A stretch of 64,000 bases of DNA from the NCBI GenBank assembly GCA_016191105.1, contig JACPPH010000002.1, forward strand, positions 141,931 through 205,930. The letters are read 5' to 3'. Position 1 is the stretch's first letter. Every line of letters starts with the position of its first letter. The position numbers were made by a program, and so were the translations under genes. The notes below the pieces were generated by a model. That model made no database searches. It worked only from the letters and a program-made list of their open reading frames with translations, and had not been told where the DNA came from. This DNA comes from Candidatus Saccharimonadota bacterium (lineage in GTDB: Bacteria > Patescibacteriota > Saccharimonadia > CAILAD01 > BJGX01). Shown in pieces: positions 1 through 64,000 of the stretch.

Positions 1-1584
1 CAAGGCCTGTGTTAAATAAGGTTCTGGCAAAATTTGTTGGAGCTCACCTTGCTGACTATCGTCGATGGAGTTATTAATCTCCTCGATTTCAGCCCTGGCG
101 GCAGTTTCAGTTAATTCTTGCAGCTCATTTTTAAGTTGCCCAGGGGTTAAAAGCGGCTCAACAAATGAATACTCTGGCACATGTTTAAATGTCTTCGCGA
201 TTTCGGCCAGCTTAATTTTAAGCTCTTGCTTAGTGGTGTCACTGACTTTTAGTCTACAAAGCTCGAGTCTCATCTTTTGATAATCGTGCAGGGCTTTGGG
301 TGTGGCCACAATATCTATAACCCTCTGAGCTTTGCTTGCAAACTTAGTTTCTACATATTCCTTAAACTTTGGGTACAAGATAGCATCGATGGCAACACCC
401 GTATACAGAAATACACTCAACTTAGTTAAGAATTCTCGGTAGCGTGTAAAAATGTCCTCATAGTTGCTAGGCTTGTCCTCCACAAACTTAATAACAGTTT
501 GGGCAAACTCTTTAAGTTTGTTGTAGCTATCGAGATGACTATTTAGTTTCTTTTTGGTATTAACGCCTTCCAGGCAGAGGCCAAGAATCTTTTTTGAACC
601 ACCAGCCTCAAGATAATAGGCCCTGGTTGTGCCCTCCACCGGGATGGTCACTACATCGACTGGCGCAACTATATTAGAGGTAAAGCGTACAATCTCATCG
701 CGCTGCAATGTGGCCGGTCGAGCGATGGTTTTTACACAATGGCTAAAGAACTCCGGTAGCTCAGCGCCCGCACTATTAAGGGTTGTGATTGGGCGAGATT
801 GCACAATATAGATTTGTTGATTCTCGATTGCAAACTCAATGTCTTGTGGCGCATCGTAATAATCTTCAATTTGCTTGCCCTGCTCTACCAGCTTTTGCAG
901 CAATGCTTTTGACAGAATCTGTCCTTTTTTGGTCACGACAGCTTCTGTGTTTTTGCCATCTTTATATACAAGCATTTTGGCCTGGCGGTGCTTTGTATGA
1001 TATATTGCACTGCCCGTCTTTTTATCGACGGTGTAGCCTTCTGGAGTTACTAAGCCCTGTACCAGCAACTCGCCCAAGCCATGGATCGCCTCAATTACCA
1101 TTTGTTCTGGATTGCTACTAAGCGGATTTGCGGTAAACATTACTCCAGACACTTCGCTATCGACCATCTTTTGCACAACTACAGCTACGGCCTGCTGTTT
1201 TTTGGGTATATGGTGATCTTTGGCATAACTTTGGGCGCGATCAGACTCTATCGACTGCCAGCAGTGCTTAATGGCATCGAGCAAGCCTCCTCTGTCAACA
1301 TTGAGCTCGGTATCGAGCTGGCCCGCCCAAGAAGCGCCTGCGGCATCTTCGGCAATTGCTGAAGAGCGTACAGCTACTCTTTCGGCACCTAGCTTATCAA
1401 ATACTGCGTAGATCTCTTTTGTGAGGCCGTTAGAGTCAACTAGGCTTTTATTAAACGACGCTGTGGTAATTACAAACCCTGGCGGAACGGCCAATCCGGC
1501 ATTCGTCATCCGCCCCAACGAAGCACCTTTGCCACCAACCTCATTTACGTTGGTTGCTTCTTCTAGAAAAACCACACTTTTCAT
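1..1584 (-). CDS. PEP-utilising enzyme family protein (PPDK_N / PEP synthase-like N-terminal domain), truncated at window start
   Basis: Manual minus-strand translation from the ATG at 1584 gives MKSVVFLEEATNVNEVGGKGASLGRMTNAGLAVPPGFVITTASF, which is the conserved N-terminus of pyruvate phosphate dikinase / PEP synthase. The frame stays open to position 1. It is absent from the ORF track because it runs off the window. Confidence 0.6.
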   Translation of the reverse strand, partial: MKSVVFLEEATNVNEVGGKGASLGRMTNAGLAVPPGFVITTASFNKSLVDSNGLTKEIYAVFDKLGAERVAVRSSAIAEDAAGASWAGQLDTELNVDRGGLLDAIKHCWQSIESDRAQSYAKDHHIPKKQQAVAVVVQKMVDSEVSGVMFTANPLSSNPEQMVIEAIHGLGELLVQGLVTPEGYTVDKKTGSAIYHTKHRQAKMLVYKDGKNTEAVVTKKGQILSKALLQKLVEQGKQIEDYYDAPQDIEFAIENQQIYIVQSRPITTLNSAGAELPEFFSHCVKTIARPATLQRDEIVRFTSNIVAPVDVVTIPVEGTTRAYYLEAGGSKKILGLCLEGVNTKKKLNSHLDSYNKLKEFAQTVIKFVEDKPSNYEDIFTRYREFLTKLSVFLYTGVAIDAILYPKFKEYVETKFASKAQRVIDIVATPKALHDYQKMRLELCRLKVSDTTKQELKIKLAEIAKTFKHVPEYSFVEPLLTPGQLKNELQELTETAARAEIEEINNSIDDSQQGELQQILPEPYLTQAL

Positions 1585-1632
1585 GACTTTATCATATCAA
1601 AAAAGAGGCCAGATGGCCTCTTGAATTATTCA

Positions 1633-1707
1633 TGGTGATCCCACGGGGAGTCGAACCCCGGTTGCCAGGATGAGAACCTGGTGTCCTAACCACTAGACGA
1701 TGGGACC
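1633..1707 (-). tRNA. tRNA-Glu (anticodon CTC)
   Basis: The reverse complement reads GGTCCCATCGTCTAGTGGTTAGGACACCAGGTTCTCATCCTGG...GGTTCGACTCCCCGTGGGATCACCA. It has a cloverleaf, a 7-nt anticodon loop TTCTCAT, an encoded CCA, and a D-arm typical of tRNA-Glu. Confidence 0.8.
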
Positions 1708-1990
1708 TCGTCTAAACTGTGCTTCGATAGCTATTGCAAACTTCTCGGGTTTGCAACTTATATTCTCGCACTGTTTCTCCTTTCGATTCAAATTTCTTCG
1801 ACAATTTGAATCGGTCAACAGCTATCGCAAAGAACAAATTTCATTCTCTGTCGAGTCGGGGTAGCTGCAGCAAAGTAAAGTCAGAACACGACCTTAACAT
1901 AAACCTAAGCTCATTTCAATACTAGCATCGTGCTTAGCATAGGCGTATTATAAATCCAAGTTTTGTTTTTGTGAGTTCGATAATGTGGAG

Positions 1991-2019
1991 TTGACAATAA
2001 GGGGGTATTTTCGTATTAT
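1991..2019 (+). promoter_or_regulatory. sigma70-like promoter TTGACA-N17-TATTAT upstream of nrdA
   Basis: TTGACA at 1991-1996, a 17-nt spacer, TATTAT at 2014-2019. A second TTGACG (2061)/TATATA (2083) pair follows. A GGAGGG ribosome-binding site sits at 2151-2156 before the ATG at 2166. Confidence 0.4.
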
Positions 2020-2076
2020 GTTCGTAAGCATAAATTTTTTAACGTGTGTTAAAAAAATCCTTGACGAACATCTAAT

Positions 2077-2125
2077 ACTCTATATATAGTGGTAATGCTT
2101 ATAGTTCTTACGCTATATGTAGTGT
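2077..2125 (+). promoter_or_regulatory. Tandem NrdR-box-like palindromes (2077-2092 and 2110-2125)
   Basis: ACTCTATATATAGTGG and ACGCTATATGTAGTGT each match the NrdR box consensus acaCTATATATAGtgt at 14/16 positions. Their centres are 33 bp apart. They overlap the -10 region directly upstream of nrdA. Confidence 0.45.
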
Positions 2126-2165
2126 TTGCTGCTTATAAAACATAAAAAAATGGAGGGTTGACGAC

Positions 2166-4955
2166 ATGGCTTTTACGCATATTAAAAAACGCAACGGACA
2201 AACGGCCGAATTTGACCGAGCACGGATTGAAATTGCGATTGGTAAAGCCAACGATTCGGTTGAGGGCGAGATTGCCAAGGGCGCTATAACGCCGCTGGTC
2301 GATGGCATTGTGGCCCGTCTCGATCAGGAGTTCGACGATGTCTTGCCCGATGTCGAGTCGATCCAAGACCTTGTAGAGCAAGCATTAATGCAAGCTGGTT
2401 ACTATCGCACCGTGCGCAGTTACATTCTTTATCGTGAGCGGCATAGCCAAGAGCGGGTCGAAGCTCAAGAAGAAATCATCCACAAACTCGAGCAAAAGCA
2501 ACTAACAGTTGTTCAGCACGACGGCAAAAAAGAAAAGTTCTCCGAAGAAAAAATCGCTCAAACCATCCAAGCTTATACCAAGGATCTCAAACATGTCGAC
2601 GTGCCCATGCTGGTAGGCGCAGTTAAGATCAACCTCTACGACGGCATTGTAGCCGATGAACTTTACGACGCTATTATTGTGGCCGTACGCTCATTTATAG
2701 AACGTGACTACGAGTACTCGCTTTTGGCGGCTCGGCTGCTACTCAATAAGCTCTATTACGACATAATTGGCCCCACTACTCTAACCCGATTCGGTTCGAC
2801 CTACAAAGACGGCTTTGCTAACTACATTCAAGAGGGCGTTAAAAATAAGCTTTTGCTGGTTGAAATGCTAAACTTTGACCTCGAAGAGTTGGCTGGCTAC
2901 CTCAAACCCGAGCGCGATGAAATTTATAGCTTTATGGCTTTGCAGTCTATGTATGGTAATTATTTCTTGCGCCCGGAGCGCGAGAGCAAGACTGTTTTGG
3001 AAACACCTCAATTCTTCTGGATGCGTGTGAGCATGGGTATGGCCCTGAATGAGCCAGTCGAAAACCGCACCGAGCTGGTGAAAAAATTTTACGATATGGT
3101 CTCAACCAAGCGCTACACACCAAGCTCGCCTACTCTATACAACTCCGGCACCTCATTCCCGCAAATGAGCTCGTGCTTTTTAAACACTGTCGACGACGAT
3201 CTCGACCATATCTTTAAGGTCTTTCGTGACAACGCCATGATGAGTAAATTTTCGGGCGGCATTGCCACCGATTGGACCAACATTCGCGGTACTGGCTCAC
3301 TGATCAAAACTATCAACATCCCCTCGCAGGGCGTGATACCTTTCTTAAAGATTGCCAACGATGTTACCATTGCCATTGCGCGCAGTGGCCGCCGGATTGG
3401 TGCCACCTGCGTATACCTAGAAAACTGGCACTACGACTTCGAAGACTTTTTGGAACTGCGCAAAAACACTGGCGATGAGCGCCGCCGCACTCACGACATG
3501 AACACTGCCTCTTGGGTGTCAGATCTATTTATGAAGCGTGTGGCTCAAGACGGCCAATGGACCATGTTCTCGCCTAGTGAAGTGCCTGAATTACACGACC
3601 TATACGGCAAGGAATTTGAGGAAAAATACGTCGAGTACGAAAAAATGGCTGATAATGGTGACATTAAGATGTTCCGACGCACTTCGGCTACTCAGCTCTG
3701 GCGCAAGATGCTAACTATGCTATTTGAAACTGGCCACCCGTGGTTGACGTTTAAAGATGTTTGTAACCTGCGCTCGCCTCAAGACCACGCTGGTGTGGTG
3801 CACAACTCTAACCTATGCACCGAGATTACCCTAAATAACTCGGCCGACGAAACCGCCGTTTGTAACCTGGGCTCAGTCAATCTCGCAACTCACGTTAAAG
3901 CTGGCAAGCTCGATACTAAGATGCTGTCAGAAACTGTCGCTTGGGCAATGCGCATGCTCGACAATGTGGTCGACATTACCTTTTACCCGACCGAAGAAAC
4001 CAAGACCTCTAATATGCGCCACCGCCCGGTCGGTTTGGGCATCATGGGCTTTCAAGATGCTCTTTACAAGCTAGACATTCCGTTTGAGTCTGAGGCGGCC
4101 ATAAAGTTTGCCGATGAATCGATGGAGCTAATTAGTTACCACGCCATTATGGGTTCGGCTAACTTGGCTCGTGAAAAAGGTGCCTACTCGAGCTTTAAGG
4201 GCAGTAAGTGGGATCGCGGCATATTCCCGATCGACACCATTGAGCTAGTTGAAAAAGAACGTGGCCAAAAGATCGACGTTAGCCGCACTGGCAAGCTCAA
4301 CTGGAAACCTGTGCGCGAAGCCGTTAAAAAGTATGGCTTGCGCAACTCCAACACCATGGCCATCGCCCCAACCGCCTCAATTGCCAATATCAATGACTGT
4401 TATCCTTGCATTGAGCCGATCTACAAAAATCTGTATGTAAAATCGAACATGAACGGCGAATTCACGGTTATTAATCCGTTCTTGGTCGAAGACCTTAAAA
4501 AAGCTAAGCTTTGGAACGACGACATGATTGAAAAGCTTAAGTTCCACGATGGCAGCATTCAAAAGATTACCGAGATTCCGCAAAAACTGCGCGACAAGTA
4601 CAAAGAAGTTTTTGAGACTGATTCTAAGTGGCTAGTGCGCGTAGCTGCCTACCGCGGTAAGTGGATCGACCAGAGTCAAAGCTTTAATGTTTTTGTACGC
4701 GGCGTTTCGGGCAAGGCCTTGAGCGAAATCTACACCTACGCCTGGAAGATGGGCCTCAAAACCACCTACTATCTGCGCTCACTGGCAGCCAGCCAGGTTG
4801 AGAAGTCCACAGTTGATACCGGTAAGTTTGGCAGCACCCACAAGCGTGATTTTAGCGCCATTGCCGTCGAAACTGTCGAAACTGCTCCAGTGCCGGCGCC
4901 AATTGCCGAAAACGCTCCAGTTCCGAAGCAACAATCAAGTAAATCTAAAAAATAA
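2166..4955 (+). CDS. nrdA: Ribonucleotide reductase class I large subunit with N-terminal ATP-cone
   Basis: 929 aa. It has an ATP-cone N-terminus, a CNLGSVNL active-site loop, and a C-terminal YY pair (TTYYLRS) typical of class I RNR alpha. Confidence 0.9.
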   Translation: MAFTHIKKRNGQTAEFDRARIEIAIGKANDSVEGEIAKGAITPLVDGIVARLDQEFDDVLPDVESIQDLVEQALMQAGYYRTVRSYILYRERHSQERVEAQEEIIHKLEQKQLTVVQHDGKKEKFSEEKIAQTIQAYTKDLKHVDVPMLVGAVKINLYDGIVADELYDAIIVAVRSFIERDYEYSLLAARLLLNKLYYDIIGPTTLTRFGSTYKDGFANYIQEGVKNKLLLVEMLNFDLEELAGYLKPERDEIYSFMALQSMYGNYFLRPERESKTVLETPQFFWMRVSMGMALNEPVENRTELVKKFYDMVSTKRYTPSSPTLYNSGTSFPQMSSCFLNTVDDDLDHIFKVFRDNAMMSKFSGGIATDWTNIRGTGSLIKTINIPSQGVIPFLKIANDVTIAIARSGRRIGATCVYLENWHYDFEDFLELRKNTGDERRRTHDMNTASWVSDLFMKRVAQDGQWTMFSPSEVPELHDLYGKEFEEKYVEYEKMADNGDIKMFRRTSATQLWRKMLTMLFETGHPWLTFKDVCNLRSPQDHAGVVHNSNLCTEITLNNSADETAVCNLGSVNLATHVKAGKLDTKMLSETVAWAMRMLDNVVDITFYPTEETKTSNMRHRPVGLGIMGFQDALYKLDIPFESEAAIKFADESMELISYHAIMGSANLAREKGAYSSFKGSKWDRGIFPIDTIELVEKERGQKIDVSRTGKLNWKPVREAVKKYGLRNSNTMAIAPTASIANINDCYPCIEPIYKNLYVKSNMNGEFTVINPFLVEDLKKAKLWNDDMIEKLKFHDGSIQKITEIPQKLRDKYKEVFETDSKWLVRVAAYRGKWIDQSQSFNVFVRGVSGKALSEIYTYAWKMGLKTTYYLRSLAASQVEKSTVDTGKFGSTHKRDFSAIAVETVETAPVPAPIAENAPVPKQQSSKSKK

Positions 4956-4976
4956 AACTTTTAAGGAGAATATGTA

Positions 4977-6011
4977 ATGCCACTTACTAAAACTACTAAG
5001 CGTCCCGACATCAATAAGCGCCGGATTATCAACGGCGTTGATGCCGATGTGGTGCAGCTGCACCCTATGAAACACAACTTTGCTTGGGAGGCCTATAATA
5101 CCGGCAATGCCAACCACTGGCTGCCAACCGAAATTGCTATGCAAGACGACATAGAGATGTGGAAATCGGGCAAGCTGACCAGCGACGAGCGCTTGGCTTT
5201 CGAAACAGCCTTGGGCTTTTTTACCACCGCCGACTCGATTGCCGCCAACAATCTAGTGCTAGCTTTTTATCGACACGTTACTAGCCCCGAGGTGCGCATG
5301 TACTTACTGCGTCAATCTTATGAGGAGGCCATTCACACTCATGCCTATCAGTATATTGTGGAAAGTTTGGGCCTAGACGGTGGTAAGATCTTTAATATGT
5401 ACCGCGAAAACGCCTCGCACTTTTCGAAAGCTGACTTTATTTTGACTTTCAACGAGGGTGTGTATGATCCTAAGTTCAAGACCGGCACCTTTGAGGCCGA
5501 TCAGAAATTTTTAGAAAATATGTGCGTGTTCTCGTTGATTTTGGAAGGCATATTCTTCTACTCCAGCTTTGCTGTGATATTTGGTTTTCAGCGCCAGCAC
5601 AAGATGACCGGCAGTGCCGAGCAGATTCAGTACATTATGCGCGACGAGACTGTGCACCTCAACTTTGGCATTGATATGATTAACACCATTAAAGATGAGC
5701 AGCCCGAACTCTGGACCAAGGACTTTCAAAAACGCATTGTTAAGCTGGTAAAAGATGCTGCTAAGCTCGAATACGCCTATGCCAAGAACGTTTTTCCACG
5801 CGGCATATTTGGTATGAACGCCGATGGCTTTCGTCAATACATAGAGCACATTGCCGACCGTCGCCTAAGTCGAGTCGGCCTGCCGCCTCAGTTTAATGTC
5901 GACAATCCATTCCCGTGGATGAGCGAAGCTGTCGACCTAAGTAAAGAAAAGAACTTCTTCGAAACTCGAGTAACCGAATACCAAACCGGCGGCACTCTTA
6001 ACTGGGAATAA
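4977..6011 (+). CDS. nrdB: Ribonucleotide reductase class I small subunit (ferritin-like)
   Basis: 344 aa with the di-iron motif EEAIHTHAYQYI. It lies immediately downstream of nrdA with its own AAGGAG ribosome-binding site. Confidence 0.9.
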   Translation: MPLTKTTKRPDINKRRIINGVDADVVQLHPMKHNFAWEAYNTGNANHWLPTEIAMQDDIEMWKSGKLTSDERLAFETALGFFTTADSIAANNLVLAFYRHVTSPEVRMYLLRQSYEEAIHTHAYQYIVESLGLDGGKIFNMYRENASHFSKADFILTFNEGVYDPKFKTGTFEADQKFLENMCVFSLILEGIFFYSSFAVIFGFQRQHKMTGSAEQIQYIMRDETVHLNFGIDMINTIKDEQPELWTKDFQKRIVKLVKDAAKLEYAYAKNVFPRGIFGMNADGFRQYIEHIADRRLSRVGLPPQFNVDNPFPWMSEAVDLSKEKNFFETRVTEYQTGGTLNWE

Positions 6012-6012
6012 G

Positions 6013-6657
6013 CTAGATCAATTCTCTCTTGTCATCTGAAACGACGACAGCTTGATCGTCATTGATTGATACCACTTCCACTCCTTTGGCATTGAACGAC
6101 TCTTTGATTGATGCAATTATGTAGCCATACTTTTGGCTGTCGGCGTGAACAAGCGGTTCAAAATCAACCAAATTAAGTCCCTCCCACATAGCTTCGGGGG
6201 CCTCTTTTGGATCATCTGCTAGGTCAAAATATTTTAGCGATGGGCTCAACACGATTGCGCCAGCACTTCCGCCGCCAATAACTAGCCCGTTATTAGCCTC
6301 TTTGGCGAGAATCTTGTCTGCGCCAACCTTGTGCAACCAATATCTTAAATAGAAGGTGTTTCCGCCACCCATAAACACCCCGTCGGCAGATTTGATCTTA
6401 TCTAGCAATTCGTCTTGCTTGTTTACATAGTTCCTTAAATCTATTGCCTCTTACTTAATGTCGTAATCGCCTAAAATGGCATCATCCCTGTTGCGCTGGG
6501 TTACAAACACGCTGCCCTTATAATCTGAGGCATTATGGATCGTTAAGACAAGTGGCTTTTTTTGTCCACTTCGCTCTGTAGCCAAAAGCTTTTTGTAAAC
6601 AGGTATTAATTTGTCAGGAAGCTGAGCTAAGTTAAGAGACGAAAGAAATAGCTTCAT
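6013..6657 (-). pseudogene. Peptidase E / S51 family dipeptidase interrupted by one in-frame TAA
   Basis: ORFs 6451..6657 and 6013..6408 are in the same frame, separated by TAA at 6451-6453 and 14 sense codons. The joined product carries GGGNTFYL and the GGGSAGAIV serine motif of peptidase S51. The downstream piece begins only at a TTG. Confidence 0.55.
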
Positions 6658-7229
6658 ATGATCTCCATGATAGCGCTTAAGTACTCTTTTTGACCAATGT
6701 CGTGTTTGCCATTTGGGACTACCTTAAGTGTTGATTCTCTAATGACGGAATTTGCACGTTTGGCTACAGTCATCATTTCCGGTTCCCTTACTGATTCCTT
6801 TTCTCCAACAAGCAAAGTGGTTTTAGATTTAATCTTTTTGCCAGCTTCTAATAAAGAAAAGCTCTTAAAATCGGCCGCTCTATGTTTTCCAATGGATTTG
6901 GCCCAGCTGTCGGGAATCGTCTCCATATCTTCTGCAAAGAATGGTGACAAGGAACACAATACCAGTCTGTCTGGGCAGAACTTAGCTGCGCTTATAGTGG
7001 CTATCATCGCCCCAAACGAAAATCCTAGTACCAGGTTGAAGTCTCCACTTTTTGAGTTATATAGTTCGTTGAATTGAACAACATAGTCGCTCATTATTTT
7101 ATATCTCCAGTCAATATTGACCTTAACGGTCTCAAAAGACTGTTGTGCTAGCCTCTTTGAAATTTCATCGACACCCTTTCTTTCAGGTGTTTCGGTATAG
7201 CCTGGGACTATGAAAGCTACTTTTTTCAC
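6654..7229 (-). CDS. alpha/beta hydrolase fold protein (GxSxG)
   Basis: 191 aa with a GFSFG nucleophile elbow. It has ATGA overlaps with both gltX upstream and the S51 gene downstream. Confidence 0.6.
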   Translation of the reverse strand: MKKVAFIVPGYTETPERKGVDEISKRLAQQSFETVKVNIDWRYKIMSDYVVQFNELYNSKSGDFNLVLGFSFGAMIATISAAKFCPDRLVLCSLSPFFAEDMETIPDSWAKSIGKHRAADFKSFSLLEAGKKIKSKTTLLVGEKESVREPEMMTVAKRANSVIRESTLKVVPNGKHDIGQKEYLSAIMEII

Positions 7230-8647
7230 AATAGATTTTTAGCCGTTTCTAACCTTTTCAGTGACTCTTCTTTACCCAGAGTTGCAAAGATATCAAAAAG
7301 ACCTGGAGCCTCGGTGCGGCCGGTTAGGGCTATGCGTAAGGCATAAAATAGATTTCCGGTGTTTATATCACCCGCTTCGGCAAGTTTGCGTAGGGCTTTC
7401 TCGATAACATCGTGATTAAATTCAACATCTTTAAGATCGCTGGCAACAACCTCTAGCCAATTCTCAACATCTTCTGGCTTATCTTTCTTGGTTAGCAGCT
7501 CCTTATCAACTTTTGGCTCAGTAAAAAATATCTCCATAAGATACTCGGCGTCACTTAGCTTCTTTATACGGTCTTTATCGAGCTCTACAACTCGAGTTAG
7601 ATAATCGTTGTGTTTGTACCAACTCGCCGGCAAAAACGGCTCTAAGCGCTTTAAAAGCTCGTCTGTGGGTAACTCGCGTATGTATTCGCCATTCATCCAG
7701 GCCAGGCGATTAATATCAAATACCGCCGGGCTTTTTTGTACTCTATCCAAACTAAAACGTTTCACCAGTTCATCGTGGCTAAATATCTCTTGCTCGGTGC
7801 CGTCGTTCCAGCCTAAAAGTGCCAAAAAGTTCACCAGTGCCTCTGGCAAATAACCCTTTTCCTTATATTCCAAGACATCGACATCGCCATCGCGTTTACT
7901 GAGCTTCTTTTTGCCATCGGGGCCTAAGATTGGTGGCATATGCACAATTGTGGGTCGATCAATCTTTAGTAAGTCGTACAGTGCGGCATACTTTGGCATG
8001 GAGCTAATAAACTCATCACCACGAATAATATGGGTAATTTTCATTAGGTAATCATCAACAATATGGGCAAAGTTATAAGTTGGAAAGCCATCGGCCTTGA
8101 TTAGTATAAAATCATCTATTAGTTCGTTCTTTGTCTCAAACTCGCCCCTTAGCTCATCTTTCCACTTTGTGACTCCGGCTGGGACCTTCAGCCGTACTGG
8201 ATAACCATTCGTTTCCTTTGAGTGCTCTTCAGGCTCCATATTTTGTTTATAGACAAATGGCTTCTTGGTATCGATTGCGGCAGCTTTATGTGACTGAAAC
8301 TCTTCAGGGGTAATGTATGAATAATAAGCATTTCCCTGCTTAATTAACTTTTCGGCAAATTCTTGATAGTTTGGCAACCGCTTCGACTGCACATATGGAG
8401 CATGCTCGCCCGTTTCGGTATACCACACCCCTTCGTCGGGCTTAAGGCCAAGCCAATCAAGGCTTTTAACTATATGTGTGGCACCCCAGTCTACAAACCG
8501 CTCTCGATCAGTGTCTTCGAGGCGTAGAATAAAGCTACCCTTTTGATTTTTGGCAAATAAGTATGCAAACAGTGCTGTGCGAACATTGCCAACATGCAAA
8601 AACCCAGTTGGACTGGGTGCAAAACGAGTTCTAACAGGCTTGCTCAT
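7226..8647 (-). CDS. gltX: Glutamyl-tRNA synthetase
   Basis: 473 aa, N-terminus RFAPSPTGFLHVGNVRTAL (HIGH region), and a KLSKRDG (KMSKS) motif. Confidence 0.9.
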   Translation of the reverse strand: MSKPVRTRFAPSPTGFLHVGNVRTALFAYLFAKNQKGSFILRLEDTDRERFVDWGATHIVKSLDWLGLKPDEGVWYTETGEHAPYVQSKRLPNYQEFAEKLIKQGNAYYSYITPEEFQSHKAAAIDTKKPFVYKQNMEPEEHSKETNGYPVRLKVPAGVTKWKDELRGEFETKNELIDDFILIKADGFPTYNFAHIVDDYLMKITHIIRGDEFISSMPKYAALYDLLKIDRPTIVHMPPILGPDGKKKLSKRDGDVDVLEYKEKGYLPEALVNFLALLGWNDGTEQEIFSHDELVKRFSLDRVQKSPAVFDINRLAWMNGEYIRELPTDELLKRLEPFLPASWYKHNDYLTRVVELDKDRIKKLSDAEYLMEIFFTEPKVDKELLTKKDKPEDVENWLEVVASDLKDVEFNHDVIEKALRKLAEAGDINTGNLFYALRIALTGRTEAPGLFDIFATLGKEESLKRLETAKNLL

Positions 8648-8675
8648 AGCTACATTATAACAAAATGGAACCCGC

Positions 8676-9011
8676 TTAGCTCAACAGGTCTTCGGCCTGA
8701 ATCTCGTTCCAGTAGCCGTCGGGTTGCCCGCGGTAGAAAACTACTTTTGTAGATGTTTCTTCTGGGTCGTAAACATACTGAACGCGATTGGCGCTACCAG
8801 TTTGATGATAAAAAGTTTTCTTATCAATAATTACTGGCCCGGCAATTCGCTCAATCTTATACTTAACATTGTCTTTCTCAAACTCAATACTCTCGACAGT
8901 TCGAGTAAGGTCTTTGTTGTCTTCGAGTGGTTCGGTTTTGCGGTTGGAGTTGTCGATTTGATATTTTTCATCTATCAGATCAATTAACTCGTCCCAGGCA
9001 CGATTGGTCAT
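8676..9011 (-). CDS. hypothetical small protein
   Basis: 111-aa ORF that overlaps the upstream Zn-ribbon gene by 4 nt. No recognisable motif. Confidence 0.4.
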   Translation of the reverse strand: MTNRAWDELIDLIDEKYQIDNSNRKTEPLEDNKDLTRTVESIEFEKDNVKYKIERIAGPVIIDKKTFYHQTGSANRVQYVYDPEETSTKVVFYRGQPDGYWNEIQAEDLLS

Positions 9012-10558
9012 AGGCTGGTAGCAATTTTGATTAATTGGTCTTGGTTCAGACCGCTAGTATTGCCCTCTAGTCTATACCAAGTGCCCTTATTAATCCAGCT
9101 GGCTTGGTTGTTGCCATACATGTATATGGTTAACCCCTGAGCCTGCAAAGCCAGGTAGTTGTCAGATTTCTGAGTCACATAGTTTTCAGCTAAGGCTTGA
9201 GAGTCCCAGTCGGTCTTAGCCTCTTGCACCTGCATCTGCTGACTGCCGTTTGAATTGCTAACATTGTAACTAATAAGTCCTGGACTGGCCTGAATGTCGC
9301 CCGATACCTTCCAGCCTGAGGGCAAATAGTTTGGCAAACTGGCGTTAATACCCGCCTTGCCACTGGCGACTTTAAAAGCCAAGTTTGGATAGTTGATTTG
9401 CCATACATACAATCCAACCACCACCACACCAATTAGGCTTAGAGCCACACTGGCCGGCTTAAGACCAGGCTTTTTCTGCCCGGGCTGAGAATTATTTAAT
9501 TGAGCTATGACGGTTGGCACGCTATTGGGTTTAGGTATAAGGTGAGTCGGCAGCCCCATTTCCACTACTCGGCCTGAGCCAGGTGTCTGCCTGGCATTGG
9601 TTAGTTGGCTATTGGCCCTGGTTGTGGGCGGGAGTATGCTTGGTGGCTGAACAGAATTAACGGCTTTAACTACAGGTGCAGTTTCGGCAGTCGACAGGCC
9701 AGGGCTTAAGGCGCTCAGAGTGTTGTGTTTGGGCGGAATGTACTCCACCCCCGGGCTGGCCGCAGGCCGAATATCGCTCATGACTTTGAGGCTGGACTGG
9801 GACGGTTTGGCGCTGCCCTGAGTGGCTTTGGCTAGTTCATTAAGCTGAGCATCAGAAAAAACAGACTCGTTTTTGGTATCCAACCCCCCCAGCTCACTGC
9901 CGACATTCTCACTCGCAGGGGCTGGATTAGGCTTGGCTAAGTCTAGGTTTTTAATTGGCGCCACCCTCGACACAGTGGGTGCAAATTGAGGTTGGGGAGC
10001 CGACTTTGGAGTCTTTTGACCCTCTAAAAGTCGTTGTAGTGAAGACTCGTCGTGAGCATGCTGGACTTTAGATGTGATTTCTGCAGCCGCCTTGGTTTGA
10101 GGCTGACTTCTGCTGTCGGGCTGGGTCGTTGGGACTACAGCGGGCTGCGGCACTGGCTGTGCTTGGCTGATTGCCGGTTGTTCAGCAGGGTTTGAAGACA
10201 GTGGCTTGGGCGCTCCGGCTGGTTGCTGTGAGCTTGATTGTGCGATAGGTTCTGGCTGTATCGGCTTGGTGCTGCTTACTGCATTGGCCGATGCTGGTTC
10301 GGCCGGTTTTGGCGCAATGACTGTAGATGGGGGTGCAGCCAGGGGAGCTAGGGCAGGCGCTGCTTGGGTGTTGGTACCATCAGCCAGTGGTGCTGTGGCA
10401 GCTTTGACCGCCACATCTGCAACCGGTGCGCCGGAGCTTGCTGTTTGGCTGTCTGTAGTTTGGACGGGCGTACCACAGTTAGCACAAAAAGTCTTACCTG
10501 CAATGGTTATTTGATTGTCGGAACTACAATTTGCACATTGATTCATACTAAAACTCAC
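9008..10558 (-). CDS. Zinc-ribbon membrane protein with a long Pro/Ala/Gln-rich linker and C-terminal extracytoplasmic domain
   Basis: N-terminal CANC...CANCG zinc ribbon, about 350 aa of low-complexity PAQS sequence, one TM helix (LSLIGVVVVGLYVW), and a ~130-aa C-terminal domain. Confidence 0.5.
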   Translation of the reverse strand: MSFSMNQCANCSSDNQITIAGKTFCANCGTPVQTTDSQTASSGAPVADVAVKAATAPLADGTNTQAAPALAPLAAPPSTVIAPKPAEPASANAVSSTKPIQPEPIAQSSSQQPAGAPKPLSSNPAEQPAISQAQPVPQPAVVPTTQPDSRSQPQTKAAAEITSKVQHAHDESSLQRLLEGQKTPKSAPQPQFAPTVSRVAPIKNLDLAKPNPAPASENVGSELGGLDTKNESVFSDAQLNELAKATQGSAKPSQSSLKVMSDIRPAASPGVEYIPPKHNTLSALSPGLSTAETAPVVKAVNSVQPPSILPPTTRANSQLTNARQTPGSGRVVEMGLPTHLIPKPNSVPTVIAQLNNSQPGQKKPGLKPASVALSLIGVVVVGLYVWQINYPNLAFKVASGKAGINASLPNYLPSGWKVSGDIQASPGLISYNVSNSNGSQQMQVQEAKTDWDSQALAENYVTQKSDNYLALQAQGLTIYMYGNNQASWINKGTWYRLEGNTSGLNQDQLIKIATSL

Positions 10559-10614
10559 CCTTCCAGAGTCGATAATATTATATCTTGTTCAAGCTTAAGC
10601 GTAAAGCAGATTAA

Positions 10615-11451
10615 CTAGGTGTTTTTGCGCCAGTTAGACCTAGCCTGTCTATGTACAGCCCACACAAATTTAGGGATAGCCAGCTGGCGGCCGATTCGGC
10701 TGGGCTGCCGAAACAGCCGCCAGAGCCACTCTAGTCCGGATTTTTGAATCCAAGCTGGCGCCCTCCTAATCTGACCTCCAAGCTCATCATAATCAAAGCT
10801 GCCACCCTCACCTATCATCAGCTTGACCCCTACGTATTCGCGATACTTGGCCATAAACAATTCTTGCTTGGGAAAGCCCATAGCCACGAAGAGAATATCT
10901 AACTTACTACTAGCTATGTCCGCTACTAATTTTCGTTCATTACTGAGATCATAATACCCACTCCATGATTCGACTCGCGACAATCCAGGAAATCGCTTGA
11001 TTAAACTCTGAGCGGTCATTTCGTGGTTGATCGGCCCGCCCAAGACCCCTATCTTGTAATGCTTTTTTTCGGCCAACTTTAGAATTGGTACCGTTAAATT
11101 AATTCCGGCCATTTTCTCAGGGATTATTTGGTTGCGCCAGGTCATTTTTTGCATATTTACCAAGCCACTCCAAGCTAGTCGGAAGAGATTGGGTCGGCTA
11201 CGAGGCTTGCCGTACAGGTAGCTGGCTGCCCACTGCAGCGACACTCCATCTGCCAAACAGAGCATAGACTGATTTAGTATTTTCTGAAGCGCAGCATCGT
11301 CTTTGGCTAATGATAAAAATTCGACGTAAGGCTTGGTAATGTAGGTCGGTGGACTGCTAGATTCCAATCTGTCCTCGACAATTTTTAGTACTTCTGATTT
11401 TGTAACAGGATCGATTAAGACTCCCAGTATATCAACCTGGACTCTATTCAT
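10615..11451 (-). CDS. WecB/TagA/CpsF family glycosyltransferase
   Basis: 278 aa with family-typical conservation (DILGV...IDPV, FVAMGFPKQE, EWLWRL). Confidence 0.75.
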   Translation of the reverse strand: MNRVQVDILGVLIDPVTKSEVLKIVEDRLESSSPPTYITKPYVEFLSLAKDDAALQKILNQSMLCLADGVSLQWAASYLYGKPRSRPNLFRLAWSGLVNMQKMTWRNQIIPEKMAGINLTVPILKLAEKKHYKIGVLGGPINHEMTAQSLIKRFPGLSRVESWSGYYDLSNERKLVADIASSKLDILFVAMGFPKQELFMAKYREYVGVKLMIGEGGSFDYDELGGQIRRAPAWIQKSGLEWLWRLFRQPSRIGRQLAIPKFVWAVHRQARSNWRKNT

Positions 11452-12571
11452 GAGTCCCCTCGATGCTATCTACAACTCTGGCAAGTTTTTTTACGAACCG
11501 CTCAGCAGAAAACTTCTTAGCTTGAGCTAGAAGGGTATTTTCACTCCAATTTATCTGCTCTGCCCTAGTGATTGCTTGGTTTAAACTGTCTTCATTGTCT
11601 TGGTCGAAAAAAACACCCGTTTCGTTTGCAACTACGGTCTCATTTGCTCCTCCGCCGCGTCGCGCGATCACCGGTGTCGAGGCCGCCATAGCTTCAACTG
11701 GCGTGAGGCCAAAGTCTTCGATGTTGGCAAAGACCAATCCTTTGGCCTGCTGCAGTAACTCAATCTTTTTGGCCTCGCTAACTCGACCCAAGAACTTTAT
11801 GTTTGGCGAGCTAGCTGCCAACTCTATAAGGCGGTCTTTGTCCGGGCCGTCGCCAGCAATCACTAGCGGCAACTTGTTTTTATTGAAAGTTTTAATTACA
11901 AGTTCAATGTTTTTATATTTAGACAGTACCGATAATATTAAATAGTAGCTGCCTTTTTCTTGACCAGTTGCGGATTTGAATTGCCCAACATTGACCGGTG
12001 GATAAACAACCTCAGCGCCGCGGCGATAAAACTTTCTAATGCGGTCTGCAATATAATTACTGTTTGCTAAAAAATGATCTACCCGATTTGAACCATAGAA
12101 ATCCCAAAGCCTTACTCTAGAAGTTGTTCGGCTAATAATGAATCGTGAGAGCGGCCCCACCTTGAACGGCCTAATTCGCTGGCCATCTAGATATTTTGGC
12201 CAGCTGTCCCACAACATCCGAGCTGGAGTATGACAATAGCAAATATGAACACAGTTTTTGGGTTTTTGAATATTCTTGGCCCAAGCGCTGGAGCTAGACA
12301 CTATTAAATCGTAACCACTAAAGTCAAGATTATCCACAGCCCTCGGGATAAGCGGCAACATAAACTGCGGTCGCTTCTTTAAGGCACCGGGGGCGTACTG
12401 CAAAAAACTAGTTTGGACTTTTCGATCGTTTAGACTCTCGGCAAAGAGCTTTTGATTACATATTAGGCTATAAAGATCAGCTTCTGGATACATTTTAGCA
12501 AGCTCAAAAAAAACTCGCTCAGCGCCACCAGACTTAACATTCAGCCAGTCATGAACCAGGGCTATCTTCAC
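11444..12571 (-). CDS. Glycosyltransferase family 4 (GT-B, EX7E)
   Basis: 375 aa, C-terminal GLTPVEAMAASTPVIA motif. It overlaps the neighbouring genes on both sides. Confidence 0.8.
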   Translation of the reverse strand: MKIALVHDWLNVKSGGAERVFFELAKMYPEADLYSLICNQKLFAESLNDRKVQTSFLQYAPGALKKRPQFMLPLIPRAVDNLDFSGYDLIVSSSSAWAKNIQKPKNCVHICYCHTPARMLWDSWPKYLDGQRIRPFKVGPLSRFIISRTTSRVRLWDFYGSNRVDHFLANSNYIADRIRKFYRRGAEVVYPPVNVGQFKSATGQEKGSYYLILSVLSKYKNIELVIKTFNKNKLPLVIAGDGPDKDRLIELAASSPNIKFLGRVSEAKKIELLQQAKGLVFANIEDFGLTPVEAMAASTPVIARRGGGANETVVANETGVFFDQDNEDSLNQAITRAEQINWSENTLLAQAKKFSAERFVKKLARVVDSIEGTHE

Positions 12572-13842
12572 TTTTTACGACCTTCTATAACGCCAAAAAA
12601 CGTAAAGGCCACTAAGGCCAAGCTGCTGTCGGCCCAGCTGTGCAAAAATAAATTTGCTATCAAAATGCCAATAAGTGCCGCTGCTGCGCCTATCAAAATT
12701 TCGGTCTTTGGTTGTCGTAGCCAGCCAACTACCAAACTCCCAAAAAGCACCAGATAAGCCAAAATACCCAACCAACCGTATTCATAGCCAATTTGTAAAT
12801 ACCAGTTTTCGGTAATGAGTTGATTTGGGCTATAATAGCTGGCTGGCCCAGCTGTACCTAGGCCGTGACCCCAGGGCTGTTTAATAAACAATTCATAACC
12901 CCGTGCTAAGGCGCCGCCACGCACTACGTCGGGTGGCCCAATGGTTTTGTTGCTAAAAAACTGACCATGCAAGAAGATATTTTGAAGCACCACATTGTTG
13001 GAGTTACTTAACTGTGGCGCCAACAGAACATAACCTATTAAAACCAACCCAGCTAAGCTGGCGGCCATAATGATCTTAAATTTTGCTGGCAAAAACAAAA
13101 ATAATACCAGCGTTATTGCCACTATGGCTCCAAGCCAGCTGCTACGCGAGAAGCTTAGGCCAAGCGCTACTAGCAAGAATGCTAATATCGGTAGATAAAC
13201 TAGCCGTTTGGTTCGAATAAGCGCTGCAAGCGCCAAAGCCACTGGCAATATCATATATGTGCCCATCTGGTTTGGCCCGCCCAAAGTTGCAAAGGCTCTT
13301 GCTATGCCGCTACTCGCATCAATTACTTGCAGTGGATTAATAGTCATCGGGTTGTAGCCGATCAGCTGCAGCAGTTGATAAGGTATAACCGTAACCTGCA
13401 GAATGGCCAGCACCGACACAATCAGAGCCGGCAATAGAACAAGTCTTAACAGTTTGTTGTCGCCAAAATCAGCCGCATAAGCTTGGGCTATCAAAAACAA
13501 CCCAAGCGGTACTAGGTTGGTCTTAACGCCAAAAATTAACCCGTTGAGATTCGGCCTGTAAATAATGCTTACTCCTATGCCAAGCAAAATAATAGCTAGA
13601 ACGGTTAAATTGGTAAAGCTAAATTTAAAAAGAAGTTTTTTTCGCAAGACGCAGTTATACAACCAGATCGCTGCTAAGCCTACAAATAGCACTTCTTTCC
13701 AGGCCTGAAAGGCCGCCTGGTATCCAAAAACAGATCCCAGGACTACGCTTAAAAAGGCGTGAAAGGGCATAATTACCAATATTGCAATTAGCCCCCAGAC
13801 TGACAGTTGATTAAGTAAATTAAGCTGTTTTTTAATCGTCAT
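12568..13842 (-). CDS. Polytopic membrane protein, O-antigen ligase/Wzy-like
   Basis: 424 aa with about 10-12 predicted TM helices, located in the glycosyltransferase cluster. Confidence 0.5.
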   Translation of the reverse strand: MTIKKQLNLLNQLSVWGLIAILVIMPFHAFLSVVLGSVFGYQAAFQAWKEVLFVGLAAIWLYNCVLRKKLLFKFSFTNLTVLAIILLGIGVSIIYRPNLNGLIFGVKTNLVPLGLFLIAQAYAADFGDNKLLRLVLLPALIVSVLAILQVTVIPYQLLQLIGYNPMTINPLQVIDASSGIARAFATLGGPNQMGTYMILPVALALAALIRTKRLVYLPILAFLLVALGLSFSRSSWLGAIVAITLVLFLFLPAKFKIIMAASLAGLVLIGYVLLAPQLSNSNNVVLQNIFLHGQFFSNKTIGPPDVVRGGALARGYELFIKQPWGHGLGTAGPASYYSPNQLITENWYLQIGYEYGWLGILAYLVLFGSLVVGWLRQPKTEILIGAAAALIGILIANLFLHSWADSSLALVAFTFFGVIEGRKK

Positions 13843-14849
13843 TAGCGGTTACTCATTACGCTTCGTATATATTCATCTAGATTCTCCATAGCTATACCTG
13901 TACCTTTGGCCACACACAACATTGGTTCTTCAGCCACATAACTGGGCACACCGGTTACCTTTGTCATTAGCTTATCAATGTTTTTTAGCATGGATCCGCC
14001 GCCAGTCATAATCATGCCCCGGTCGATAATGTCACTTGAGAGTTCGGGCGGGGTCTGCTCTAACACAGCTTTTACTGCCAAGATAATATCGTCTAAGCAT
14101 TCGCTAATAGCCTCGGTTATGTCGTCGGAACTAAGCTCGATTGTCTTGGGTAGCCCAGATACAGCATCGCGCCCACGGATCTGCATTTTTTGTGGTTTTT
14201 TGAGTGGCAGAGCCGATCCAACTTGCTTTTTTATGTCCTCGGCGGTCTGCGAGCCCACCACCAAGCCATGATTCTTACGAATAAAGTCAGTAATAGCGGT
14301 ATCAACCTTACCGCCACCAATTCGCACGCTATTCTCAGCTACAATTCCGCCCAGACTAATAATAGCCACTTCGGTTGTGCCCTCGCCGATGTCTACTACA
14401 AGGTTTCCGGCCGGCGCAGCTATCGGCACATTGGCTCCGATTGCAGCCGCGACTGGTGCGCGAATAATGTAAACCTTACGTGCACCTGCATTTAGGGCGG
14501 CGTCGATTACAGCCCTCCGCTCGGTTGAGGTTATGCCGATAGGCACACTTATCATTAGCTCCGGACGAGTTAGCCTGAATTTGCCAGCCACCCGGTTTAT
14601 TAAAAACTTCAGCAGTGCTTGGGTGATTCTGTAATCAGCAATAACGCCGTCCTTTAGTGGCTTAGAGGCGGTGATTATGTCGGGAGTCCGGCCCAGCATT
14701 TCTTTAGCCTCGTTGCCGACAGCGACAATTCGGTTGTCGTCGATGCTGACAGCCACCACTGATGGCTCATTGGCCACAACGCCCTTTTTGGGTACATAAA
14801 CTCTGGTGTTAGATGTGCCCAGATCTATCGCAATTCGTTTTTTGAGCAT
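13842..14849 (-). CDS. mreB: Rod-shape determining protein MreB (paralog 1)
   Basis: 335 aa with the actin-fold phosphate loops IAIDLGTSNTRVYV and DIGEGTTEVAIISLGG. Confidence 0.8.
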   Translation of the reverse strand: MLKKRIAIDLGTSNTRVYVPKKGVVANEPSVVAVSIDDNRIVAVGNEAKEMLGRTPDIITASKPLKDGVIADYRITQALLKFLINRVAGKFRLTRPELMISVPIGITSTERRAVIDAALNAGARKVYIIRAPVAAAIGANVPIAAPAGNLVVDIGEGTTEVAIISLGGIVAENSVRIGGGKVDTAITDFIRKNHGLVVGSQTAEDIKKQVGSALPLKKPQKMQIRGRDAVSGLPKTIELSSDDITEAISECLDDIILAVKAVLEQTPPELSSDIIDRGMIMTGGGSMLKNIDKLMTKVTGVPSYVAEEPMLCVAKGTGIAMENLDEYIRSVMSNR

Positions 14850-14893
14850 AGGCTTATTTTAGCAAATTAGCTATAAGACCAACATGTTGTTGG

Positions 14894-16156
14894 CTACTGA
14901 CCATTGTCTATACGTTCTATTTTTGCACCAAGCGACCCGAATCTCTTATCGAGATACTCGTAGCCCCGGTCGATATGTTCAACTCGATCAATAGTCGTCT
15001 TGCCTTCTGCAATCAGTGCGGCAACCAGAATTGTTGCACCAGCCCGAATGTCAAAACTAACCAGATCTGTACCATGAAGCTTAGTTGGACCCTTAATTAG
15101 GCCCACATGCGTGTCCTTTAGGCTTATATCTGCCCCCATTCTTTGGAGCTCGTACAGATAGCTCAGTCGGCCCTCATACATGGTTTCAAATATTTCAGAT
15201 TGACCGGTCGCCTGGGTCATTAAAACAGCCAATGGTGCCTGTAAATCAGTTGGTAAGTTTGGGTATGGTTGAGTCTTCACCTTGGTGGATTTTAGCTTGT
15301 CAGATGGACAGATTCTAATCTCTGTCGGGCTCAGTATCTCAAAGTTCACATTCATTTCAATAAAAACATTCAGAAGTGCATCGTGGTCGTCCTGAACAAA
15401 GCCATCTATCTTAACCTCCCCTTGACTGGCCGCAGCCGCAATCGCCAAGGTACCTGCTTCAAGCTGGTCTGGAATTACTGTCCCCTCACCGCCGTGCAAG
15501 ATCTCCACCCCCTCTATCTGGAGATTGTGTGTATCTATGTTACTAATCTTTGCTCCTAGTGAGTTTAGAAAATTACATAGACCCACAATATGAGGTTCCA
15601 TCGCGGCCATTCGAACCTCTGTTTTGCCAGGCGCTAAAACAGCCGCCAGAATAGCGTTCTCGGTTGGCGTAACACTTAGATCGCCCATAATCACCCGAGC
15701 CGCTCTAGGCTTGCCTATAAGCTTAACCCTATCTTTAGCTTCAACAACTTTAACACCCATGCTGCTAAGGGCATGGAGATGTCTATCGAGTGGCCGTACA
15801 CCTATCACATCGCCGCCCGGGGGTACAGTTTCGGCCTGGCCAAACCTCGCAACAGCTGGGCCAAGTACGAGGATAGAGGCTCGCATTTTACCGGCCAATG
15901 TCGGGTCTACGCTAGCTGCCTGGGCACTACTGCCGTCTAGGGTTAATGTATTCGCTTGCCGGCCAACTTTTACGTTAAATAATTCCAAGATAGAAGCCAT
16001 AACCTCGACATCTGAGATACTGGGAACGTTGTAGAGTGTGATCGGCGCATTGGCGAGCAGGGCTGCGGCCATCATGGGCAAAACAGCATTCTTGCTACCA
16101 CCAACTTTGACCTCACCGTGTAGACGGTTCGGTCCTGTTATGACTAACTTTTGCAA
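14894..16156 (-). CDS. murA: UDP-N-acetylglucosamine 1-carboxyvinyltransferase
   Basis: 420 aa; the N-terminus MQKLVITGPNRLHGEVKVGGSKNAVLPMMAAALLA is diagnostic for MurA. Confidence 0.9.
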   Translation of the reverse strand: MQKLVITGPNRLHGEVKVGGSKNAVLPMMAAALLANAPITLYNVPSISDVEVMASILELFNVKVGRQANTLTLDGSSAQAASVDPTLAGKMRASILVLGPAVARFGQAETVPPGGDVIGVRPLDRHLHALSSMGVKVVEAKDRVKLIGKPRAARVIMGDLSVTPTENAILAAVLAPGKTEVRMAAMEPHIVGLCNFLNSLGAKISNIDTHNLQIEGVEILHGGEGTVIPDQLEAGTLAIAAAASQGEVKIDGFVQDDHDALLNVFIEMNVNFEILSPTEIRICPSDKLKSTKVKTQPYPNLPTDLQAPLAVLMTQATGQSEIFETMYEGRLSYLYELQRMGADISLKDTHVGLIKGPTKLHGTDLVSFDIRAGATILVAALIAEGKTTIDRVEHIDRGYEYLDKRFGSLGAKIERIDNGQ

Positions 16157-16215
16157 GTGTTTAAAATATCCCTTTATTCGTAGTTAGAGTATAATTGTTC
16201 TCGAGACTATAACCC

Positions 16216-17616
16216 ATGATATCACAAAAAACTCGCAATAGTTTGCTTTATATACTGGCCGTTACGGTGATAGTATTCGGCTCTATTTTTCTGGTTTCAC
16301 TTGCCCAGGGCTATGAGTATGACTTTTTGCGCAATCGTATTCGCTTGACTGGCTTGGTGCTGATCGGTTCCCAACCCAATGGGGCTAGCATTGGAGTTAA
16401 TGGCAATCAGGTTAAACCCAAGACACCCTATAGAATTGAGAATGTCACGACCGGCAATCTTGAAATTGAATTAAGCAAAAACGACTACCAAAATTGGAAG
16501 TCAAATTTTAATGTAAAGGCTGGCGAAGTTACGTTTGCCAACTATGCCTTGCTTGTGCCCAATAAGCTAAATTACACCCAGATTGGTCAGCCTAACACTT
16601 TTACCAACCTGGTGATTAGCGAAGACCGTAGGCATCAGTACGCCATTAGTAATAGTCCTGTTGGCATTTGGCGCATAGAAACTAACCGGTTAGCACCGCT
16701 TTACTCCCCGCCTGTTGACGGCAACAAGCCCAACCAAAGTGTTACCGAAATAACAGCACTGCAAGCGTCTACTGATGGGTCCAGTTTGCTGTTTCAGCAA
16801 AAGACTGCCGACGGCAAATTAAACAACATGTTTCTCAATACAGCCAGCGGCCAACTTACAAATGTCTCTAGCGAGTTTGGATTTAACTTGGCTCAGCTTT
16901 ATTTCAATCCAGCAAATAGCCGCGAGCTTTACTGGCTTGATAGCCAGAACCTGCGCCGCATAAGTATAGACAATAAGACAGTCAGTGCAGTCTTAATATC
17001 GTCGGTTGCATCGCTTCAGCCCAGCCAGGATCGGCTGATGGTGGTTGAGGCGCCAACAGAGCCCAACAAGATTGAACAAAGCTTTTATAGCTATAATTTA
17101 GACGGCAGTGATAAAAAACTAGTTGGTACAATTGTGGCCGATCCCGCTGGTTACGACTTGGCCTATGTAAAAGGTAGATTCAATAGCTATGCAGCTGTTA
17201 GAGCTCGGTCTAAAAACGACTTTTACTTGGTAAGAAACCCGCAAAGTGACAGCAACAAAGCAACCACGGTATTAACTCGCGATATCCGGTCGTTTAGCTT
17301 TAGTCCCAGCTCACGTTTTTTGGTCGTTAACCGTGCTGGTCAACTCAAGACCTATGACCTTGAATTTACACAGATCTATGACAATCGCTACGAGCTTGGT
17401 GATTTAAGGCAGTGGCAGTGGTACGATAACTACCATTTGTTGTTGATTATTAATAATCAAGCCAGACTTGTGGATTTTGATGGTCAAAATAGCTATACCA
17501 TACAGTCATCCGAAGATCAGGTGGCAAACATTGTCCCCCTGGAGTCAGATAAGTACATCGACTATCTGAACAAGGCTGGTAATTTAACCAGAGTCGATCT
17601 AGTCCTCAAGCGTTAG
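16216..17616 (+). CDS. Membrane-anchored PEGA-domain / beta-propeller-like protein
   Basis: 466 aa with an N-terminal TM helix, a PEGA-like segment (IGSQPNGASIGVNGNQV...YRIENVTTGNLEIELSKNDYQNW), then repeat-rich beta sequence. Confidence 0.45.
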   Translation: MISQKTRNSLLYILAVTVIVFGSIFLVSLAQGYEYDFLRNRIRLTGLVLIGSQPNGASIGVNGNQVKPKTPYRIENVTTGNLEIELSKNDYQNWKSNFNVKAGEVTFANYALLVPNKLNYTQIGQPNTFTNLVISEDRRHQYAISNSPVGIWRIETNRLAPLYSPPVDGNKPNQSVTEITALQASTDGSSLLFQQKTADGKLNNMFLNTASGQLTNVSSEFGFNLAQLYFNPANSRELYWLDSQNLRRISIDNKTVSAVLISSVASLQPSQDRLMVVEAPTEPNKIEQSFYSYNLDGSDKKLVGTIVADPAGYDLAYVKGRFNSYAAVRARSKNDFYLVRNPQSDSNKATTVLTRDIRSFSFSPSSRFLVVNRAGQLKTYDLEFTQIYDNRYELGDLRQWQWYDNYHLLLIINNQARLVDFDGQNSYTIQSSEDQVANIVPLESDKYIDYLNKAGNLTRVDLVLKR

Positions 17617-18413
17617 CTGCGCTGCCTTAGTGCTTCAAACAATATAACTGTTGCGGCGGCCGAAACATTCAGTGAGTCGACTTGACCGTGCATAGGAATT
17701 CGAACCTTTTGCCCGGCCTGGTCTAACCAAGTTTTGGATAGACCAGATTGTTCGGCACCAACTGCAATGGCAATCTTTCCGGTCAAATCAGCTCGAGTAT
17801 AAGGCTGCTTAGCTGATGGTGTGGCGGCTACAAGCTGTATCTTGTTTTGGGCGCTCCATTCAAAAAGTTCTTGGCTAGTAGCCTGCCCAACTTTTATCGT
17901 AAACAGGGCGCCTACGCTGGCTCGAACAACGTTGGGGTTAAAAACATCGGTTACGCCATCACAAATAATTACAGCCTCGGCGCCGGCAGCATCGGCACTA
18001 CGCAACATTGTACCTAGGTTGCCTGGCTTTTCGACTGACTCTGCAACCAAGAACAATGAGTCAGGATTTACCGGCAAGTTTCTGATTGATGTGTCGAACT
18101 GTGGCCCAATAGCAATCAAGCCTTCAGGCTGATCTCGGTAAGCCATCTTTGAAAACACCTCAGCTGTGGTTTGGTAGGTTTTGTAACCACCAGCATTTTG
18201 CCCTAAAAGGTTCTCTACAAGCTCTTGCTCCTTAGAGCCAGAATATAGATCAGGGCAAAAATATATCTCATTCAGTGCAAAACCATTTTTGAGAGCTAGG
18301 CTGACAGCGCGATAGCCTTCAACTAAGATCAACTGGTTTAAGTCGCGTTGGCGACGACTTTTGAGTCTTACAATGTGTTTGATCTTAGGGTTTTGCAAGC
18401 TAGATATAAGCAC
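17613..18413 (-). CDS. TrmH/SpoU family RNA 2'-O-methyltransferase
   Basis: 266 aa with SPOUT motifs (AIAVGAEQSGLS, VRIPMHGQVDSLNVSAAATVILFE). Confidence 0.8.
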   Translation of the reverse strand: MLISSLQNPKIKHIVRLKSRRQRDLNQLILVEGYRAVSLALKNGFALNEIYFCPDLYSGSKEQELVENLLGQNAGGYKTYQTTAEVFSKMAYRDQPEGLIAIGPQFDTSIRNLPVNPDSLFLVAESVEKPGNLGTMLRSADAAGAEAVIICDGVTDVFNPNVVRASVGALFTIKVGQATSQELFEWSAQNKIQLVAATPSAKQPYTRADLTGKIAIAVGAEQSGLSKTWLDQAGQKVRIPMHGQVDSLNVSAAATVILFEALRQRS

Positions 18414-18415
18414 CC

Positions 18416-19459
18416 CTACTGCACCTCGGGTAAGCGTTGTTGCTGGGCTTTTGCAGGCGGTACGGAGGTTTCGGTCTGTGCAGCTGGTTGAGGTTTACGA
18501 CCTGTAACTGTATTCCATAGCTTAGCAAAGAAATCTGAAATCTGACTCCAGATAGAGGGCGCGGCGCTTGGCAGCACAGTATTGGCTGGAGGTTGCGAGG
18601 CTGTGTTTTGCTCGGCCGGGCTGGTAGTTTTATCTTGAGTCGCAGCAGGAGCCGGTTCAGTTTGTTTAGCACTCACAATAAAACGCTTCCAGCTAGTGCC
18701 AGGGGGTGTACAGGTAATTAGTGTAGAGGTTGGTTCGGCTGTCTGCTTTAATACGCTTAGATCAGTTGGCTCAACAATCTTGGTCGAAGTTACTGTATAG
18801 ATATATTTGCGAGAATTGTAGTTAATCTGATATGTGTCGCCAGGCGCCAGTTTTTCTAGCAATACAAACACATACTTATAGTTGCCGGGTTGCCACCAAT
18901 CGTTGCTAGAGTGCCCAAAGAATACGGCGTTGCCAACATCGCCCGGGTTGGCAGTGCCGGCATAGTGAGCCACGCCGCTCTCTAGGGCCTTAAGTACCAC
19001 AGCCTCATTTATACTATCTGGAAAGACCAATGGAGCCCTAACATTAATTTTGGGAATAATAATTACATTCTCTGGAGTGGTAAGTTGAGCCTGAGCCGGT
19101 GCGTTGGTTGTTTGGGTCGGTGTCGGGGTTGGATTAACTTGCTTAGACTGTTGAGTGCTGGGTTTATTGAAGAAAAACAAGAATTGGCTGTAAATAACTT
19201 GGTAATTGAAAACGAGCGCGAAGACCACAAAAGCCACCACCGCAAACCGCACATTGCGCCATCTTTGCTTCTTCTTAAAGTCTGCCAACTCATTGGTAAC
19301 TGCTTGCTTTTTGTCGGCCGATAGCTTTTTGGTTTTAGGACCAGCTTTGGCCAAGCTGTTGCCACGGAGATCAATTTTGGGCACACCCTTGGCTGGGGTT
19401 GGGACATTTGAAAGCTCACTTATCTCGAGCTCGGGCTTTTTTTTGTTGGCTTTACTCAT
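18416..19459 (-). CDS. Sortase (class E-like) with N-terminal TM anchor
   Basis: 347 aa with a TLITCTP active-site cysteine motif, a catalytic His (FFGHSS), and a TM segment near the N-terminus. Confidence 0.7.
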   Translation of the reverse strand: MSKANKKKPELEISELSNVPTPAKGVPKIDLRGNSLAKAGPKTKKLSADKKQAVTNELADFKKKQRWRNVRFAVVAFVVFALVFNYQVIYSQFLFFFNKPSTQQSKQVNPTPTPTQTTNAPAQAQLTTPENVIIIPKINVRAPLVFPDSINEAVVLKALESGVAHYAGTANPGDVGNAVFFGHSSNDWWQPGNYKYVFVLLEKLAPGDTYQINYNSRKYIYTVTSTKIVEPTDLSVLKQTAEPTSTLITCTPPGTSWKRFIVSAKQTEPAPAATQDKTTSPAEQNTASQPPANTVLPSAAPSIWSQISDFFAKLWNTVTGRKPQPAAQTETSVPPAKAQQQRLPEVQ

Positions 19460-19525
19460 ACTTTGGCAAAATTATCATAATCTATTATAATACAGTAACC
19501 TGATTTGTTGCGACCCCAATGGTCA

Positions 19526-19612
19526 GCCGCGGTGGTGGAACTGGTAGACACGCGGGTCTCAAAAACCCGTGAGGGCAACCTCATGAGAGTTCGAGTCTCT
19601 CCCGCGGCACCA
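19526..19612 (+). tRNA. tRNA-Leu (anticodon CAA)
   Basis: 87 nt: GCCGCGG acceptor stem, long variable arm, anticodon loop CTCAAAA, encoded CCA. Confidence 0.8.
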
Positions 19613-19619
19613 ACTGCCA

Positions 19620-20498
19620 TTATTGATACTTTTCTAAGACTGCTTGTAGCTTCTTGTCTAAGGAGCTATTATTTGTTTTAGTAACTTGGCGCAGCAAAAA
19701 TGCAGCTGTTAGACTGCGCTCTAAAAAGTCATGTTGCCAAAGCCTGGAATCAGCCAACAAACAGCTTAAGATTGCAACCACCATAGTCTCTACTTCAAGC
19801 TTGTTAGTAGTTTTGAAATTTGTCACCCCAAACCTACCAGACTGGGCTGGGTTGCAGCTAATGACTTGGCTGGTTTCGTAGCAGACAACTGGCCAGCTCA
19901 ACGAGTCAGCCAGAAGTCTTATTACGCTCAGCTTGTTGTTAATACCAGCTCCGGCTTTTAGACTTACAGCTAGATTAGCCATATTGGCAAGTCTAATTAG
20001 GCTCTTAGTGTCAAGAACAAATACGCCCTTGTGGTTTTTCAATAATCCGGGCGAGGTCTTTACTATTGGCAAAAGACTATTGGTAGCCAATATTGGTGTT
20101 TGTGTAGAGCTAATAACCTTCTCAACTAGGATTTGGTACTTGCTGCTTATTTCTAGCTCAAGTCCCATTATTACAAATGCTGAATCATTAACAATCTCCA
20201 TAACTTGCTCGGTGTTGGCAAAATGAAGCTCGTTTTTGATATCCGGCTTTAGAAACACGTCGGCCGGAACATCGCGAGTGCGCAGGGCATGAGCAGCGAT
20301 AAGCCGGCTATGATGATTCATGATGTTTATAAGCTGGTAGGCATCGTGAATTTGTTTGAGCTTGGCATGGCGGCCGGCCAAGAGTGTAATGTTGCGCGCC
20401 CTCAATCTATTAATAGGTCGTTCAAATAAGATGTTTCTAAACAACAACTCATCTTGTTGGCGCACGATGTTTACTGGGGTTGGAGCGCTATCTAGCAT
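19620..20498 (-). CDS. ParB/Srx-like N-terminal domain protein
   Basis: 292 aa; its LLAGRHAKL and YQLINIMNHHSRLIAAHA segments resemble the ParB GxRRxxA box. It overlaps the downstream ORF by 7 nt. Confidence 0.4.
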   Translation of the reverse strand: MLDSAPTPVNIVRQQDELLFRNILFERPINRLRARNITLLAGRHAKLKQIHDAYQLINIMNHHSRLIAAHALRTRDVPADVFLKPDIKNELHFANTEQVMEIVNDSAFVIMGLELEISSKYQILVEKVISSTQTPILATNSLLPIVKTSPGLLKNHKGVFVLDTKSLIRLANMANLAVSLKAGAGINNKLSVIRLLADSLSWPVVCYETSQVISCNPAQSGRFGVTNFKTTNKLEVETMVVAILSCLLADSRLWQHDFLERSLTAAFLLRQVTKTNNSSLDKKLQAVLEKYQ

Positions 20499-20887
20499 TC
20501 GGAGTATAGTCGGGCTAGGCTGGCCGGTAGATAATCGGCTATAAGCTGGGAGTGGTCACGACTCGATAGTATCTTCAAGGTTTTGAAGTAAGCTTTTAGG
20601 CTATTCTTTAGTTCATTTTCATCGGTCAAGCCCGACTGGATCATGGCCGAGCGTACAAAGCGGTCTATCTCGAATTCACCCTGTATATCACTAAGCTTGT
20701 GGCCAAATAGTCGTCTTTTTGGCCACAAATAATGCGGCATGGCGGCAAAAACCTGTTGGCGGCTACGCTCATTAAGATTCATGTATAGCGAGTTGGTGAT
20801 AGCCACGGCAATGTTTTTGGCCTCGATCTCATTGGTCAAGTTGGCGTACTGCTTTATTAGGGCCAAGAAATAGTCTGGTGCTTGCAT
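20492..20887 (-). CDS. hypothetical protein
   Basis: 131-aa ORF translationally coupled to the ParB-like gene. No motif recognised. Confidence 0.4.
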   Translation of the reverse strand: MQAPDYFLALIKQYANLTNEIEAKNIAVAITNSLYMNLNERSRQQVFAAMPHYLWPKRRLFGHKLSDIQGEFEIDRFVRSAMIQSGLTDENELKNSLKAYFKTLKILSSRDHSQLIADYLPASLARLYSEC

Positions 20888-20946
20888 GTTTTATCCTAAA
20901 TATTTTGGCCAATCATACCACGCGCCAAAGTGTTTAGCTAGCTTAA

Positions 20947-21162
20947 CTATTTTTCGAAATTTTGCTTTAAGGTTGCAACTCGATTTTTGGCAGTTTGCAG
21001 ATAACTCTTTAATTCTTTTGCCAGTTCGGTGCCACGTTCAAACCTAGCAATGGCTCTTGCTAGGTCAACCTCACTGCTCTCTAGATAGTCGGTTATCTCC
21101 TCTAGCTCCTTCAGGCTATCACTAAAATTAAAGTTTGCCCCGGTGTCTTTTTTTGTGCTCAT
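20947..21162 (-). CDS. xseB: Exodeoxyribonuclease VII small subunit
   Basis: 71-aa helical protein of typical XseB length, overlapping the end of xseA. Confidence 0.75.
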   Translation of the reverse strand: MSTKKDTGANFNFSDSLKELEEITDYLESSEVDLARAIARFERGTELAKELKSYLQTAKNRVATLKQNFEK

Positions 21163-22348
21163 CGTTTCTTCTTTCGCCCTTCAGCTGCTTGTTGGTTCGA
21201 CGCAGGCTCACCTTTCCTTGGTGCAATTGTAGCACAATTGTATCTGTAGCCGAAACTTGATCAGCAGAATGCACAACATGCGAGCCGACAGTAGCAATAC
21301 TGTAGCCACGAGCTAATATTGCTTTGGGATCTAAGCTTTGTAGCAACCTACATATTGAGGCTAGCTTGAATTCTTTCTCAGCCAAAATGTTTTCTAGTGC
21401 CGTCTGCAGCTTGTTAATTTTCTGTTCGACCGTTTGTGAAATTTCTATAAAATTATTTCTAAATGCGAGTTCAAATTTGTCTATGCCATAGAAGCACTGT
21501 TCGATTTTGCTAATAATCTGGTGCGACATAACATATACCGAATCAGTTAGAGTGTCTATTACAGCATTCTTGTCGGGCACTAACCGCCTAGCCGCATCAC
21601 TAGGTGTGGCAGCTCTTAAATCGGCAGCCAGCTCGGCCAAACTCACATCGTCTTCGTGGCCTATAGCAATTAGTGTAGGTACTTTGGATCCAAACACCGC
21701 CCTTACAACCGACTCTGTATTAAAAGCCTGGAGGTCCTCGGCGCTGCCACCACCGCGAATAATCACCAGTACATCAAACTTAGCCGAACGAGCACTAAAG
21801 TACTCAATCGCCCGGGCAATTTGATCCGGCGCCTCGGCGCCTTGCACTTGAACTTGGGCATGAATAACCTCTAACCCAGCCCAACGATCGTCTAAAATTG
21901 TCACAAAATCATTAAAAGCTGCAGCCTGTCTGGAGGTTATTAAGCCAATCCGTCTCGGATGGCTGGGCAATGCCCGCTTTCTCTCGATCGCAAACAAACC
22001 CTCGCGTGTAAATTCAGCCTTCAAAAGTTCAAAAGCCTTCTTTACGGCGCCCTCGCCAGATAATTCAAGTGATTTTACGGTTAAACTAAACTTTCCCCAT
22101 TTAGTTAATCTGGGTGCACACCTAATTTTAACTAGCATGCCGTCTTCTACCTTGGTTTTAAGCTGAAAGATTGGCATAAAACAACTAATGACCGAGTCGT
22201 CGTCTTTTAGATCAAAAAACACCCACTTCTTCTGACTAATTTTGAAGCTTGCAACCTCGCCCTCAATCATTATCTCAGGGTAAGCAAACTGCAAAGTCTG
22301 ATTAAGAATTGCATTAAATTCGCTAACTGTTAAAACCTCAGTCTCCAT
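21128..22348 (-). CDS. xseA: Exodeoxyribonuclease VII large subunit
   Basis: 406 aa with an OB-fold N-terminus and conserved catalytic regions (RGGGSAEDL). Confidence 0.85.
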   Translation of the reverse strand: METEVLTVSEFNAILNQTLQFAYPEIMIEGEVASFKISQKKWVFFDLKDDDSVISCFMPIFQLKTKVEDGMLVKIRCAPRLTKWGKFSLTVKSLELSGEGAVKKAFELLKAEFTREGLFAIERKRALPSHPRRIGLITSRQAAAFNDFVTILDDRWAGLEVIHAQVQVQGAEAPDQIARAIEYFSARSAKFDVLVIIRGGGSAEDLQAFNTESVVRAVFGSKVPTLIAIGHEDDVSLAELAADLRAATPSDAARRLVPDKNAVIDTLTDSVYVMSHQIISKIEQCFYGIDKFELAFRNNFIEISQTVEQKINKLQTALENILAEKEFKLASICRLLQSLDPKAILARGYSIATVGSHVVHSADQVSATDTIVLQLHQGKVSLRRTNKQLKGERRNDEHKKRHRGKL

Positions 22349-23336
22349 CTATCACCCCGTGCTTGTACAAATAAACTCCAGCCGGCACAAACAGCCACAG
22401 CGCAATGCTACGGTAGACAATTGTTACAGAAAGAGCTAAGTCAAAACTTACTCCTAAACCTACAAAAGTTGCAATCATGGTAGCCTCGAATAACCCTACC
22501 CCAGCGGTAATAATTGAAGCCAGCGATGCCGCCTGTGCCAGCGTATAGCCGGCAATAACAACACTTGGATTTATCCAGGTGCCAAAGGCCAAGAAAACAA
22601 CATAGACACTAGCAAAATCAAACAACAACATAAGTAAAATGTGCCAGAATGACGGTCCGAGCTTTTGCCAGTTATCCTGTATAAAAAATAAAGAATCGTG
22701 AAACTGATCAATAAACTCTGCGACCTTCTCATCGGTAATCTGTTGCTTGTGAGATTTGCGCAACAGCCAATTAACAGGCCTTAGAACAATCACAATAGCT
22801 TCAACCGTAAAATTCTTGTTGTAAATAAATATCAGCATGCCTATGCAGACCACCAGTAAGGCAAATAAAACTACCAGGGTAACCCTGGAGCTAACTCTAA
22901 TCACCCTGTTAGACAATAATAGCAACACAAAAGCCACGGCTAAACTTGCCACTAAGGCAATAAATAGCAGCACATAGTAAAAGAACTGAGCCAAGGTTAT
23001 GGTTGATGAGCTAACATCTTTACCAACCTGCTTTCGTAGGTAAGATAGGCCCGATATGCCGCCGCTGGGAAAAATAATGTTTACAAAGTTCATTGCAGTG
23101 ACCGCCCTAAACAAATGTTTAAAGTTTGTTTTTTGTTTAAATATGGCAAAAAATGAAGCAAAGAACTTACTGTTTTCCCGATAATAAAGAAACCGTAGTG
23201 GCAGGATTAGAATTAGTATGAAGATGTTTAATTTTTCGAGGGTTGAAATAAACTTCTGGATTTGACCGAACTGGCCTATTAAAAGCCCGGCCACAAGAAT
23301 TAAGCCTAAAAAAAATAGAAGCTGGCGCAATTTCAT
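22338..23336 (-). CDS. Polytopic membrane protein (UPF0104 / lysylphosphatidylglycerol synthase TM-region-like)
   Basis: 332 aa with about 8 TM helices. Confidence 0.45.
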   Translation of the reverse strand: MKLRQLLFFLGLILVAGLLIGQFGQIQKFISTLEKLNIFILILILPLRFLYYRENSKFFASFFAIFKQKTNFKHLFRAVTAMNFVNIIFPSGGISGLSYLRKQVGKDVSSSTITLAQFFYYVLLFIALVASLAVAFVLLLLSNRVIRVSSRVTLVVLFALLVVCIGMLIFIYNKNFTVEAIVIVLRPVNWLLRKSHKQQITDEKVAEFIDQFHDSLFFIQDNWQKLGPSFWHILLMLLFDFASVYVVFLAFGTWINPSVVIAGYTLAQAASLASIITAGVGLFEATMIATFVGLGVSFDLALSVTIVYRSIALWLFVPAGVYLYKHGVIDGD

Positions 23337-23391
23337 AACTATTATTGTACTCCAAACTCAGCAACCGCTAAAATTTGCTACAATTTAGTAG

Positions 23392-24558
23392 ATGAAGATA
23401 GCAATACTTGGTCGCGAGGCAAATTTGGCTCTAGCAGAGCTAGAGACCCGTGGAAAAGAGCTGGTTAAACACGGCACCTGGGCCTGTTCTTTTGAGCCCA
23501 GGAATTTGCCTGCTAGTGTCGATGACTTTGGCTCAATTGTAAAAATTGGCGAAATTTTAAGCGACAGACTGATGGCTACAGATTCAGAAAAGATTGCCGA
23601 AACCATTGCAGAAAGTTTGGTCAAGTTTGGCAAACGCAAAATAAGCTTTGGCCTAAGCATTTATGGGAGTTCCGCTTTTACCAGGCAAGTCGATCGTAGG
23701 CTAGCCTTTAATATCAAGAAAAGACTTCAGGTGGCTGTTGGTGTGCCAGTCCGCTATATCGCCGCTAAGTCTGGTTTTGAGCTCAATTCCGCCCAAGTTA
23801 CGCATAATAGCCTAATAAGTCGTGGTGGTGATTTTTTGTTAGTCCAAAGCGGCAAGCAGTTAGTTGTAGCCCGAACAATCTCGGTTCAAAACATTGAATC
23901 GTTTGCCCACCGGGACTACGGCCGACCGTGTCGCCCAGCTAAGGTCGGCATGCTGCCACCCAAACTAGCCAAAACCATGATCAATCTGGCAGATGCTGGG
24001 TCTGGCGTTGGCATTATTGATCCATTTTGCGGGAGCGGTACAGTTCTGCAAGAGGCGCTGTTAATGGGTTACGACACCTGCGGCAGTGACAACTCAGCTC
24101 AAATGATCAGCTGCAGCCAGAAGAATCTGGACTGGCTACAGCGAGAGTACAAAGTCGAAAATTTTTTTGAGGTTGGTCTTCAAGACGCAGCTAGATTCAA
24201 GCTTGGTAGCACAATCAAGAATTATGCCGTTGTTACCGAAGGCTATTTAGGCCAGCCCTTCTCGGCTGCACCCAGCACCGCTAGGCTAGCTACGCTACAA
24301 TCTGAGCTGATAAGACTTTACCTAGGATTCTTGAACAATCTTTTAAGCCAAACAAATTTGCCAAAATCGGCTGTTATGTGTTTGCCGTTCTGGCGAACTA
24401 ATAGCGGTTATAACGATCTAAAGGTTATTGACCAAATCGAAAAATTGGGGTATACTGTTAGGCAGTTTCAATCTGTTGATTCATCACAACTTCGATATCA
24501 GCGACCGAATCAAATAGTTGGGCGACAAGTACTAGTGCTAAAACCAAACCGAGGATAA
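23392..24558 (+). CDS. THUMP-domain RNA (guanine-N2) methyltransferase
   Basis: 388 aa with an N-terminal THUMP-like region, a SAM-binding DPFCGSGTVLQEA motif, and a TEGYLG catalytic motif. Confidence 0.7.
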   Translation: MKIAILGREANLALAELETRGKELVKHGTWACSFEPRNLPASVDDFGSIVKIGEILSDRLMATDSEKIAETIAESLVKFGKRKISFGLSIYGSSAFTRQVDRRLAFNIKKRLQVAVGVPVRYIAAKSGFELNSAQVTHNSLISRGGDFLLVQSGKQLVVARTISVQNIESFAHRDYGRPCRPAKVGMLPPKLAKTMINLADAGSGVGIIDPFCGSGTVLQEALLMGYDTCGSDNSAQMISCSQKNLDWLQREYKVENFFEVGLQDAARFKLGSTIKNYAVVTEGYLGQPFSAAPSTARLATLQSELIRLYLGFLNNLLSQTNLPKSAVMCLPFWRTNSGYNDLKVIDQIEKLGYTVRQFQSVDSSQLRYQRPNQIVGRQVLVLKPNRG

Positions 24559-24561
24559 CTA

Positions 24562-24840
24562 ATGTCACATACAAAAGCCGGCGGCTCTACTAAGAACGGC
24601 CGGGACTCCCAAGGTCAAAGATTAGGTGTTAAGCGCTTCGGCAGCCAGATGGTACGCCCTGGTGATATTATTGTTCGCCAAAACGGCACTAAATGGTCAG
24701 CCGGTAATGGCGTTGGGGTTGGCAAAGACTACACGCTTTTTGCACTCACAGCCGGTAGTGTACAATTTAAAACCACCCGCCAAACTCGATTTAGCGGCAA
24801 CAGTCAGCGAAAGACCGTGGTTTCAATAGCTTCTAGCTGA
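24562..24840 (+). CDS. rpmA: 50S ribosomal protein L27
   Basis: 92 aa, N-terminus [27 protein letters not shown] (bL27) with a C-terminal extension. Confidence 0.85.
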
Positions 24841-26530
24841 GAACTCTCTTGTTTGACTTACAATTTGCAGTCGGCTTATAGCTGGCGTTTTTGATTGTGG
24901 CACCAATAAACTCTCGGAATAACGGATGTGGCCGATTTGGCCTCGACAAGAACTCCGGGTGAAATTGAGAGGCCACAAAAAATGGATGTTTATCTAGCTC
25001 AATCATCTCAACTAGACTATTGTCGGCCGACTTGGCAGCAAAAATTAAACCAGCGTCCGATAACTTCTTGGCATATTCATTGTTAAACTCATAGCGGTGT
25101 CTGTGGCGCTCGGTAATCTTTTTGACGCCATAAATTTGCTCTGTCCGGCTATCTGGCCTCACCTGAGCGGTATAGTTGCCCAGCCGCATGGTGCCGCCCA
25201 TATTTTTACCGCTCTGCCCGGGTAGAATATCAATTACCGGATACTGAGTATCTGGGTTAAACTCGGTTGAATGAGCACCCTCTAAGCCCGCGACATTGCG
25301 CGCAAATTCAATCACAGCCGCCTGCATGCCCAAACATAAACCTAAAAACGGTAGGTTATTCAGCCGCGCGTATTCAATAGCTTTTATCTTGCCTTCGACA
25401 CCACGTTTGCCAAATCCTCCTGGCACAACTATACCCTCAACCGTTTGTAGCGCACTCACATCGGCCTCAAGTTCTTCGGCATCTATCCAAACAATCTCAG
25501 TGTTTCGGCTGTGGTACCACCCGGCCGCATGTATAGCTTCGCAAACACTTTTGTAAGTGTCTTCGTTGCTTAGATACTTGGCCACCAAACCAATTCTGGC
25601 TATTTTCTTTGAGCGCAGTATGCTGTCGACCAGAGCACTCCAGTTCTCAAGCTCAGCGGCGCGTTGCACCAAGCCCAGCCTCTGGCAAACTACTTTACCA
25701 ATTCCCTGCTGCTCCATGCTAAGTGGCACCTGGTAAACAGTTTTTACAGTGGGCAGTGCCACGATTGCATTTGGATCGACGTCGCAATATAGACTAAGCT
25801 TTTCGTAGGCATCTTCGTTGAGAGGGTTGTCTGATCTAACGCAAAGCAAGTCAACCTGAATCCCAACCTCGCGTAGACCGCGCACACTATTTTGAGCCGG
25901 TTTGGTCTTCATCTCCTTGCTGGTTCCAAGGTACGGTACAAAAACCACATGAGCATACATAACATTTTCTGCACCAACCTTTTGTCGTAATTGTCGGACA
26001 GCTTCTACCAATGCCAAGCCTTCGTAATCACCAACCGTGCCGCCGATCTCAGTTATTTGAACGTCGAAGCCATGACTAGCTTCTAAAATATGTCGCTGAA
26101 TCTCACCGGTTACGTGTGGGATTATCTGAACGGTTTTACCCAGATATTTGCCGGCTCGCTCATCGTCTAAAATCTGGCGCAGTATCCGACCCGTCATGAC
26201 CGAAGAACTCTGGTCGAGCTCGCGATCAATAAAGCGCTCGTAGTGACCAAGATCTAGATCTGTTTCGGCGCCGTCGGCCGTTACATAAACCTCACCGTGC
26301 TCGGCTGGATTCAAAGTACCAGCATCGAAATTTAGATACTGATCGAGTTTTTGGATATTTACAGAGAATCCTCGTGCTGTGAGGATCTTGCCAAGGCTAG
26401 CAGCTGTAATGCCTTTGCCCAAACCTGACATGACACCACCGGTTACAAAAATGTATTTTGTTTGCTTACTCAAAGCCAACTCACCCCTTTCAATATTTCT
26501 ATCATACCGCTTATGTCGAGGGTTGTGCAA
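24833..26530 (-). CDS. pyrG: CTP synthase
   Basis: 565 aa with the synthetase domain ([10 protein letters not shown]) and the glutamine amidotransferase triad (LGLCLGMQ). Confidence 0.9.
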
Positions 26531-26754
26531 TAGAGTTGAGCTGACACTAAACTAAAATTTCTTATACCATGATGGCATGCATTTCTAAGCTCGGCAAAGA
26601 GCTATCTGAGCAAAAGGACTGGACCGAGTCGCGGAAAAAAGCAGTTGAAGCCCACCAGACACCGAGGGAGAGATTTACTCCGATACAATTCCACTAAACC
26701 GAGATCACCTCACATCTGCAGCTCGCCTGTCCTTTGTGGGACGGGCGTTTCGCG

Positions 26755-28005
26755 TTACTGGACTTTTGCTCCAGCAACCTCTAGGGCTTTTTGAAGCTGA
26801 GGATCGCGGCCAGCATTATAGTCATCTTGAGTAAGTTTAACCTCAACATTTGGCGTTATGCCTTCTTTGCTAATATTAATGCCGTTTGGCGTAAACCAAT
26901 TGGCCACCGTTACCTTTAGGGCGTCGGTACTACAATTTTCACTGCTCGTACTAGCCAGACTAAAGCCACCCAGGCAAATTACCTCCTGAACGCTACCTTT
27001 TCCAAAGGTCTTCTCACCAACCAGCGTAGCTCGCTGGTTGTCACTCAGGGCACCAGCAGTTATTTCCGAAGCGCTGGCACTGCCGCCATTTACTAGTACC
27101 ACTATCGGAATTGTGGTCATATTACCACCAGGCAATGCTTTGAATTTTTTGGACGACTCGCGAATCGAGCGTTCCTCTACTACAGTACCGTTGGCCATGA
27201 ATTGTGAACTAACCTTAACTGCACCATCCAAATATCCACCCGGGTTGTCACGCAGATCGATTACCGCTGCCCTTACGCCCTGCTGCATAAGTGCTTGGGT
27301 GGCATTCTCTAGGCTTTGAACTGTATTGGCGCCAAACTCCCGAATCTTAATATAGCCTATATTGCCGGCTTTAACCTCAGTCGTAACGCTTGGTACGGTG
27401 ATCTGCTCGCGAGTTAGGGTGATTTCATTGGGCTGTTGTCCGGGCCGCACAATTATGAGCTTTACCTGTGTACCTGCCTGACCACGGATCATTTTTACAG
27501 CCTGCTCAGTCGTAAGTGCGCTAGAATCCTTACCATCGATGGCAGCAATCAGATCGCCAGCTCTTATACCGGCCCTAGCAGCCGGTGTGCCATCAACTGG
27601 CGCAATCACGGTTAACCTGTTGTTTTTAATACCTACCTCAATGCCTACGCCGCTCAATGTTCCTTTAAGCTGGTCGTTTAAATCCTTATTCTGCTCGGCT
27701 GTTAGATATGTCGTATACGGGTCCCCCAGCGCCGCCACCATACCGGCTACCGCTCCTTGAGCTTGCTTTTTAGCATCAATACTGCCATCGAACTTTTGAC
27801 GCAAAATGTCATTTACCTGCCAAAACTGAGTTAGGTTTATCTGGTTTTGACCGGTCAAAACCCAGGGGTAAAGCCCTAGTCTGGTCGGAACTATCGATAC
27901 ACCCAAGCCCAACCCAAAAGCGACCAGTCCTACTAATATAAGTCTAGCTACTGGGCGCCGGCTAGCTGGCCTTGCACTATTAGCCATGTTTGGTTGGGTA
28001 TCCAC
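26755..28005 (-). CDS. ctpA: Carboxy-terminal processing protease (S41) with PDZ domain
   Basis: 416 aa with an N-terminal TM, a PDZ domain, and S41 motifs (GGSASASE, FGKGSVQ). Confidence 0.85.
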   Translation of the reverse strand: MDTQPNMANSARPASRRPVARLILVGLVAFGLGLGVSIVPTRLGLYPWVLTGQNQINLTQFWQVNDILRQKFDGSIDAKKQAQGAVAGMVAALGDPYTTYLTAEQNKDLNDQLKGTLSGVGIEVGIKNNRLTVIAPVDGTPAARAGIRAGDLIAAIDGKDSSALTTEQAVKMIRGQAGTQVKLIIVRPGQQPNEITLTREQITVPSVTTEVKAGNIGYIKIREFGANTVQSLENATQALMQQGVRAAVIDLRDNPGGYLDGAVKVSSQFMANGTVVEERSIRESSKKFKALPGGNMTTIPIVVLVNGGSASASEITAGALSDNQRATLVGEKTFGKGSVQEVICLGGFSLASTSSENCSTDALKVTVANWFTPNGINISKEGITPNVEVKLTQDDYNAGRDPQLQKALEVAGAKVQ

Positions 28006-28014
28006 AAAATCAAC

Positions 28015-29172
28015 CTAATTAAAACTGGCCAGGTGGGCATACAAAGTTACATAGCCATTATCTTGCCTAATTTGCACCATATTGCCATAACCACCGTTAA
28101 ATCCCGCACCATATGGATCCCAGCCTCTAAAAATTATATCGCCATCGGCTGGAGCGCGGATTGGGGTGCCAAAACTGTTAGCAATGTCAAGGCCGCTATG
28201 AAAATTACAACCATACTGAGAATTCCATGGTTCAAAAGGAAATGGGCTGCAGCCATAGTTCTGGGTGATGGTGCCCGAGGTGGCGCTAGTATACGAAAAC
28301 CCTGAACCGTTAGGGTTAATATAATTACCGCTGGGGTTAATAACCGAAAAGTGAAGATGCGAGCCAGTTGAATTGCCCGAACTGCCCATATAAGCAATAA
28401 TCTGTCCAGCTCGAACCCGACCCTGGCTAACATAGTTTCCTCTAGCTGCCGCGGCCGCCTGGCTAGCAATTTGCTGATTAACCTGCTCGCGCTTCTTGGC
28501 TAGATCACTTACGTTTTGACGGAACTTAGCCTCATCGCCCTGGGTTTGAGCTAGTAGGGTAGCTTTTTGCGACCGCTGCTGAGCTATACTCTGAACCTGA
28601 GCCGTTTGTTGGCTAGACAGTGCCACCAACTCCTGTTTCTTGTCATCAAGAAGTTTTTTCAACTGCATAATCTCTTTAAGATTACTGTTCACCTTGTCTT
28701 TAATGGCCGAGAGATACTGCTGTTGAGCCACAAAACTACTCAAGTCCTTACTAGATGCAATCACCTCCAATAGGCTAATTTCGCGCTGGCGGTAAGCCAG
28801 CTTCAAATTGTCTTTAAGGATTGACTGCTGGCGAGCTAGTCTGGCCATAGCCTGATCCAAGTCCTCCTGGGTTTTACTAATCTGCAGATTAGTAAGGTTT
28901 AAGCTAGCTTGAGCCGAGTTTATGTTGCCATCTAAACTCGCAATTGTCCCCTGTAAGGTATTAGCTTCGCCACGCTTGGCATTGGCAGCATCTTGATTTT
29001 GTTTGATTTGATTATTAAGAGCATTAATCTTATCTTGAAGCGTTTCGGCTCGAACCCGACCCGCACCAATAGTCCATAGACCATACAAAGAGCCGCTAAT
29101 CGCTAGTCCAAACATTACAAACACTAGCAATTTTTTGGTTTTAGTTGACTTATAAATATCTTCTATCGACAT
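28015..29172 (-). CDS. Coiled-coil M23 peptidase (EnvC-like divisome amidase activator)
   Basis: The ORF track runs to 29277, but the likely start is the internal Met at 29172 (MSIEDIYK...) followed by a TM. A long coiled coil precedes a C-terminal LytM/M23 domain (HLHFSV, GNYVSQG). Confidence 0.75.
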   Translation of the reverse strand: MSIEDIYKSTKTKKLLVFVMFGLAISGSLYGLWTIGAGRVRAETLQDKINALNNQIKQNQDAANAKRGEANTLQGTIASLDGNINSAQASLNLTNLQISKTQEDLDQAMARLARQQSILKDNLKLAYRQREISLLEVIASSKDLSSFVAQQQYLSAIKDKVNSNLKEIMQLKKLLDDKKQELVALSSQQTAQVQSIAQQRSQKATLLAQTQGDEAKFRQNVSDLAKKREQVNQQIASQAAAAARGNYVSQGRVRAGQIIAYMGSSGNSTGSHLHFSVINPSGNYINPNGSGFSYTSATSGTITQNYGCSPFPFEPWNSQYGCNFHSGLDIANSFGTPIRAPADGDIIFRGWDPYGAGFNGGYGNMVQIRQDNGYVTLYAHLASFN

Positions 29173-29396
29173 AATAGGCGCTGATAGCTGGGGGTACGCC
29201 ATTGGCTTAGCACAACCGCATTTACAAAATCCTGTGCAGACAACAACACGGCTGGCCGCTGAACGGCCGGCTGCCAAAACATTTGTTTTATACTATTCAG
29301 CTATATCACCCTCCTTGGAATGATGTTATCAGTTTAATAAAAAAACCTGCTGGTTGCAAGTCGGTTTAGCCAAAAAGTTTATAAATAGAGTAGTTT

Positions 29397-30311
29397 TTAT
29401 AGCTTAAGGTGGCGAGCAATTGCCAACAAGCTCGAAACAGCCCCAATTACGACACCAGTCAAAACCAAGCCCAGCACAACCAATATAATATGCGACTGAA
29501 AATACTGCAGGGTAGAGCCAGCGTTAAGTCTATCCGCTAAGAATGGTCCAACCGAGCGAGCAAATGGCACCAATAGCAGCAAGGCAATAAAAGCCCCAAA
29601 GGCTCCGTACATTGAGCCCTCCACCAAGAAAGGACCGCGTATAAACCATTTAGTGGCCCCTACTAACTTCATAATTTCGATCTCTTCACGGCGTGTAAAA
29701 ATAGCCATGCGTATGGTATTAAAGATTACCAGTAGGGCTACCACCAAAAAAATCATACTCAAGACTAAGCCAATGCGTGATACAGCATTGCTAATTTTAA
29801 TCACATTTTCAATCACCCCTTTGCGGTTGTTATCACGGTTATCGTAGCTAGTATCTGAAATCACTTTATTATCATCGAGCGCGCGGATCTTGCCGTTGGT
29901 ATCACCAATCTGGTCTAAACTTTTAAGCTTAACTTGAAAACTAGCTGGCAAGGGGTTCCCGATCTCAGTGGCCGATTTGGCCAGCTGGCCACCTTCGGAG
30001 CTGCTGCTGGCTAGTTGGTTTAGAGCGTCGGCCTTACTAACAAAAGTTACCGACTGAACGTTGTCCACTGTCAGCATTCTACTTTGGAGATCTTTTATAT
30101 TATCGGCTGGGGCTTCGTCGCTTAAGAAAATAGTCAAATCGATTTTATTTCTTACTTCAGCCAGTTGGGTACGCACAAACATAGTTGAGAACACAAAAAA
30201 TGTCATTATTAGAAGAGTGATCACCATGATAGCGGTGGCCGCCGTACTGAGCCAGGCATTGCGAAAAGTGTTGCGAAAACCACTCTTGAATATGCGCCAA
30301 AAAGTAATCAC
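29397..30311 (-). CDS. ftsX: Cell division permease FtsX
   Basis: 304 aa with 4 TM helices and a large periplasmic loop. It overlaps ftsE. Confidence 0.8.
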   Translation of the reverse strand: MITFWRIFKSGFRNTFRNAWLSTAATAIMVITLLIMTFFVFSTMFVRTQLAEVRNKIDLTIFLSDEAPADNIKDLQSRMLTVDNVQSVTFVSKADALNQLASSSSEGGQLAKSATEIGNPLPASFQVKLKSLDQIGDTNGKIRALDDNKVISDTSYDNRDNNRKGVIENVIKISNAVSRIGLVLSMIFLVVALLVIFNTIRMAIFTRREEIEIMKLVGATKWFIRGPFLVEGSMYGAFGAFIALLLLVPFARSVGPFLADRLNAGSTLQYFQSHIILVVLGLVLTGVVIGAVSSLLAIARHLKL

Positions 30312-30988
30312 AGGCTATATCTTCCTATCTTTTCGTCTTTTACTACCCGGCCTCGGTTTATTGTAATCACCCGTTTTTTAAGAGCATTTACAATTTCTTT
30401 GTTGTGAGTTGTGAGCAGCACGGTTGTGCCAAATCGGTTGATCTTTAGCAGCAATTCAATAATATCCCAAGAATTTTTGGGGTCGAGGTTGCCGGTCGGT
30501 TCGTCGGCTATCAATATTTTTGGATTACGAATTAAGGCACGAGCAATTGCCGTACGTTGCTTCTCGCCGCCCGAGATTTCACTGGGGTAGTTGTGAGCTT
30601 TTTCGCTCAAACCTACTAGTTGCAATATTTTGGGCACAGCCCGTTTGATTTCGCGGGTTCGAACGCCCGAAACTTCGAGCGCAAAAGCTACGTTTTCATA
30701 CACGGTCAAATTGGGTAAAAGCTTATAATCTTGAAACACCACTCCAATTCGGCGTCTTAGGTGTGGAATGTTAGACTTATCGATAGTGTCATAGTCGATT
30801 GAACCAACAATAATCTTGCCACTAGTCGGCACATCTTCCTTAATGAGTAATCTAATCAAAGTACTTTTGCCGGCACCCGAAGCCCCCACAATGGTTACAA
30901 ATTCTTTGGGTTGAATATGCAAAGAGACGCCAGAAAGCGCCACGGTTTTATTAGGATAAATAACCGATACTCGATCGAGCAATATCAT
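30308..30988 (-). CDS. ftsE: Cell division ATP-binding protein FtsE
   Basis: 226 aa with Walker A GASGAGKST, the signature SGGEKQR, and Walker B ILIADEPT. Confidence 0.9.
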   Translation of the reverse strand: MILLDRVSVIYPNKTVALSGVSLHIQPKEFVTIVGASGAGKSTLIRLLIKEDVPTSGKIIVGSIDYDTIDKSNIPHLRRRIGVVFQDYKLLPNLTVYENVAFALEVSGVRTREIKRAVPKILQLVGLSEKAHNYPSEISGGEKQRTAIARALIRNPKILIADEPTGNLDPKNSWDIIELLLKINRFGTTVLLTTHNKEIVNALKKRVITINRGRVVKDEKIGRYSL

Positions 30989-31041
30989 CGTGTACTCATT
31001 GTAGCACTATCGCTATGCGCCGTAAAACTTATGTTTGCCAG

Positions 31042-32130
31042 CTAATTTTTTGATTTCAGCTGCCAGTCTAAGTAAGCTTCAATTAGGGGCTCGAGCTTAC
31101 CTTCGAGCACACCCGACACATCATTAGTTTCGTAGTCACTACGGTGATCCTTAACTTTGGTGTAGGGCTGCATAACATAGCTGCGAATTTGCGCACCCCA
31201 GTCGGCGGATTTGGTTTGGCCGCTAAGTTTAGACACATTTTCGGCTTTGGCCTCTCGTGCCAATTCATTCAGGCGAGATAACAATATCTTAAGTGCAGCT
31301 TGCTTGTTTTTGAGCTGTGAGCGTTCATTTTGTACGCTCACAGTAACTCCGGTTGGAATATGGGTAATCCGCACTGCACTGTCGGTGGTGTTCACGCTTT
31401 GACCGCCACGGCCGGAGCTTCGAAAAGTATCAATTCGCAAGTCACGCTGGTCAATTTCGCTGTCTTCATCTTCTATTTCAGGAACCATATCAACCAGAGC
31501 AAACGAGGTTTGGCGCAGGTTTTGAGCATTAAATGGGCTGAGCCGCACCAATCGATGAACACCCTTTTCGGCTTTCAAGAGCCCGTAGGCAAACGGCCCA
31601 CTTATGCGCACGGTTGCACTCTTAATGCCAGCTTCTTCGCCGTACGAGGTGTCAAGCACTTCGGCCTTCAGGCCTTGGCGCTCAGCATACTTTAGATACA
31701 TTTCCATGAGTATTTGAGCCCAGTCGGCCGCATCGGTACCGCCGACACCAGCTGTTATTTGTATAATTGCCGGTGACTTATCATATTCACCATTGAGCCT
31801 AACAGCCACCATAGCTGCTTGGATTCGCTTTTCTAGATCCTTAGTTAAGCCCTCAAACTCCTCAAGCTGTGTGTTATCGGCTGTCTCGGCCAATTCTAGG
31901 GTTGTTTGCACATCATCTTGGAGTCTATGCCAGTCGACCAGATATTTTTTAAGCTCAGCTGCCCTTCGGCTAACTTCTTCGGCTCTTGACTGATTAGACC
32001 AAAAATCGGCCGACTGCATATCGGCCTCGAGTTTGGCTATCTGTTCAGCATCTTTGTTTAAAGCCAACACCTCCATGGCTCTTTGGACTTCAGCTAGCAA
32101 GCTGGAAAGTTTTTCGATTATTGGTTTCAT
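31042..32130 (-). CDS. prfB: Peptide chain release factor 2 (no programmed frameshift)
   Basis: 362 aa with SPF and GGQ motifs and an intact N-terminus in one frame. Confidence 0.85.
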   Translation of the reverse strand: MKPIIEKLSSLLAEVQRAMEVLALNKDAEQIAKLEADMQSADFWSNQSRAEEVSRRAAELKKYLVDWHRLQDDVQTTLELAETADNTQLEEFEGLTKDLEKRIQAAMVAVRLNGEYDKSPAIIQITAGVGGTDAADWAQILMEMYLKYAERQGLKAEVLDTSYGEEAGIKSATVRISGPFAYGLLKAEKGVHRLVRLSPFNAQNLRQTSFALVDMVPEIEDEDSEIDQRDLRIDTFRSSGRGGQSVNTTDSAVRITHIPTGVTVSVQNERSQLKNKQAALKILLSRLNELAREAKAENVSKLSGQTKSADWGAQIRSYVMQPYTKVKDHRSDYETNDVSGVLEGKLEPLIEAYLDWQLKSKN

Positions 32131-32206
32131 AGCTTATATTATACCTTTTATGTACCAAAAAGACCCGCTGATTACTCATTGGGTCTTTTGGTTAGCTGCT
32201 TTCTAA

Positions 32207-33484
32207 TTACTTCACGTTACGCAAGGCAATTGAGACAGCTTTTTTGCTTTTTCGCAGAGCATATACACTGTAGCTGATACCAGTCATACCAAGCATGCCA
32301 GCCACACCACCCGCAACACCAGTCTGTGGCAAAGTTGTTGGCTGAGACGGTGTAACTGGAGTTACTGGAGGAGGTGTTGGTGTTAGTGGTGTCGGGGTAG
32401 GAGGCTTAGGTGGAGTAAAACTGGCTGTACTACAGACGTCTTCGCGGGTTTCGTTAGAGCCTGTACAGGCAACATTATCAACAGTTGTTACTGTAGCCGG
32501 AATGTTGTCTTTCACCTTAGCCAAAAACTGAATGTTACCATCGGCATTTGGCGAGTAATCACCCACCATCACGCCCTCACGGAACAATGCAGTATCATTT
32601 AGCTGTACGCCTTGGGGTTGGGTCACTAGATACATCTTTACCGACCCAGGCACAATATCAACGTATTGTGGCAATTTATCGGTTACTACCACTTGGCGCA
32701 TAACTGCATTGCCGGTATTCTTGTAGTTGATGTTGTACTTTACAATGTCGCCTGGTTTGGCAGCCATAGTCTTCTGCCAGTTACCGCTACCGGGCACACT
32801 AATTTCTTTGTTTATTTTTAGATTCGATGCAGTCACTTTAACCTTAATGGTCACAAGCAGGCCGTACTGAAAACAGCCCTTGACATTACCGTCGGGGCCA
32901 GTCTCGCCAATTGGTGCACCATCGCCTACAATGCTATCGGCTAGCTTGTAGCCGCCTGGCACACTGTTGGTGTAGGCTGTGGCGCTTCCTTGCTCATACT
33001 CTAAGTTAAAAGGCTGGGTACTTTTTAGATCCACACTAGCAGCCACCGTACCTGGCTGGGCATTGCTAGCTGAAATGTAGCTGATCGAACGTAGCGCCGT
33101 GTCATTGCCGGCTGGCACCAAAATTTTAACTTTGGTGTTGCGAGCAATACCAGCGCCACTAGCGTTCAGGCTAGAATCTGCGCCGTTGTGTACATAAGTA
33201 CGCATCAGCAGCTCTTGGCCTTCACGAACCTGCATGTTATCGGTAAAACCGCCTTCACTAGTGTTAGCGGCGTCTTTTACAGTGTAGAACTCGCGCTCAT
33301 CGCCATAGTTGGGGGTGCCCACAAAGGAGTTAAATGTAACATAGTCAAAGCCAGCCACACCAGGTGTGTACTGCTTAACTGGTCGCTCTGGACTCCAGTC
33401 TGCTACTGCCATGACAGGAACTAAGATCCCAATCACAACAATGCCGATCACAGAGGCCAGCTTACGCAAAACATTCTTTTTCAT
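32207..33484 (-). CDS. LPXTG-anchored surface protein (DUF11-like repeat domain)
   Basis: 425 aa with a signal peptide and a C-terminal LPQTG motif followed by a hydrophobic segment and an RKSKK tail, which is the sortase sorting signal. Confidence 0.7.
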   Translation of the reverse strand: MKKNVLRKLASVIGIVVIGILVPVMAVADWSPERPVKQYTPGVAGFDYVTFNSFVGTPNYGDEREFYTVKDAANTSEGGFTDNMQVREGQELLMRTYVHNGADSSLNASGAGIARNTKVKILVPAGNDTALRSISYISASNAQPGTVAASVDLKSTQPFNLEYEQGSATAYTNSVPGGYKLADSIVGDGAPIGETGPDGNVKGCFQYGLLVTIKVKVTASNLKINKEISVPGSGNWQKTMAAKPGDIVKYNINYKNTGNAVMRQVVVTDKLPQYVDIVPGSVKMYLVTQPQGVQLNDTALFREGVMVGDYSPNADGNIQFLAKVKDNIPATVTTVDNVACTGSNETREDVCSTASFTPPKPPTPTPLTPTPPPVTPVTPSQPTTLPQTGVAGGVAGMLGMTGISYSVYALRKSKKAVSIALRNVK

Positions 33485-33815
33485 AAGCTATAAGCTCCTT
33501 TCATAGAAGTATTAGTTAATTAAATAGCGTTCTCGTTCGGTTGTGTATATGCAATGTAAAAGGACTTTTGTATCTATTGAGCAGTAATGGTACTATATTA
33601 TACGCTTTAAGTCAATAGATAATTGTTATGTTTTTGCAGGGTTTTTCGAAAGGCCCTGAGATCAAGTTTTTTATGAAAGCCTGATCTCAAAGACTTATAG
33701 TTTCGGGTGGGTGTCGTCCCGGAGACCGAAGTCTCCAGGACGAGCGACACCCAAGAGTGGACTCTGTGTGCCATCGCACCGCGAATTGAGTCCGCTAATT
33801 CGCGGTGTTTAAGCC

Positions 33816-35306
33816 CTAGGCGGGCTTGGGCGACGGACCGGGCGGGGCCGTCGTGGGTGGCACCGGCGCCGAGCTGGGCGGCGTTGCCCTGGTGGTGGGC
33901 GGGCTTCCCCCCGGGCACAGCTGCGGACAACCGGTGCTCGGGTTCGGCACTCCTGGATTGATGTCCGGGTTGGGCGGCCTGGGGGTCACCCCACCGCAGC
34001 CACTTGGACCACAGCCTTTCACCGGCGCCGGCACAGCCGGATTGCTGATAGGCTGCTGCTCGGCGATCTTGCCCTGAGGCTTGGTCGTCGGCGTCGTCAC
34101 CGTCGGCGGTGGGATGGTCGGCCCTCCCGTCGGCGGGGGCGTCACCGTCGGCGGTGGGATTGTTGACTCCGGTGGCAGGTTTGGCGGAACCGGCACCTGC
34201 GGCACGTTCGGCGTGGGCTTGAGCGACCCCCTGTTCCCGCACGAGGCGAAGAACATGATGTATGCGTTGTCCTTCCAGAACTTCACGTACAGCCGGGGCG
34301 TGCTGGTGACGTAGTCGAACTGCACCACGGTACCGTTTTGCACGACTGTGTTGTACAGGCGGGTACCCGCTGGCAACACTCCACGTTCCACCATGGAACC
34401 TCGAACGAAGTCCAGCACGATGAACAGATCCCAACCGGCCTTGGCGGCATCGCCGACCGGGCGGGGGTCCTCGTAGGGCTTGTCTTGGCTGGCCATGATG
34501 GTCCGCGCCGCATCGTCCAAGAATGCCGGGCTGCCAACACCCTTCAGGAGCAAGTCGGAGAACATGTCCTCCGGCGTGTTTCCTTGGATGCCGTTGAGCA
34601 CAACACACTTGGTCTCACACGTCACGCCCACTCCCTGTACGAGGCCACGGCGCTGGGCAATCTTCTGAACGAAGATGGCAAGGTCGACGGTGTCGGGCTG
34701 ATGCGGTGGCGCCGTGCTTGGCGGTGTGGTAGCCATAGTTGTTGGCGCAGCTGTGCCTTGCGGTTGTGTCCCGCTCGGTACTGCCGTGGTGGTGGAAGGA
34801 GCCGTGGTGTCGCTGGGCGATGTGCTTGGCGTTGAACCACCCCCGTTGCTGGTGGTGGTAGTGACGCCGGCCAGGATTGCGACGCACTTGGTGTCTGGCG
34901 GGTCCACTCCGAGTTGCTTGAGCTTGTCGGAGCTTTCCTGCACCACCTTGGCGTCGTCGCTGCCAACTCCCTGGCACAACTCGACTGTCAGCTTGAGACA
35001 TTCGGTCGGCGTGATGCCGGCCTCTTGCAGCTTCTTGTCGTCGTCGGAGTTGTTGGTGACTCCGATCCGCTTCTGGCAGTCCTCCAGACTCACCTTGGCC
35101 TTGCGCTCTTCGGTGGTTGCGGGCGGAACAGACGCGGTCGGCGCTGGCACCTGGGTGGTGTCGGAGCCTTGAGGCCCAGGTGATTGCTGGGTTGGTTGGG
35201 CACTCGCAGTGCCGCTTTTGGCTGCAATACCGGCTACACCCACCGCCCCCAAAAGGACAGTGAACACAACCGCGCAAGCAGCGAAGATCGCATGACCCCT
35301 GGTCAT
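33816..35306 (-). CDS. GC-rich block 1: secreted/membrane-anchored Thr/Pro-rich protein with Cys-containing repeat modules
   Basis: Real start is the ATG at 35306 (MTRGHAIFAACAVVFTVLLG...) preceded by AAGGAGGTG; the track's longer ORF adds upstream shadow sequence. It has a signal/TM, T/P-rich linkers, three C-x(25-30)-C modules, and a ~130-aa C-terminal domain of unknown family. GC about 68% with GC3 codons. Confidence 0.5.
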   Translation of the reverse strand: MTRGHAIFAACAVVFTVLLGAVGVAGIAAKSGTASAQPTQQSPGPQGSDTTQVPAPTASVPPATTEERKAKVSLEDCQKRIGVTNNSDDDKKLQEAGITPTECLKLTVELCQGVGSDDAKVVQESSDKLKQLGVDPPDTKCVAILAGVTTTTSNGGGSTPSTSPSDTTAPSTTTAVPSGTQPQGTAAPTTMATTPPSTAPPHQPDTVDLAIFVQKIAQRRGLVQGVGVTCETKCVVLNGIQGNTPEDMFSDLLLKGVGSPAFLDDAARTIMASQDKPYEDPRPVGDAAKAGWDLFIVLDFVRGSMVERGVLPAGTRLYNTVVQNGTVVQFDYVTSTPRLYVKFWKDNAYIMFFASCGNRGSLKPTPNVPQVPVPPNLPPESTIPPPTVTPPPTGGPTIPPPTVTTPTTKPQGKIAEQQPISNPAVPAPVKGCGPSGCGGVTPRPPNPDINPGVPNPSTGCPQLCPGGSPPTTRATPPSSAPVPPTTAPPGPSPKPA

Positions 35307-35529
35307 CCGATCACCTCCTTGTTGTTGTCTGGGTGATGTAAAGCTGCGAACTGGGTGCAGGTTTTCTCTCCTGTACTCAGCCCACATATCAGATTACACT
35401 CTTTTCGTCTATACACAAGTATAAATCTCACATTTGGGTTGAGCGGGTGGCGCCCGGCGGGAACTCGATCCGAAGATCGAAGCTCCCTGCCGGGACCACG
35501 AGGTAGGGGCCAGAACGTCATCCTGACCG

Positions 35530-36006
35530 CTACTTTGTGCCGTGCTTGAACAGCGCCGTGCAGCCGATGATGCCACCGATCACAAACGGGGCAAGAAATG
35601 CCACGATCCGTGGCCCGCCTGCGTCCGTGAGCATGGCAGCCACGACTGCACTGCAGATTGCTGCGAACACCGTTGCAAAGCAGCCCATGAGCACGCCCAC
35701 AAGGATGTGGAGGCTCTTGCCATTGGCTGGGTCTGCGCCGCCGCCAGCGGGTGGCGGCGGTGTGGCGGCATTGGCCGATGGATCGCGTGTGAGGAACCAG
35801 AAGGTCCCCCCTGCGCCACCCAGGCCAACCACCAGGGCGGTGAGGAATCCATACAGCCACGACCAATTGAGTCCTGCGACTACAAGGGTCACGAGCAGCA
35901 GGACTCCGCCAATCACCCCGCTGATGATCAGCTGGGTTTGCTGGTCGAGCCCACCTCCGGGCGATGGGGCCGGCGCGGCATAGCGCGCACGGTTGAAACC
36001 AGGCAT
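35530..36006 (-). CDS. GC-rich block 1: small 4-TM membrane protein
   Basis: About 158 aa from the ATG at 36006 (ribosome-binding site AAGAAGGTGGG). Four hydrophobic helices and a Pro/Gly/Ala-rich loop. Followed by a nested hairpin at 35459-35500. Confidence 0.45.
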   Translation of the reverse strand: MPGFNRARYAAPAPSPGGGLDQQTQLIISGVIGGVLLLVTLVVAGLNWSWLYGFLTALVVGLGGAGGTFWFLTRDPSANAATPPPPAGGGADPANGKSLHILVGVLMGCFATVFAAICSAVVAAMLTDAGGPRIVAFLAPFVIGGIIGCTALFKHGTK

Positions 36007-36029
36007 AATGCCCACCTTCTTTCGTATAT

Positions 36030-36107
36030 GTTCGGGAGCGGTACCTGGTCGTGAACTTCATTGTTCATGTGCCCTCACGGGGGCAATATACCAGGATAGC
36101 GATCCTG
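36030..36107 (-). repeat. Copy 1 of a conserved ~76-bp upstream element (promoter/5'UTR) before the 4-TM gene
   Basis: About 90% identical to 36471-36545. Shares an invariant 25-mer GGCAATATACCAGGATAGCGATCCT and an embedded 7-bp-stem hairpin. It is positioned about -15 to -90 relative to the start codon. Confidence 0.6.
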
Positions 36108-36179
36108 AAATTGTGGGTCACGAGCGGCCGCGCTCCGGGGTAAACCGGAGCACAGCCTCTCGCGTGGCGAGATCACGTG

Positions 36180-36454
36180 AGCACTTGGTCGATGATCTCG
36201 AGCATTGCGGCCTTGAACGCCTTGTTGGCATCTTCGTCCACAACGTCCGGGAAGGACTTCAAGAAGTCGGGGCCACAGAGGTCGATCATGGCCTGCACGC
36301 CTTCCTTGTTGAACTTGACCGTGCCGCCGCCGCTGATCTCCAGTTGCTCGAGAGCAACCTTCTGCAGCAGCTCCAGGGCGCGGGCCTTCATGGCCGGGTC
36401 GGCGTCGGCTGTTGCCGACTTGGACTTCTCGTAGCGGTCTTTGCTGAACGCCAT
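36180..36454 (-). CDS. GC-rich block 1: 91-aa all-helical protein of unknown function
   Basis: ATG at 36454 preceded by CAGGAGAA: MAFSKDRYEKSKSATADADPAMKARALELLQKV...LEIIDQVLT*. No WXG or other known motif. Confidence 0.45.
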
Positions 36455-36470
36455 GATGATTCTCCTGCAT

Positions 36471-36545
36471 GTTCGTGAGCGGTACCTGGTCGCGAACCGA
36501 AGTTCACGTGCCCTCACAGGGGCAATATACCAGGATAGCGATCCT
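36471..36545 (-). repeat. Copy 2 of the conserved ~76-bp upstream element before the 91-aa gene
   Basis: Aligns to 36030-36107 with a 2-nt indel in the hairpin loop. The stem shows a compensatory change (A-C mismatch in copy 1, G-C in copy 2). The loop is TTCG in the transcribed orientation. Confidence 0.6.
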
Positions 36546-36570
36546 AACATTCTGTTGAGTTGGCCGGGGA

Positions 36571-36599
36571 GCTCCGCTGCACACAGTGTGCAGCGGAGC
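36571..36599 (-). terminator. GC-rich hairpin terminator after the J-domain-like gene
   Basis: GCTCCGCTGCACA-CAG-TGTGCAGCGGAGC has a perfect 13-bp stem. A second 7-bp hairpin TTTACCG-CTC-CGGTAAA follows. Confidence 0.5.
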
Positions 36600-36626
36600 C
36601 AACCCCGTTTACCGCTCCCGGTAAAT

Positions 36627-37874
36627 CTAGTCGTCGGCGAAGACCTCCTCGATGATGTCGAAGAACGCGGCGTAGAACACGTCGCGATCGGACTCGAAGT
36701 CACCGTTGGGATACTTCTCGAGGTAGAGGTTGAGGGCGCAGAACGCCACATCGGTGATCCCTTCCTCACTGAACGACCATGGCTTGCGAAGCGGGTCGCG
36801 CGCCCACATGCCGACGGGTGTGCGCTCGATGCACTGCTTGGCTGTCGCCACACGCGCGTCGAAGTTCGGTGGCCGAACATTGGAGCGTTGCTGTCCCGAA
36901 GGACCGCCGCGCGAACCAGCACCCGAACCACTGCTACCACCCGGTCGACTCGACGAGCCGCCACTGGCGCCAGCACCCGACCCGGACTTGGGCCGTGCGC
37001 CTCTGCCAGAGGAGCCACCTTGCGAGCCGCGTGGTCGTTGCCCATTGCCGCCGTTGCGAACGAAGATCCCCTCGAGATTCTCTCGAGTGATGTCGTCGTT
37101 CCGGTCCGGATGGGCAAACGCCAAGACGCTTCGCCAGCAGAACTTGGCCCACTTCTTGCGGTCGCCGTAGGTGAACTTCTCGCCCTTCGGGTCCACCTTG
37201 CGAGCCTCGGCCTCGAAGATCACCATGATCTGGGTCATCCAACCCCGGTACTGGCGATACAAGTCCTGCTCTTCTGGTGTACGACGCGCGAAGGCGGTGA
37301 AGCGCGCCAGGTTGTCGTCGTCTCGTGGTGGCGCGCCGAACTCGGCATGCAAACCCTGGACACCCGAGAAGTTCTCGCGGATGCCAGAGATCGCGGTGTT
37401 CAGCTCTGTGATCTCTCGATCGTTCATGTCGTCTCCCTCCTGGGGGTCTTTGGTTCCCCCCGGAGGGGATGTAGGTTCTGGTTCTTCTGCAAGATCGAGC
37501 ATGAGCGTGACGATGCCACGCTTAACCATCTCGAAGCTGGCGTTGGCTTTGCGTGTCGCGTTGAGGTTGACCCCAACAATCCGACGCACGAGCCGCCACG
37601 GCTCGGGGTCTTGCTCGGTCGCTTGTACGGGTATGCCTTGTGCTTCGAGCCATGGCACCCAGTCTTCGTAGGAAAGGGTTGGCTCGGGGTCTTCGCCTTC
37701 TGGTGGTGTGTCACCTGCCCCTGAATCTTCAAGGACTTTACCAAGTGCCACCAAGAAGTCTTCTTCACCCACCTGTCCGTCATCGGCAAGCTTGTCGCCC
37801 AGTTCAACAATGAGCTTGGGCTTAAGGTCGATCGAAACTTCCAGGTCAGCACATAGCGTTTCGAGATGCGGCAT
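36627..37874 (-). CDS. GC-rich block 1: J-domain-like (HPD motif) protein with acidic N-terminus and Gly/Ser/Arg-rich linker
   Basis: 415 aa; ATG at 37874 with a GGAGGGAAG ribosome-binding site. The segment KKWAKFCWRSVLAFAHPDRNDDITRENLEGIF matches the J-domain helix II-HPD-helix III. It is followed by an NGGNGQRPRGSQGGSSGRG... linker and a C-terminal domain of unknown family. Confidence 0.5.
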   Translation of the reverse strand: MPHLETLCADLEVSIDLKPKLIVELGDKLADDGQVGEEDFLVALGKVLEDSGAGDTPPEGEDPEPTLSYEDWVPWLEAQGIPVQATEQDPEPWRLVRRIVGVNLNATRKANASFEMVKRGIVTLMLDLAEEPEPTSPPGGTKDPQEGDDMNDREITELNTAISGIRENFSGVQGLHAEFGAPPRDDDNLARFTAFARRTPEEQDLYRQYRGWMTQIMVIFEAEARKVDPKGEKFTYGDRKKWAKFCWRSVLAFAHPDRNDDITRENLEGIFVRNGGNGQRPRGSQGGSSGRGARPKSGSGAGASGGSSSRPGGSSGSGAGSRGGPSGQQRSNVRPPNFDARVATAKQCIERTPVGMWARDPLRKPWSFSEEGITDVAFCALNLYLEKYPNGDFESDRDVFYAAFFDIIEEVFADD

Positions 37875-37912
37875 TGCTTCCCTCCTCGGGTAGTGCCCCG
37901 GGAGGGGCGTCT

Positions 37913-38009
37913 TGTTTACTGTTACCTACAGGAGCCTGCGTACGGCATTCAATCTTGGGCGGCAAGATCGCTTACACGTACACAGGTGCCTGTAGGCAGT
38001 TTGTAAACT
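37913..38009. repeat. ~95-bp imperfect palindrome with reiterated CCTACAGG/CCTGTAGG/GTAGGCAG motifs at the block 1 boundary
   Basis: Left arm TGTTTACTGTTACCTACAGGAGCCTGCGTACGG and right arm CGTACACAGGTGCCTGTAGGCAGTTTGTAAACT, centred on AATCTTGGGCGGCAAGATCG. The motif recurs at 38055-38062. The GC content drops to backbone level right after it. Confidence 0.55.
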
Positions 38010-38163
38010 AAAAAGCAGGTAAAATAGCCTGTTCTATACGAACAAGCAACCCTCCTGCCTACTTATTTAGGGAGCGGATATTTCAAATTGAACGATCCAT
38101 AGCCTAAGCTATGAACTCGGAAACAATATACTACAAAACTATCGTTTTGTCAAGTATTTTCTA

Positions 38164-38511
38164 CTATTTTTGGTATTCAGCTCGTAGTGCTTTTCGAGCT
38201 TCAGATACGTCTTCGAACAGCTCGGTTTTCATGCGCCTAATCTCTTCGGCTACAATTGCCTGGTAGTCGAGTACATGATCGTTCAGGTATTGCCCCACCT
38301 TGGTGTCATCACCTGCATCCATTAACACTACAAGCTCGTTAAGCTCAGTCTCGGTTAAGGCATCTATAATTCGAACCGCCAACCTGTTCTGAACAATCTC
38401 GGCCATAGTATCCAGCAGTTCAGCCTTTTGTTCATCCGAAACAGCTTCGATCCCCAGCTCTTTAAAAAGTACAACCCCAAATTGATCTGTTGGGATTTTT
38501 TGATTGTCCAT
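38164..38511 (-). CDS. hypothetical acidic helical protein
   Basis: 115-aa ORF with backbone GC, directly downstream of the 459-aa gene. Confidence 0.4.
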   Translation of the reverse strand: MDNQKIPTDQFGVVLFKELGIEAVSDEQKAELLDTMAEIVQNRLAVRIIDALTETELNELVVLMDAGDDTKVGQYLNDHVLDYQAIVAEEIRRMKTELFEDVSEARKALRAEYQK

Positions 38512-38513
38512 TG

Positions 38514-39893
38514 TTACTTTTTCTCCTTATCTTTCTTATCTTTGCGTCGTTTTTGAATAATAAACTCAGCCAAACCAAAGCCACCGGCCACAGCCGAAGC
38601 ACTTACGGCATTTGGCACCTCGCCGGCCAACGATACGCCCGCAACCGCCGCTGAGCCTATTAAGCCCAACCCTACAGACGTAGCTATCTTATACCGATTA
38701 CCTCTACCCTGTTTGGCCGCCTCTTTACTCTCCGATTCCAGCTCGTAATTTAGGGCCTTGCCTACAATATTTGCAACCTCCCTAGGTTTGTTGTTATAAA
38801 TCCAGTTTTCTATGCCGCCTACCTGAGATGGTTTTATACCGCTACCCCTCGTTCTGGCAAGCTCATTCTCGGCCTTTTGCATGTTTAAAAGCATAAGCTG
38901 AACTTCTTGGGGCAGCTCCTGGCCAGTGGTGGCGTTATTAATAAAGGCCTGAGCCTCAGGGCTTAAGGTCTCTCCAGGGACATTGTTAACCCTATATACA
39001 AATGTGTCGAGTACAGCCTTGCCGGAGGCATTGTTTTCTGACAGTATCTTATTGAGATCTTTCTGGAGGTTCTTTTCTTTGCGGCCCTCTCGAACTGTTT
39101 CCTGTCCTCTATCTATATTGCCCCTGGCAGCCATATATCCTCCTAAGCCAATCATGGCCGGAGCAGGTGCAAAGCCCAACATGGTGGCCCCAACCCCACC
39201 TACCATCAACCCTATACCAAGGCCTACCCTTAGCCCAGGGTGTCGGGCTAGGAATGCTCCCGCTCTACCACCTTTGCGGGCCGCCTTGGCAGCGGTTTCG
39301 GACTTAGCTCTCTCGCAGCGCTCATTTGCAACCATCATCAACAGCTGAACCTGGGTCTCGGGCTTTTCCAAGACTTCTAAATTGTTTCGGTTTACCAGCT
39401 CTTTCATATTTTGTTTCACCTGGTTTTGCAGCTCCTGATTATATTGAGCTTCGGCATCTAAAATGTCCTGCTTACCAAAGCCCAGCCATCTGGCAAAAAC
39501 TGACTTTTGTTTTTCCCTGGCCACAGCAAGGGTATTTCTGGCTTTTTCTAGATCGGTCAGCTTGGGGTCGGTTGCAAACTCTTTATCTCTCTGGGTAGCC
39601 CAATCAAAAACCTTGTTGCCACCACGAAATATACTCTCTGCAGCGTTCTTTACGCCCCTGCCAAGCTCTTTACCGACTGTTTTGGTGGCATCAACTATCT
39701 TGCCAACATCCATCGAGCCCTCGTCGCCCCGTAATCTCGAAGAAGAGGCAGCTTCAGACTCGGCACGCATGTTTTTTAGGTCATCATAGACGTTTGAGCT
39801 GGCGCCAGAGTCACTAGACTTTTCACCAGAATCCTTTGGCCCAAAATTTACGTTATAATTTCCAGGCGAACTGCTGTATGCTTCAGCACTCAT
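38514..39893 (-). CDS. Membrane-associated coiled-coil protein with Lys-rich C-terminus
   Basis: 459 aa with a central hydrophobic Gly-rich segment, a C-terminal TM, and a KRRKDKKDKEKK tail. Confidence 0.45.
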   Translation of the reverse strand: MSAEAYSSSPGNYNVNFGPKDSGEKSSDSGASSNVYDDLKNMRAESEAASSSRLRGDEGSMDVGKIVDATKTVGKELGRGVKNAAESIFRGGNKVFDWATQRDKEFATDPKLTDLEKARNTLAVAREKQKSVFARWLGFGKQDILDAEAQYNQELQNQVKQNMKELVNRNNLEVLEKPETQVQLLMMVANERCERAKSETAAKAARKGGRAGAFLARHPGLRVGLGIGLMVGGVGATMLGFAPAPAMIGLGGYMAARGNIDRGQETVREGRKEKNLQKDLNKILSENNASGKAVLDTFVYRVNNVPGETLSPEAQAFINNATTGQELPQEVQLMLLNMQKAENELARTRGSGIKPSQVGGIENWIYNNKPREVANIVGKALNYELESESKEAAKQGRGNRYKIATSVGLGLIGSAAVAGVSLAGEVPNAVSASAVAGGFGLAEFIIQKRRKDKKDKEKK

Positions 39894-39938
39894 AGTTACC
39901 TCTGATTATAGTTTAATTTACAGATCAACGCAAACAGC

Positions 39939-41243
39939 TTATGCTGAGCCTAGCAGTTCTTTGAGCCTTGACTCAATTTGATCTGGCATATAGCTCCTGT
40001 GCCACTTTTTATAGTCGTAATCTGGGCGTGGAAACACAAAACGAGCCAATTCTGGATAGTCGCCGCTATCTTTGGCTATTTGCATGGCCGTGCGTACCTC
40101 GGCGATTTCGCCCACGCACTCTAGCGGCTTAATGCCATCTAAGCCTAACATCTGCTCGAAGGTACCACGTAAATTATTATCGGCAAACAAGTCGCGACCA
40201 TTGAATATCTCCATAAGCTCGGCTTTTTTTAGAAAAGGCGAGAATATAGTGTACACAAAGGCGCATTTAGGGCATTGGCCGCACCAGCTAAGCTTGTCTT
40301 TTTTATCCAAGTAAAAGTTACCATTGCAGCTCGAGAACAAGCCTTTGTATTTATCGAAGTAGTCTCGACAAAAAATCTCGGCAATTCGCAACTCGCTCAA
40401 AGGTCGCAAAACTGAATAAAAGTCCATATTAGCAGCTACATTATCTTTCAGGTATTTGTCCATAATAACCTCAAACATTGAGCTTTTTGAATATTGGTGG
40501 TTTACCGGCAGGTCTTTCCAGGTGGTGTTGGGTTCATCAGTTGAGGATTCAACCGCCCAAACCAAGCTCTTTTTGCCGGTTAAAATAGCCAAAACTGCCC
40601 CCATAAAGCCAATAATGGCCGTGACCGGCACATGACCGTTGTAGGCATCTTGCTCGTTAACCTCTTTTAGCTTGGGGTCGATTTGCCGGTTTATGCCAAA
40701 GCTTGGCTTGCCAATTTTATCTAGCAGGGGCTTAAACCGGTCGTGATGATAAACCACCCAGGTGAAATAATCCTCGCCTAACTTGTCTAACAACTCAGCG
40801 GCAACTATTGAATCCTTACCGCCTCCAACAGCCAGCAGCGAGCCTTTTAAATCTAGGCTTGGAGCCGGGCTGGCATGATCTGAACCCGCTGGAAACTTGG
40901 CAACCACAGCCGGATCAAGCTGGTTGGTATACAAAAACTGGCTTAAGCCATACAGATAAACGTCGTCGAAAAACGCCTTTTGAGCCGAATTAAGTCCACC
41001 TTTTTTAACGACTATCTCGGGTGCAAGATAAGCTTTGTAGTAACTAATGCCGGCCATTATCCACAAGCCAAACAAGACCCGATCGAATGCGGCTTGGTCG
41101 TAGCCTGCTGGATCGAGATTATCCCAGATTATTCGCTCCTCGAACTTAAGCTCGCCATCGAAGCTGTACTTTAAGGTCGCTATGTTAGCTTTGGTATCAA
41201 AGCTGTAATCTTCAAATATAAACTGTTTATACTTTGGCTTCAT
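39939..41243 (-). CDS. PP-loop ATP pyrophosphatase-like protein adjacent to murD (candidate MurL-type epimerase)
   Basis: 434 aa with PP-loop LLAVGGGKDS and a CGQCPKC cysteine cluster. Its stop overlaps the murD start (ATGA). Confidence 0.5.
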   Translation of the reverse strand: MKPKYKQFIFEDYSFDTKANIATLKYSFDGELKFEERIIWDNLDPAGYDQAAFDRVLFGLWIMAGISYYKAYLAPEIVVKKGGLNSAQKAFFDDVYLYGLSQFLYTNQLDPAVVAKFPAGSDHASPAPSLDLKGSLLAVGGGKDSIVAAELLDKLGEDYFTWVVYHHDRFKPLLDKIGKPSFGINRQIDPKLKEVNEQDAYNGHVPVTAIIGFMGAVLAILTGKKSLVWAVESSTDEPNTTWKDLPVNHQYSKSSMFEVIMDKYLKDNVAANMDFYSVLRPLSELRIAEIFCRDYFDKYKGLFSSCNGNFYLDKKDKLSWCGQCPKCAFVYTIFSPFLKKAELMEIFNGRDLFADNNLRGTFEQMLGLDGIKPLECVGEIAEVRTAMQIAKDSGDYPELARFVFPRPDYDYKKWHRSYMPDQIESRLKELLGSA

Positions 41244-42565
41244 TTTAACTTTCTCACTGCTTCTATAAACTGATCGCCGCGGTCTTCGTAATTAGCAAAC
41301 ATATCAAAACTCTTGGCGCCAGGTGACAGCAACACGGCATCGCCGGCTTGAGACGACTTTGCGGACATCGTTACGGCTTCTGACATGTTTTGGGCCTTGG
41401 CATACTCAACCTTTCCGCCTAGTTGAGCGGCAAGACTATTGGTAGTGCTACCAATCAATATTATTTTTTTAACCTTATTATCTATAAGTTGTGACACTAA
41501 TTGGCTGTAGTCCTGATTGTCGTCTTGGCCGCCCAAAATTAATACTTTTGGCTTGCTAATAGCCTCTGTCGCCACCCTGGCGGCAGTTGGGTCTTTAGAT
41601 ATTGAGTCGTCAACATATTCGACACCGCCAATCTCACTAATAGTTTGTAACCTGTGTGGCAAGCCCCCAAATTCAGACAGCACCTTAGAGTAAACAGTCT
41701 GGCCATCCACCAGATCAAATACGGCTGCACAAGCAGCACAGACATTATCTAACACATGGGCTCCGCGCATTTTAACATCGGTGGTCTTGGCAACTTGGTG
41801 TTCACCAACCAAGATCCGACCATCTTCCACCCTCGCCGCAGCTGGGTCGGTAGAACCTCTATCAAACGGGATTTTTGTTTTAGCCTGCGAGGCTTCGGCG
41901 GCTTGCTTCACCTTCTCGTCGCCAGCATAGAAGACCGCTACATCATCGGGCTTTTGGTAGCAAAATATATTAGCCTTAGCCTGCATATAGCCTTCAACAC
42001 TAGGATGTATATCTAAGTGATCTGGCTCAATCATTAAGTGTACAGCTATGTGCGGACTTTGCTTGATGTCGGCTAATTGAAAACTAGACAGCTCAAAGAC
42101 CACCCAATCTTTGGCGCTAACTTGCCCTAAGCTTTCCAGTGGAGCATCACCGATATTGCCAATCAGATGAGCTGTTTTGCCATCGGCTTTTAAAAATTCT
42201 GCTATCAACGAACTTGTGGTGCTCTTACCTTTAGTGCCGGTAACGCCAATTATGGGAGCTGGGCACTTAGTAAAAAATTCTATGGTGTTCGAGGTGATGG
42301 GCGCCGTGGTTTTAATGCGATGTGGCAGAATATCGGCTGTGCGCACCACTAGATCGAAGTTGTCGAGCAAGCCTGCAAAATCGGTGTTGCGCAGGACCTC
42401 CTGTAACTCCACATTGGCTGGAAGATTGCGAATCGGTGAGTTTTGGGCTGCTTGGGGGTTTTTGTAGTAAAACACCGTGCAATCTGAGCCTTGATTGCGA
42501 AAATAATCTAAGGCCGCGCGACCCTCACGGTTGTAGCCTAGTATTGCAACTCTTTGGTTAGACAT
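41240..42565 (-). CDS. murD: UDP-N-acetylmuramoyl-L-alanine--glutamate ligase
   Basis: 441 aa with the Mur ligase central domain (GVTGTKGKSTT) and typical MurD N- and C-terminal domains. Confidence 0.85.
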   Translation of the reverse strand: MSNQRVAILGYNREGRAALDYFRNQGSDCTVFYYKNPQAAQNSPIRNLPANVELQEVLRNTDFAGLLDNFDLVVRTADILPHRIKTTAPITSNTIEFFTKCPAPIIGVTGTKGKSTTSSLIAEFLKADGKTAHLIGNIGDAPLESLGQVSAKDWVVFELSSFQLADIKQSPHIAVHLMIEPDHLDIHPSVEGYMQAKANIFCYQKPDDVAVFYAGDEKVKQAAEASQAKTKIPFDRGSTDPAAARVEDGRILVGEHQVAKTTDVKMRGAHVLDNVCAACAAVFDLVDGQTVYSKVLSEFGGLPHRLQTISEIGGVEYVDDSISKDPTAARVATEAISKPKVLILGGQDDNQDYSQLVSQLIDNKVKKIILIGSTTNSLAAQLGGKVEYAKAQNMSEAVTMSAKSSQAGDAVLLSPGAKSFDMFANYEDRGDQFIEAVRKLK

Positions 42566-42579
42566 AACTACATTATAAC

Positions 42580-43236
42580 TTATTGAATTGCCATTAGCTG
42601 GACATCGAATACTAACGTAGCATTTGGTGGAATAGCGGGCGGATAACCTCTCTCGCCATAGGCTAGACTAGCCGGAACCGTAAGCCGGCGCACCACCCCC
42701 ACCTTCATGTCTTGCAGACCAATGTCCCAGCCCTGGATAACTTGGCCAGCACCCAATTTGAAAGCGAATGGCTTTTTTTCGCCTTTTAGGCTAGTGTCGA
42801 ACACATTGCCGTCAGTAAAGTAGCCTATGTAATGCACAGCCACGGTATCACCAACCTTGGTTTTACGATCACCCTGACCAGAATTATACTCTTCGATTTT
42901 CAAGCCATTACTAAGTGTTTGGCTGCGAACCGGCTGCGACTGTTGAGATGACGATGACGATTGCTGTCCAGTCGAACCCTGTTGCGAGTTAGGAGCAGTT
43001 TGCGGCTGGGTGGCAGGTGCTTGCAAAGTTTGCTGGCCCAAGTTGCCATCGAGCCCTGGCAAAGCAATACCGTTGCCATTGTAGTTAGACTCACTGCTTA
43101 CTATAACCGGCTGGCTGGCTTGATCGTATTTATAAAACAAGTAGCCCACGGCGGCCATCAGCAATAGTAAAACAACCACAGGAACTAGCCATAGCCATTT
43201 TCTCTCAAAACGTCTTTTTTTAGAGCCAAATTCCAT
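42580..43236 (-). CDS. FKBP-type peptidyl-prolyl cis-trans isomerase, membrane-anchored
   Basis: 218 aa with an N-terminal TM, a Gln/Ser-rich linker, and a C-terminal FKBP domain (GDTVAVHYIGYFTDGNVFDTS...GWDIGLQDMKVG). Confidence 0.8.
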   Translation of the reverse strand: MEFGSKKRRFERKWLWLVPVVVLLLLMAAVGYLFYKYDQASQPVIVSSESNYNGNGIALPGLDGNLGQQTLQAPATQPQTAPNSQQGSTGQQSSSSSQQSQPVRSQTLSNGLKIEEYNSGQGDRKTKVGDTVAVHYIGYFTDGNVFDTSLKGEKKPFAFKLGAGQVIQGWDIGLQDMKVGVVRRLTVPASLAYGERGYPPAIPPNATLVFDVQLMAIQ

Positions 43237-43241
43237 TTTGC

Positions 43242-45833
<2,592 letters not shown>

Positions 45834-45892
45834 AAACTGCTAAATTAACCTAGTTATTATACCAGATAACAACAGATAGGTCGAGGCCGTGA

Positions 45893-46249
45893 CTACTTTT
45901 GCCGTAGTTTGCCTAGAGCATCTTTAATACGTAGCCGTTTAGGGACACTCTTGTCTTTGTAGCGACGGATTTGATCTTTGAGCTTGGCCTCAACAATATC
46001 GACTGCCGAATGCGGATTAATGGTAGCGGTTTCGGCCACCAAGTCAGGACCCGGCACCTCTAAAACTGCCGTGACTTTGTAGCGATTATCCTCGCGGCCC
46101 GAAGGATCGCGAAACACCTCCACGCGCATAGCCACAGCCTGGTGAGCTCGCGGCATGTATTTATCGAGCTTGCCAAGCTTGGTTTCTACGTATTTACGAA
46201 GGTTTTTGTCGATCTCGTACTGGCGCCCGCTAAGCTGTATTTTGATCAT
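45893..46249 (-). CDS. hpf: Ribosome hibernation promoting factor
   Basis: 118 aa with the beta-alpha-beta-beta-beta-alpha fold pattern typical of the YfiA/HPF family. Confidence 0.75.
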   Translation of the reverse strand: MIKIQLSGRQYEIDKNLRKYVETKLGKLDKYMPRAHQAVAMRVEVFRDPSGREDNRYKVTAVLEVPGPDLVAETATINPHSAVDIVEAKLKDQIRRYKDKSVPKRLRIKDALGKLRQK

Positions 46250-46258
46250 AACACCTCC

Positions 46259-47554
46259 TTATAACTTATCGGCTCCGTAGTATTTTTGCAGAACCCTAGG
46301 AATCGCTACCGAGCCATCTGCTTGCTGATAGTTCTCCATGATTGCAATCATGGTTCGACCCATTGCGAAAGCCGTGGCATCGTTGGTATGAGCAAAGCTA
46401 ATATTTCCTTCACCGTCTTTTAATCGTAGGTTAAGACGTCGTGCCTGATAATCGGTCATATAATCAGCTGAATGGGTTTCACGATACTTATTTTGCGACG
46501 GAATCCAGGCCTCAATATCAACGCCGCGGAAATTAGGGTCGCCCATGTCGCCAGTACATTTAAGTAGCACATGGTACGGAATTTCTAGCTCCTGCATTAA
46601 ATATTCCTGCACCGCAACCATAAATTTATGTTCATTCATACCGTCTTTTGAACCTGTAAAGCTCTCCATTTCTAGCTTGTCGAAGTGATGCATGCGCAAA
46701 ATACCGTGCAAATCCTTACCGTAGCTGCCGGCTTCGCGACGAAAACTCGTAGAGTAGCCCAAAAAGCGCAATGGTAAGTCCTTGTTATCTAAAATTTCAT
46801 CCTGATACATAGCTACCATGCTGTGCTCGGCGCTGCCTATGAGCCACAAGTCATCATCGGCTAACTTATAAGTAACTTCTTCGGCCTTTAGGCGCGCAGT
46901 GGCGGCATAGCTATCCGTTCGCAACATTACGGGTGGCAGCATTAGCTGAAATGGCCTAGTTGAGACACATAGTTTGGACTGATCAGTTATTTTTTTGATC
47001 TGATCTTCGCTAGTTAATACATCAATTGTCCAGTTTATAATTGCAAATTGCAGCTTAACCAAACCGTTCATTAGATAGGCAAAACGCGCACCTGAAACTT
47101 TAGCCGCCCTTTTTAAATCAATCGTTCCATGAGCCTCTCCAAGCGTTACGTGATCTTTTGCTTTAAATTCAAATTTTGGCCGTTCGCCCCACTTCGAAAT
47201 CTCAACATTCTCTGACTCATCTTTGCCAACAGGTGTGTCTTGAGATGCAATATTAGGAACAGCGTAGAGCAACTTTAGATAATCAGCATTTACCTGGTTA
47301 TAAGATTTATCTAGACAGTCTGCTTTGACTTTTAGATCTTTGCCTTTTTGCACTAAATCCTCAGTCGGCTTGCCACCTTTCGACTCTCTGGCCAGGGAGT
47401 TTCGCTCAGATTGTACACTTTCCAGCCGTTGAAGCTCATCACGTCTCTGGTTATCAAGTTCAAGTAGCTTGTCGATATCAACTTTTGCGTTCTTATTCTT
47501 AGCCGCATTCCTAACCTCATCGGTGTGCTCGCGGATGTACTTTATATCTAACAT
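46259..47554 (-). CDS. serS: Seryl-tRNA synthetase
   Basis: 431 aa with an N-terminal coiled-coil arm and class II catalytic motifs. Confidence 0.9.
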   Translation of the reverse strand: MLDIKYIREHTDEVRNAAKNKNAKVDIDKLLELDNQRRDELQRLESVQSERNSLARESKGGKPTEDLVQKGKDLKVKADCLDKSYNQVNADYLKLLYAVPNIASQDTPVGKDESENVEISKWGERPKFEFKAKDHVTLGEAHGTIDLKRAAKVSGARFAYLMNGLVKLQFAIINWTIDVLTSEDQIKKITDQSKLCVSTRPFQLMLPPVMLRTDSYAATARLKAEEVTYKLADDDLWLIGSAEHSMVAMYQDEILDNKDLPLRFLGYSTSFRREAGSYGKDLHGILRMHHFDKLEMESFTGSKDGMNEHKFMVAVQEYLMQELEIPYHVLLKCTGDMGDPNFRGVDIEAWIPSQNKYRETHSADYMTDYQARRLNLRLKDGEGNISFAHTNDATAFAMGRTMIAIMENYQQADGSVAIPRVLQKYYGADKL

Positions 47555-47594
47555 ATTAGGCTCATTATAGCCGATTTTGATCTAGTCAGAAAGC

Positions 47595-49166
47595 TTAAGC
47601 TTTGCGAGCCAATCTATCTAAAACAAATTGTTTATCGAGGCTAGCCAAGAAATAGCCGGCTTTGGGGCCCGAATCTTTGGCGATAAACAGCTGGTATATG
47701 AGCTTAAAAGCATCGCCAGGCTTTAAATCGCAGGCCACGGAAGTTTCGTAAATAGCCGTATGAATAGCCTCGGGCTCGAAGCTGCCACCCGACAGTTCTT
47801 CGGCTAGCTTGTTTAAAAATTTCTCTTGCTCAGATCTGAGCTCAAGTTTTGGTAACTTCTGCTGAATCTCAAATTTAACAGTCTCTGGGGCGAACTTTTT
47901 GAGCCAGCGCCTAATATACTCGCATTCTCGCAAAATCGAGTCCTTTTGGGTTTTAACGGCTTCTTGGTGCCCCGTGCGATTAAGTAGCTCGAGTATCTCT
48001 TCGTCCTCTCCCTGAGCGGTTTGATAGACGGTTACTAAATGGCTAAATGGCACCGTGCTCACCACATGCTCATCGCCCTGCAAACTAGCAATTTGCCAAG
48101 ATCGTTTGAATTCTGGCTCTTCGCCAGCCAGCGTTTCGGATTCGGTCTTAGCATATTCATCCACTAGGTTATATAAGCCTATACCTGGGTCAAAGAATAG
48201 TTGTCGTTCGGGTCGACTTTTGAAGGTAAAGTAGCGCAGAATTTCGGGTGGGATTATCTGCAAAGTATCGGTAATACTAACCAGGTTGCCGATTGAACTC
48301 GACATCTTCTTGGTCTCGCCTTTTAGGTTAATTGTTTCGTAGGGCACGGGATATGGTGCCGGTGAACCAAAAACCTCTTCCATAATTGCTTTGCCGGTGT
48401 CGTAGCTGCCACCTTTGGTGGCGTGTTCACGCCCAAAACCTTCGAGCTGGTTGCCCCAAATCTTCCACCAGGCCGGCCAGTGCACCCGCCAATCGAGCTT
48501 AACTTGGCCTTTGGCAATATTGGCTTGATGCTCTTTGCCATCGGTGCCCAGATAGTTAACCAAACCTGTTTGAGAGTTAAAGCCGACAAACTTAGCCGTG
48601 CGCAAGCTATTGCTGGTTTCATCAAGTACCTGAATTGGCTGCCAGCCGTCTTCAACCGCTCGACCACCAACTCGATGTAAAATTTCGGCAATCTGATCGC
48701 GCTTTTGTAAACTTAAACTAATTAACTCAGCAAAAGCACCTTTTTGATACTCTTGGTGGATGCGCACAACCTCCATCTCAATTCCAAGTTTTTTGGTAGC
48801 GTTTAAGTATTCATTGAAGTACTGATCGGCGTAACTCTTGGATTTACCATCTGGAGCAGGCACCAAGTAGAGTGGTTTGCCGGCTTCACTCTCGTAGCTT
48901 TCTGGCAAATATGGATAACGTTTGCGCAAAGCATCAAAATCATCGACGAAATGAACATGGCGGATAACACGGCCGTGTTCCCTTAAGCCGCGCAAAATCG
49001 CGTCTGGCACCAGAACCTCGCGCGAATGCCCTAGATGGTACGGCCCAGACGGCGTAATGCCACTGCACACCAAAAGCTCACCCTCCGGATACAGTTTTTG
49101 TATGTGACCGCAAATAAGATCGACCCAGTAGCCCGAAGCCGCAGCTTGATCCGATGTGTTACTCAT
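47595..49166 (-). CDS. lysS: Lysyl-tRNA synthetase, class I (LysRS1)
   Basis: 523 aa with HLGH (HIGH-type) and KMSSS (KMSKS-type) motifs. Its architecture matches archaeal-type class I LysRS, not class II LysS. Confidence 0.8.
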   Translation of the reverse strand: MSNTSDQAAASGYWVDLICGHIQKLYPEGELLVCSGITPSGPYHLGHSREVLVPDAILRGLREHGRVIRHVHFVDDFDALRKRYPYLPESYESEAGKPLYLVPAPDGKSKSYADQYFNEYLNATKKLGIEMEVVRIHQEYQKGAFAELISLSLQKRDQIAEILHRVGGRAVEDGWQPIQVLDETSNSLRTAKFVGFNSQTGLVNYLGTDGKEHQANIAKGQVKLDWRVHWPAWWKIWGNQLEGFGREHATKGGSYDTGKAIMEEVFGSPAPYPVPYETINLKGETKKMSSSIGNLVSITDTLQIIPPEILRYFTFKSRPERQLFFDPGIGLYNLVDEYAKTESETLAGEEPEFKRSWQIASLQGDEHVVSTVPFSHLVTVYQTAQGEDEEILELLNRTGHQEAVKTQKDSILRECEYIRRWLKKFAPETVKFEIQQKLPKLELRSEQEKFLNKLAEELSGGSFEPEAIHTAIYETSVACDLKPGDAFKLIYQLFIAKDSGPKAGYFLASLDKQFVLDRLARKA

Positions 49167-49207
49167 AAATTTAGTATACGAGATTTAGCTTGATCGCAAC
49201 AGTGTAA

Positions 49208-49672
49208 CTAATTGACGCTTACAATTTTGTAAGTAATAGTACCGGCCGGGATTTCAACATCGACTTCTTCACCAACTTTACAGCCGATTAAAGCCTTGCC
49301 AATTGGGCTAACATCAGAGATCTTACCTTTGTCTGGGTTGGCTTCGGTGCTACCTACAATCTTAAATATCTGATCACCATCAGCCAGCAAAACTTTTACA
49401 GTTGAGCCAACAGCCACCACATCGGTTTTTTGATTCTTAATGACTTTAGAATGCTTTAGAATATTCTCAATTTCGGCAATCCTGCCCTCTATGAACACCT
49501 GTCGAGCCTTGGCATCATCCCAATCGGTATTTTCACTAAGATCACCAAACTCCTTAGCTTCTTTGAGTGCCCTAGCAACTTCTTTACGCTTATTTTTTGT
49601 GAGGTCAGCTAGCTCGGTCTTGAGCTCTTCAATGCCCTCCGACGTTAAATAAAAATCTTGCTTCTTTGCCAT
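49208..49672 (-). CDS. greA: Transcription elongation factor GreA
   Basis: 154 aa with an N-terminal coiled coil and a C-terminal FKBP-like domain. Confidence 0.9.
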   Translation of the reverse strand: MAKKQDFYLTSEGIEELKTELADLTKNKRKEVARALKEAKEFGDLSENTDWDDAKARQVFIEGRIAEIENILKHSKVIKNQKTDVVAVGSTVKVLLADGDQIFKIVGSTEANPDKGKISDVSPIGKALIGCKVGEEVDVEIPAGTITYKIVSVN

Positions 49673-49860
49673 TCCCGCAGATTACCTCGCTTTCAGAAAC
49701 ACTTGGTTACTACCAAGCAAAACGACCATGTTTTTTGCATGGTCTAAGTTAAGCAATTTTACAACTGAGATTTACATCTCACCCTCAACACATGCGGTGT
49801 TTGTTTTCGAGTTTAAACCTGTAAGCCCAGCCTGTCAAGCTATTTGTTGCTTTTACCGCT

Positions 49861-51831
49861 CTAGCGTGGTGAAAAATACCATTTTAGAATCTCGTTGGTT
49901 ACTGGCACCGAGTACTCAGCGCCTTCTCCAGAGTTCTCTACCAGCACCACCATGGCGATCTGGGGGTTTTTAGCCGGCGCATAAGCTACAAACCACGCAT
50001 CTGGTTTAGTGGTTGGATTCTTGCCATCGAAGCCTTGTGAGCTGGTTTCGGCCGTACCGGTTTTGCCAGCCACCTGCACTGGCACTTCGTTCTTTATGCT
50101 ACAACAAGCGGTGCCTGCCGCCACAGCTTGTTCCATGCCTTGGCGAATTAGATCGAGAGCCTGGGAGCTAACAACATTTTGCCTAACCGGCACCGGCTCA
50201 ATCTTACGCACAGTCTGACCAGACGGGCTGCGCACCTCCAAAGCTACGCGTGGCTCATAAAGAGTGCCGCCATTAGCGATTGCTGCGGTCGCCATAACCA
50301 GCTGCATAGGCGTAGCCAAAAAGTCACCTTGGCCAATTGAAATATTATAGGTGTCGCCTAACCCCCAAGGCTCGCCAGTTTTTTGCTGTTTAGTAGCTGG
50401 CGTTGGCACATAGCCGTTGCTCTCGGATTTTATATCAATGTTAGTCTTTTGGCCAAAACCAAACTTTTTGTACCAGGCGACTAGCTTTTCTGGGCCCACC
50501 CCCTTAAACCCCTGGTAACCGCCACCCACCACGTAAAAGAAGATATCCGAGCTCCAGGTAAGTGCTTTAACTACATTAACAGGTCCCAAGCCACTAGCCT
50601 CCCAGCCCTTAAAAGTATAAACAATCGATGGGTTATATTGATTTTGTACCTCCAGCTTGCCCTTGTCATCGACAATAGTGCTGGCATTTATTACCTTCTC
50701 ATCTAATGCGGCGCTCGAAATAAACGGCTTGATAGTCGAGCCAATGGGGTAGCTGCCATTCAAGGTTCGGTTAAACAGGGGCTTGGAGGGATCGTTGAGC
50801 AAGCGGCTATAGTCGGCCTGAGATATTCCTTTGGCAAACAGATTGTTATCGTAGCCCGGATAGTTAACTGCTGCCAACACCTGGCCGTTTTGAGGATTGA
50901 CTGCTATTGCTGCTCCCGCCTTAGCGCCAGCCTTCTGAACTCCAGCCGCCAAAGCTTCGTAGGCTTTTGCCTGTAGATTCTTGTCGATTGAAAGAATTAA
51001 ACCATTGCCAGGAGTTGGCTCAATTTTTGCCAAGTATTTTATAGGCTGTCCCGAGGCATCGACAGCCGTTTGTTCCTTGCCATCTACTCCCTTTAGATCT
51101 TGCTCATAGGATTGTTCGAGACCACTTTTGCCAATGTAGTCAATTTGGCGGTAGTTGGGGTACTGAGCCCATTCCTCGGCTGATATGCGCCCGGTGTAAC
51201 CCAAAAAATGCGATAAATTACCCCCATCTAGATATTCCCTGATCGGGTTGACCTCTATAGAAAAGCCCCTCAGGCCGGCCTGGTATTCATCAATATTTAG
51301 AGCCGTGTCGCGGTCGACATTTTCGGCCACCACAACTGCTTGAGAATATTTTAGCCCTTTTGATTCTGCTTTGGCTTTTAGCTCGGCCGGCGAAGACCGC
51401 AACAGCCCTGCCAAGAGATTGTATTGAGACTGACGATCAGTAGCATTGCTTGGAAGCTGGCTCGGCATGGCTGTTAAATCGTAGTTGGCTACATTGCGCG
51501 CCACCACCTGACCATTACGATCATATATGGTGCCGCGGGGAGCTGTAATGTTTTGTGAGCGAACTCTGTTGCCAGCTGCTAGCGCCGTCGATTGCCGGCC
51601 ATTTACAATTTGTAAATTGGCTAGCCGCGCAAACAAAACGATCGCCACGCCCAGCGTAGCAACTGCAAATACTATAAAAAAGGCGATCGGTAGACTGTCA
51701 TAACCAGCAACCTGGTCGCTGCTACCGGTCATAACTGCTGCCGACCAGTCCTCGCTGGTTTTTACCGATTGCTCTCGCTTCGACGGCTTAAAACTTATGG
51801 CTCGATCATAAAAGTCACCAAATATCTTCAA
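49861..51831 (-). CDS. mrdA: Penicillin-binding protein 2 (transpeptidase)
   Basis: About 620-656 aa with a TM anchor and SxxK / SxN / KTG transpeptidase motifs. It heads the mreDCB block. Confidence 0.8.
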   Translation of the reverse strand: MKIFGDFYDRAISFKPSKREQSVKTSEDWSAAVMTGSSDQVAGYDSLPIAFFIVFAVATLGVAIVLFARLANLQIVNGRQSTALAAGNRVRSQNITAPRGTIYDRNGQVVARNVANYDLTAMPSQLPSNATDRQSQYNLLAGLLRSSPAELKAKAESKGLKYSQAVVVAENVDRDTALNIDEYQAGLRGFSIEVNPIREYLDGGNLSHFLGYTGRISAEEWAQYPNYRQIDYIGKSGLEQSYEQDLKGVDGKEQTAVDASGQPIKYLAKIEPTPGNGLILSIDKNLQAKAYEALAAGVQKAGAKAGAAIAVNPQNGQVLAAVNYPGYDNNLFAKGISQADYSRLLNDPSKPLFNRTLNGSYPIGSTIKPFISSAALDEKVINASTIVDDKGKLEVQNQYNPSIVYTFKGWEASGLGPVNVVKALTWSSDIFFYVVGGGYQGFKGVGPEKLVAWYKKFGFGQKTNIDIKSESNGYVPTPATKQQKTGEPWGLGDTYNISIGQGDFLATPMQLVMATAAIANGGTLYEPRVALEVRSPSGQTVRKIEPVPVRQNVVSSQALDLIRQGMEQAVAAGTACCSIKNEVPVQVAGKTGTAETSSQGFDGKNPTTKPDAWFVAYAPAKNPQIAMVVLVENSGEGAEYSVPVTNEILKWYFSPR

Positions 51832-51858
51832 GCTAACCCCCTGTTTGAATAGTAACCC

Positions 51859-52359
51859 CTACCTAGCATAAAAGTGTGACCATCGTCCGAGTAGTTGATA
51901 GAGAAATTTTATGGCTGGCAAGAGTAGCCAGGTCAACGCTCCAGCCACAACAGTCCGCCCCAATAGTATTAGTGCGATACTCGTCCAACCAGATACCAGT
52001 AAGAACTGTTGGGTGCCTACAACCCGAATAAAGCCGTACAGCAGACTAAAGCCACCGGCCAGCAGAATCATGACTATTACCGACGGTTCTTTTTCGCCCA
52101 GCTTAAAGACTAACTTAGATATCAACACCACCAACAAATAGTAAACCATGTGCAGACCAAAATCGCTGCCGCTATAGTAGTCTGCCAGAACTCCTGCCAG
52201 AATAGCTGGAATCAAAAGGCTGTCTAAGGGCAGCAGTACTGCCAACACAACCAGCAAGATAATGCTCAAATTCGGCCAAAGATTGCCCAGATTTGAGCCA
52301 ACAGTTACCTGAAGTAAGCCGGCAAATATTAAGACAGCAACTGCAAAAACCGTTTTCAT
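51859..52359 (-). CDS. mreD: Rod shape-determining protein MreD
   Basis: 166-aa polytopic membrane protein between PBP2 and mreC, overlapping mreC by 4 nt. Confidence 0.6.
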   Translation of the reverse strand: MKTVFAVAVLIFAGLLQVTVGSNLGNLWPNLSIILLVVLAVLLPLDSLLIPAILAGVLADYYSGSDFGLHMVYYLLVVLISKLVFKLGEKEPSVIVMILLAGGFSLLYGFIRVVGTQQFLLVSGWTSIALILLGRTVVAGALTWLLLPAIKFLYQLLGRWSHFYAR

Positions 52360-53153
52360 TGTTTCAACCCCAAAACCACAAAAACTAATTCTACTCTATT
52401 CACATCTACCAGCGGCTTTAGCTGGGCACTCTGAAACACAGCGTTGTCAGCCTTGTTAACTTGCTCTATTTGGCCAATTAGAATACCGCGTGGAACTAGG
52501 CCAGTACCGGTCGTTATAACCATCTCACCCACACCAAGACTGTCACCTTGCAAAACTTGACCAAATACATAGCCGCTACCCAGCTGGCCAGAGACAATCC
52601 CGTTGGCCCGGCCGTCTTGGGCAGTACCACGTATTTTAAACTGCGGGTCGCTTACCAAGAAAACTCTCGAGCTATAGTCATTAACCTGGTCGACCGTACC
52701 AACTAAGGCACCACTACTAACCACCGCCATACCTTTTTTTATGCCACTAGAGTTGCCTCTATCAATCGTAATATAACGCTGGGTCGTATCGACATCACTA
52801 GCCACAACTCTGGCCGGCGCCAAGTCTAGTGAAAGACTTTTATTAAACTCCAGTTGGGTGCGCAACTCTTCATTTTCGCGAGCAACTTCTTTAAGCGTAG
52901 ATAATTGCTGTTTGAGTTGCAAAATTTCATCGGCTTGACGGCCATTTTCGCGATTCAGGTTCTGAACCTTGCCCAAAAACCCAAACACGTCAGAAACCGA
53001 ACGGCCAACGCGAATTAGGCTGCGTCCGACCGGGTTAAAAATTTGATCGTGGATAATCCTAAATGGCCACAGAAACCCCAATATGTAAAGCAACATAATT
53101 AAGCCCGCAATCGCAGCCGCCACAACCACAGCAGGTGCATTTTTATTTTTCAT
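52356..53153 (-). CDS. mreC: Rod shape-determining protein MreC
   Basis: 265 aa with an N-terminal TM, a coiled coil, and beta domains. Confidence 0.8.
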   Translation of the reverse strand: MKNKNAPAVVVAAAIAGLIMLLYILGFLWPFRIIHDQIFNPVGRSLIRVGRSVSDVFGFLGKVQNLNRENGRQADEILQLKQQLSTLKEVARENEELRTQLEFNKSLSLDLAPARVVASDVDTTQRYITIDRGNSSGIKKGMAVVSSGALVGTVDQVNDYSSRVFLVSDPQFKIRGTAQDGRANGIVSGQLGSGYVFGQVLQGDSLGVGEMVITTGTGLVPRGILIGQIEQVNKADNAVFQSAQLKPLVDVNRVELVFVVLGLKQ

Positions 53154-53292
53154 GCCTTAATCCTATGGCCACGACTAAATCACGGATTTTAGTGCGATTC
53201 GAGGCGTCTATGGGCAGTGAATGTAGTCGTACTAACAGGTACGACGAACAAGCCTCGGAATTGGCAACAAAGAAGCCTGCAACATCCATGGT

Positions 53293-54345
53293 TTAGTAAG
53301 GTGCCTTCTCGTACTGGGTGCTCACCAGCACGTCTTTTAGCCTATCAATGTCTTCGAGTACCATGCCCGTACCCCGCACCACGGCGGTCAAAGGGTCTTG
53401 GGTAATGTGCACCGGCATTTTGGTTTGTTGTTCGAGCAGCTTATCGAGTCCACGCAGCAGCGCACCGCCACCAGCCAAGTAAATGCCGTGGTCCATAATG
53501 TCGGCTATTAGCTCCGGTGGTGTTTCTTCGATGGTGTGCTTAATGGAATCCACAATTGCTCGCACACTACGAGCCAGCGCCATTCGCACTTGGTCGGAAT
53601 CGATAATCATCTCTTTGGGCAGGCCAGTTACCATGTCGCGACCGCGCAGTGGCGCCTCGAGGGTTTTGTCGAGCTTTAGAGCTGAGCCGATAGTGATCTT
53701 AATGTTTTCGGCGGAGCGCTCACCCACCTGCATGTTAAATTTCTCTTTGGCATAGTTAATAATATCTTCGGTTAGCTCGTCACCCGCTATGCGAATGCTA
53801 CGACTAGCCACAATGCCGCCTAAAGATATCACCGCCACCTCGCTGGTGCCGCCACCAATATCGACAATCATATTGCCAGCGGCGTCGTGCACCTCTAGAC
53901 CAGCCCCTACTGCCGCCGCCATGGGCTCCTCGATTAAGAAAGCCTGCCTGGCGCCGGCATTGCTGGCGGCATCTTCAACAGCCCGCTTTTCGACCTCGGT
54001 AACACCCGAGGGGATGCCAATCACCACACGGGGGCGCGGGAACAGCACAAAGCTCTCACGATGCACCTTTTCGATGAAATATTTAAGCATTTGTTCGGTA
54101 ATCTCGAAATCACTCACGACACCATCAACGAGTGGACGAGTAGCTACAATATTGGCCGGGGTTTTGCCAACCATGCGTTTAGCCTCGTCACCAATTGCCA
54201 AGATCTGCTTGTTCTTTTTGTTAATGGCCACAACTGAAGGTTCGTTAATTAAAATGCCCTTGCCACGCACGTACACCAAAGTATTGGCAGTGCCAAGGTC
54301 AATGCCAATGTCGTGGCTGAATCTGCCAAGCAAAGAGTTGATCAT
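53293..54345 (-). CDS. mreB: Rod shape-determining protein MreB (paralog 2)
   Basis: Likely start at the ATG at 54345 (MINSLLGRFSHDIGIDLGTANT...), 6 nt after GGGGGTGG; the track ORF is 10 codons longer. Conserved actin-fold motifs throughout. Confidence 0.9.
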   Translation of the reverse strand: MINSLLGRFSHDIGIDLGTANTLVYVRGKGILINEPSVVAINKKNKQILAIGDEAKRMVGKTPANIVATRPLVDGVVSDFEITEQMLKYFIEKVHRESFVLFPRPRVVIGIPSGVTEVEKRAVEDAASNAGARQAFLIEEPMAAAVGAGLEVHDAAGNMIVDIGGGTSEVAVISLGGIVASRSIRIAGDELTEDIINYAKEKFNMQVGERSAENIKITIGSALKLDKTLEAPLRGRDMVTGLPKEMIIDSDQVRMALARSVRAIVDSIKHTIEETPPELIADIMDHGIYLAGGGALLRGLDKLLEQQTKMPVHITQDPLTAVVRGTGMVLEDIDRLKDVLVSTQYEKAPY

Positions 54346-54567
54346 GCGCATCCACCCCCAAGTTTCAGTGCGCATAATTCAAAAATATCCAAATTGTTTT
54401 TCTGCCAACGTTGGATCATGTAATTATAGTGTAACAAGCTACAAGGGCTGGTACTAGATAAAATCAGGTTTAAATTGCGTAGAAATGAAGAAGGGGCCCG
54501 AAGACCAGTGGTCGCGATGATCTCGCGAACCCCTTCTTCAGACCCCTGTGGGGACTGTCCCGTGCTA

Positions 54568-55374
54568 CTAGTCCGACCAGACTTCCGGTGCGCTGTGCCG
54601 GGTTTGCCGGGCGCCATGCCAGTCGGTCTCGAGCAGAACCCGATTGCTGGCCAAGTTCCACTCCAGACGAGGAACCCCCACCCATGTGCCGTCTGGCAGG
54701 CAGAGCTCATAGCCAGCCATCTCGACGTAGGGCAGACGCTTGCCATCCTGCTGCTGAAGCAGCTTGGGGTGGTAGGCGTAGGCCGCCAAGACCTCAGCGT
54801 GGGCCAAGTTCCTGGACTTCTTCTCGGATCGCTGACAGATGTTGCCAACCATCCGACCTTTCGAGGGCTCCCAGTTCGCCAACAGATCGATGTGGACCAG
54901 GTGGATGCCCCGCTCGTAGTTGCACGCAGAGGAGTTGAGACGGAGATGATCCGCATCGGCGCACATACGTTCGGCACGAGTGTTGTCATGATCAACGCGG
55001 ATCACTCGCCACCACGTCTCGAAGGTGGCATCGGGCGAGCCGAGGTCGACATAGAGCAGCAACAGGTCGTCGATCTGTTGCGCATGCTCCAGATCGTCCT
55101 CACTGAAGACACGCTCGAAGTCCTCGTCGCTGAGGGCGTAGTTCCAATACCCGGCGTTGTATTCACGCAGGAGCGCCATCTGCTCATGGATTGTCAACAG
55201 CTGAGCGTTGTAGCGGTCATACAGGCCCTCAACCGAGAACTTGCCGTCCACCAGAGCTTGCAGCCCCGCGATTGCCTCGTCAGCTGGACGCTTGCCACTC
55301 TTGACGAATTCGAAGAGGCGGTTGTACACCACCCCCAGGTCGCCGAGCTCCTGTCGTGTAGCTCTCTTGGCCAT
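54568..55374 (-). CDS. GC-rich block 2: 268-aa protein of unknown function
   Basis: ATG at 55374 after AAAGGAGG. About 65% GC with GC3 codons. Helical N-terminus and an alpha/beta C-terminal domain with a conserved His (GIHLVHIDLLANWEP). A nested hairpin GAAGAAGGGG...CCCCTTCTTC (54487-54539) lies downstream. Confidence 0.5.
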   Translation of the reverse strand: MAKRATRQELGDLGVVYNRLFEFVKSGKRPADEAIAGLQALVDGKFSVEGLYDRYNAQLLTIHEQMALLREYNAGYWNYALSDEDFERVFSEDDLEHAQQIDDLLLLYVDLGSPDATFETWWRVIRVDHDNTRAERMCADADHLRLNSSACNYERGIHLVHIDLLANWEPSKGRMVGNICQRSEKKSRNLAHAEVLAAYAYHPKLLQQQDGKRLPYVEMAGYELCLPDGTWVGVPRLEWNLASNRVLLETDWHGARQTRHSAPEVWSD

Positions 55375-55503
55375 CTTAATGGCCTCCTTTGCCGGTGTTC
55401 ATCCACGCTTACACTGTGTCGTGCATCGTGGTCTCAAGCCTCAGCTTGAGAGCGGCGCTTTATAGTTAAAAACGTTAACCACCATGCTTCTGTCAAGGTC
55501 TTG

Positions 55504-56379
55504 TTATCTGATCCAACCGGCAAGCAAAGCAAAAGCCAGCAAGTTGTTGAGCATGTGCAAAAATATGCCAGGAACAATGCTTTTGAGCCGCATATACATT
55601 AAACTCAAGAACATACCCAGCAAGAAAGTATAAATAATTACATTGGGCTGAAAGTGCAAAACAGCAAACAATATGCTGCTACCAGCCGCCCCAATTAACC
55701 AACCCCAGCGGCGCACCAAGGTTGGCAAAATCACCCCCCGAAAGTATATCTCCTCGACTATAGGCACGATTACTACGGTCGAGGTAAAACTAAATGCTAG
55801 TCCTGCCCCTGACTTGCCAAATTCAAAGCCCACAGCCTGAGGTGCATCGGCATTAAAGCTTGGCCAAAGCACTTTTATAGCCACATAGCTGATTGCCACT
55901 AAAACGACTGTTAATATGTAGAACAATACAACATATCCGGCCGAGTTCAGTGGCTTAAACTTACGCAAGCCAAAGTCAACTAGCTTAAGCCCGTATTTTT
56001 GCTTTAACATGAGCAAAACCAGGAATTCGATGGCTACGGTAATCAGCGTGAGGCTCACCCCAGACCAATACGGGTCGGTAACAAAAAAACTACTTAAAAA
56101 GCCTGGGAGCAAGCGGCTTTTAGCCAAAATAATAAGCATAATATAAAAACCAACCGGCAAGGCAACTATCATTGCCAGCGCCTTGGCGGCATCGCGCAGC
56201 CGCCAAGCTACGCCGGCAATCGCAAGATCTTTGCGCAAGGGATCCATGGCTTTATTATAGCCGAATGCACCTAGATGTTTTAGCGGCATTACAGCAAACA
56301 GGAAGCCAAAGAGGTTGGTGTGCTCCATGTTCGAGGACTGTTTGAGCATAAGTGAGTTCCGTAGAGCTGGAAGCAACAA
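55504..56379 (-). CDS. CPBP (CAAX) family intramembrane metalloprotease
   Basis: 291 aa, polytopic, with EEIYFRG and LHF...N motifs. Confidence 0.7.
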   Translation of the reverse strand: MLLPALRNSLMLKQSSNMEHTNLFGFLFAVMPLKHLGAFGYNKAMDPLRKDLAIAGVAWRLRDAAKALAMIVALPVGFYIMLIILAKSRLLPGFLSSFFVTDPYWSGVSLTLITVAIEFLVLLMLKQKYGLKLVDFGLRKFKPLNSAGYVVLFYILTVVLVAISYVAIKVLWPSFNADAPQAVGFEFGKSGAGLAFSFTSTVVIVPIVEEIYFRGVILPTLVRRWGWLIGAAGSSILFAVLHFQPNVIIYTFLLGMFLSLMYMRLKSIVPGIFLHMLNNLLAFALLAGWIR

Positions 56380-56547
56380 GCTCTTTGGTGCTCTTGACTA
56401 GCGTCCATGCCGGCAGTTTTGGCTTAACTTTTTGCTGTCAAAAAGTAAGTCGGCCATTCGGCCGAAACTGAGTCTTGCGCTGTCCGCGCGGGACTTCTTT
56501 GAGTGAGCAAAGAAGCAAACTCACCGACATGGGCTCAAATCTAGAAT

Positions 56548-56627
56548 CACAAAGTTGTCTTCACTTTCTGTTCTGCGACAGAGACGGCACTCGTGCTCGA
56601 ACAGAAGCATTCAGACAACTTTGCTTT
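56548..56627 (-). ncRNA. Candidate structured RNA / complex terminator in the 280-bp gap between rseP and the CPBP protease gene
   Basis: Nested inverted repeats: CAAAGTTGTC...GACAACTTTG (10 bp) enclosing TTCTGTTC...GAACAGAA (8 bp), with an additional GTCC-GCGCG-GGAC hairpin upstream. No ORF. Confidence 0.3.
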
Positions 56628-56658
56628 CTGATTTTCGAATGTCGGAGAACTACGGTAA

Positions 56659-57738
56659 TTAGCGCAGTCGGTTTATGTCAGATATACTCACTACAATCAG
56701 CAGTATAATTAAGGCTGCAAAACCCAAAACGTGCACCAGGTTTTCGCGCGCCGGAGTAATCTTAACTCCAACCCGGCGCAAGATTATCAGTAGCTCTCGG
56801 CCACCATCAAGCGCCGGTAGTGGCAGGGCATTTATTACCGCTAGGCTCAATGATATCGAGGCCACAAACACCAATATGTAGCGCCAGCCAAACTGAATGA
56901 TCTGCGAGAAGATCGAGACAATACCAATTGGCCCAGCTACCTGCTCACTGACCTTGGCTTGAGTAAACAGACCGACAATTAGGCCAGCAAAAGCACCTAT
57001 TGTGGCCTCAACAAGCTGCCAAACCACCACCACCGCGGCAACCGGTGCCTGCCACCATGAATAACGCATAAGCTGCAAACTATCTGAGGCCACGCCTAAG
57101 TTGCCCTTGTTTGGATCGGTACCGAGTGTCGCTGTTGCCGTGTGCTCGCCCTGCGAGTTCTTGTAAACCAGAGTTATCTGTTGTCCGCCATGAGATTTGG
57201 TAAAGTCCTGCAACTGCTGATTGCTACTCAACATCTGGCCATTCACAGAAACCAGTTGGTCGGCCGTCTTGAGGCCGGAGCGGGCGGCGGCCGAGTTGGG
57301 CGTTACGGCCAAAACCGTTAGCTTGGCCTCGCCAATAGGTGCGGGCTGAATCGGGCCGAAACTTGGTAAGCCGCTTGGCAGCAATGGCGGCATGCCAACA
57401 ATAAGTAGAAATGTAATCAATAAATAAGCAATCAAAAGATTCATGGTAACGCCTGCCATTACGATCTTGGTCTTTACCCAAGCCGACTTGCTGGCAAAAC
57501 TGTCGGCACCCTTGGCCTCGCCATCTTCGCCTTTGAGGCGCACAAAGCCACCAATTGGAAAGGTGTTTATGCTAAACAAGGTACCGTTACTCTTACGACC
57601 CCATAGCCGCGGCGGAAAACCAACGCCAAACTCATCGACTTTTACGCCGTTGCGGCGGGCAGCCTTATAGTGCCCCCATTCATGAGCAATCACTAATACC
57701 GAGAACACCAACAGAACCAGAACAATCGTTAAGATCAT
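56659..57738 (-). CDS. rseP: Site-2 protease RseP/RasP with PDZ domain
   Basis: 359 aa with an HEWGHY zinc motif, a PDZ domain, and a C-terminal LDGG motif. Confidence 0.85.
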   Translation of the reverse strand: MILTIVLVLLVFSVLVIAHEWGHYKAARRNGVKVDEFGVGFPPRLWGRKSNGTLFSINTFPIGGFVRLKGEDGEAKGADSFASKSAWVKTKIVMAGVTMNLLIAYLLITFLLIVGMPPLLPSGLPSFGPIQPAPIGEAKLTVLAVTPNSAAARSGLKTADQLVSVNGQMLSSNQQLQDFTKSHGGQQITLVYKNSQGEHTATATLGTDPNKGNLGVASDSLQLMRYSWWQAPVAAVVVVWQLVEATIGAFAGLIVGLFTQAKVSEQVAGPIGIVSIFSQIIQFGWRYILVFVASISLSLAVINALPLPALDGGRELLIILRRVGVKITPARENLVHVLGFAALIILLIVVSISDINRLR

Positions 57739-58436
57739 TTGCCCCCACCATAGCGTCGTTCGCGGCCATTAAAGTCGTCGATCACATTATCGAGCCAGGC
57801 TACATCGAAGTCTGGCCAGTAAGCCGGCACAAAATTTAGCTCAGAGTAGGCACTGTCCCAAAGCAAGAAGTTACTCAGCCGTTGCTCGCCGCTAGTTCGC
57901 ACTATTAGGTCTGGTGCGGGTGTATCGTGAGTAAAAAGGTGGCTTTTTATTACCTCTTCATCCACTTTGTCGGCGCTGATCTTGGAATCAACAATCTCCT
58001 TAACCGCCATTACGATCTCTTGCTGACCACCATAGTTAAAGCACAGATTCAACGTGCCAGCAGTGTTTTTGGCAGTTTTGCTCTCGGTTTCGTCGATGGC
58101 TTGTTGCAGCTTCGCACTCAAACGCTCACGAAAGCCCCAAAATCTGATTCGCACGCCCTTGCTATTAAGCTCTTCGAGATCTTGAGTAAAAATCCGATAA
58201 GCCAGGTTCATTAAATATGACACCTCGGCTTCTTGTCGGTTCCAGTTTTCGGTCGAAAATATGTAAGCACCCACCTGGGCAATACCTCGATCAAAACAGG
58301 CTAGGGCAATCTCTTTGAGGCGTTCGTAGCCAGCCTTGTGGCCGTCGAGCTTGGACAATCCACGCTCAACTGCCCAACGGCGGTTACCATCGACAATAAA
58401 GGCAATATGGTTTAGCTGGCTTTTGGCTTTGGCCAT
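57735..58436 (-). CDS. uppS: Undecaprenyl diphosphate synthase
   Basis: 233 aa with DGNRRWA and LWDSAYSE(L) motifs. Confidence 0.9.
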   Translation of the reverse strand: MAKAKSQLNHIAFIVDGNRRWAVERGLSKLDGHKAGYERLKEIALACFDRGIAQVGAYIFSTENWNRQEAEVSYLMNLAYRIFTQDLEELNSKGVRIRFWGFRERLSAKLQQAIDETESKTAKNTAGTLNLCFNYGGQQEIVMAVKEIVDSKISADKVDEEVIKSHLFTHDTPAPDLIVRTSGEQRLSNFLLWDSAYSELNFVPAYWPDFDVAWLDNVIDDFNGRERRYGGGK

Positions 58437-58449
58437 ACTGGGGCTTTGG

Positions 58450-59010
58450 CTAGATAGCCATTAGCTCCTTTTCTTTGACCTCAACGGCCTCAGAAACCTT
58501 GCCCTGATAACGTTCAATCAAAGAATTCAAATCCTTTTCAACTCGAATTAGGTCATCCTCGGTAATTTTTTTGGCCTTGGAATCCGATTTAGCCTCATTC
58601 AAAACTTCGTGGCGCCCGTTACGCATACTCACATTGGCTTCTTCAGCTTTTTGACCTAGTAACTTAACCATTTGTGAGCGAGTTTCTTCGCTCATTGGCG
58701 GAATGTTCAGTCGCAGCGTGTGGCCATCGCTACTCGGGTTTAACCCTAGGGCCTGGTGTTCACGAATGGCCTTGTCGATTGCACTTAAATTAGCCTGATC
58801 CCAGGGTTGAATTTGAATGGTTTTGGCATCGGGCGTGGTGATCGTAGCCAAACCCTTAATGGGCATGGATTGGCCATAAACCTCAACCTTAATGCTGTCC
58901 ACCAAGCCGGCATTAGCCCGGCCCGAGCGCAGCCCAGCTAGATCACCTTCCAGGTGCTCTAAGGCGGCCTTCATTTTGGTTTCAGCAGCGTTTAAGTACT
59001 GTTGATTCAT
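58450..59010 (-). CDS. frr: Ribosome recycling factor
   Basis: 186 aa with typical RRF sequence. Confidence 0.9.
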   Translation of the reverse strand: MNQQYLNAAETKMKAALEHLEGDLAGLRSGRANAGLVDSIKVEVYGQSMPIKGLATITTPDAKTIQIQPWDQANLSAIDKAIREHQALGLNPSSDGHTLRLNIPPMSEETRSQMVKLLGQKAEEANVSMRNGRHEVLNEAKSDSKAKKITEDDLIRVEKDLNSLIERYQGKVSEAVEVKEKELMAI

Positions 59011-59018
59011 GCTGGTTA

Positions 59019-59633
59019 TTATACCGCAAGCGTTGGTTGGTCGCCACCAAGGCTTAGGCGTACAAAGCGTCGAATCACAATGTTTTCACCTAGCTTAGCC
59101 ACTAGAGCTTGGCGCATCTGTTCGATGGTTTGCTCAGGATCTTTTACAAATTTTTGATCGCTTAAGCAGACAGCCTCGTAGTATTTGTTAAGCTTGCCCT
59201 CAACAATTTTGTCGGCGTGCTCGGCTGGTTTGCCGCTGGCCACCACCTCTTTTTTAATAACTTCTTTTTCTTTCTCTATCACATCTTCGGGCACCGATTC
59301 TTGGTTCAAGTAGACCGGCTCGGCAGCGGCTATGTGCATGGCCAGATCGTGAGTAAAGGCTTTAAAGTCGTCGGTGCGGGCTACAAAGTCGGTTTCGCAA
59401 GCCACTTCAACTAGCACACCAATCTTGCCACCATGAATGTAGCTTTCAATTACACCATTTTCGGCCGCTCGATCAGCCTTTTTGGCGGCTTTGGCCAAGC
59501 CTTTGAGGCGTAAAACTTCGAGGGCCTTGTCGTAGTTACCCTTAGCTTCTTCGAGTGCAGCTTTGGCATCCATCATGCCCGCCCCGGTGGCTTCGCGAAT
59601 CTTTTTTACATCGTCGATACTAAAATCGGCCAT
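59019..59633 (-). CDS. tsf: Elongation factor Ts (short form)
   Basis: 204 aa with an N-terminal UBA-like motif (IREATGAGMMDAKAALEEAKGN). Confidence 0.85.
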   Translation of the reverse strand: MADFSIDDVKKIREATGAGMMDAKAALEEAKGNYDKALEVLRLKGLAKAAKKADRAAENGVIESYIHGGKIGVLVEVACETDFVARTDDFKAFTHDLAMHIAAAEPVYLNQESVPEDVIEKEKEVIKKEVVASGKPAEHADKIVEGKLNKYYEAVCLSDQKFVKDPEQTIEQMRQALVAKLGENIVIRRFVRLSLGGDQPTLAV

Positions 59634-60481
59634 TACTTCTCCTCCTTTGTAGCAACTTTGGCGGCCTCCATATCTGCATCTTTGGCGGCTTTGGCCCTGT
59701 AGGCCTCGTGGCCAACTCGGGCAGCCTCGGCAATTTTTGTAGTAATTAGTGTAACGGCCTTAATGGCGTCATCGTTAGCTGGAATGGGGTGCTCCACTCG
59801 GTCAGGATCAGCGTTGGTGTCGCAAATAGCAACCACCGGTATGCCTAGCTTGTGAGCCTCGGCAATGGCAATGTCCTCACGCGGCATATCAACTACAAAC
59901 AGTGCCGCTGGCACGGTGTCCATGTCGACCACGCCACCAAAGATCTTTTCAAGATTTTCGAGCTCTTTTAGATTCTTAGAGCGGTCTTTTTTGCTCATGT
60001 CGGCAAAGTCGTTTTCGACTTGTTGAGAGCGCAACTTCTTCATGCGCAACACGCGCTTGCGGATAGTTTCTAGATTGGTTAGCATGCCACCCAGCCAGCG
60101 CTGATTTACATAGGGCATCTCGGCACCCGCGGCCGCTTTAGCCAAGACATCTTTGGCCTGGCGTTTGGTGCCAACAAATAAAACGTTGCCGCCACGTTTA
60201 GTGACGTCTTCGATGAACTTTTCGGCACTCTTTAGAGCCTCGGCAGTTTTGGTGAGATCCAAAATGTGCACCCCGCCTCGAGCAGTGTAAATAAATTCAC
60301 CCATTTTGGGGTTCCAGCGAGCCGTTTGGTGACCAAAATGAGCCCCGGCCTCGAGTAGCTCGCGCAAGATTGGGTCAATCTTTGTCGTTGTTTTTTTGGT
60401 GGCTGGCTTTGCAGCAGCAGTTTTGACTGTAGACGTTTTGGGCGCAGCTTTTTTAGTAGCTGCAGTTGTTTTTTCGCTCAT
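59633..60481 (-). CDS. rpsB: 30S ribosomal protein S2
   Basis: 282 aa; an Ala/Lys-rich N-terminal extension followed by a conserved uS2 core. Confidence 0.9.
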   Translation of the reverse strand: MSEKTTAATKKAAPKTSTVKTAAAKPATKKTTTKIDPILRELLEAGAHFGHQTARWNPKMGEFIYTARGGVHILDLTKTAEALKSAEKFIEDVTKRGGNVLFVGTKRQAKDVLAKAAAGAEMPYVNQRWLGGMLTNLETIRKRVLRMKKLRSQQVENDFADMSKKDRSKNLKELENLEKIFGGVVDMDTVPAALFVVDMPREDIAIAEAHKLGIPVVAICDTNADPDRVEHPIPANDDAIKAVTLITTKIAEAARVGHEAYRAKAAKDADMEAAKVATKEEK

Positions 60482-60680
60482 ATTTCTCCTTGATAGCCTC
60501 GCTGCAGTATCCCAGTTGGGAGGAGCTTGCTGCAGGTGCGTGATTTAATACATTTAAGTGCAATAATTGTAACAGATAGGCTTAAGATGGTCAAAAGCTT
60601 CATAAAATGACGAAAGCCCCCGGCGAGGGAGTCAGAGACTCTCGTCGAGGGCTGTTGGTGTTCTTCGAGCTCGAGTGGGC

Positions 60681-61163
60681 TCAGGCCGGCACGAGGAGTT
60701 CGAATTCCTGAGTGACCGGGTTAAACCGGCGGAGGTTCTCGAGCTTTGGAACCTCGGGGAGGAGCTCGAGCGTGCCGGGCGGAAGACGAATGTTGTCCGC
60801 CGAGATCAGCACGAAGTCCATGAAGATCATCTTGTAGTCACCCAAGGGGCGCACAAGCTCTTCGAGACGCTTCGAGTGACCATCTCCCTCATCGAACAGG
60901 TTGAGGAAGGCATAGGCCCGAGACTGGCGCTGCGAAAGCAGAGGGGATCCTTCTCGCCGAACGCGACCAAGCTCCTTGGTGAAGGCGCCATAGTCATCGA
61001 TCCCCAGCGGGATAACGAAGCCCATTTGGCCCGAGTTCTCAGGGTTCCTCTCAGGATCAAACCCCAACCCGAACACGAACACCGCGCCGAAGGTCACGGC
61101 AACGAACCTCGCCACTGCGTACCCTTCATGCTCGCCTTGGCGGCGAAATTGCTGTGGCTCCAT
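60681..61163 (-). CDS. GC-rich block 3a: 160-aa protein of unknown function
   Basis: ATG at 61163 after GAAAGGGG. About 65% GC. A hairpin with a T-tract (60622-60660) lies downstream. No motif recognised. Confidence 0.45.
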   Translation of the reverse strand: MEPQQFRRQGEHEGYAVARFVAVTFGAVFVFGLGFDPERNPENSGQMGFVIPLGIDDYGAFTKELGRVRREGSPLLSQRQSRAYAFLNLFDEGDGHSKRLEELVRPLGDYKMIFMDFVLISADNIRLPPGTLELLPEVPKLENLRRFNPVTQEFELLVPA

Positions 61164-61206
61164 TGGGGAACCCCTTTCTGTCGAAGATCAGAAACACAGT
61201 ATACCA

Positions 61207-61497
61207 CTAACGGTGTTGCTTGTCAATGGTACTTAATGCCTCCCAGATTACATCAAATTTGGCCTGGAGATCGGCTCGATACCAATCAGGGCGCTTAGAG
61301 GCCCAACAGAACTGGTCGACCGCTACAATCCAGCACATCTGGAGCTGTGTTTGGGACAGTACTTTACACGCAGTCTGTGCAAAAACCTCCCACAGAGGCT
61401 CTAATTCACCCAAAGGGCAGGTTTTACGCAGCACCGACTTCAGTTCTCGCTTTCCAGGAAGCTTAACCTGGTCCATATCAAAACTGCTCACTTTCAC
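61207..61497 (-). CDS. Small Trp/Cys-rich hypothetical protein (mid-GC segment between blocks 3a and 3b)
   Basis: 96-aa ORF with a GTG/ATG start. A TATAAT sits at about 61520. GC is about 50%, unlike the flanking GC-rich blocks. Weak support. Confidence 0.3.
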   Translation of the reverse strand: MKVSSFDMDQVKLPGKRELKSVLRKTCPLGELEPLWEVFAQTACKVLSQTQLQMCWIVAVDQFCWASKRPDWYRADLQAKFDVIWEALSTIDKQHR

Positions 61498-61548
61498 TCC
61501 GCCGGGAATGAGTGTGACAGTAAGATTATACTCCTAAAATGGCAAATG

Positions 61549-61564
61549 CCCCCAGAACTGGGGG
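61549..61564 (-). terminator. Rho-independent terminator after the block 3b gene
   Basis: CCCCCAG-AA-CTGGGGG with a 7-bp GC stem, followed on the transcribed strand by CATTTGCCATTTT. Confidence 0.55.
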
Positions 61565-61593
61565 CGTCTGCCTCCATCCTGAGGGCTTGCGTA

Positions 61594-62295
61594 CTAGTCG
61601 AGCCTTGTCATGATGCCCGTCGGATCCAGCCGCTCGAGCGCAGCAGTTACCGCCACAGCCTTTGCCACCATTTCGCCGCCTCGGGCAACGCGGCTTTGGC
61701 CGGTACTGCCAACGGCCTTAGTAACCGAATTGACCAGGCAGAAGCCTGGGTGGCTAGAGCCCAGGTTGGGGTTCTTGTCACGTTCAGCGTCTTCATAGAT
61801 CAACTCCAGGAGCCGGTCGTCAGAGACCACCTCGAAGTTTATCTTGGTCACTATCTCGGTAACTGCAGTCCTGTTGTGGTCGAAGCCCGCCTGATTGTCC
61901 ACGTCGGTCGTGTACTCAAACTCCAACATCAACAGATTGCCCGACTGCAGCATCCAGAAGCTTCGGTATTTCTTGGCCTCACGAAAGTGATGCTCAACAA
62001 GCAAGATCGCCCTCGTCGAAAGCATCTCGCTCTGCAGGAAGCTGTCGTCGTAGACCCGCTGGGCGACGTTTCGGAATTGGTATGAACCAGCGCCCGGACG
62101 TTCCCAAAGGTGCTTCTTGATTGCCTCTGGCTTCATGGTGACATACTCCATGTGTGGCCCGAGGTCGTGCAGCCACAGCAGCACGAAGTCGTGCCACTCC
62201 TCTGGAGTGACTTCGGCGGGCGGGATGTATTCACCGCCGCGCATTACGGCTCGGCGAACCGCGGCCTTCACTTCTGGCCTGTTGGACGAATCCAT
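61594..62295 (-). CDS. GC-rich block 3b: 233-aa protein of unknown function
   Basis: The likely start is the ATG at 62295 (MDSSNRPEV...) preceded by AAAGGAGCC; the track's longer ORF begins in upstream shadow sequence. About 62% GC. No motif recognised. Confidence 0.45.
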   Translation of the reverse strand: MDSSNRPEVKAAVRRAVMRGGEYIPPAEVTPEEWHDFVLLWLHDLGPHMEYVTMKPEAIKKHLWERPGAGSYQFRNVAQRVYDDSFLQSEMLSTRAILLVEHHFREAKKYRSFWMLQSGNLLMLEFEYTTDVDNQAGFDHNRTAVTEIVTKINFEVVSDDRLLELIYEDAERDKNPNLGSSHPGFCLVNSVTKAVGSTGQSRVARGGEMVAKAVAVTAALERLDPTGIMTRLD

Positions 62296-62413
62296 TGCCA
62301 GGCTCCTTTGCTGTACCTTGGGGCGTACCCCTACCAGTATCGTTGCGTCGTCGCAGGTTTGCGACAATCAAGCTAATTGAACCATTAGCGGAGTTCATAT
62401 GCAAACGTAACAG

Positions 62414-64000
62414 CTATCCAGCTAAATCGTACTTCTTGAGCTCAGCCTTGCGCTTGTCTTTGGCGCCAATGGTTTGCAAGGTTAGCAGTTCGGCGTAAAT
62501 GCCTTTTTGCTTGGCCAACTGATCGGGTGTGCCCATTTGCGACACCTTACCGCCTTTGAGACCCACAATCATATCGACATGCTCAATGGTGCTCAGACGG
62601 TGGGCAATAATCATGGTGGTACGGTCTTTCATAAGCCGCTCCAGCGCCTCCTGCACCTCATGCTCGGCTTTGCTATCAAGACTACTGGTGGCCTCATCGA
62701 GTATCAAAATTGATGGGTCTTTCATAATCGCTCGAGCAATGGCAATGCGTTGCTTTTGGCCGCCACTCAGCTTAACGCCGCGCTCTCCAATTTCGGTATC
62801 AAAGCCCTTGGGCAGCTTCTTGATAAAACCATAAGCATTGGCCGCCTTGGCAGCCTCAATCATATCTTTTTCGGCTGGGTCGTCTTGGCCATAGGCAACG
62901 TTCTCACGCACGGTGCCGCTGAATAGTTGGGGCTCCTGGAAGACCACGCCAATATTTCGGCGCAGGCTCTTTTGAGTGACCTCGTTCACATCTTGGCCAT
63001 CAATTAATATTTGCCCACCAGTAGTCTCGTAAAAGCGCAGCATTAGATTGGCAATAGTGCTCTTGCCCTCGCCGCTTTCGCCCACCAGGGCAATCTTTTG
63101 ACCCGGCTTAATGGTAAAGCTAATGCCGGTTAAAACTCGCTGACCTTTTTCGTAAGCAAAGTCGACCTTGCGATATTCAACTTGCGACTTAGTAATCTTG
63201 AGCTCTTTGGCGCCTGCTTCGTCGGTAATTGCCGCTTTGGTGTTCATAATTTCGAAGTAGTCACGGCTATCGGCTGTAGCTCGCTGCAGAGCATCAACAA
63301 TAAAGCTAGAGCCAAACAACGGAAACTCCGCCTGGTTAACTAAAGTAATTAACAGCACCACCGTGCCCAGGCCATAGCGGCCGGTAAAAGCCTGCCAGAT
63401 TATAACCACGTATATACCCACAAACACCAGATTTAGAATGAGTCGGCGGGCCACATCGTAGCGGTGCCATTTATTGGACTGGTTGCGGGTGAGGCTCTCA
63501 ATGTTGCGTCGCTTTTTGCTAAAGAAGTTTAGCTCGCTAATTTCGGTTACAAACGACTTAATAACTCTAATCTGGCTAATTGACTCCACAAAGCGGCCAT
63601 TGCTAACATCGCGCTCAGTGTTAATTTTGCCTTGCACCTTTTGCCAAGAGGTCGAGCTGAGGTGGGTTATCCAAATGTAGGCTGGAAATATAACCGCTAG
63701 TAGCACCGCCACCGGCCAGCTAAACCAGGCAATAACGGCCAGGGTGATAGCAGTCGTTAAAAAGAACTGTATAAAGTTATTGCTAAGAGTTTGCATTAAT
63801 GTGCTTATGCCGGTAATTGAGCGCTCCAGGCGAGCTGTGATCTTACCAGTAATTTCGTTGTCGTAAAAACCAATTGGTAGTTTGAGCAGGTGATCAAAAT
63901 ACCGCTCCGAGAGTAGGTTGTTGAGCCTAGCAGCCATATTGTCGCCCAAGTAGCCGTTAACGTTGCTAAGTAGAGTAATTACAACATTTACAACCAACAG
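62414..64000 (-). CDS. ABC transporter, fused permease/ATP-binding (MsbA-like), N-terminus beyond window end
   Basis: Six-TM exporter domain followed by Walker A GESGEGKST, signature LSGGQKQR, and Walker B ILILDEATS. The N-terminus runs off the window. Confidence 0.85.
   Translation of the reverse strand: MLVVNVVITLLSNVNGYLGDNMAARLNNLLSERYFDHLLKLPIGFYDNEITGKITARLERSITGISTLMQTLSNNFIQFFLTTAITLAVIAWFSWPVAVLLAVIFPAYIWITHLSSTSWQKVQGKINTERDVSNGRFVESISQIRVIKSFVTEISELNFFSKKRRNIESLTRNQSNKWHRYDVARRLILNLVFVGIYVVIIWQAFTGRYGLGTVVLLITLVNQAEFPLFGSSFIVDALQRATADSRDYFEIMNTKAAITDEAGAKELKITKSQVEYRKVDFAYEKGQRVLTGISFTIKPGQKIALVGESGEGKSTIANLMLRFYETTGGQILIDGQDVNEVTQKSLRRNIGVVFQEPQLFSGTVRENVAYGQDDPAEKDMIEAAKAANAYGFIKKLPKGFDTEIGERGVKLSGGQKQRIAIARAIMKDPSILILDEATSSLDSKAEHEVQEALERLMKDRTTMIIAHRLSTIEHVDMIVGLKGGKVSQMGTPDQLAKQKGIYAELLTLQTIGAKDKRKAELKKYDLAG

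Follow-up and report, generated by a model that had tools for sequence, protein, structure and literature searches.

The GC-rich block at positions 33,700–38,010 of the window (the whole 64-kb stretch of DNA that was analysed) is, with a probability of about 55%, this genome's version of a resident, replaceable and hypervariable islet, which adjoins the gene of a sortase-anchored CLIPPER/DUF11 adhesin of Saccharibacteria and probably forms a functional pair with it. In many genomes that are only distantly related, the slot of this islet extends from a conserved AT-rich promoter or leader to the adhesin promoter, and the whole islet, spacers included, has about 60–67% GC regardless of the GC content of the backbone (40–54%).

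The block has a GC content of 0.616 compared to 0.472 in the remaining window; no other 4.3-kb stretch of the window is as rich in GC (mean 0.482, sd 0.034). The first-pass annotation had put it at about 68%, which is too high: only the part at 33.8–34.0 kb reaches 72–76%. Its value of about 47% for the backbone agrees with the measurement, and the abrupt changes that it placed near 33.70 and 38.00 kb are seen in 100-nt windows, where GC goes from 0.33 to 0.60 and then 0.76 over 33.6–33.9 kb at the left edge, and from 0.56 to 0.38 over 37.9–38.1 kb at the right edge. The GC content at third codon positions (GC3) is 0.70–0.85 in the four genes of the block and 0.45–0.53 in backbone genes, and that of the intergenic spacers is 0.54–0.60 within the block and 0.32–0.37 immediately outside. 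The block is compositionally foreign to the chromosome, as had been proposed, and its codons are GC3-rich, but nothing links them to Actinobacteria in particular. Also in line with the earlier reading, there is no tRNA within 25–45 kb, and none of the genes called between 26.6 and 47.9 kb has an integrase or transposase domain; no flanking direct repeats were seen in the sequence read at the edges. The same 64-kb window contains two more GC-rich orphan islets, which have the same codon regime as the block.

The gene upstream of the block encodes a DUF5663 protein of 115 aa (38,164–38,511, minus strand; Pfam PF18908, E 3.5e-13) and has backbone composition (GC3 0.45); such a gene also precedes the islet in loci L005, L016, L017, L042 and L046. 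It is followed by a conserved sigma-70-type promoter (38,125–38,153, minus strand; TTGACA-17-TATATT, 11 of 12 matches), which is predicted to drive the islet leader and the first gene. This promoter can be aligned with those of L005, L007 and L008, and similar TTGACAAA...TAGTA promoters are found ahead of the islet in L015–L017. The 251-nt leader is strongly structured as a whole (z = −8.9). Its fold includes a terminator-like hairpin followed by a U-run (38,013–38,060, minus strand), whose motif AAAGCAGGAGGGTG...CCTGCTTTTT is kept in L005, L007 and L008; a search of Rfam gave no match to this hairpin, which is possibly an attenuator or the end of a small RNA. The GC-rich edge is marked by a long imperfect hairpin of about 95 nt (37,914–38,008, minus strand; inverted repeat I3), whose apical loop is CCGCCC; when four genomes are folded to a consensus, it comprises 24 pairs, and compensatory changes are seen in 9 of them. 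In both the minimum-free-energy and the centroid structures of the leader, a third hairpin (37,880–37,906, minus strand) pairs CCCCUCCC with the Shine-Dalgarno sequence of the first gene, GGAGGG, and may be involved in translational control. The expression of the first gene would be set by this structured leader, through the terminator-like hairpin, the long conserved hairpin and the hairpin that sequesters the Shine-Dalgarno sequence.

The block contains four genes, all on the minus strand (g1 to g4; 415, 93, 158 and 496 aa). A GGAGG-type ribosome-binding site can be read ahead of each, and downstream of each there is a hairpin of very high stability (−38.6 to −57.7 kcal/mol, z −5.3 to −6.4) that lacks a U-run. 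The four genes, their ribosome-binding sites and the hairpins had been recognized in the first-pass annotation, whose descriptions of the individual proteins fared unevenly. The product of g1 (36,627–37,874, minus strand; HYX70_01155; GC of 0.66/0.47/0.70 at codon positions 1/2/3) is an orphan, acidic (pI 4.7) and cytoplasmic, which contains a Gly/Ser-rich linker. It matches only itself among 5.77 billion proteins and nothing in Pfam, NCBIfam or PADLOC, and its sole match in PHROG is weak (phrog_11232, of unknown function, E 0.042). It had been called J-domain-like, but its resemblance to DnaJ is limited to the pentapeptide HPDRN, there is no match to the DnaJ family of Pfam and the AlphaFold model is unusable (pLDDT 42). 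Two stacked hairpins without a U-tail follow g1 (36,565–36,626, minus strand; −45.5 kcal/mol, z −6.1; 14-nt perfect inverted repeat I15). An 88-nt module, a putative promoter with its 5′UTR, is present twice: copy 2, upstream of g2 (36,469–36,554, minus strand; direct repeats D1 and D6), has the extended −10 element TGGTATATT, and copy 1 lies upstream of g3 (36,028–36,115, minus strand). The copies are 91–93% identical and share the same 26-nt core, which neither the rest of the window nor any of the other loci contains.

The second gene, g2 (36,173–36,454, minus strand; GC3 0.85), encodes an acidic and probably helical orphan of 93 aa, rather than the 91 aa first counted; a 93-aa gene was also called in the Logan assembly. 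Family libraries gave no match to g2, and when g2 and g3 were searched together against 5.8 billion proteins the only match was g3 itself. The hairpin after g2 (36,119–36,164, minus strand; −38.6 kcal/mol, z −6.4) has no U-tail either, nor do those after g3 (35,447–35,528, minus strand; −51.5 kcal/mol, z −5.3). The membrane protein encoded by g3 (35,530–36,006, minus strand; HYX70_01145; pI 9.0) has about four hydrophobic segments according to its hydropathy, as expected for the 4-TM protein described earlier; a 252-aa ORF called by Logan overlaps g3 and has a non-coding GC pattern (0.64/0.61/0.55). g1 is unrelated to the "A" proteins of other islets, and g1–g3 as a set are unrelated to their A and B proteins (hhalign probability <10%).

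Family alignments show the layout of the protein encoded by g4 (33,816–35,306, minus strand; HYX70_01140): after a signal-like N-terminus comes a helical module that contains Cys, then a Thr-rich linker leads to a globular domain, whose end reads ...YIMFFASCGN..., and the tail is rich in Pro and Thr and has paired cysteines. Its composition (15% Pro, 12% Thr, 12 Cys) and its N-terminal hydrophobic signal-like segment bear out the description of a secreted Thr/Pro-rich Cys-module protein. A profile of the C2 subfamily, from which g4 was left out, gives 16.1 bits for its globular part (bias 0, E 4.7e-7), and none of 1000 shuffled sequences scored above 10.0 bits; over the full length, the score against a profile without g4 is 35 bits, with a bias of 35. 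Judging from these scores, g4 belongs, as a divergent member, to the C family, and its position and architecture are the same as in 15 other loci. This small family of secreted proteins, with a Cys-containing domain and a Pro/Thr-rich tail, always supplies the last islet gene, immediately ahead of the adhesin gene. An exhaustive search for the C family yielded 120 clusters at E ≤ 1e-3; Candidatus Saccharibacteria is the sole organism name that they carry, and all members whose context was read adjoin a CLIPPER gene. Structure predictions for islet proteins are of low confidence (pLDDT 42 and 35), and no family library gave a meaningful match to these proteins. After g4, two strong hairpins without a U-tail (33,703–33,814, minus strand; −57.7 kcal/mol, z −6.2), one of which is a 13-bp stem with a UUCG loop, form the GC-rich left edge, beyond which GC falls to 0.33.

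The partner gene (32,207–33,484, minus strand) has backbone composition and encodes a surface protein of 425 aa with a DUF11/CLIPPER-type domain (Pfam DUF7619, DUF7507, DUF11) and an LPQTG sortase signal. In all 16 tabulated loci (the window and 15 from other assemblies), the gene next downstream of the islet is of this adhesin type (LPxTG/CLIPPER). The block had been regarded as a single insertion, for which relatives would show an empty site. Instead, the relatives L005, L006, L007 and L008, whose PrfB is 59–61% identical, have a GC-rich islet at the same slot, and one is present directly upstream of the LPxTG/CLIPPER gene in L015–L019, L021, L025, L029, L042, L046, L049 and L051. The islet has 62–72% GC against 44–51% in L005, L007 and L008, and 51–71% against about 42% in L006, L015 and L016. 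The same block with backbone-like composition, which the first-pass annotation had named as contrary evidence, is not what these relatives carry; theirs is an analogous block, and likewise GC-rich. The last islet gene, C, has a GC content of 0.59–0.67 in 15 of the 16 loci, compared to 0.40–0.54 in the rest of each locus; the islet enrichment is slight in L024, and L047 has a C homologue with a backbone-like GC3 of 0.43. The islet is linked to the adhesin gene and not to prfB, which is convergent in L015–L019 and L042–L046; the neighbourhoods of L049 and L051 differ again. The genes ahead of C vary by lineage and encode small membrane or acidic cytoplasmic proteins without detectable relatives, and the protein sequences of islet genes diverge fast. 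The codon usage (RSCU) of the window islet correlates with that of the L015 and L046 islets (r 0.58–0.82), versus 0.08–0.26 with the backbone.

The synonymous divergence of islet genes is 2–4 times lower than that of adjacent housekeeping genes and phylogenetically discordant; dS was estimated at 70–220 four-fold sites, a simple Jukes-Cantor correction was applied, and the backbone values are close to saturation. In L016, L042 and L046, gene A has a dS of 0.31–0.46 despite an amino-acid identity of 0.70–0.73, compared to 0.91–1.39 for prfB in the same pairs and 1.07 for secA between L042 and L046; the L042 adhesin gene is at 1.13–1.25 from those of L016 and L046. In the second clade, dS between L005 and L007/L008 is at least 2 for prfB, 0.57–0.62 for the adhesin gene and 0.9–1.0 for the C tail, and between L007 and L008 it is 0.10 for a membrane-protein gene, 0.46 for prfB and 0.81 for the C head (72% amino-acid identity). 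Lower and discordant synonymous divergence indicates that DNA at the islet locus moves horizontally among Saccharibacteria, as far as can be judged from these comparisons, which concern the islets of other lineages, g1–g3 of the window having no relatives. If synonymous sites of GC-rich genes were under strong constraint, dS could be depressed without transfer, but this would not yield a discordant order. In aquifer Patescibacteria, most detected gene transfers stay within Patescibacteria (PMC12455944).

The sharp compositional edges, taken alone, would fit a chimeric assembly in which an actinobacterial fragment was joined into a Saccharibacteria contig, an alternative raised in the first-pass annotation that is very unlikely. 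Over 21,248 nt that include both junctions, the sequence matches the Logan assembly of SRR12113392 with 100% identity, so that the NCBI MAG and Logan contigs, both from the same sample, agree exactly. The architecture recurs in assemblies of other samples, with SPAdes-style NODE_, MEGAHIT-style k141_, JGI and Logan contig names; the g1 leader is homologous to that of relatives, the family of the last gene occupies this position in the 15 other loci, and a chimera would require two precise joins at transcription-unit boundaries. It is also improbable that the block is the remnant of an integrated, site-targeting Saccharibacteria mobile element (prophage, plasmid or integrative element) with a GC-rich composition of its own. 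The cassette-like units with separate promoters and terminators, the duplicated 88-nt module, the long conserved hairpin at one edge and the two other orphan islets of the same codon regime speak for such an element. However, genes for integrase, relaxase, replication and phage structure are absent, as are a tRNA and, in the edges read, direct repeats; beyond the weak PHROG match, PADLOC found nothing, IMG/VR contigs contain no relatives, and the islet appears to be transcribed from a conserved backbone promoter.

Two other explanations, both unlikely, bear on the origin of the composition. According to one, a vertically resident islet that recombines within the phylum keeps its composition locally, either by GC-biased gene conversion at a recombination hot spot or by selection that favours GC-rich codons or stably folded mRNA (e.g., limiting or timing translation in an AT-adapted cell). 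It would account for the high GC of C in 15 of 16 loci despite AT-richer backbones and deep divergence, and it is consistent with the clear evidence of recombination and with the polarised changes in gene C, where S→W and W→S are in balance (21 vs 20; implied equilibrium GC3 0.68); GC-rich messages are reported to be disfavoured by the codon usage of Patescibacteria, so GC-rich codons could brake expression. But codon selection leaves the GC-rich spacers unaccounted for, gene A and the C tail are losing GC (57–62 S→W against 22–28 W→S at third positions of gene A, 10 against 2 in the C tail), and the L047 homologue is of ordinary composition. The neighbouring adhesin gene recombines and is nevertheless GC3-poor, so a simple link between recombination and high GC, as in biased gene conversion, fails. 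The same net GC loss fits the decay of GC-rich imports, and the low dS across lineages fits recent draws from a shared pool, as would be expected if GC-rich hosts (Actinomycetota or others) or their mobile elements were the ultimate source, with repeated re-import at a recombination-prone slot from donors that are unsampled or too diverged. The 60–67% GC, with GC3 reaching 0.89, the high GC of the spacers and the stable hairpins that lack a U-tail point the same way; stable terminators without a U-tail are common in high-GC Gram-positives. The known hosts of Saccharibacteria are GC-rich (10.64898/2026.06.21.733656). Yet the actinobacterial or actinophage donor that had been suggested at first found no backing: neither g1–g4 nor the C family has a homologue in named Actinobacteria (5.8 billion proteins; 1.84 billion representatives), tblastn returned nothing from 50,697 phage records (INPHARED, rich in actinophages) or 72,556 plasmid records (PLSDB), three scans of IMG/VR found nothing, and a domain search in alternative frames gave no match. 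In addition, the C family adjoins a Saccharibacteria-type adhesin gene in every context read, and no strong sign of transfer from Actinomyces was seen in TM7x (McLean et al. 2020, PMC7427843).

For the resident islet paired with the adhesin gene, which is the reading that we favour, the GC-richness most likely stems from a pool of genes under a compositional regime of its own, be it an unseen reservoir of GC-rich alleles or a process that favours GC locally; no reservoir that supplies islet alleles was found. The islet products would act at the cell envelope with the adhesin (e.g., in host-cell recognition, attachment specificity or the evasion of hosts or phages), and islet alleles would be swapped between Saccharibacteria lineages through recombination in the conserved flanks. 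Such swapping would resemble that of the O-antigen and capsule loci and of the "replacement" flexible genomic islands.

The best-supported reading of the GC-rich block at 33,700–38,010 is that it is this genome's allele of a resident, replaceable and hypervariable islet, which is paired with an adhesin gene. The GC content of the block is 61.6%, compared to 47.2% in the remaining window, and no other 4.3-kb stretch of the window is as GC-rich. Its edges are sharp: in 100-nt windows, GC goes from 0.33 to 0.60 and then 0.76 over 33.6–33.9 kb at the left edge, and from 0.56 to 0.38 over 37.9–38.1 kb at the right edge. Four minus-strand genes fill the block: g1 (36627–37874, 415 aa, locus tag HYX70_01155 in the NCBI MAG), g2 (36173–36454, 93 aa), g3 (35530–36006, 158 aa, HYX70_01145) and g4 (33816–35306, 496 aa, HYX70_01140). 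Their GC3 is 0.70–0.85, against 0.45–0.53 in backbone genes, and their codon-position GC pattern is that expected for real genes. A 252-aa ORF which one gene caller placed over g3 has a non-coding codon-position pattern. The spacers within the block are also GC-rich (0.54–0.60, against 0.32–0.37 immediately outside).

A GGAGG-type ribosome-binding site precedes each of the four genes, and after each there is a hairpin of very high stability (−38.6 to −57.7 kcal/mol, z −5.3 to −6.4) that lacks a U-tail. An 88-nt promoter/5′UTR module with an extended −10 element occurs in two copies that are 91–93% identical, at 36,028–36,115 (before g3) and 36,469–36,554 (before g2). The 26-nt core of this module, GGATCGCTATCCTGGTATATTGCCCC, is identical in both copies and includes a short palindrome, AGGAT-N4-ATCCT, which overlaps the extended −10 element. 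Neither the module nor its core occurs in any other locus compared, and both are particular to this genome.

The product of g4 has an N-terminal, signal-like hydrophobic segment, 15% Pro, 12% Thr and 12 Cys. The product of g3 has about four hydrophobic segments, while those of g1 and g2 are acidic, soluble and cytoplasmic-looking. From the sequence alone, the signal-like and transmembrane-like segments suggest that some islet products may be directed to the envelope. The first-pass annotation had described much of this: composition changing sharply near 33.70 and 38.00 kb, four minus-strand genes each with its own ribosome-binding site and GC hairpin, a secreted Thr/Pro-rich Cys protein and a 4-TM protein. 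These features are largely borne out. The GC content of about 68% that it gave applies to the left end of the block, not to the block as a whole. The "J-domain-like" label attached to g1 comes down to the pentapeptide HPDRN and was dropped for lack of support. The HPD motif is at residues 255–257, with helices on both sides in a model whose pLDDT is 42. Pfam gives no J-domain match at E ≤ 0.1 (PF00226), the BLASTP alignment with the J domain of E. coli DnaJ consists of HPDRN only, and the PDB sequence-search matches of g1 include no J-domain protein.

The composition of the block looks foreign, as had been noted: GC and GC3 deviate from those of the chromosome and the codon usage (RSCU) of the islet does not correlate with that of the backbone (r 0.08–0.26). 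The correlation is 0.58–0.82 with islets of other genomes and 0.63–0.77 with two other GC-rich islets of the same window. The hallmarks of mobility expected of a genomic island are not seen. There is no tRNA within 25–45 kb and no integrase- or transposase-like Pfam domain among the genes called at 26.6–47.9 kb, in agreement with the first-pass annotation, and inspection of the sequence at the block edges reveals no flanking direct repeats.

The second GC-rich islet of the window, at 54,470–55,480, consists of a single orphan gene of 268 aa (54568–55374, minus strand, GC3 0.77), flanked by mreB and a membrane-protein gene. The gene comes with a promoter-like AT-rich region and a hairpin terminator of its own. 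Its codon usage agrees with that of the main islet (r 0.63–0.67) and not with that of the backbone (r 0.06), and neither Pfam nor PADLOC gives a match. The third, at about 60,600–62,400 between rpsB and an ABC-transporter gene, has minus-strand genes at 60681–61163, 61207–61497 and 61594–62367: orphan genes of 160 and 257 aa (GC3 0.73 for both) surround a 96-aa ORF of ordinary composition, and the codon regime is that of the main islet. Since these two islets share this regime, GC-rich orphan cassettes may form a genome-wide class. The minus-strand gene at 9008–10558, whose 516-aa product has a zinc-ribbon-like N-terminus and a long Pro/Ala/Gln-rich region, was considered and rejected as an islet: despite 55–57% GC and a strong GC skew, its GC3 is 0.49, which indicates that the enrichment comes from amino-acid composition.

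The block is very unlikely to be an artefact of a chimeric assembly, an explanation that had been put forward for its composition. The Logan assembly of SRR12113392 includes a 54.6-kb contig which is 100% identical over 21,248 nt, through both junctions; it comes from the same sample as the NCBI MAG and is therefore only partly independent of it. This MAG, named Candidatus Saccharibacteria bacterium, carries g1, g3 and g4 on a 214-kb contig. The same architecture is found in 15 further loci, from other samples and assemblers.

Comparison loci from other Saccharibacteria genomes and from further genome and metagenome assemblies (handles L003 to L051) also show what the slot looks like elsewhere. 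Species-representative genomes were scanned with PrfB, and the Saccharibacteria loci returned are only 59–61% identical in this protein. In L005, a DUF5663 gene is followed by a 2.3-kb stretch of 62–72% GC, a gene for an LPxTG surface protein and prfB, in a backbone of about 48% GC. L007 and L008 have the same arrangement; in L006 the GC-rich stretch is mosaic, spans 3 kb or more and holds at least five genes. L003, rearranged and lacking a GC-rich stretch beside prfB, does not represent an empty site. When metagenomes were scanned with a surface-protein alignment, 27 loci were obtained, and in every one that has enough upstream DNA, a GC-rich stretch adjoins the surface-protein gene. The islet GC is 51–71% in L015 and L016 (about 42% around it), 50–56% in L017 (41%), 62–64% in L021 (about 50%), 58–66% in L025 (42%) and 57–67% in L029 (46%), and a GC-rich stretch is also present in L018 and L019. 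In L015–L019 prfB is convergent, which indicates that the islet travels with the surface-protein gene and not with prfB. Loci that were reached through relatives of the last islet protein follow the pattern. L042–L045, whose sequences are identical, and L046 have a GC3 of 0.61–0.70 in the islet, against 0.27–0.39 in the backbone. L049 has one islet gene, of GC3 0.89, and in L051, on a 1.02-Mb contig with a different neighbourhood, the islet has 61–68% GC.

Overall, the GC content of the last islet gene is 0.59–0.67 in 15 of the 16 tabulated loci, in DNA of 0.40–0.54. The islet of L024 is barely GC-enriched. The one clear exception to the rule of GC-richness is L047 (3063–4913 in GCA_040384225.1), where a gene for a 616-aa homologue of the last islet protein lies upstream of a CLIPPER/PKD gene and has a backbone-like GC3 of 0.43; it would be a useful control lineage. 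A one-off insertion, as first proposed, would leave an empty syntenic site in relatives; instead, L005, L006, L007, L008, L015, L016, L042, L046 and others hold GC-rich islets.

The neighbour of the islet is a DUF11/CLIPPER-type protein with an LPQTG signal (domain naming from Pfam), encoded at 32207–33484 on the minus strand in the window, and is probably a sortase-anchored adhesin stalk. In the window and in 15 other loci, the gene directly upstream of and co-oriented with this adhesin gene codes for a member of the same secreted family, here called C. The C proteins have a signal-like N-terminus or anchor and a Cys-containing domain which closes with a hydrophobic strand and CG[NF]; beyond it come a PGVP-like turn and a Pro/Thr-rich tail that carries paired Cys. 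A word-indexed search detects five members, and an exhaustive profile search of 1.84 billion representatives yields 120 clusters (E ≤ 1e-3). The family divides into two subfamilies, C1 (...LDCGFQPV...) and C2 (...RCGN.V....). In the window, g4 has the signal or anchor, Cys domain and tail of the family. The C1 profile does not detect it, and the C2 profile, built with g4 left out, matches its globular part with 16.1 bits (bias 0, E 4.7e-7); none of 1000 shuffled controls exceeds 10.0 bits. From this profile match, its position and its architecture, g4 is classified as a divergent C2 member.

What lies ahead of C varies from one genome to the next. L015, L016, L042 and L046 have a large acidic protein (A) and a coiled-coil membrane protein (B), L005 a B-like protein, L007 and L008 two small paralogous membrane proteins, and the window g1–g3. 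Homology of g1–g3 with the A and B proteins of other islets was rejected (hhalign probability below 10%). The position is conserved and the C gene constant, while the companions vary: the same slot between conserved flanks holds different genes in the window, L005, L006, L007/L008, L015, L016, L042 and L046. In L006, two adjacent genes (2895–3767 and 3780–4307) encode secreted Pro/Gly/Ser-rich proteins that both end with a Cys-pair motif followed by VDLDQ or VDLNQ, perhaps a common signal for sorting or processing at the C-terminus. The gene upstream of DUF5663 codes for a product with low-complexity and transmembrane regions whose length is very variable: 459 aa in the window (38514–39893), 728 aa in L005 (3412–5598), 1636 aa in L007 (939–5849), 1629 aa in L008 (977–5866) and 860 aa in L042 (2934–5516). 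Perhaps all of the DNA around the adhesin gene is a variable surface region.

Downstream of the DUF5663 gene, the islet is preceded by a near-consensus promoter, TTGACA-17-TATATT (38153–38125, minus strand), which is homologous to those of L005, L007 and L008 and resembles the pre-islet promoters of L015–L017. This promoter is followed by a 251-nt leader with an unusual degree of structure (z −8.9). Three hairpins were recognized in it: one is terminator-like and has a U-run; another, about 95 nt long, has a stem that covaries from genome to genome (compensatory changes in 9 of 24 pairs) and a conserved CCGCCC loop; the third is predicted to sequester the ribosome-binding site of g1. The promoter and leader region spans 37,875–38,153 (minus strand) in the window, 5990–6385 in L005, 5845–6210 in L007 and 5865–6225 in L008. 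No Rfam family corresponds to the leader, which is a candidate attenuator or riboregulator. The islet is thus connected to a control region that is both conserved and resident, and this speaks against a recent foreign insertion as well as against a chimera.

The first-pass annotation named an actinobacterial host as an obvious donor if the backbone is that of a Saccharibacteria-like epibiont. Among 5.8 billion proteins, g1 searched alone and g2 and g3 searched jointly match only themselves, and exact-protein look-ups of g1 and the DUF5663 flank return the same sample only. No match of g1–g4 in Pfam, PHROGs, NCBIfam or PADLOC exceeds the threshold. Pfam gives no match for ten alternative-frame ORFs of the block, which could have revealed a donor gene read in another frame, and nothing meaningful for the proteins of the second and third islets and of the relatives' islets. 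With concatenated islet proteins, tblastn finds no match in 50,697 phage records (INPHARED) or 72,556 plasmid records (PLSDB). Scans of IMG/VR with g1, a C protein and an A protein yield no relatives, and Rfam gives no family over 33.3–38.4 kb at E ≤ 1. Matches of the C family carry a single organism name, Candidatus Saccharibacteria, or the label "hypothetical protein", and all those whose context was inspected lie in CLIPPER-adhesin neighbourhoods. Thus, nothing points to Actinomycetota or their phages, and the proposed donor finds no support. A prophage or an integrative element was also considered and rejected: the sole PHROGs match of g1–g4 is weak (E 0.042), and PADLOC, NCBIfam and IMG/VR give none. 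AlphaFold2 models of g1 (single sequence, pLDDT 41.8) and of the g4 domain (6-sequence alignment, pLDDT 35.3) are unusable.

The synonymous divergence of the islet genes is low and discordant with that of the chromosome. The dS values are crude, as they were calculated from 70–220 four-fold degenerate sites with a Jukes-Cantor correction and with the backbone near saturation. For prfB, dS is 0.91 (L016–L046), 1.26 (L016–L042) and 1.39 (L046–L042); for secA it is 1.07 for L046–L042, the one pair with a value. For the same three pairs, in the same order, dS is 0.46, 0.31 and 0.44 for gene A, 0.44, 0.89 and 0.91 for gene C, and 0.24, 1.13 and 1.25 for the adhesin gene. The A proteins are only 70–73% identical, yet the four-fold sites of their genes are 66–74% identical, compared to 34–38% expected by chance when codon-family usage is allowed for. 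Segments of the locus therefore have histories that differ from, and are younger than, that of the chromosome, and their proteins change fast. Similarly, between L005 and L007/L008, prfB is saturated (dS ≥ 2), the adhesin gene has a dS of 0.57–0.62 and the C tail 0.9–1.0, and the C heads are non-homologous. Between L007 and L008, dS is 0.46 for prfB, 0.10 for a membrane-protein gene, 0.27 for the C tail and 0.81 for the C head, whose amino-acid identity is 72%.

This discordant ordering cannot be explained by rate differences alone. The dS evidence supports recombination between lineages at the islet locus without being final, given a simple estimator and few sites. The exchange is demonstrated in lineages other than that of the window, because g1–g3 have no relatives. 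Islet segments would be exchanged among Saccharibacteria lineages, presumably by recombination through the conserved flanks, and expression of the islet would be controlled by the leader. The products would probably work at the envelope together with the adhesin, with a putative role at the surface or in host interaction.

How the islet comes to be GC-rich has several candidate explanations. It could be imported repeatedly from an unseen GC-rich pool, made of hosts or of a mobile element; a local process could favour GC; or the two could be combined. In the literature, no strong sign of transfer from Actinomyces to TM7x was reported (McLean et al. 2020, PMC7427843), and in a survey of aquifer Patescibacteria most transfers are within the phylum (PMC12455944). 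The picture from polarised substitutions is mixed. Third-position changes in gene A amount to 57–62 S→W and 22–28 W→S, a net loss of GC, and the implied equilibrium GC3 is 0.54–0.62, against 0.77 at present. The C tail also loses GC (10 S→W, 2 W→S), and gene C is balanced (21 and 20 changes). The GC3 of the adhesin gene (32207–33484 in the window, 10319–11872 in L042, 10387–11661 in L046 and about 8000–9300 in L015/L016) is below that of the backbone in several genomes (0.27–0.30, against 0.35–0.42). As its synonymous divergence is lower than that of prfB, the adhesin gene also appears to recombine, with the opposite compositional deviation; that a recombining gene is GC3-poor weakens simple biased gene conversion.

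A bolder explanation, which we regard as highly improbable, concerns all three GC-rich orphan islets of the window. They would be a dispersed class of cassettes kept in the codon and signal dialect of GC-rich hosts, by capture from host DNA or by host-coupled expression. The cassettes might be taken continually from host DNA that the epibiont takes up, depend for their expression on a supply of host-derived tRNAs or nucleotides, or be passed to the host as genes or messages, comparable to Agrobacterium T-DNA with its plant-type signals. If so, the pairing with the adhesin would link attachment to host-dependent expression. The codon usage of Patescibacteria is described as complementary to that of their GC-rich hosts (2026 preprint, 10.64898/2026.06.21.733656); against that background, host-like codon usage at a conserved locus is all the more curious.

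The replaceable islet matters in several respects. Saccharibacteria spend their lives attached to other bacteria, and the way in which particular hosts are recognized and held is largely unexplained. The locus beside their main sortase-anchored adhesin gene is conserved and very fast-evolving, and is a candidate determinant of host interaction. It can be located in any genome as a GC-rich islet whose last gene belongs to the C family and immediately precedes a CLIPPER/LPxTG gene, and no description of such an islet was found in the full-text literature searched. Except in L024 and L047, it is 15–25 percentage points above the chromosome in GC across deep divergence, with no visible donor. Solving this puzzle bears on how bacterial composition is set, by a hidden gene pool, biased gene conversion or message selection. 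In practice, composition-based binning and contamination filters could wrongly clip the islet from MAGs, and composition-based callers of horizontal transfer will flag it as a recent foreign insertion.

Like a classical acquired genomic island, the block has sharp edges in composition, contains orphan genes and shows evidence of having moved horizontally. Unlike such an island, it has no integrase, tRNA, direct repeats or identifiable donor, its slot is GC-rich rather than empty in relatives, and it lies behind a conserved resident promoter. Its short, unrelated orphan genes, which lie in a row in one orientation with an imperfect inverted repeat after each, recall the cassette arrays of integrons, but the islet cassettes have their own promoters. 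An integron array was rejected, as Pfam reveals no IntI-type domain among the genes at 26.6–47.9 kb and the hairpins inspected lack RYYYAAC/GTTRRRY attC ends.

The sortase loci of Gram-positive bacteria contain pilin or adhesin genes with adjacent genes for accessory secreted proteins. The C–adhesin pair is similar, with a secreted protein that has a Pro/Thr-rich wall-spanning tail encoded upstream of an LPxTG protein, and an adhesin stalk domain of isopeptide type (CLIPPER/DUF11 in Pfam naming). It differs in that the C protein lacks an LPxTG signal, there is no neighbouring sortase gene, and the base composition of the partner gene is wholly different from that of the adhesin gene.

Among known kinds, the islet comes nearest to the replacement flexible genomic island, or hypervariable surface locus, of which the O-antigen (rfb) and capsule (cps) loci and the marine "metagenomic islands" are familiar cases. 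The resemblance lies in a fixed chromosomal slot between conserved flanking genes, a gene content that varies between related genomes, a composition unlike that of the chromosome, products that are probably directed to the envelope, and exchange between lineages, which shows in a divergence that is low and discordant. Compared to O-antigen and capsule-type loci, the GC content of the islet is higher rather than lower, and small orphan membrane, secreted or acidic proteins take the place of glycosyltransferases and other enzymes. Unlike in replacement islands, the slot is conserved over a very deep divergence (PrfB about 60% identical) and not just between strains, each islet gene in the window is its own promoter–terminator cassette, and one family, C, is kept as a constant anchor beside the gene of the sortase-anchored adhesin.

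Follow-up and report, generated by a model that had tools for sequence, protein, structure and literature searches.

The described systems that come closest to the locus studied here are the leaders of ribosomal-protein genes, the antitermination sites of rrn operons and of phages, and the stabilising structures that lie between cistrons. Among the phage systems, the HK022 put RNAs are two-stem elements, present in two copies per phage, which act in cis on RNA polymerase, and among the bacterial ones the boxA of E. coli rrn reads TGCTCTTTAACAA. The published gammaproteobacterial consensus of boxA is GYTCTTTAANA, and T6C-type changes inactivate the E. coli boxA (PMC5725501). Here we analysed a 64-kb stretch of DNA from a metagenome-assembled genome of Candidatus Saccharibacteria (the window), in which two elements of ~80 bases lie in front of two different genes. 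Our analysis suggests that they are probably copies of a previously undescribed folded RNA module built around a three-way junction.

Results

The elements sit inside a four-gene island whose genes are without known relatives and whose GC content is 61.5%, compared with 47% for the genome, an excess of ~15 points over the host that is held across lineages. On the minus strand, the island reads gene 1, spacer A, gene 2, spacer B and gene 3 (Table 1). Related islands were found at the matching position in three further lineages, L005, L006 and L014 (L008 and L009 being partial copies of L014), and every one of them carries one element A in the gene 1/gene 2 spacer and one element B in the gene 2/gene 3 spacer. 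The flank proteins of these lineages share just 57-62% identity with the window's counterparts, and the divergence between the lineages is therefore deep. Similarity pointing to a phage or plasmid origin of the island was looked for and none was found.

Table 1. Features of the island in the window, in minus-strand order
Feature	Positions	Strand	Basis or remark
Mini copy of the element's two arms (AUGGAUCG ... AUCCGCUCCC)	38063..38103	-	No three-way junction; covariance model 18.1 bits, E 0.007
Gene 1, HYX70_01155, 415 aa	36627..37874	-	Without known relatives
Invariant 8-mer GGGAGCGG, candidate outer helix P0	36612..36619	-	Exactly complementary to the CCGCUCCC tail
Perfect 14-bp GC-rich hairpin after gene 1, no U tract	36571..36599	-	Inverted repeat and folds
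Element A (copy 2 of the preliminary description), gene 1-gene 2 spacer	36468..36549	-	Covariance model R1 80.8 bits, E 2e-22
Element A, 5' arm GGAUCG	36544-36539	-	Fold
Element A, helix P1, CCUGGU / ACCAGG	36534-36529 / 36490-36485	-	Fold
Element A, hairpin H1, UGCCC / GGGCA, loop CUGUGA	36524-36520 / 36513-36509	-	Fold
Element A, hairpin H2, CGUGAAC / GUUCGCG, loop UUCG	36508-36502 / 36497-36491	-	Fold
Element A, 3' tail CCGCUCAC	36482-36475	-	
Gene 2, HYX70_01150, 93 aa	36173..36454	-	Paralogue of the gene 1 C-terminal domain
13-bp GC-rich hairpin after gene 2 (GGCUGUGCUCCGG / CCGGAGCGCGGCC), no U tract	36126..36157	-	Minimum-free-energy fold of spacer B
Site-B element (copy 1 of the preliminary description), gene 2-gene 3 spacer	36027..36110	-	Covariance model 79.1 bits
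Site-B element, hairpin H2, CAUGAAC / GUUCACG, loop AAUGAA		-	One A.C mismatch
Site-B element, 3' tail CCGCUCCC	36041-36034	-	
Gene 3, 158 aa from ATG (161 aa from GTG at 36015)	35530..36006	-	Four transmembrane segments

The proteins of the island offer little to compare, their relatives being confined to the four lineages. An exhaustive search of 1.84 billion representative proteins yielded only 4 homologues of gene 1; a word-indexed protein search returned the query alone, low-complexity words having swamped the candidates, and a scan of JGI metagenomes with the gene 1 alignment gave no relatives. Gene 2 matches the C-terminus of gene 1, in register with the repeat, at 28% identity over 46 aa (E 0.004), and its family counts 4 members in 5.8 billion proteins; its AlphaFold2 model (pLDDT 74.6) had no fold match. 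Orthologues of gene 3, of 164 and 175 aa, are present in L006 and L014. For none of the island proteins was a function suggested by Pfam, PHROGs, a sequence search of the PDB, the AlphaFold2 model of gene 2 or Foldseek, and an RNA-binding protein sought among them was not identified. A J-domain-like HPD motif in gene 1 was considered and dropped, there being no DnaJ match in Pfam even at E<=5.

That two near-identical elements precede genes 2 and 3, as first reported in the preliminary description, was borne out. The minus-strand 25-mer AGGATCGCTATCCTGGTATATTGCC occurs exactly twice in the 64 kb (36082-36106 and 36521-36545), with a chance expectation of 0 in 100 shuffles even when 3 mismatches were tolerated. 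A direct-repeat search returned two segments, one of 53 nt (91% identity) and one of 29 nt (93%), spaced 439-441 apart, and the gapped alignment of the two copies runs from AGGATCGC through CGAACAT, about 80 nt; their identity is 86% across 83 model-aligned positions, and 86-91% over ~80 nt. Both copies terminate immediately 5' of a Shine-Dalgarno sequence (SD). The distance to the start codon, originally put at about 15 nt, is 14 nt, to an ATG, for element A, whose downstream gene encodes 93 aa and not 91; for the site-B element it is 21 nt to the ATG of gene 3 or 12 nt to the upstream GTG.

Exact and degenerate 22-24-mers, scanned through a viral collection and the GTDB representative genomes (of which the source genome is apparently not one), gave chance matches only, in unrelated coding regions. 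The original proposal had been made to depend on the motif recurring elsewhere or on support from covariation: exact copies are indeed absent, yet diverged homologues exist and covary.

The two window copies share one architecture, in which an outer helix, P1 (general form CCUGR[UC] / [AG]YCAGG), encloses two hairpins, H1 with 5 bp, whose loop reads CNGUGA in 5/8 copies, and H2 with 7 bp and a loop that is often UNCG. Each spacer presents a long GC hairpin lacking a U tract, then the module and then the SD, the element preceding the SD in 8/8 copies; the other three lineages have a third hairpin between module and SD, absent from both window copies. The strands of the junction vary in length and sequence (J1 1-9 nt, J2 0-4 nt, J3 0-1 nt), and L005_B is without H1 altogether. 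The 7-bp hairpin and its two different loops had been described correctly. The compensatory change attributed to it does not hold, as its pair 2 is G-C in element A but an A.C mismatch in the site-B element, and its pair 3 is U-G in the one and U-A in the other, a change on one side only. The second conserved hairpin, UGCCC-CNGUGA-GGGCA, which lies between the putative -10 and the 7-bp hairpin, had been overlooked, as had the outer helix round both.

Compensation becomes apparent across the eight element copies of the four lineages (the window, L005, L006 and L014). We aligned the eight cores with MAFFT, unsupervised, and used slid partners and 500 shuffles as controls. Paired cells amounted to 91.3% in this alignment, as opposed to 29-44% with partners slid; both-sided changes were seen in 12/24 pairs (1-5 in the slid controls), and the covariation score was 0.397 (0.03-0.14). 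On four of five measures, the values obtained were attained by none of the 500 shuffles, and on the fifth (further pair types) by 27; H2 is similar within genomes (window, L005, L014), and the copies are therefore not eight independent samples. A model-fitted alignment gave an identical result, and the same architecture emerged from each full spacer folded on its own. Among the varying pairs, the middle pair of H1 is C-G, G-C or A-U, pair 4 of H2 is G-C, C-G or A-U, and pair 5 of P1 is G-C or A-U. The elements thus possess a conserved, covarying secondary structure, which is one generic mark of a cis-acting structured mRNA leader.

As to the strand, the cores hold 11 G-U cells and 4 A.C cells, and the summed folding energy of the spacers is -706 kcal/mol in sense and -660 kcal/mol in antisense. 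The sense strand is the better folded in 5/8 spacers, a modest asymmetry. The G-U excess and these energies favour the gene-sense strand.

The covariance model built on these copies (R1) matched, within 135 kb, only these element sites and a miniature copy in the gene 1 leader, and it had no match in 420 kb of unrelated loci. Conversely, the covariance models of Rfam 15, run on the four loci, matched no element, even at E<=10 for the window island and at E<=5 for the L005, L006 and L014 islands.

The mini copy in the leader lies between a near-consensus sigma-70 promoter (38153-38125) and an intrinsic terminator (38058-38010) whose hairpin (38058-38015) has a UUUUU tract, and it is conserved in L005, L006 and L007. 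A promoter scan placed near-consensus sigma-70 promoters at the island edges only and none in the spacers. When metagenomes were scanned with the promoter pattern conserved in the leader, 80 unrelated promoter-like loci came up; these served as a negative control for the covariance model, and the element is present in none. Within the island, a GC hairpin is present in every spacer of every lineage, with unrelated sequences. In the window, the hairpin after gene 1 is followed by UCCCCGGCC and that after gene 2 by GCUCGUGAC; neither has the U tract of an intrinsic terminator, and it is because of this missing T run that the terminator scan reports neither as terminator-like.

The least variable part of the module is its 3' tail, almost invariantly YNGCUCCC, followed by a variable A/U/C-rich stretch. 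The tail can pair with the 5' arm GG(A/C)UCG or, in A-type spacers, with the invariant GGGAGCGG after the gene 1 stop codon, and the two pairings exclude each other. GGGAGCGG lies 7-14 nt past that stop codon in 4/4 lineages, with a single occurrence per locus and a constant position, and its pairing with the tail appears in all four independent minimum-free-energy folds and in RNAalifold, the latter with one flanking covariation, A-U/C-G. Because both partners are invariant, these outer pairings are nearly without covariation. The tail is predicted to be unpaired with a probability of 0.00-0.23 in the A-type and of 0.46-0.56 in the B-type. An anti-SD role of the GCUCCC tail was rejected, its pairing with the SD region being no better than that of shuffled motifs (fractions 0.09-0.75).

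These pairings raise the possibility, to which we accord a small chance, of a three-site RNA circuit, comprising a ~115-nt leader RNA and both junctions, in which three CCGCUCCC tails compete for the single GGGAGCGG, thereby switching the spacer folds and coordinating genes 1-3. The leader RNA (about 38120-38010) would then be a terminated small RNA or an attenuator bearing the GGAUCG...CCGCUCCC signature, and the strict invariance of both 8-mers, while the other helices drift by compensation, would reflect the constraint of having many partners. If true, such a circuit would be a new type of riboregulator, confined to a persistently GC-rich island in epibiotic Saccharibacteria.

The element had first been read as a shared operator or 5'UTR element. 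The 5'UTR half of this reading finds support in the conserved, covarying RNA-type structure directly before the SD of two cistrons; the DNA half is unsupported, the -10 being unconserved and the palindrome and the box partly conserved at most. In its full form, the DNA reading makes each copy an extended -10 promoter (TGGTATATT) that overlaps an operator (AGGAT-N4-ATCCT), to which one dimeric repressor would bind; genes 2 and 3 would be transcribed separately but regulated together, each with a 5'UTR that starts within the element. Both window copies do hold a perfect extended -10 (TGnTATATT), with a 5+5 palindrome 1 nt upstream that overlaps its TG; moreover, a strong hairpin before each copy could end the upstream transcript, and each gene has its own SD. 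However, there is no -35 hexamer (GAATGT and CAATTT occupy the 17-nt position), the promoter scan reports neither site, and TATATT is absent from 6/6 related copies, where the equivalent stretch is a variable junction reading G, CCT, GATCCCATC, ATCAATT, GAAAC or AGTTATT.

The palindrome fares similarly, being kept in some A-type copies only, absent from the B-type and degenerate in L006_A, and its 3' half belongs, together with the TG, to covarying helices. The TG lies in a helix that covaries (G-C to A-U), and a functional structure would therefore require a transcript that begins upstream of this TG. When started past the -10, the RNA of the two window copies was no more stable than its shuffles (z -0.74 and 0.01), and the whole element fared somewhat better (z -2.15 and -1.35). 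Where the P1 end GGU meets an A/U-rich 4-nt junction, a TATATT can come about by chance, and both it and AGGAT-N4-ATCCT are probably lineage-specific by-products of that junction and of the 5' arm. We therefore regard an extended -10 with a repressor site as unlikely, and the element is in all likelihood neither a promoter nor a repressor site. The resemblance to a LexA/Cheo box, GAAC-N4-GTTC, is literal in element A, which has one mismatch to CGAAC-N4-GTTCG (36493-36506), but in the site-B element the spacing is N6. Such a box was rejected, as the homologous H2 stems read CAUCAGC, CACAAGC, CAUAAGCC and ACCAGU, unrelated and compensated.

An RNA-level alternative is a site of processive antitermination or read-through, of the rrn or lambda nut type or the HK022 put type, at which the nascent RNA would modify RNA polymerase and thereby let it read through both the leader terminator and the GC hairpins. 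The layout suits such a role: there are three sites per island, spread over leader and spacers as boxB-boxA is in rrn operons, one of them upstream of gene 1, flanked by a strong promoter and a canonical intrinsic terminator, and the other two in spacers with strong hairpins, a C-rich, G-poor stretch follows the tail, and L005_B reads TGCTCCCTTACAACAA, which can be compared with the rrn boxA of E. coli. The tail is, however, off the consensus GYTCTTTAANA, which is gammaproteobacterial and may not be that of Saccharibacteria, and it has C at T6C-type positions (PMC5725501). It is also predicted to be paired rather than single-stranded, and no N-, Q- or LoaP-like protein was recognised among the island proteins. 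On balance, an antitermination site appears rather improbable.

Less credible still is a small-molecule riboswitch, arranged as tandem units with one per cistron. The leaders share a conserved three-way junction directly before the SD, and the alternative pairings of the tail could act as an expression platform. Yet the junction strands, variable as they are, leave no conserved pocket, L005_B does without H1, no Rfam family matches and the gene functions give no hint of a ligand. A hammerhead ribozyme was likewise rejected: J2 and J3 are 0-4 and 0-1 nt long, there is no GAAA and no Rfam hammerhead match, and the sole CUGAUGA sequences, those of L006_A and L014_A, belong to P1/J1.

The near-identity of the two window copies has a separate explanation. 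The site-B element of the window is 53-66% identical to the A copies of the other lineages and 41-45% to their B copies, and by these identities it groups with the A-type rather than the B-type. Site B of the window was evidently overwritten recently by an A copy through gene conversion, which would account for A and B being nearly identical in this genome and nowhere else. A and B are presumably old paralogues, probably dating from the same tandem duplication by which the 3' part of gene 1 gave rise to gene 2.

A DNA-level repeat without an RNA role, be it an attC- or dif-like recombination site, a mobile element of miniature size or the neutral remnant of a recent duplication, could draw on the high identity of two direct copies 441 bp apart in the window and on the gene conversion that evidently acted on them, but we give it the slightest chance of all, as the elements occupy orthologous positions in four deeply diverged lineages with compensated base pairs and strand-biased G-U pairs, lack terminal inverted repeats as well as target duplications and recombinase genes, and recur nowhere else in the 64-kb window or the public collections scanned. 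An integron attC in particular was rejected, for want of core sites (RYYYAAC, GTTRRRY) at the element ends and of a recombinase domain in the island ORFs, and MITE and CRISPR readings were ruled out on anatomy.

Discussion

Taken together, these results point to a folded RNA module that is probably a cis-acting control of translation initiation, of segment stability or of read-through of the downstream cistron, with the spacers presumably transcribed within a polycistronic mRNA. One trans-acting factor probably recognises the shared GGAUCG/CCGCUCCC helix, which the gene 1 leader would offer in stripped-down form.

If this reading is right, the module is a new covariation-supported structured RNA motif, absent from Rfam 15. 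The literature that we searched contained no description of the motif, nor of cis-regulatory RNAs in Saccharibacteria, members of the candidate phyla radiation. For learning how the island is expressed, there are no handles other than its RNA modules, the leader RNA and the conserved hairpins, which would guide metatranscriptomic or co-culture work on it. The locus also carries a caution, in that a perfect extended -10 and a neat palindrome mimicked a promoter and operator, a reading that dissolved once diverged homologues were compared.

Among known systems, the module resembles the ribosomal-protein leaders (L10, L20, S15) in being a compact, covarying, multi-helix RNA placed just before the SD, internal cistrons included, whose conserved helix and loop sequence would be the recognition site while the stems drift by compensation. 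Unlike those leaders, it matches no Rfam leader, its neighbour genes are non-ribosomal and without known relatives, it occurs twice in one operon along with a mini version, and the search for a binding protein identified none. With the rrn and lambda nut sites (boxB and boxA) it shares one or more hairpins followed by a short conserved pyrimidine-rich motif starting GCUC, in a unit that is repeated within one transcription unit with one copy upstream of a terminator; it differs in that this motif is off GYTCTTTAANA (PMC5725501), the tail is predicted to be base-paired and a three-way junction takes the place of a single boxB.

The put RNAs of HK022 offer a parallel in their two paralogous multi-stem copies of ~70-80 nt in a small gene cluster, with no obvious dedicated protein, but neither sequence comparison nor Rfam relates them to the module, the island is without phage relatives and its elements lie before an SD, not after promoters. 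Lastly, intercistronic stabiliser hairpins, including REP and BIME, are likewise stable GC-rich structures between cistrons, and such structures could set differential stability of mRNA segments here as well; REP elements, however, are dispersed genome-wide in many copies, whereas the module described here is confined to its island, where it keeps a specific three-way junction at orthologous positions.

A repeated element precedes two cistrons of a GC-rich island

The preliminary description had noted two near-identical elements in front of two genes, and this repeat proved real and non-random: the 25-mer AGGATCGCTATCCTGGTATATTGCC has exactly two minus-strand sites in the 64-kb window (36082-36106 and 36521-36545), where none is expected by chance, even with three mismatches allowed. 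A repeat search recovered 53 nt at 91% and 29 nt at 93% identity, spaced 439-441 nt apart, and gapped alignment resolved the copies into a single ~80-nt unit, AGGATCGC through CGAACAT. Each lies directly 5' of an SD, with 14 nt between the end of copy 2 (element A) and the gene 2 ATG, and 21 nt between the end of copy 1 (site B) and that of gene 3. The 7-bp hairpin (H2) and its loops were as described; the compensatory change claimed for it fails, since at pair 2 one copy has G-C where its counterpart has an A.C mismatch, and pair 3 is U-G versus U-A. Overlooked were a 5-bp hairpin (H1, UGCCC-CNGUGA-GGGCA) and an outer helix (P1, CCUGGU/ACCAGG) enclosing both hairpins.

The window derives from a Candidatus Saccharibacteria MAG, and run SRR12113392 yielded the same contig in its Logan assembly. 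Genes 1-4 make up a GC-rich island (61.5% versus 47.2% GC in the remaining window), flanked by genes typical of Saccharibacteria (DUF5663, MurL, SecA, RF-1). None of the four island proteins matched Pfam, PHROGs or PDB sequences, and the phages and plasmids compared showed no similarity to the island. Among 1.84 billion representative proteins, four are homologues of gene 1, and the gene 2 family numbers four proteins in 5.8 billion. Gene 2 is a paralogue of the gene 1 C-terminal domain, a homology seen in every lineage; its AlphaFold2 model (pLDDT 74.6) gave no significant fold match. The gene 1 homologues (P0003-P0005) share W..(R/K)..L..(F/L).HPD.N...(E/D)(D/E)L..(I/L)F at residues ~250-275, a stretch that recalls the HPD motif of J-domains; a Pfam search of gene 1 gave no DnaJ match even at E<=5. 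An automatic gene call on the Logan contig is an out-of-frame ORF through copy 1, and the four-transmembrane frame of gene 3 (158-161 aa) is the conserved one (164 aa in L006, 175 aa in L014).

Through the contigs of the protein homologues, three further lineages (L005, L006 and L014) were found to carry this island in the same syntenic place, with DUF5663/MurL on one side and a DUF11-like gene plus prfA on the other. GC content is 61-64% in the whole islands of L006 and L014 versus 46-49% in their flanks, and 57-61% versus about 48-56% in L005, whose contig breaks off early in gene 3. Identity to the window is 57-59% for RF-1, 62% for MurL and 31-53% for the island proteins; the four lineages are deeply diverged. 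The GC excess persists although the housekeeping proteins are only 57-62% identical, and the island proteins have no relatives outside the four lineages. Two elements occur per lineage, A in the gene 1-gene 2 spacer and B in the gene 2-gene 3 spacer.

Features of the island and of the related loci (window coordinates unless a locus is named)
Feature	Position	Strand	Remarks
Island, window	~33720-38020		
Island, L005	3560-5332		GCA_964565675.1; contig ends early in gene 3
Island, L006	10001-14400		GCA_964637185.1; whole island
Island, L014	1-4100		ENA metagenome contig; whole island; L008 and L009 are partial copies
Gene 1	36627-37874	minus	415 aa; NCBI HYX70_01155
Gene 1 part homologous to gene 2	36627-36770	minus	versus 36173-36454; end ...AFKAAF..II.EVF
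Gene 2	36173-36454	minus	93 aa; NCBI HYX70_01150
Gene 3	35530-36006	minus	four transmembrane segments
Gene 4	33816-35306	minus	496 aa
Element A (copy 2)	36468-36549	minus	gene 1-gene 2 spacer
Element at site B (copy 1)	36027-36110	minus	gene 2-gene 3 spacer
Leader promoter	38153-38125	minus	near-consensus TTGACA-17-TATATT, upstream of mini copy
Mini copy	38103-38063	minus	gene 1 leader; both arms without junction (AUGGAUCG...AUCCGCUCCC)
Leader terminator	38058-38010	minus	canonical; long hairpin, U tract (U5); downstream of mini copy
Rod-like hairpin	37996-37925	minus	between leader terminator and gene 1
C-rich stretch	37912-37876	minus	just 5' of gene 1
Stretch 5' of gene 4	35440-35330	minus	L006 12790-12880; L014 2370-2470
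UUCG-capped GC hairpin	~35490-35450		precedes stretch 5' of gene 4
Automatic gene call	35303-36061	minus	L001 10394-11152; 252 aa
GGAGUA/UACUCC repeats	L005 5255-5300; L006 12190-12225; L014 1745-1780		B-type spacers
Promoter-like match	L014 1634-1661		inside B element

The elements conserve a compensated three-way junction

The conserved feature of the elements is a fold. When the full spacers were folded independently, each gave a long GC hairpin, a P1-H1-H2 three-way junction and a 3' YNGCUCCC tail paired upstream. Covariation was tested with a 24-pair structure on an unsupervised MAFFT alignment of the eight cores (A7): 91.3% of cells were paired, versus 29-44% with partners slid by 1-3 columns, 12 pairs were changed on both sides (1-5 in the slid controls), and the covariation score was 0.397 (0.03-0.14). 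Among 500 shuffles, none reached the observed values on four of five measures and 27 did so on the fifth, further pair types; a model-fitted alignment reproduced these numbers. G-U cells outnumbered A.C cells (11 versus 4), and the spacers folded better in the sense than in the complement (-706 versus -660 kcal/mol overall; sense better in five of eight), which modestly favours an RNA transcribed in the same direction as the genes.

When 135 kb of related loci, the whole window among them, were searched with a covariance model of the eight copies, the only matches were these copies and a weak one in the gene 1 leader; in 420 kb of unrelated metagenome loci there was none. No Rfam 15 family matched the elements, even at permissive E-values, and exact-motif scans of viral and GTDB collections returned only chance matches within coding regions. 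The elements represent a new structured RNA motif of narrow distribution, located in spacers of the GC-rich island of Saccharibacteria; structural evidence for it is good, but its family is very small.

The same copies speak against the promoter, operator and LexA-box signals proposed earlier. In the six additional copies the stretch equivalent to TATATT reads G, CCT, GATCCCATC, ATCAATT, GAAAC or AGTTATT; rather than a -10 element, this position is a junction of variable sequence. Some A-type copies alone retain the AGGAT-N4-ATCCT palindrome (those of B type read AAUGGCUCG...), and the GAAC...GTTC stem is replaced by CAUCAGC/GUUGGUG, UAUCAGC/GCUGGUG, CACAAGC/GCUUGUG, CAUAAGCC/GGCUUAUG or ACCAGU/ACUGGU. 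Moreover, P1 pair 5, which changes from G-C to A-U, includes the G taken as the TG of an extended -10, and the three-way junction is therefore incompatible with a transcript starting downstream of TATATT. A promoter or operator role may exist in the window's lineage alone, though nothing conserved favours it. The sole promoter-like match within an element of the other lineages, in L014, is weak (CTGACA-16-GAGAAT, 9 of 12) and probably due to chance.

Probable transcription unit, leader and alternative pairings

Near-consensus promoters lie at the island edges only (window, L006, L014) and the spacer hairpins carry no U tracts; genes 1-3 would thus most simply form one transcription unit with structured spacers. 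The leader promoter, mini copy and terminator are all conserved in L005 and L006, and the promoter and mini copy also in L007, a second contig of L006's lineage, whereas L010 conserves the promoter with a leader lacking the mini copy. The segment 38153-38010 (minus), in which a further hairpin follows the promoter ahead of the mini copy, had no Rfam match and would be a small RNA of ~115 nt or else a transcription attenuator ahead of gene 1. The rod-like hairpin has an outer stem that differs wholly between lineages yet stays paired (CCUACAGG/CCUGUAGG, CUAAGGCAGA/UCUGCCUUAG, longer in L005), an invariant apical loop UGCCGCCCA and compensated pairs in RNAalifold. Before gene 1, the SD region (GGAGGG or GGGAGC) can pair with the C-rich CCCCUCC, which is GCUCCC in L006 and L010; the two could form an SD-sequestering hairpin.

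All four A spacers share an invariant GGGAGCGG, found once per locus, 7-14 nt past the stop codon of gene 1. Exactly complementary to the CCGCUCCC tail, it pairs with that tail in minimum-free-energy folds and RNAalifold, with one flanking A-U/C-G covariation. Alternatively, the tail is predicted to pair with the 5' arm (GGA with UCC, CG with CG), with one compensated change (CA/UG in the L005 B element); the two predicted pairings are mutually exclusive. In the other lineages, B-type spacers have their start codon flanked by the SD GGAGUA, by UACUCC complementary to it and, in codons 3-4 (M-T-G-V), by another GGAGUA. This arrangement could fold into alternative hairpins at the AUG; it is absent from the window, in which gene 3 begins MPGF. 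The conserved non-coding stretch 5' of gene 4, A/T-richer and unlike the elements (...AUAUGUGGGCUGA(A/G)U...GGAGAGAAAACC...), may hold that gene's own promoter or leader.

Origin of the two copies

A and B are 45-60% identical within the other genomes and 86% in the window, where the B-site copy is 53-66% identical to other lineages' A copies versus 41-45% to their B copies and bears the A-type signatures GGAUCGC, CNGUGA loop and CAGGUACCGCUCCC. The simplest account of the near-identity would be recent gene conversion of site B by A sequence. The alignment of gene 2 with the 3' part of gene 1 keeps register with the elements, suggesting that the gene 1 C-terminal domain and its spacer were duplicated in tandem as a single ancestral unit. 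The A/B pair is old, the element having been duplicated anciently and homogenised recently in the window genome.

A proposed cis-acting element and its likeness to known systems

The earlier reading of a 5'UTR element is supported and made more precise: two cistrons have a conserved, compensated three-way-junction fold directly ahead of their SD, and the arm motif of this fold is common to three sites. By kind, we rate it as a putative cis-acting structured mRNA element, which would act on translation initiation, segment stability or read-through, probably through one factor recognising the shared helix. Tried as an anti-SD, the GCUCCC tail paired no better than shuffled motifs. A boxA-like antitermination site is attractive, in that the three-site layout suits it; however, the boxA consensus GYTCTTTAANA (PMC5725501) does not fit the tail, which is predicted to be paired. 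With junction strands that vary and one copy devoid of H1, the element is unlikely to be a metabolite riboswitch.

Follow-up and report, generated by a model that had tools for sequence, protein, structure and literature searches.

A GC-rich block that carries a single gene lies between the gene of a CPBP protease and mreB in the 64-kb window, that is, the whole stretch of DNA that was analysed. The block and its gene were delimited as follows:

54480..55497, minus strand: insert bounded by the CPBP stop codon (55504-55506) and the native promoter region of mreB, with a GC-rich core at 54480-55465
54568..55374, minus strand: intact ORF of 268 aa (HYX70_01230), taken from the ORF list and matching P0001 at 100%

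The GC content of the 54480-55465 block is 59.4%, compared with a background of 47.1±3.0% calculated from 986-nt windows (z = 4.1), and none of the background windows matched the value of the block. According to a 40-nt scan, the GC content falls to 33-40% within approximately 40 nt of both borders. The only long ORF of the block is the 268-aa frame at 54568..55374, which has 60.2% GC and a GC3 value of 0.77. Thus, the sharply bounded GC-rich island of about 1 kb and its single minus-strand gene, both described in the first-pass annotation, could be confirmed, while the GC content of ~65% given there is about 5 points higher than the measured 59-60%, and 64% is reached only locally, at the 200-nt scale.

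Reality and lineage specificity of the insertion

An atypical composition found in a metagenome-assembled genome might reflect an assembly or binning artefact, in which a chimeric join puts foreign reads into the contig. The Logan contig SRR12113392_20150 (54,647 nt), which derives from an independent assembly of the same run (SRR12113392), proved to be 100% identical to the 1786-56432 part of the window over its whole length, including both junctions of the block and also the GC-rich 33.5-38 kb region. As the flanking genes adjoin in relatives as well and the gene family described below is native to Saccharibacteria, such an artefact hardly deserves consideration, in agreement with the opinion already expressed in the first-pass annotation.

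Comparison of the mreB-CPBP spacing in related genomes, which had been suggested along with that annotation, revealed an empty site in a syntenic contig (L020, JGI Ga0163144_10007747), where the gene order is rpsB-tsf-...-frr-uppS-rseP-CPBP-[86 nt]-mreB-mreC-mreD-PBP2-greA-lysS. In the window, the spacer extends from the CPBP stop codon at 55504 to the start of mreB (54375 or 54345) and is thus approximately 1.13 kb long. The mreB promoter motif GCTTGTTACACTA is common to the window and L020 and is located on the far side of the insert. Another relative (L022) contains a different gene (167 aa) after CPBP, and the sequences of the closest CPBP relatives (L019, L031, and L032) stop ~100 nt or less past the CPBP stop codon. 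Given the 86-nt spacer in L020, the block is a real lineage-specific insertion of ~1 kb, which separates mreB from the CPBP protease gene by a single gene.

The absence of a mobility gene, claimed previously, was also verified, since tblastn with serine recombinase and ParB queries detected neither a recombinase nor ParB in the 64-kb window. No direct repeats were found flanking the insert, and the nearest tRNA genes are 1.6 and 19.5 kb away. The block therefore resembles a genomic island in its atypical composition and in its absence from the syntenic L020, and it has no mobility gene, tRNA target or flanking repeats.

A family of variable proteins linked to DGR cassettes

The 268-aa protein gave no match in Pfam, PHROGs, NCBIfam, PADLOC or in a PDB sequence-profile search. 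The word-indexed homolog search yielded three clusters only, with 40-54% identity, and the exhaustive profile search found 373 clusters at E ≤ 1e-3, 206 of them at E ≤ 1e-10 (the metagenome scans used a 4-sequence family alignment). None of the 105 family members contains a Pfam domain, and NCBIfam, PADLOC and the other libraries likewise gave nothing for the protein and its 105 relatives. The earlier statement that the product has no recognisable family is consequently true for the curated libraries and fails overall, as the profile search places it among 373 clusters of DGR variable proteins. The relationship is close: phmmer comparison of the window protein with P0002-P0004 gave E values from 3e-83 to 1e-41, and the family profile run against the six-frame translation of the window had a sole match (E = 3.4e-88) at 54571-55398 on the minus strand. 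The near-invariant residues of the family, Q65, G211, P215, G221, and P263, are all kept in the window protein. All eight loci that belong to GTDB species genomes are from Saccharibacteria or Saccharimonadia, and no relatives were found in the viral contigs or in the phage and plasmid collections.

In most family loci with enough flanking sequence, a second copy of the terminal 122-128 nt of the gene is present further downstream, at a distance of 0.3-2 kb. Such a downstream copy was found in eight loci (L003, L004, L005, L010, L011, L012, L013, and L030), and in these eight TR/VR pairs 117 of the 234 TR-adenine sites differ, compared with 18 of the 767 other sites (Fisher p = 5e-66). Fifteen of the 18 non-adenine differences come from one decayed pair, L013. 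The downstream copy is adjoined by a bAvd gene on the opposite strand and by an RVT_1 gene of 310-360 aa. bAvd (PF22296) or its homolog was detected in L003, L004, L005, L010, L011, L012, and L030. The reverse transcriptases (RTs) of the family carry IPLGN(L/V)TSQ and YCDD, and the former motif is the [LIV]GxxxSQ signature of DGR reverse transcriptases. RTs with [LIV]GxxxSQ are encoded in the homologous loci L004, L005, L010, L011, L012, and L030, which are the loci with complete cassettes. A VR repeat with adenine-specific differences, bAvd, and an LGxxxSQ RT together constitute the signature of a DGR with the arrangement target(VR)-TR-avd-RT. Since this linkage recurs in eight independent loci, it is unlikely to be an assembly artefact. 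Judged from these homologies, the window gene belongs to a family of DGR variable (target) proteins of Saccharibacteria that is absent from the curated libraries. The present analysis defines this uncurated family, which lies outside Pfam and NCBIfam.

The cassettes of the family are naturally active, because the differences between samples of one element concentrate in the VR: both of the two differences between L005 and L009, which represent the same element in two samples, are located inside the VR, and 15 of the 29 differences between L013 and L014 fall into the 132-nt VR. Beside the complete cassettes, a decaying one (L001-3), in which the RT is shortened to ~118 aa and the target is frameshifted, and orphan copies (L015, L016, L026, and the window gene) also occur. 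The orphan L016 was identical across samples over its whole length, the VR and the rest alike. The RTs belong to a very large clade of Patescibacteria (7,974 matches at E ≤ 1e-30); thousands of RTs from this phylum share 54-71% identity with those encoded in the homologous loci. Co-divergence of RT and target showed a weak and not significant correlation (rho 0.27).

The segment of the window gene that corresponds to the VR was localised by alignment and by the VR/TR pairs of the homologous loci:

54575..54699, minus strand: VR-homologous segment, residues L226-W266

The scaffold residues of the VR (P, W, VP, W, V, L, W, and AP) are retained in the window copy. The conserved end of the VR, ...GGGAGTCGTAG, is changed to ...GGTCGGACTAG in the window by a 3-nt insertion and substitutions. 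AlphaFold2 run on the 105-sequence alignment gave a model with pLDDT 95.3 and pTM 0.86 (pLDDT was 32 with 4 sequences). In this model, the N-terminal region (residues 7-95) is helical and residues 103-268 form an alpha/beta domain, the last strands of which correspond to the VR. The Foldseek comparison recommended in the first-pass annotation was carried out with the pLDDT-95 model against PDB and BFVD, and it returned nothing significant; the only look-alikes were weak matches to C-type lectins with TM 0.35-0.43 and a probability of ≤ 0.13. Similarly, hhalign against Mtd gave no signal (probability 0.2%), and the PDB chains showed no sequence match. The fold of the family is thus confidently predicted and unmatched among the solved structures. 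The VR might be carried by a scaffold other than a recognisable C-type lectin fold, a possibility to which we assign a rather low probability. Neither a signal peptide nor a membrane helix was evident in the 268-aa sequence.

High GC content as a trait of the family

The first-pass annotation described a single cargo of foreign composition, a pattern said to recur at three loci. On such a view, the gene would be an unrelated ORFan acquired recently from a high-GC donor (e.g., the actinobacterial host) and one of three single-gene imports in the window. A GC content 12 points over the background with sharp borders, the lack of the gene in the syntenic L020, and a family member (L024) on a contig with 65% GC flanks would agree with such an origin. 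However, the family gene has 58-67% GC in every locus, while its flanks have 40-58%; the only exception is L024, a 3.5-kb contig with flanks of 65% GC. In the six complete cassettes, GC3 is 0.74-0.87 in the target, 0.43-0.52 in the RT, and 0.36-0.57 in Avd, that is, the RT and Avd are host-like in composition in the very cassettes whose target is GC-rich. The non-VR portion has 59-60% GC and the VR 65-68%, and A and T are equally depleted. High GC therefore characterises the gene family and does not reflect a donor genome; being family-wide even where RT and Avd are host-like, it is uninformative on a foreign donor. Furthermore, protein identity among the family members is as low as 35-55%, so that the GC signal does not mark a recent transfer, nor can the pattern be explained by a high-GC source shared recently.

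The supposed recurrence of the same pattern at three loci did not hold either, as the two remaining GC-rich loci differ in kind. The 9.0-10.6 kb region belongs to the gene of a 516-aa host protein with DUF4367 at its C-terminus and encodes the linker of this protein, which is rich in Pro, Ala, and Gln. The 33.5-38 kb region is a multi-ORF island of ~61% GC without any Pfam match or similarity to the family of the window gene. Considering also that all labelled family members are from Saccharibacteria and that no phage or plasmid relatives were found, the import of a foreign cargo is largely refuted, and we regard it as very improbable.

The strong GC enrichment of the target gene and TR relative to their own RT and Avd and to the host genome is an unexplained rule. 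There seems to be an even chance that the DGR target genes of Saccharibacteria are held at a GC3 of ~0.8 by a gene-specific force that acts irrespective of the genome and of the RT in the same cassette. The rule bears on the inference of horizontal transfer from GC deviation in CPR genomes, and it may also bear on the mechanism of DGRs.

The orphan state of the window copy and its possible origin

A TR compatible with 54568-54717, that is, identical to the VR except at TR adenines, was searched for on both strands in the 64-kb window and in an extension of ~2 kb, up to ~65,959, provided by the Logan contig _183621 (L035), and none was found. The best score of the adenine-tolerant TR scan was 100/150, compared with 137-138/150 in the positive controls, and half-VR probes and general repeat finding did not detect a TR in the window either. 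A 90-nt direct repeat (36028-36115 / 36469-36554) was examined as a TR/VR pair and rejected, as its mismatches are not adenine-specific. The tblastn searches that found no serine recombinase or ParB found no RT or Avd in the 64-kb window, and no RT is present among the called genes up to ~65,959. The six-frame translation of the window contains no second family member, and no RT tagged HYX70 occurs among the 120 listed of the 7,974 RT matches. Thus, RT, a TR/VR pair, and Avd are all missing from the locus within ~66 kb.

The noncoding elements around the gene were compared with those of the other family loci:

55485..55496, minus strand: TTGACAGAAGCA, either the degraded 5′ arm of the leader hairpin P1 (at least 5 pairs broken) or a native −35-like hexamer
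55391..55458, minus strand: conserved 5′ leader, recognised in DNA alignments, with the 3′ arm of P1 GCGCCGCTCTCAA (55446-55458), TTGAGACC, and a second hairpin CCACG...CGTGG
55383..55390, minus strand: ribosome-binding site AAAGGAGG, 8 nt before the ATG, read directly; its position is conserved in the family leader alignment
54551..54561, minus strand: hairpin H1, GGGAC-A-GTCCC, 7 nt past the stop codon, identified from the post-stop sequences of 12 loci and the fold of the window sequence
54492..54547, minus strand: nested GC-rich terminator-like hairpin (MFE −41.7 kcal/mol, z = −4.3 compared with shuffles), with a homologous hairpin in L005

Homology to the family defines the borders of the insert as well, with the terminator-like hairpin at one end and the leader at the other. 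The family has a covarying 5′ leader hairpin and two hairpins after the VR. P1 is ~21 bp long, and RNAalifold predicted 21 pairs in 12 loci, 6 of them with compensatory changes. At least 5 pairs of P1 are broken on its 5′ arm in the window only, and the window row accounts for the majority of the broken pairs in the alignment. The homology of TTGACAGAAGCA to the P1 arm is ambiguous, since the closest relative, L031, also has TTGACA at this place, past the stop codon of CPBP, and the hexamer may be a native −35 box. A TTGACA-N17-TAGTATAAT promoter and a GTATTTTGACAAT box precede the gene in almost every other locus, and the orphans L015 and L016 are no exception. Both are absent from the window copy, where the 3′ end of CPBP occupies their place, and the consensus scan called no minus-strand promoter for the gene. 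The stem of H1 covaries in the family (GGCAC, GAGGC, GGAC, GGAAC, GAGAC or GGGTC) with a loop of TTCG or TTG; in the window, the stem is kept and the loop is reduced to 1 nt. H2, which is adjacent to H1 in the family, comprises GGAGGGCCTTGG...CCTTGGCCCTCC (~43-57 nt, supported by compensatory changes) and is deleted in the window. The terminal hairpin of the block is homologous to the hairpin closing the gene module in other family loci. Its tail, AUUUCU, is a poor U-tract, which accounts for the lack of a call by the terminator consensus scan at 54492-54547. An Rfam search with the leader and the terminator region produced nothing but chance matches below the threshold. Thus, the window copy of the family gene module has preserved the ribosome-binding site, the 3′ half of the leader, the H1 stem, and the terminal hairpin. 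The first-pass annotation, which credited the gene with its own signals, was right about the ribosome-binding site and about a nested hairpin (placed there at 54487-54539). The set of signals is not full, as the family promoter is missing, and the hairpin, strong as it is, has a poor U-tract and was not called by the scan. In the BPP-1 DGR, efficient homing needs the region just past the VR, including a GC-rich hairpin whose loop acts in a sequence-dependent manner (PMC3240598); an IMH-type 3′ end of the VR is followed by a GC-rich hairpin/cruciform within 4-34 bp (Guo et al. 2011).

Considering these results, the block is probably a single-gene insertion of an orphaned DGR target, the product of which would be a retired, fixed variable protein with frozen specificity. 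In the relatives, the RT, helped by Avd, copies the TR RNA, randomises its adenines and overwrites the VR with the cDNA, and this rewriting would diversify a C-terminal surface of the protein that binds a ligand. The window copy lacks the TR-avd-RT half within ~66 kb, together with the family promoter and H2, its leader hairpin appears degraded and its H1 loop is altered, while the ORF, the scaffold residues of the VR, the ribosome-binding site, and the terminal hairpin are intact. We infer from this arrangement that transcription of the uppS-rseP-CPBP genes, which lie on the same strand, may read through into the gene, across a 129-nt gap without any terminator-like element, and that the product may act as a cytoplasmic binding protein, the specificity of which is frozen instead of being hypermutated.

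Diversification in trans offers another explanation, according to which the gene is an active remote target, hypermutated by a DGR located >54 kb away on one side, >11 kb away on the other, or on another contig. With an intact ORF and scaffold, and with the H1 stem still in place behind it, the VR might remain accessible to targeting in trans. Since the analysis covered ~66 kb of a MAG that consists of several contigs, the one in question being 214 kb long, a DGR may be present elsewhere in the genome. Non-adjacent targets are known for 45 of 372 DGRs (PMC5758913). In addition, L015 and L016 keep the promoter and the hairpins, and since several other orphan copies have preserved all cis elements, orphans could be maintained as remote targets. 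On the other hand, the TR is always 0.3-1.5 kb downstream in the DGR-linked family loci, the window copy lacks H2 and has an altered H1 loop and a changed conserved 3′ end of the VR, and two assemblies pass cleanly and identically through the VR. Surveys recognise non-adjacent targets by their match to a TR (PMC5758913), and, as no cognate TR was found, the A-to-N-only differences expected of a remote target could not be demonstrated in the readable sequence. Remote diversification is therefore the less probable explanation, with an appreciable chance of being correct.

The borders of the insert are also reminiscent of a retrocopy, in which a DGR RT would have copied the mRNA of a variable protein and inserted the 5′-truncated cDNA at an ectopic site, the CPBP-mreB spacer. 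The family is RT-associated, the part homologous to the family opens ~25-60 nt past the point where transcription is predicted to start, its other limit coincides exactly with the terminal hairpin, and the promoter and the first leader box are missing. Nevertheless, neither a target-site duplication nor an A-tail was found, and H2, which is expected in the transcript, is absent. The orphans L015 and L016 have kept their promoter, indicating that dispersal at the DNA level or deletion of TR-avd-RT occurs in the family, and, since the borders of the module are functional borders, recombination and decay explain them equally well. Although a retrocopy would mean that DGR enzymes occasionally mobilise whole target transcripts, beyond the template repeat, we give it very little credence, and both the gene-specific force on GC3 and the non-lectin scaffold of the VR are more likely than this event.

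If the window gene is a frozen orphan, as we favour, an anonymous "foreign" gene becomes interpretable as the gene of a hypervariable protein without its mutator. Such orphans are natural experiments, in which a DGR-diversified specificity has been fixed in an episymbiotic, genome-reduced bacterium.

Among known systems, small horizontally acquired islets and ORFan insertions share with the block the atypical composition, the sharp borders, and the absence from a syntenic relative. They differ from it in that the block has no integrase, tRNA or flanking repeat and its composition belongs to the gene family, not to a donor genome. Remote DGR targets of the Treponema and Legionella type (Wu et al. 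2018, PMC5758913) are similar in that a target-type gene lies far from the RT, whereas the window gene has no cognate TR in the readable sequence and its cis elements are partly decayed. Similarity was also seen to the DGR targets Mtd of Bordetella phage BPP-1, TvpA of Treponema denticola, AvpA, and TaqVP. The homologs of the window gene also have a C-terminal VR of ~125 nt, a downstream TR with nearly adenine-only differences, Avd, and a DGR-type RT; inverted repeats are conserved after the VR in the family, and the VR scaffold consists of conserved aromatic and proline residues. The window copy differs from these systems in having no TR, RT or Avd nearby.

Further parallels are the DGRs of CPR/Patescibacteria (Paul et al. 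2017; DGR clade 2, Roux et al. 2021, PMC8144416). They differ from the present case in that the window holds the target alone and the target family is outside Pfam and NCBIfam. A CPR-restricted DGR clade was described by Roux et al. (PMC8144416), and the targets of the "CPR set" of Wu et al. are mostly without recognisable domains (PMC5758913). One adjacent target is usual in CPR DGRs, and targets >100 kb off were found only in a non-CPR lineage (PMC5758913). The cassettes of the family come from the same host phylum and are likewise chromosomal and compact, with one adjacent target that lacks recognisable domains, and the sequences of their RTs are consistent with membership in the CPR-restricted clade and the "CPR set".

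GC-rich regions elsewhere in the window

Two further GC-rich regions and one of mildly raised GC lie in the window:

33500–38000, larger second GC-rich island, about 61% GC, GC3 0.69–0.74, several minus-strand ORFs
33816–35387, 35530–36015 and 36627–37874 (HYX70_01155), minus strand, examples of the island ORFs
9008–10558, minus strand, the "first GC-rich block", the middle part of a host protein of 516 aa, of low complexity and rich in Pro, Ala and Gln
61594–62295, minus strand, 233-aa ORF with no Pfam hit on record, an example from 60000–63000

The island at 33500–38000 was also present in the independent Logan contig SRR12113392_20150, and no Pfam match was obtained for any of its ORFs. Within the island, a sequence of roughly 90 nt is directly repeated (36028–36115 and 36469–36554, 91–93% identical), and the mismatches between the two copies are not adenine-specific. 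There is no relationship between this island and the variable-protein family. The block at 9008–10558 is not an insertion; it is the middle part of a host DUF4367 protein, which has a zinc-ribbon-like CxxC pair at its N-terminus, a membrane helix and the DUF4367 domain at its C-terminus. At 60000–63000, GC content reaches 53–56% over ORFs without obvious family, with an ABC transporter gene on one side of them and rpsB on the other.

Repeats, flanks and possible mobility of related cassettes

Among the loci carrying relatives of the variable-protein gene, L023 and L005 are two assemblies of the same element, and their reverse transcriptases are 100% identical. The "template repeat" (TR) of L023 (5917–6045, versus 11916–12044 in L005) is identical to the variable repeat (VR) of L023 itself, and the identity extends to positions that are adenines in the TR of L005; either the VR was collapsed onto the TR during assembly, or the TR was converted by the VR. 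In L011, one target gene is followed by two TR-like copies (11814–11945 and 12344–12475). The copy with 31 adenines is probably the TR; the second copy, in which 20 adenines and just 2 differences at A sites were counted, could be the VR belonging to another target.

Large serine recombinases adjoin several cassettes, complete or decaying (L005, 7392–9643; L001, 8425–9726; L011, 2401–3663), which suggests that these DGRs are carried by integrative elements. The L005 cassette additionally adjoins ParB and a second recombinase, and a ClpP-like protease gene sits between its target and TR.

L024 (CAAGKR010093486.1, 957–1655) is the sole family member with flanks (65% GC) as GC-rich as the gene, and could mark a high-GC host lineage. 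Its protein is apparently truncated at the N-terminus, a nicotinate-phosphoribosyltransferase-like ORF adjoins the gene, and the TR is absent from its 3.5-kb contig.

The position just 3′ of the CPBP gene differs among relatives: another gene of 167 aa occupies it in L022 (6807–7310), and a TTGACA-N17-TAGTAT promoter directly follows the CPBP stop codon in L031 (1622–1728). Insertions may have occurred repeatedly at this junction.

The leader hairpin of variable-protein genes

The 5′ leader of variable-protein genes has a conserved hairpin, TTGAGAGCGGC...GCCGCTCTCAA, with a stem of some 21 bp that shows covariation:

Window, 55391–55496, corresponding leader segment
L005, 9820–10000, leader hairpin
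L016, 9595–9800, leader hairpin
Nine other loci, leader hairpin

The hairpin is followed by TTGAGA, for which an alternative pairing with the 3′ arm is possible. Rfam contains no family matching the hairpin, which may act on DGR target genes as a cis-regulatory element of an uncharacterised kind.

Follow-up and report, generated by a model that had tools for sequence, protein, structure and literature searches.

The spacer that separates the ABC exporter from the rpsB operon in an uncultured groundwater Saccharibacteria genome is occupied by three ORFs of the minus strand, 3b, orf96 and 3a (Table 1), and the question raised by this locus is what these ORFs are and whether the GC-rich ones among them were acquired. 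The window, that is, the whole stretch of DNA analyzed, comprised 64,000 nucleotides. A preceding sequence-only reading of the same DNA had placed ORFs of 160, 96 and 233 aa between the ABC transporter and rpsB, and both the coordinates and the gene sizes proved correct. The full-length ABC exporter is 594 aa, and the MarR gene that precedes it lies outside the window; 3a and 3b are co-oriented with the neighboring core operons. With regard to the conserved ABC-transporter/rpsB neighborhood that the islet had been supposed to split, rpsB, tsf and frr, when looked up as exact sequences, returned matches from this sample only, and the matches listed in a scan of genome contigs with rpsB belonged mostly to Actinobacteria (45–54% identity), with no Saccharibacteria among them.

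Table 1. Features of the locus between the ABC exporter and the rpsB operon (coordinates of the 64-kb window).
Feature	Position	Strand	Description
ABC exporter, 3' part	62414..63997	(-)	PF00664, PF00005; GC3 0.56, backbone composition; upstream flank
Upstream hairpin of the 3b leader	62312..62345	(-)	Outer stem UACU/GGUA, inner stem GGGG/CCCC, UACG tetraloop
SD site and start-codon hairpin of 3b	62275..62309	(-)	SD AAAGGAG 62309-62303; outer stem GCCUG (62303-62299)/CAGGC (62281-62277); inner stem UGGA (62294-62291)/UCCA (62286-62283); UUCG loop; encloses AUG (62295-62293)
3b, 233 aa	61594..62295	(-)	NCBI HYX70_01270, MBI2797914.1
3b intrinsic terminator	61533..61590	(-)	Long GC-rich hairpin, then CAUUUGCCAUUUU; -29.8 kcal/mol, z = -3.96
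orf96, 96 codons, GTG start	61207..61497	(-)	Trp/Cys-rich; started by Prodigal at an internal ATG (89 codons)
3a promoter-like site	61198..61226	(-)	TTGACA, 17 nt, TG-TATACT; 11/12 matches; overlaps the end of orf96
3a, 160 aa	60681..61163	(-)	NCBI HYX70_01265
3a intrinsic terminator	60602..60653	(-)	Hairpin, then UUUCGUCAUUUUAU; about -28 kcal/mol, z = -2.3
rpsB operon promoter-like site	60566..60594	(-)	TTGACC, 17 nt, TG-TACAAT; in an AT-richer backbone-like spacer
rpsB	59633..60481	(-)	Downstream flank; heads rpsB-tsf-frr-uppS-rseP

The two GC-rich blocks that had been described around a backbone-like segment are real. When calculated in 200-nt windows, the GC content was 0.575–0.605 at 60.6–61.2 kb and 0.55–0.605 at 61.5–62.4 kb, with approximately 0.50–0.51 between them. 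The GC3 values of 3a and 3b were 0.727 and 0.731 versus 0.482 ± 0.046 in the backbone ORFs (n = 50; z = +5.3 and +5.4, respectively), while orf96 had a GC3 of 0.536 (z = +1.2 relative to the same 50 ORFs). When backbone pieces of equal size were taken as the reference, the dinucleotide distance to the backbone was above their 95th percentile for 3a and 3b and below it for the orf96 segment. The other GC-rich islets were close to 3b in dinucleotide signature (delta* of 64 and 89) and were not close to 3a (delta* of 159–200). The GC1/GC2/GC3 periodicity was 0.68/0.38/0.73 in 3a and 0.61/0.39/0.73 in 3b; the in-frame codon log-odds (0.197 and 0.235, respectively) were inside the backbone range (0.279 ± 0.089), with values not higher than 0.099 in the other five frames of each gene, and both genes were called by NCBI as well as by Prodigal. 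Judging by a GC3 z of about +5 together with this coding periodicity, the description of 3a and 3b as real genes with a foreign-looking composition was justified, and both are lineage-specific orphans. At least three GC-rich islets, all of them consisting of orphans, were found in the 64-kb window, and the proteins encoded in the three islets showed no paralogy to one another.

The absence of an assignable function for the three products, also claimed from the sequence, was borne out by empty searches of the profile libraries. No match to 3a, orf96 or 3b was found in Pfam, NCBIfam, PHROG, PADLOC (E ≤ 1) or the PDB sequences, the models of defense and toxin–antitoxin proteins included; in Pfam, nothing was found for 3b, orf96 or P0005, the relative of 3b considered below, type III toxin families included. 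In a word-indexed search of 5.8 billion proteins, 3a and 3b matched only themselves. Searches by tblastn with 3a, orf96 and 3b against the phage and plasmid collections were likewise empty, and so were scans of IMG/VR, for which the queries were 3a, P0005, its alignment with 3b and two further proteins taken from the other islets. Of the profile and structure searches by which the sequence-only reading had proposed to check all three proteins, structure prediction concerned 3b.

The product of 3b is a soluble acidic protein. The exhaustive HMMER search performed with it among 1.84 billion cluster representatives singled out P0005, a protein of 218 aa with 25% identity to 3b, as the one credible homologue (E = 7e-5, pairwise E = 2e-14). 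Two further candidates of this search, P0003 and P0004, are long repeat proteins that were rejected as repeat artefacts, since they matched only the Ala/Val-rich C-terminus of 3b, and in many stretches. Two observations back the ATG of 3b at 62295, namely the SD site in front of it and an alignment with P0005 that runs from residue 1. The contig bearing P0005 (L082) has a GC content of 41%, and a lineage-specific small protein is common to L082 and the genome studied here. Both 3b and P0005 are placed between housekeeping genes, and no relative of 3a or orf96 was found beside P0005. The GC3 of P0005 was 0.53 versus roughly 0.32–0.50 for its neighbors; this excess fits repeated transfer, but it would also be expected if members of the family were inherently biased in composition. 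With two members found in public data, the 3b family appears to be very rare. AlphaFold2 models of 3b had a pLDDT of 41 for the sequence alone and 46 when P0005 was included, and consequently no fold backs a biochemical role for 3b. The Foldseek search of the PDB returned nothing better than E = 0.05 at a TM of approximately 0.2–0.3, with VirB8/TraE at the top, and these matches were judged meaningless.

A strongly conserved stretch lies in front of and over the start codon of 3b. The 3b start region and positions 3727–3755 of L082 were identical in 28 of 29 nt, with an exact run of 23 nt, although the proteins are so divergent. This site forms the second of two tandem hairpins with UNCG loops, which are spaced 37–40 nt apart and the second of which covers the AUG; at 3b, the loop of the upstream hairpin is located 37 nt before that of the start-codon hairpin, and at the L082 locus the conserved site is tandemly duplicated. 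The folds were predicted at -9.5 to -13.5 kcal/mol. The four hairpins followed one architecture of 10 pairs with 92% of the cells paired, a figure that comes from only two loci and includes one copy picked after its folding had been seen. Compensatory changes were found at 4 pairs, and 1 of 500 shuffles was as good, the shuffling ignoring relatedness; slid controls were paired at not more than 49%. The covariance model scored 36 bits on the upstream hairpin, but this hairpin is one of its training sequences, and no further copy was found with the model in the 64-kb window. In Rfam 15, only tRNAs reached the gathering score in the window, and permissive Rfam scans of 60.4–62.5 kb and of the L082 leader gave chance-level matches only, none of them on the hairpins. 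A blastn search with the hairpin motif among phages and plasmids gave only matches with an E of about 1. The 18-nt core of the hairpin was also present in two IMG/VR contigs, inside phage structural genes and without the hairpin context; given the size of the IMG/VR collection, these two matches are plausibly due to chance.

The leader hairpins of 3b are probably a translational control element. Since the second hairpin follows directly after the SD site and surrounds the AUG, it probably acts as a gate for the translation of 3b, which would depend either on the hairpin being opened or on a factor that binds it. A short stem-loop that follows the SD site and encloses the AUG, its structure possibly kept through compensatory changes in the case of 3b, is likewise characteristic of translational operator hairpins, such as the coat-protein-bound operator of the MS2 and Q-beta replicase genes, and of RNA thermometers. 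In contrast to these, the 3b leader has an unrelated sequence without an Rfam match and consists of a tandem pair of hairpins, in which the internal loop is asymmetric and the terminal loops are of the UNCG type.

The sequence-only reading had also ascribed a ribosome-binding site and a terminator of its own to each of the GC-rich genes. The SD sites are visible (AAAGGAG before 3b and AAAGGGG before 3a) and both terminators fold, each gene being followed after its stop codon by a GC-rich hairpin with a U-tract, as in intrinsic terminators; the CCCCCAG..CTGGGGG pair with its T-tract, reported for 3b, is present at 61541–61572. A promoter-like site could not be found for 3b, which may therefore depend on read-through from the ABC operon, whereas 3a would be transcribed from its own sigma-70-type promoter up to its own terminator. 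The 3a product is an acidic protein for which a single transmembrane helix is predicted near the N-terminus (about residues 15–35), and no homologue of it was found by the word-indexed search, the only one of that breadth applied to 3a. It is predicted to be a single-pass membrane-anchored protein, and according to the positive-inside rule its C-terminal domain of roughly 125 residues probably faces outward. A match of 3a to PsbI was sub-threshold and confined to the hydrophobic segment and was rejected.

As for orf96, part of its earlier description holds: the ORF exists, it is Trp/Cys-rich (5 Trp and 4 Cys), and its GC content is backbone-like. Its status as a gene is doubtful. The coding score was marginal (0.069 versus 0.279 ± 0.089 in backbone genes, with 0.017 for the best wrong frame), the ORF is absent from the NCBI annotation, its GTG start is buried in a hairpin of -17.4 kcal/mol, and no convincing promoter was seen. 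Matches to orf96 at two metagenome loci (34% identity) were rejected as spurious because they are antisense to a HAD-hydrolase gene. Thus, orf96 is probably not expressed as a gene of the conventional kind, and the main role of the backbone-like 380-bp spacer may be to carry the 3b terminator and the 3a promoter.

Signs of a known mobile element were sought throughout the 64-kb window. It contained no integrase, recombinase, transposase or HUH enzyme, and its annotated ORFs were all either housekeeping or orphan. No meaningful direct repeats surround 60.6–62.4 kb, and the tRNAs of the window are located only at 1.6 kb and 19.5 kb, none of them at the islet, which does not correspond to site-specific integration. 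The inverted repeats were short chance-level pairs or terminators rather than the ends of an insertion sequence or transposon. Meanwhile, TRF revealed no tandem array either in the window or in L082.

Several explanations of the origin of the two genes were compared with these data. The window is derived from a metagenome-assembled genome and its composition changes abruptly, so that GC-rich DNA of another organism might have entered it through an assembly or binning error; this is very improbable, given that an independent Logan assembly (run SRR12113392) was 100% identical over window positions 56585–64000, including both junctions and the three ORFs, that a Logan contig of 54.6 kb contains both of the other islets in its interior, that the islet genes share the strand and spacing of their neighbors, and that the surrounding spacers are backbone-like and contain the rpsB promoter. 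Capture of 3a and 3b from an actinobacterial host, that is, transfer from host to epibiont, would agree with their GC-rich composition, but high-GC Actinobacteria typically have a GC3 of roughly 0.85–0.95, and the 0.73 of 3a and 3b is well below these values. PMC10633639 describes cultivated Saccharibacteria as growing on Actinobacteria and as naturally competent, which also speaks for such a capture. Nevertheless, the word-indexed search of the 5.8 billion proteins, for 3a the only one of this kind, gave no homologue of either gene, actinobacterial or otherwise, and the exhaustive search with 3b revealed nothing actinobacterial. The sole relative of 3b belongs to a contig of 41% GC, which has a lineage-specific small protein in common with this genome, and no relative of 3a or orf96 was found beside it. 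The actinobacterial donor proposed in the sequence-only reading is therefore unsupported, and the expected co-occurrence of 3a and 3b homologues in actinobacterial genomes found no counterpart, there being no such homologue in Actinobacteria and no 3a neighbor at P0005; host capture is considered distinctly unlikely. A native origin of 3a and 3b, as fast-evolving genes specific to the lineage that are GC-rich in their own right and not through transfer, is also unlikely, if somewhat less so. The lack of mobility genes, repeats and an adjacent tRNA, the co-orientation with the core operons, the backbone-type promoters of the spacers and the fact that P0005, too, is GC-richer than its own genome are in line with a native origin, while a GC3 about 5 SD above that of the backbone ORFs, the deviant dinucleotide signature, the presence of at least three such orphan islets within 64 kb and the extreme sparsity of the 3b family argue against it.

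The conserved hairpin allows two more explanations. According to one of them, 3b is a mobile cassette whose 5' hairpin serves as a single-strand DNA recombination site, attC-like or HUH-type, with known enzymes not nearby. The near-perfect conservation of the site at 25% protein identity, its tandem duplication at L082, the position of 3b and P0005 between housekeeping genes at a GC content higher than that of their genomes, and the heptamer GTCCAAC, which fits the attC inverse core RYYYAAC in two of three near-identical copies, are consistent with this. Integron cassettes similarly consist of a single promoter-poor orphan ORF and a conserved hairpin-forming site. However, the site of 3b is located at the 5' end of the gene, over its start codon, there is an ordinary terminator and no second site at the 3' end, no other copy, paired core site or array was found in the 64 kb, and the window lacks intI and any other integrase, HUH enzyme or transposase; the hairpin is only 29 nt long, attC sites being imperfect palindromes of about 57–141 nt (RYYYAAC ... 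GTTRRRY) that are situated 3' of the ORF in arrays next to intI, and its position exactly after the SD site and over the AUG is the one expected of a translational element. This possibility is accordingly given a small chance, as is its broader form, in which 3b/P0005 with the twin-hairpin leader would be a new self-contained cassette moving between Patescibacteria, the hairpin would be either a recombination or insertion site or the operator of a trans-acting factor, and the other GC-rich islets would be cargo of the same unknown route. According to the other explanation, 3b with its repeated leader is a module similar to type III toxin–antitoxin systems (RNA repeats and an RNase toxin) or another defense system. 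In the ToxIN, CptIN and TenpIN loci, too, structured units with a period of about 37–40 nt are located immediately upstream of a gene whose protein product has a few hundred residues, the periodicity of the ToxI and TenpI repeats resembles that of the two hairpin units, and the ORF downstream of these units is of roughly 220 aa. Yet the 3b leader has only two diverged units, which are not homogeneous direct repeats and have only the hairpin core in common; they form no array detectable by TRF, type III systems having tandem near-identical direct repeats of ~34–45 nt ahead of the toxin gene, the second unit overlaps the start codon, no terminator separates the units from the ORF, and neither PADLOC nor Pfam gave a match, type III toxin families included. 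Such a module is hardly probable at all.

The reading preferred here, to which somewhat more than an even chance is given, is that of an accessory islet of two separately terminated, foreign-looking orphan genes, one of them with a gated leader, taken up in two events and placed in the spacer between the MarR-ABC exporter operon and the rpsB-tsf-frr-uppS-rseP operon. Because genes of mobile elements are lacking, the most likely route would be that foreign DNA entered the cell on two separate occasions and was joined by illegitimate recombination to the DNA between genes. The genes, their composition and expression signals, their orphan status and the conservation of the hairpin are observations; the foreign origin of 3a and 3b and this route, like the regulatory role of the hairpin and the topology of 3a, are what we infer, and the evidence for insertion is compositional throughout. 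The sequence-only reading had left the choice between two independent insertions and one composite cargo; the former is weakly favored by the strong promoter-like site that 3a has of its own, by the different dinucleotide signatures of 3a and 3b and by the 3b homologue, which stands alone, so that 3a and 3b look like separate units. Horizontally acquired ORFan islets resemble this one in their atypical base composition and dinucleotide signature, in their content of one or a few homologue-less genes, in their placement between conserved operons and in the presence of expression signals belonging to the genes themselves. Unlike most acquired DNA, which is AT-richer than the host, this islet is GC-richer, and it differs from such islets in having no integrase, tRNA, repeats, insertion-sequence remnants or known donor.

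Overall, apart from its curious leader, the locus looks like an ordinary islet of orphans. It extends by one the cases in which an epibiotic bacterium with a reduced genome carries orphan genes of foreign-looking composition. A role as variable surface factors in attachment to the host could be played by 3a and by those proteins of the larger islet that are secreted or membrane-bound, and the twin-hairpin leader, if widespread, would represent a new class of cis-regulatory RNA in Patescibacteria or a marker of a new mode of gene delivery. Such islets can occupy the spacers of core operons without mobile-element machinery, which fits uptake by naturally competent Saccharibacteria, a competence reported in PMC10633639 and PMC10187176.

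The 64-kb window belongs to the core chromosome; its genes include gltX, secA, mreBC, rseP, uppS, frr, tsf and rpsB as well as those for ribonucleotide reductase, murein, cell division and several tRNA synthetases. The three ORFs 3b, orf96 and 3a lie there between an ABC exporter gene and rpsB, on a 214-kb contig of a metagenome-assembled genome ('Candidatus Saccharibacteria bacterium') in which 3a and 3b are annotated by NCBI as HYX70_01265 and HYX70_01270, respectively; the same DNA is present in the Logan assemblies of run SRR12113392. The GC content of 200-nt windows rose to 0.575-0.605 over 3a and to 0.55-0.605 over most of 3b, and was ~0.50 between them. Relative to 50 backbone ORFs (GC3 0.482 ± 0.046, maximum 0.59), GC3 was 0.727 in 3a (z = +5.3), 0.731 in 3b (z = +5.4) and 0.536 in orf96 (z = +1.2). 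The dinucleotide relative-abundance distance to the backbone exceeded the 95th percentile of backbone pieces of equal size for 3a (196 vs. 141) and 3b (148 vs. 136), whereas that of the orf96 segment stayed below it (157 vs. 169). Because of these deviations in GC, GC3 and dinucleotides, the compositional mosaic is real and far past chance, and the arrangement described in the sequence-only reading, two GC-rich genes flanking a mid-GC ORF, was confirmed.

Positions of the ORFs, flanking genes and other GC-rich stretches in the window
Feature	Position	Strand	Description
ABC exporter	62414-63997	minus	upstream flank
3b	61594-62295	minus	ORF, 233 aa
orf96	61207-61497	minus	ORF, 96 aa from GTG
3a	60681-61163	minus	ORF, 160 aa
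rpsB	59633-60481	minus	downstream flank
Largest islet	33.6-38.0 kb (33600-38000)		four co-oriented orphan genes, about 61% GC
Single-gene islet	54568-55374 (54.57-55.37 kb)	minus	268 aa, GC3 0.77, no family match
Gene under GC bump	9008-10558	minus	516 aa

In a log-odds codon model whose training set was 38 backbone genes, the annotated frames of 3a and 3b scored 0.197 and 0.235 per codon (backbone genes, 0.279 ± 0.089), with each of the remaining five frames at 0.099 or less; the wrong frames of backbone genes were all at 0.017 or less. The long plus-strand ORFs over 3a/3b were rejected as ordinary antisense shadows of GC-rich coding sequence. Shine-Dalgarno sites precede both 3b (AAAGGAG) and 3a (AAAGGGG), and strong intrinsic terminators followed by U-rich tracts close them (-29.8 kcal/mol, z = -4.0, and about -28 kcal/mol, z = -2.3, respectively), so that the proposal of separate ribosome-binding sites and terminators held for both genes. 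Upstream of 3a there is a promoter-like site close to consensus (TTGACA, 17 nt, TG-TATACT), and likewise one upstream of rpsB; the spacer of backbone-like composition holds both the 3b terminator and the 3a promoter-like site. The promoter scan of the locus found no such site for 3b, which may be transcribed through read-through from the ABC operon. At 62353-62368 (-), ~50 nt past the ABC stop codon, there is a stem of 6 perfect pairs (GUCGCA-AACC-UGCGAC) that can be lengthened to 8 bp and lacks a U-tract; since it is unlike a terminator, 3b may share a transcript with the MarR-ABC operon.

The coding score of orf96 (0.069) was the highest of its six frames, yet lower than that of every backbone gene. 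NCBI does not annotate this ORF (locus tags 01265 and 01270 are consecutive), and Prodigal predicts an 89-aa version. No convincing promoter was seen between the 3b terminator and the orf96 start, and the GTG start and its Shine-Dalgarno site (GGAG) are fully paired in a predicted hairpin at 61470-61527 (-) (-17.4 kcal/mol). Since coding score, annotation, promoter and start accessibility are all weaker, orf96 is doubtful as a gene. Two metagenome loci matching orf96 in a pattern scan were spurious, the match being antisense to a HAD-hydrolase gene. The initiation regions of all islet genes, i.e., those in GC-rich orphan-gene stretches, had predicted folds of -11 to -18 kcal/mol, compared with -5.8 ± 3.3 kcal/mol in backbone genes; GC content may be the cause.

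None of the three products matched Pfam, NCBIfam, PHROGs, PADLOC or PDB chains, which agrees with the sequence-only reading that all three are of unknown function. A word-indexed search of 5.8 billion proteins retrieved only 3a and 3b themselves, and tblastn against phage and plasmid collections and IMG/VR scans returned nothing. Exhaustive phmmer with 3b against 1.84 billion cluster representatives yielded one credible relative, P0005 (218 aa; E = 7e-5 for the whole library), with 25% identity across residues 1-170 (pairwise BLASTP E = 2e-14). Two further matches were long repeat proteins with similarity confined to the Ala/Val-rich C-terminus, and a 3b + P0005 profile retrieved no additional member; the family is extremely rare. 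P0005 is encoded on L082, a 5.3-kb contig of 41% GC (run SRR22936146), between thrS-VanZ and convergent rplT-rpmI-infC, and is GC-richer than its neighbours (GC3 0.53 vs. 0.32-0.50). A small protein without Pfam domains is common to the window (8676-9011 (-), 111 aa) and L082 (233-571 (+), 112 aa; 26% identity, pairwise E = 1e-9), and this lineage-specific protein points to a related, probably patescibacterial, source organism for L082. No relative of 3a or orf96 adjoins P0005 in L082; 3b thus appears to be an autonomous unit rather than part of an obligatory 3b-orf96-3a module. The terminal 8 nt CGACTAGT (Asp codon, TAG stop, T) are identical in 3b (61591-61598 (-)) and P0005 (L082 4425-4432), and this match may be due to chance, the C-termini being otherwise unrelated.

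The 3a protein is acidic (pI 5.1), and its single hydrophobic segment (~residues 15-35), preceded by Arg-Arg, indicates that it is probably signal-anchored with the C-terminal domain outside. By sequence features, 3b is acidic and soluble. Its AlphaFold2 models (N-terminal helices, a four-stranded meander, C-terminal helices) were of low confidence (mean pLDDT 41 alone, 46 with P0005), and Foldseek against the PDB gave nothing better than E = 0.05 and TM of about 0.2-0.3; fold-based inference from such models is unjustified.

In contrast to the low protein identity, the nucleotides of the start regions are nearly identical: 23 nt CAATGGATTCGTCCAACAGGCCA at the 3b start codon (62297-62275) recur exactly in L082, and the extended match is 28/29 nt (blastn E = 9e-9, small search). 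L082 carries the hairpin unit in duplicate, 40 nt apart (3727-3818); the exact, better conserved copy lies upstream and a diverged copy lies at the real P0005 start. Each of these copies is predicted to fold into an outer stem, a 4-nt/1-nt internal loop, an inner stem UGGA/UCCA that contains the U and G of the AUG, and a UUCG loop, with the Shine-Dalgarno site directly 5' of the hairpin. The outer stem GGCCUG/CAGGCC becomes GGUUUG/CAAACC in the second L082 copy by two compensatory C-G to U-A changes. A similarly built hairpin (UACU/GGUA, GGGG/CCCC, UACG loop) lies 37 nt upstream in the window (62345-62312), so that each locus has a tandem pair of UNCG-capped hairpins whose second member covers the AUG. 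Among the four copies (two loci, one copy chosen after its fold was seen), 92% of cells were paired and 4 of 10 pairs had changes on both sides, a covariation reached by 1 of 500 column shuffles; pairing fell to at most 49% in the slid-partner control. Because the internal-loop asymmetry is conserved, we infer that this twin-hairpin leader would act as a folded single strand (RNA or ssDNA) and not as a symmetric double-stranded operator. The upstream L082 copy opens a 27-codon ORF (MDSSNRPQQKRFDNGFVQQTTHSPYNG) overlapping the P0005 start out of frame, which could be a leader peptide or a scar of the 40-nt duplication.

Two additional GC-rich islets of the window consist of orphans without Pfam domains that are not paralogous to 3a/3b. 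Both occupy intergenic spacers of core gene clusters, are co-oriented with their neighbours and have strong Shine-Dalgarno sites and terminator hairpins. The largest, flanked by a DUF5663 gene and a DUF11/DUF7619 surface protein, encodes, among others, a Pro/Thr-rich protein anchored in the membrane by its N-terminus and a membrane protein with several passes. On either side of the single-gene islet are mreB and a gene for an Rce1-like protease; the islet gene has its start codon within a small hairpin and is followed by a long hairpin terminator. The dinucleotide distances (delta*) of 3b to these islets were close (64 to the largest and 89), and those of 3a were not (159-200), which weakly suggests that 3b shares their source and that 3a came separately. 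A GC bump at 9.5-10.5 kb was rejected as an islet (GC2 high, 0.51; GC3 normal, 0.49); the 516-aa protein encoded there combines a zinc-ribbon-like CxxC pair at its N-terminus with a long region rich in Pro, Ala and Gln.

An assembly chimera would explain the abrupt changes in composition; at the assembly level it is unlikely, because Logan contigs run through all three islets: SRR12113392_183621 (9.4 kb) matches window 56585-64000 at 100% identity, covering the MarR-ABC operon, 3b/orf96/3a and the rpsB operon, and a 54.6-kb contig holds both other islets internally. Native fast-evolving genes are not favoured beside the foreign-looking composition of 3a and 3b. Nor is derivation from host DNA; the actinobacterial origin proposed earlier gained no support, since the sole credible relative lies on a 41%-GC, probably patescibacterial contig.

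The recurrence of the start-region nucleotides might recall a hairpin-marked mobile cassette, which is not favoured. The leader hairpin matched no Rfam family and was not found in phage and plasmid collections, and a covariance model found no other copy within the window. Its 18-nt core occurs twice in IMG/VR, both times within genes for phage structural proteins and plausibly by chance. The 64 kb yielded no domain of an integrase, transposase or recombinase, and tRNA genes occur only at 1.6 and 19.5 kb. That 3b and its leader form a type III toxin-antitoxin-like module is likewise not favoured.

The best-supported reading is an ordinary, though unusually GC-rich, orphan islet. The sequence-only interpretation is partly supported: composition, signals and searches uphold 3a and 3b as foreign-looking, separately expressed orphans, whereas orf96 is doubtful as a gene. 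On the best-supported reading, two accessory genes with independent terminators would have reached the spacer ahead of rpsB, with no mobile-element machinery that could be recognised. Since natural competence is reported for Saccharibacteria (PMC10633639 and PMC10187176), the genes could plausibly have arrived by uptake of foreign DNA and illegitimate recombination. In a low-confidence working model, 3a would be a surface-exposed accessory protein and 3b a cytoplasmic protein whose start-codon hairpin gates translation. The locus belongs to the known class of orphan islets, and its one element that merits further attention is the twin-hairpin leader shared by 3b and P0005.
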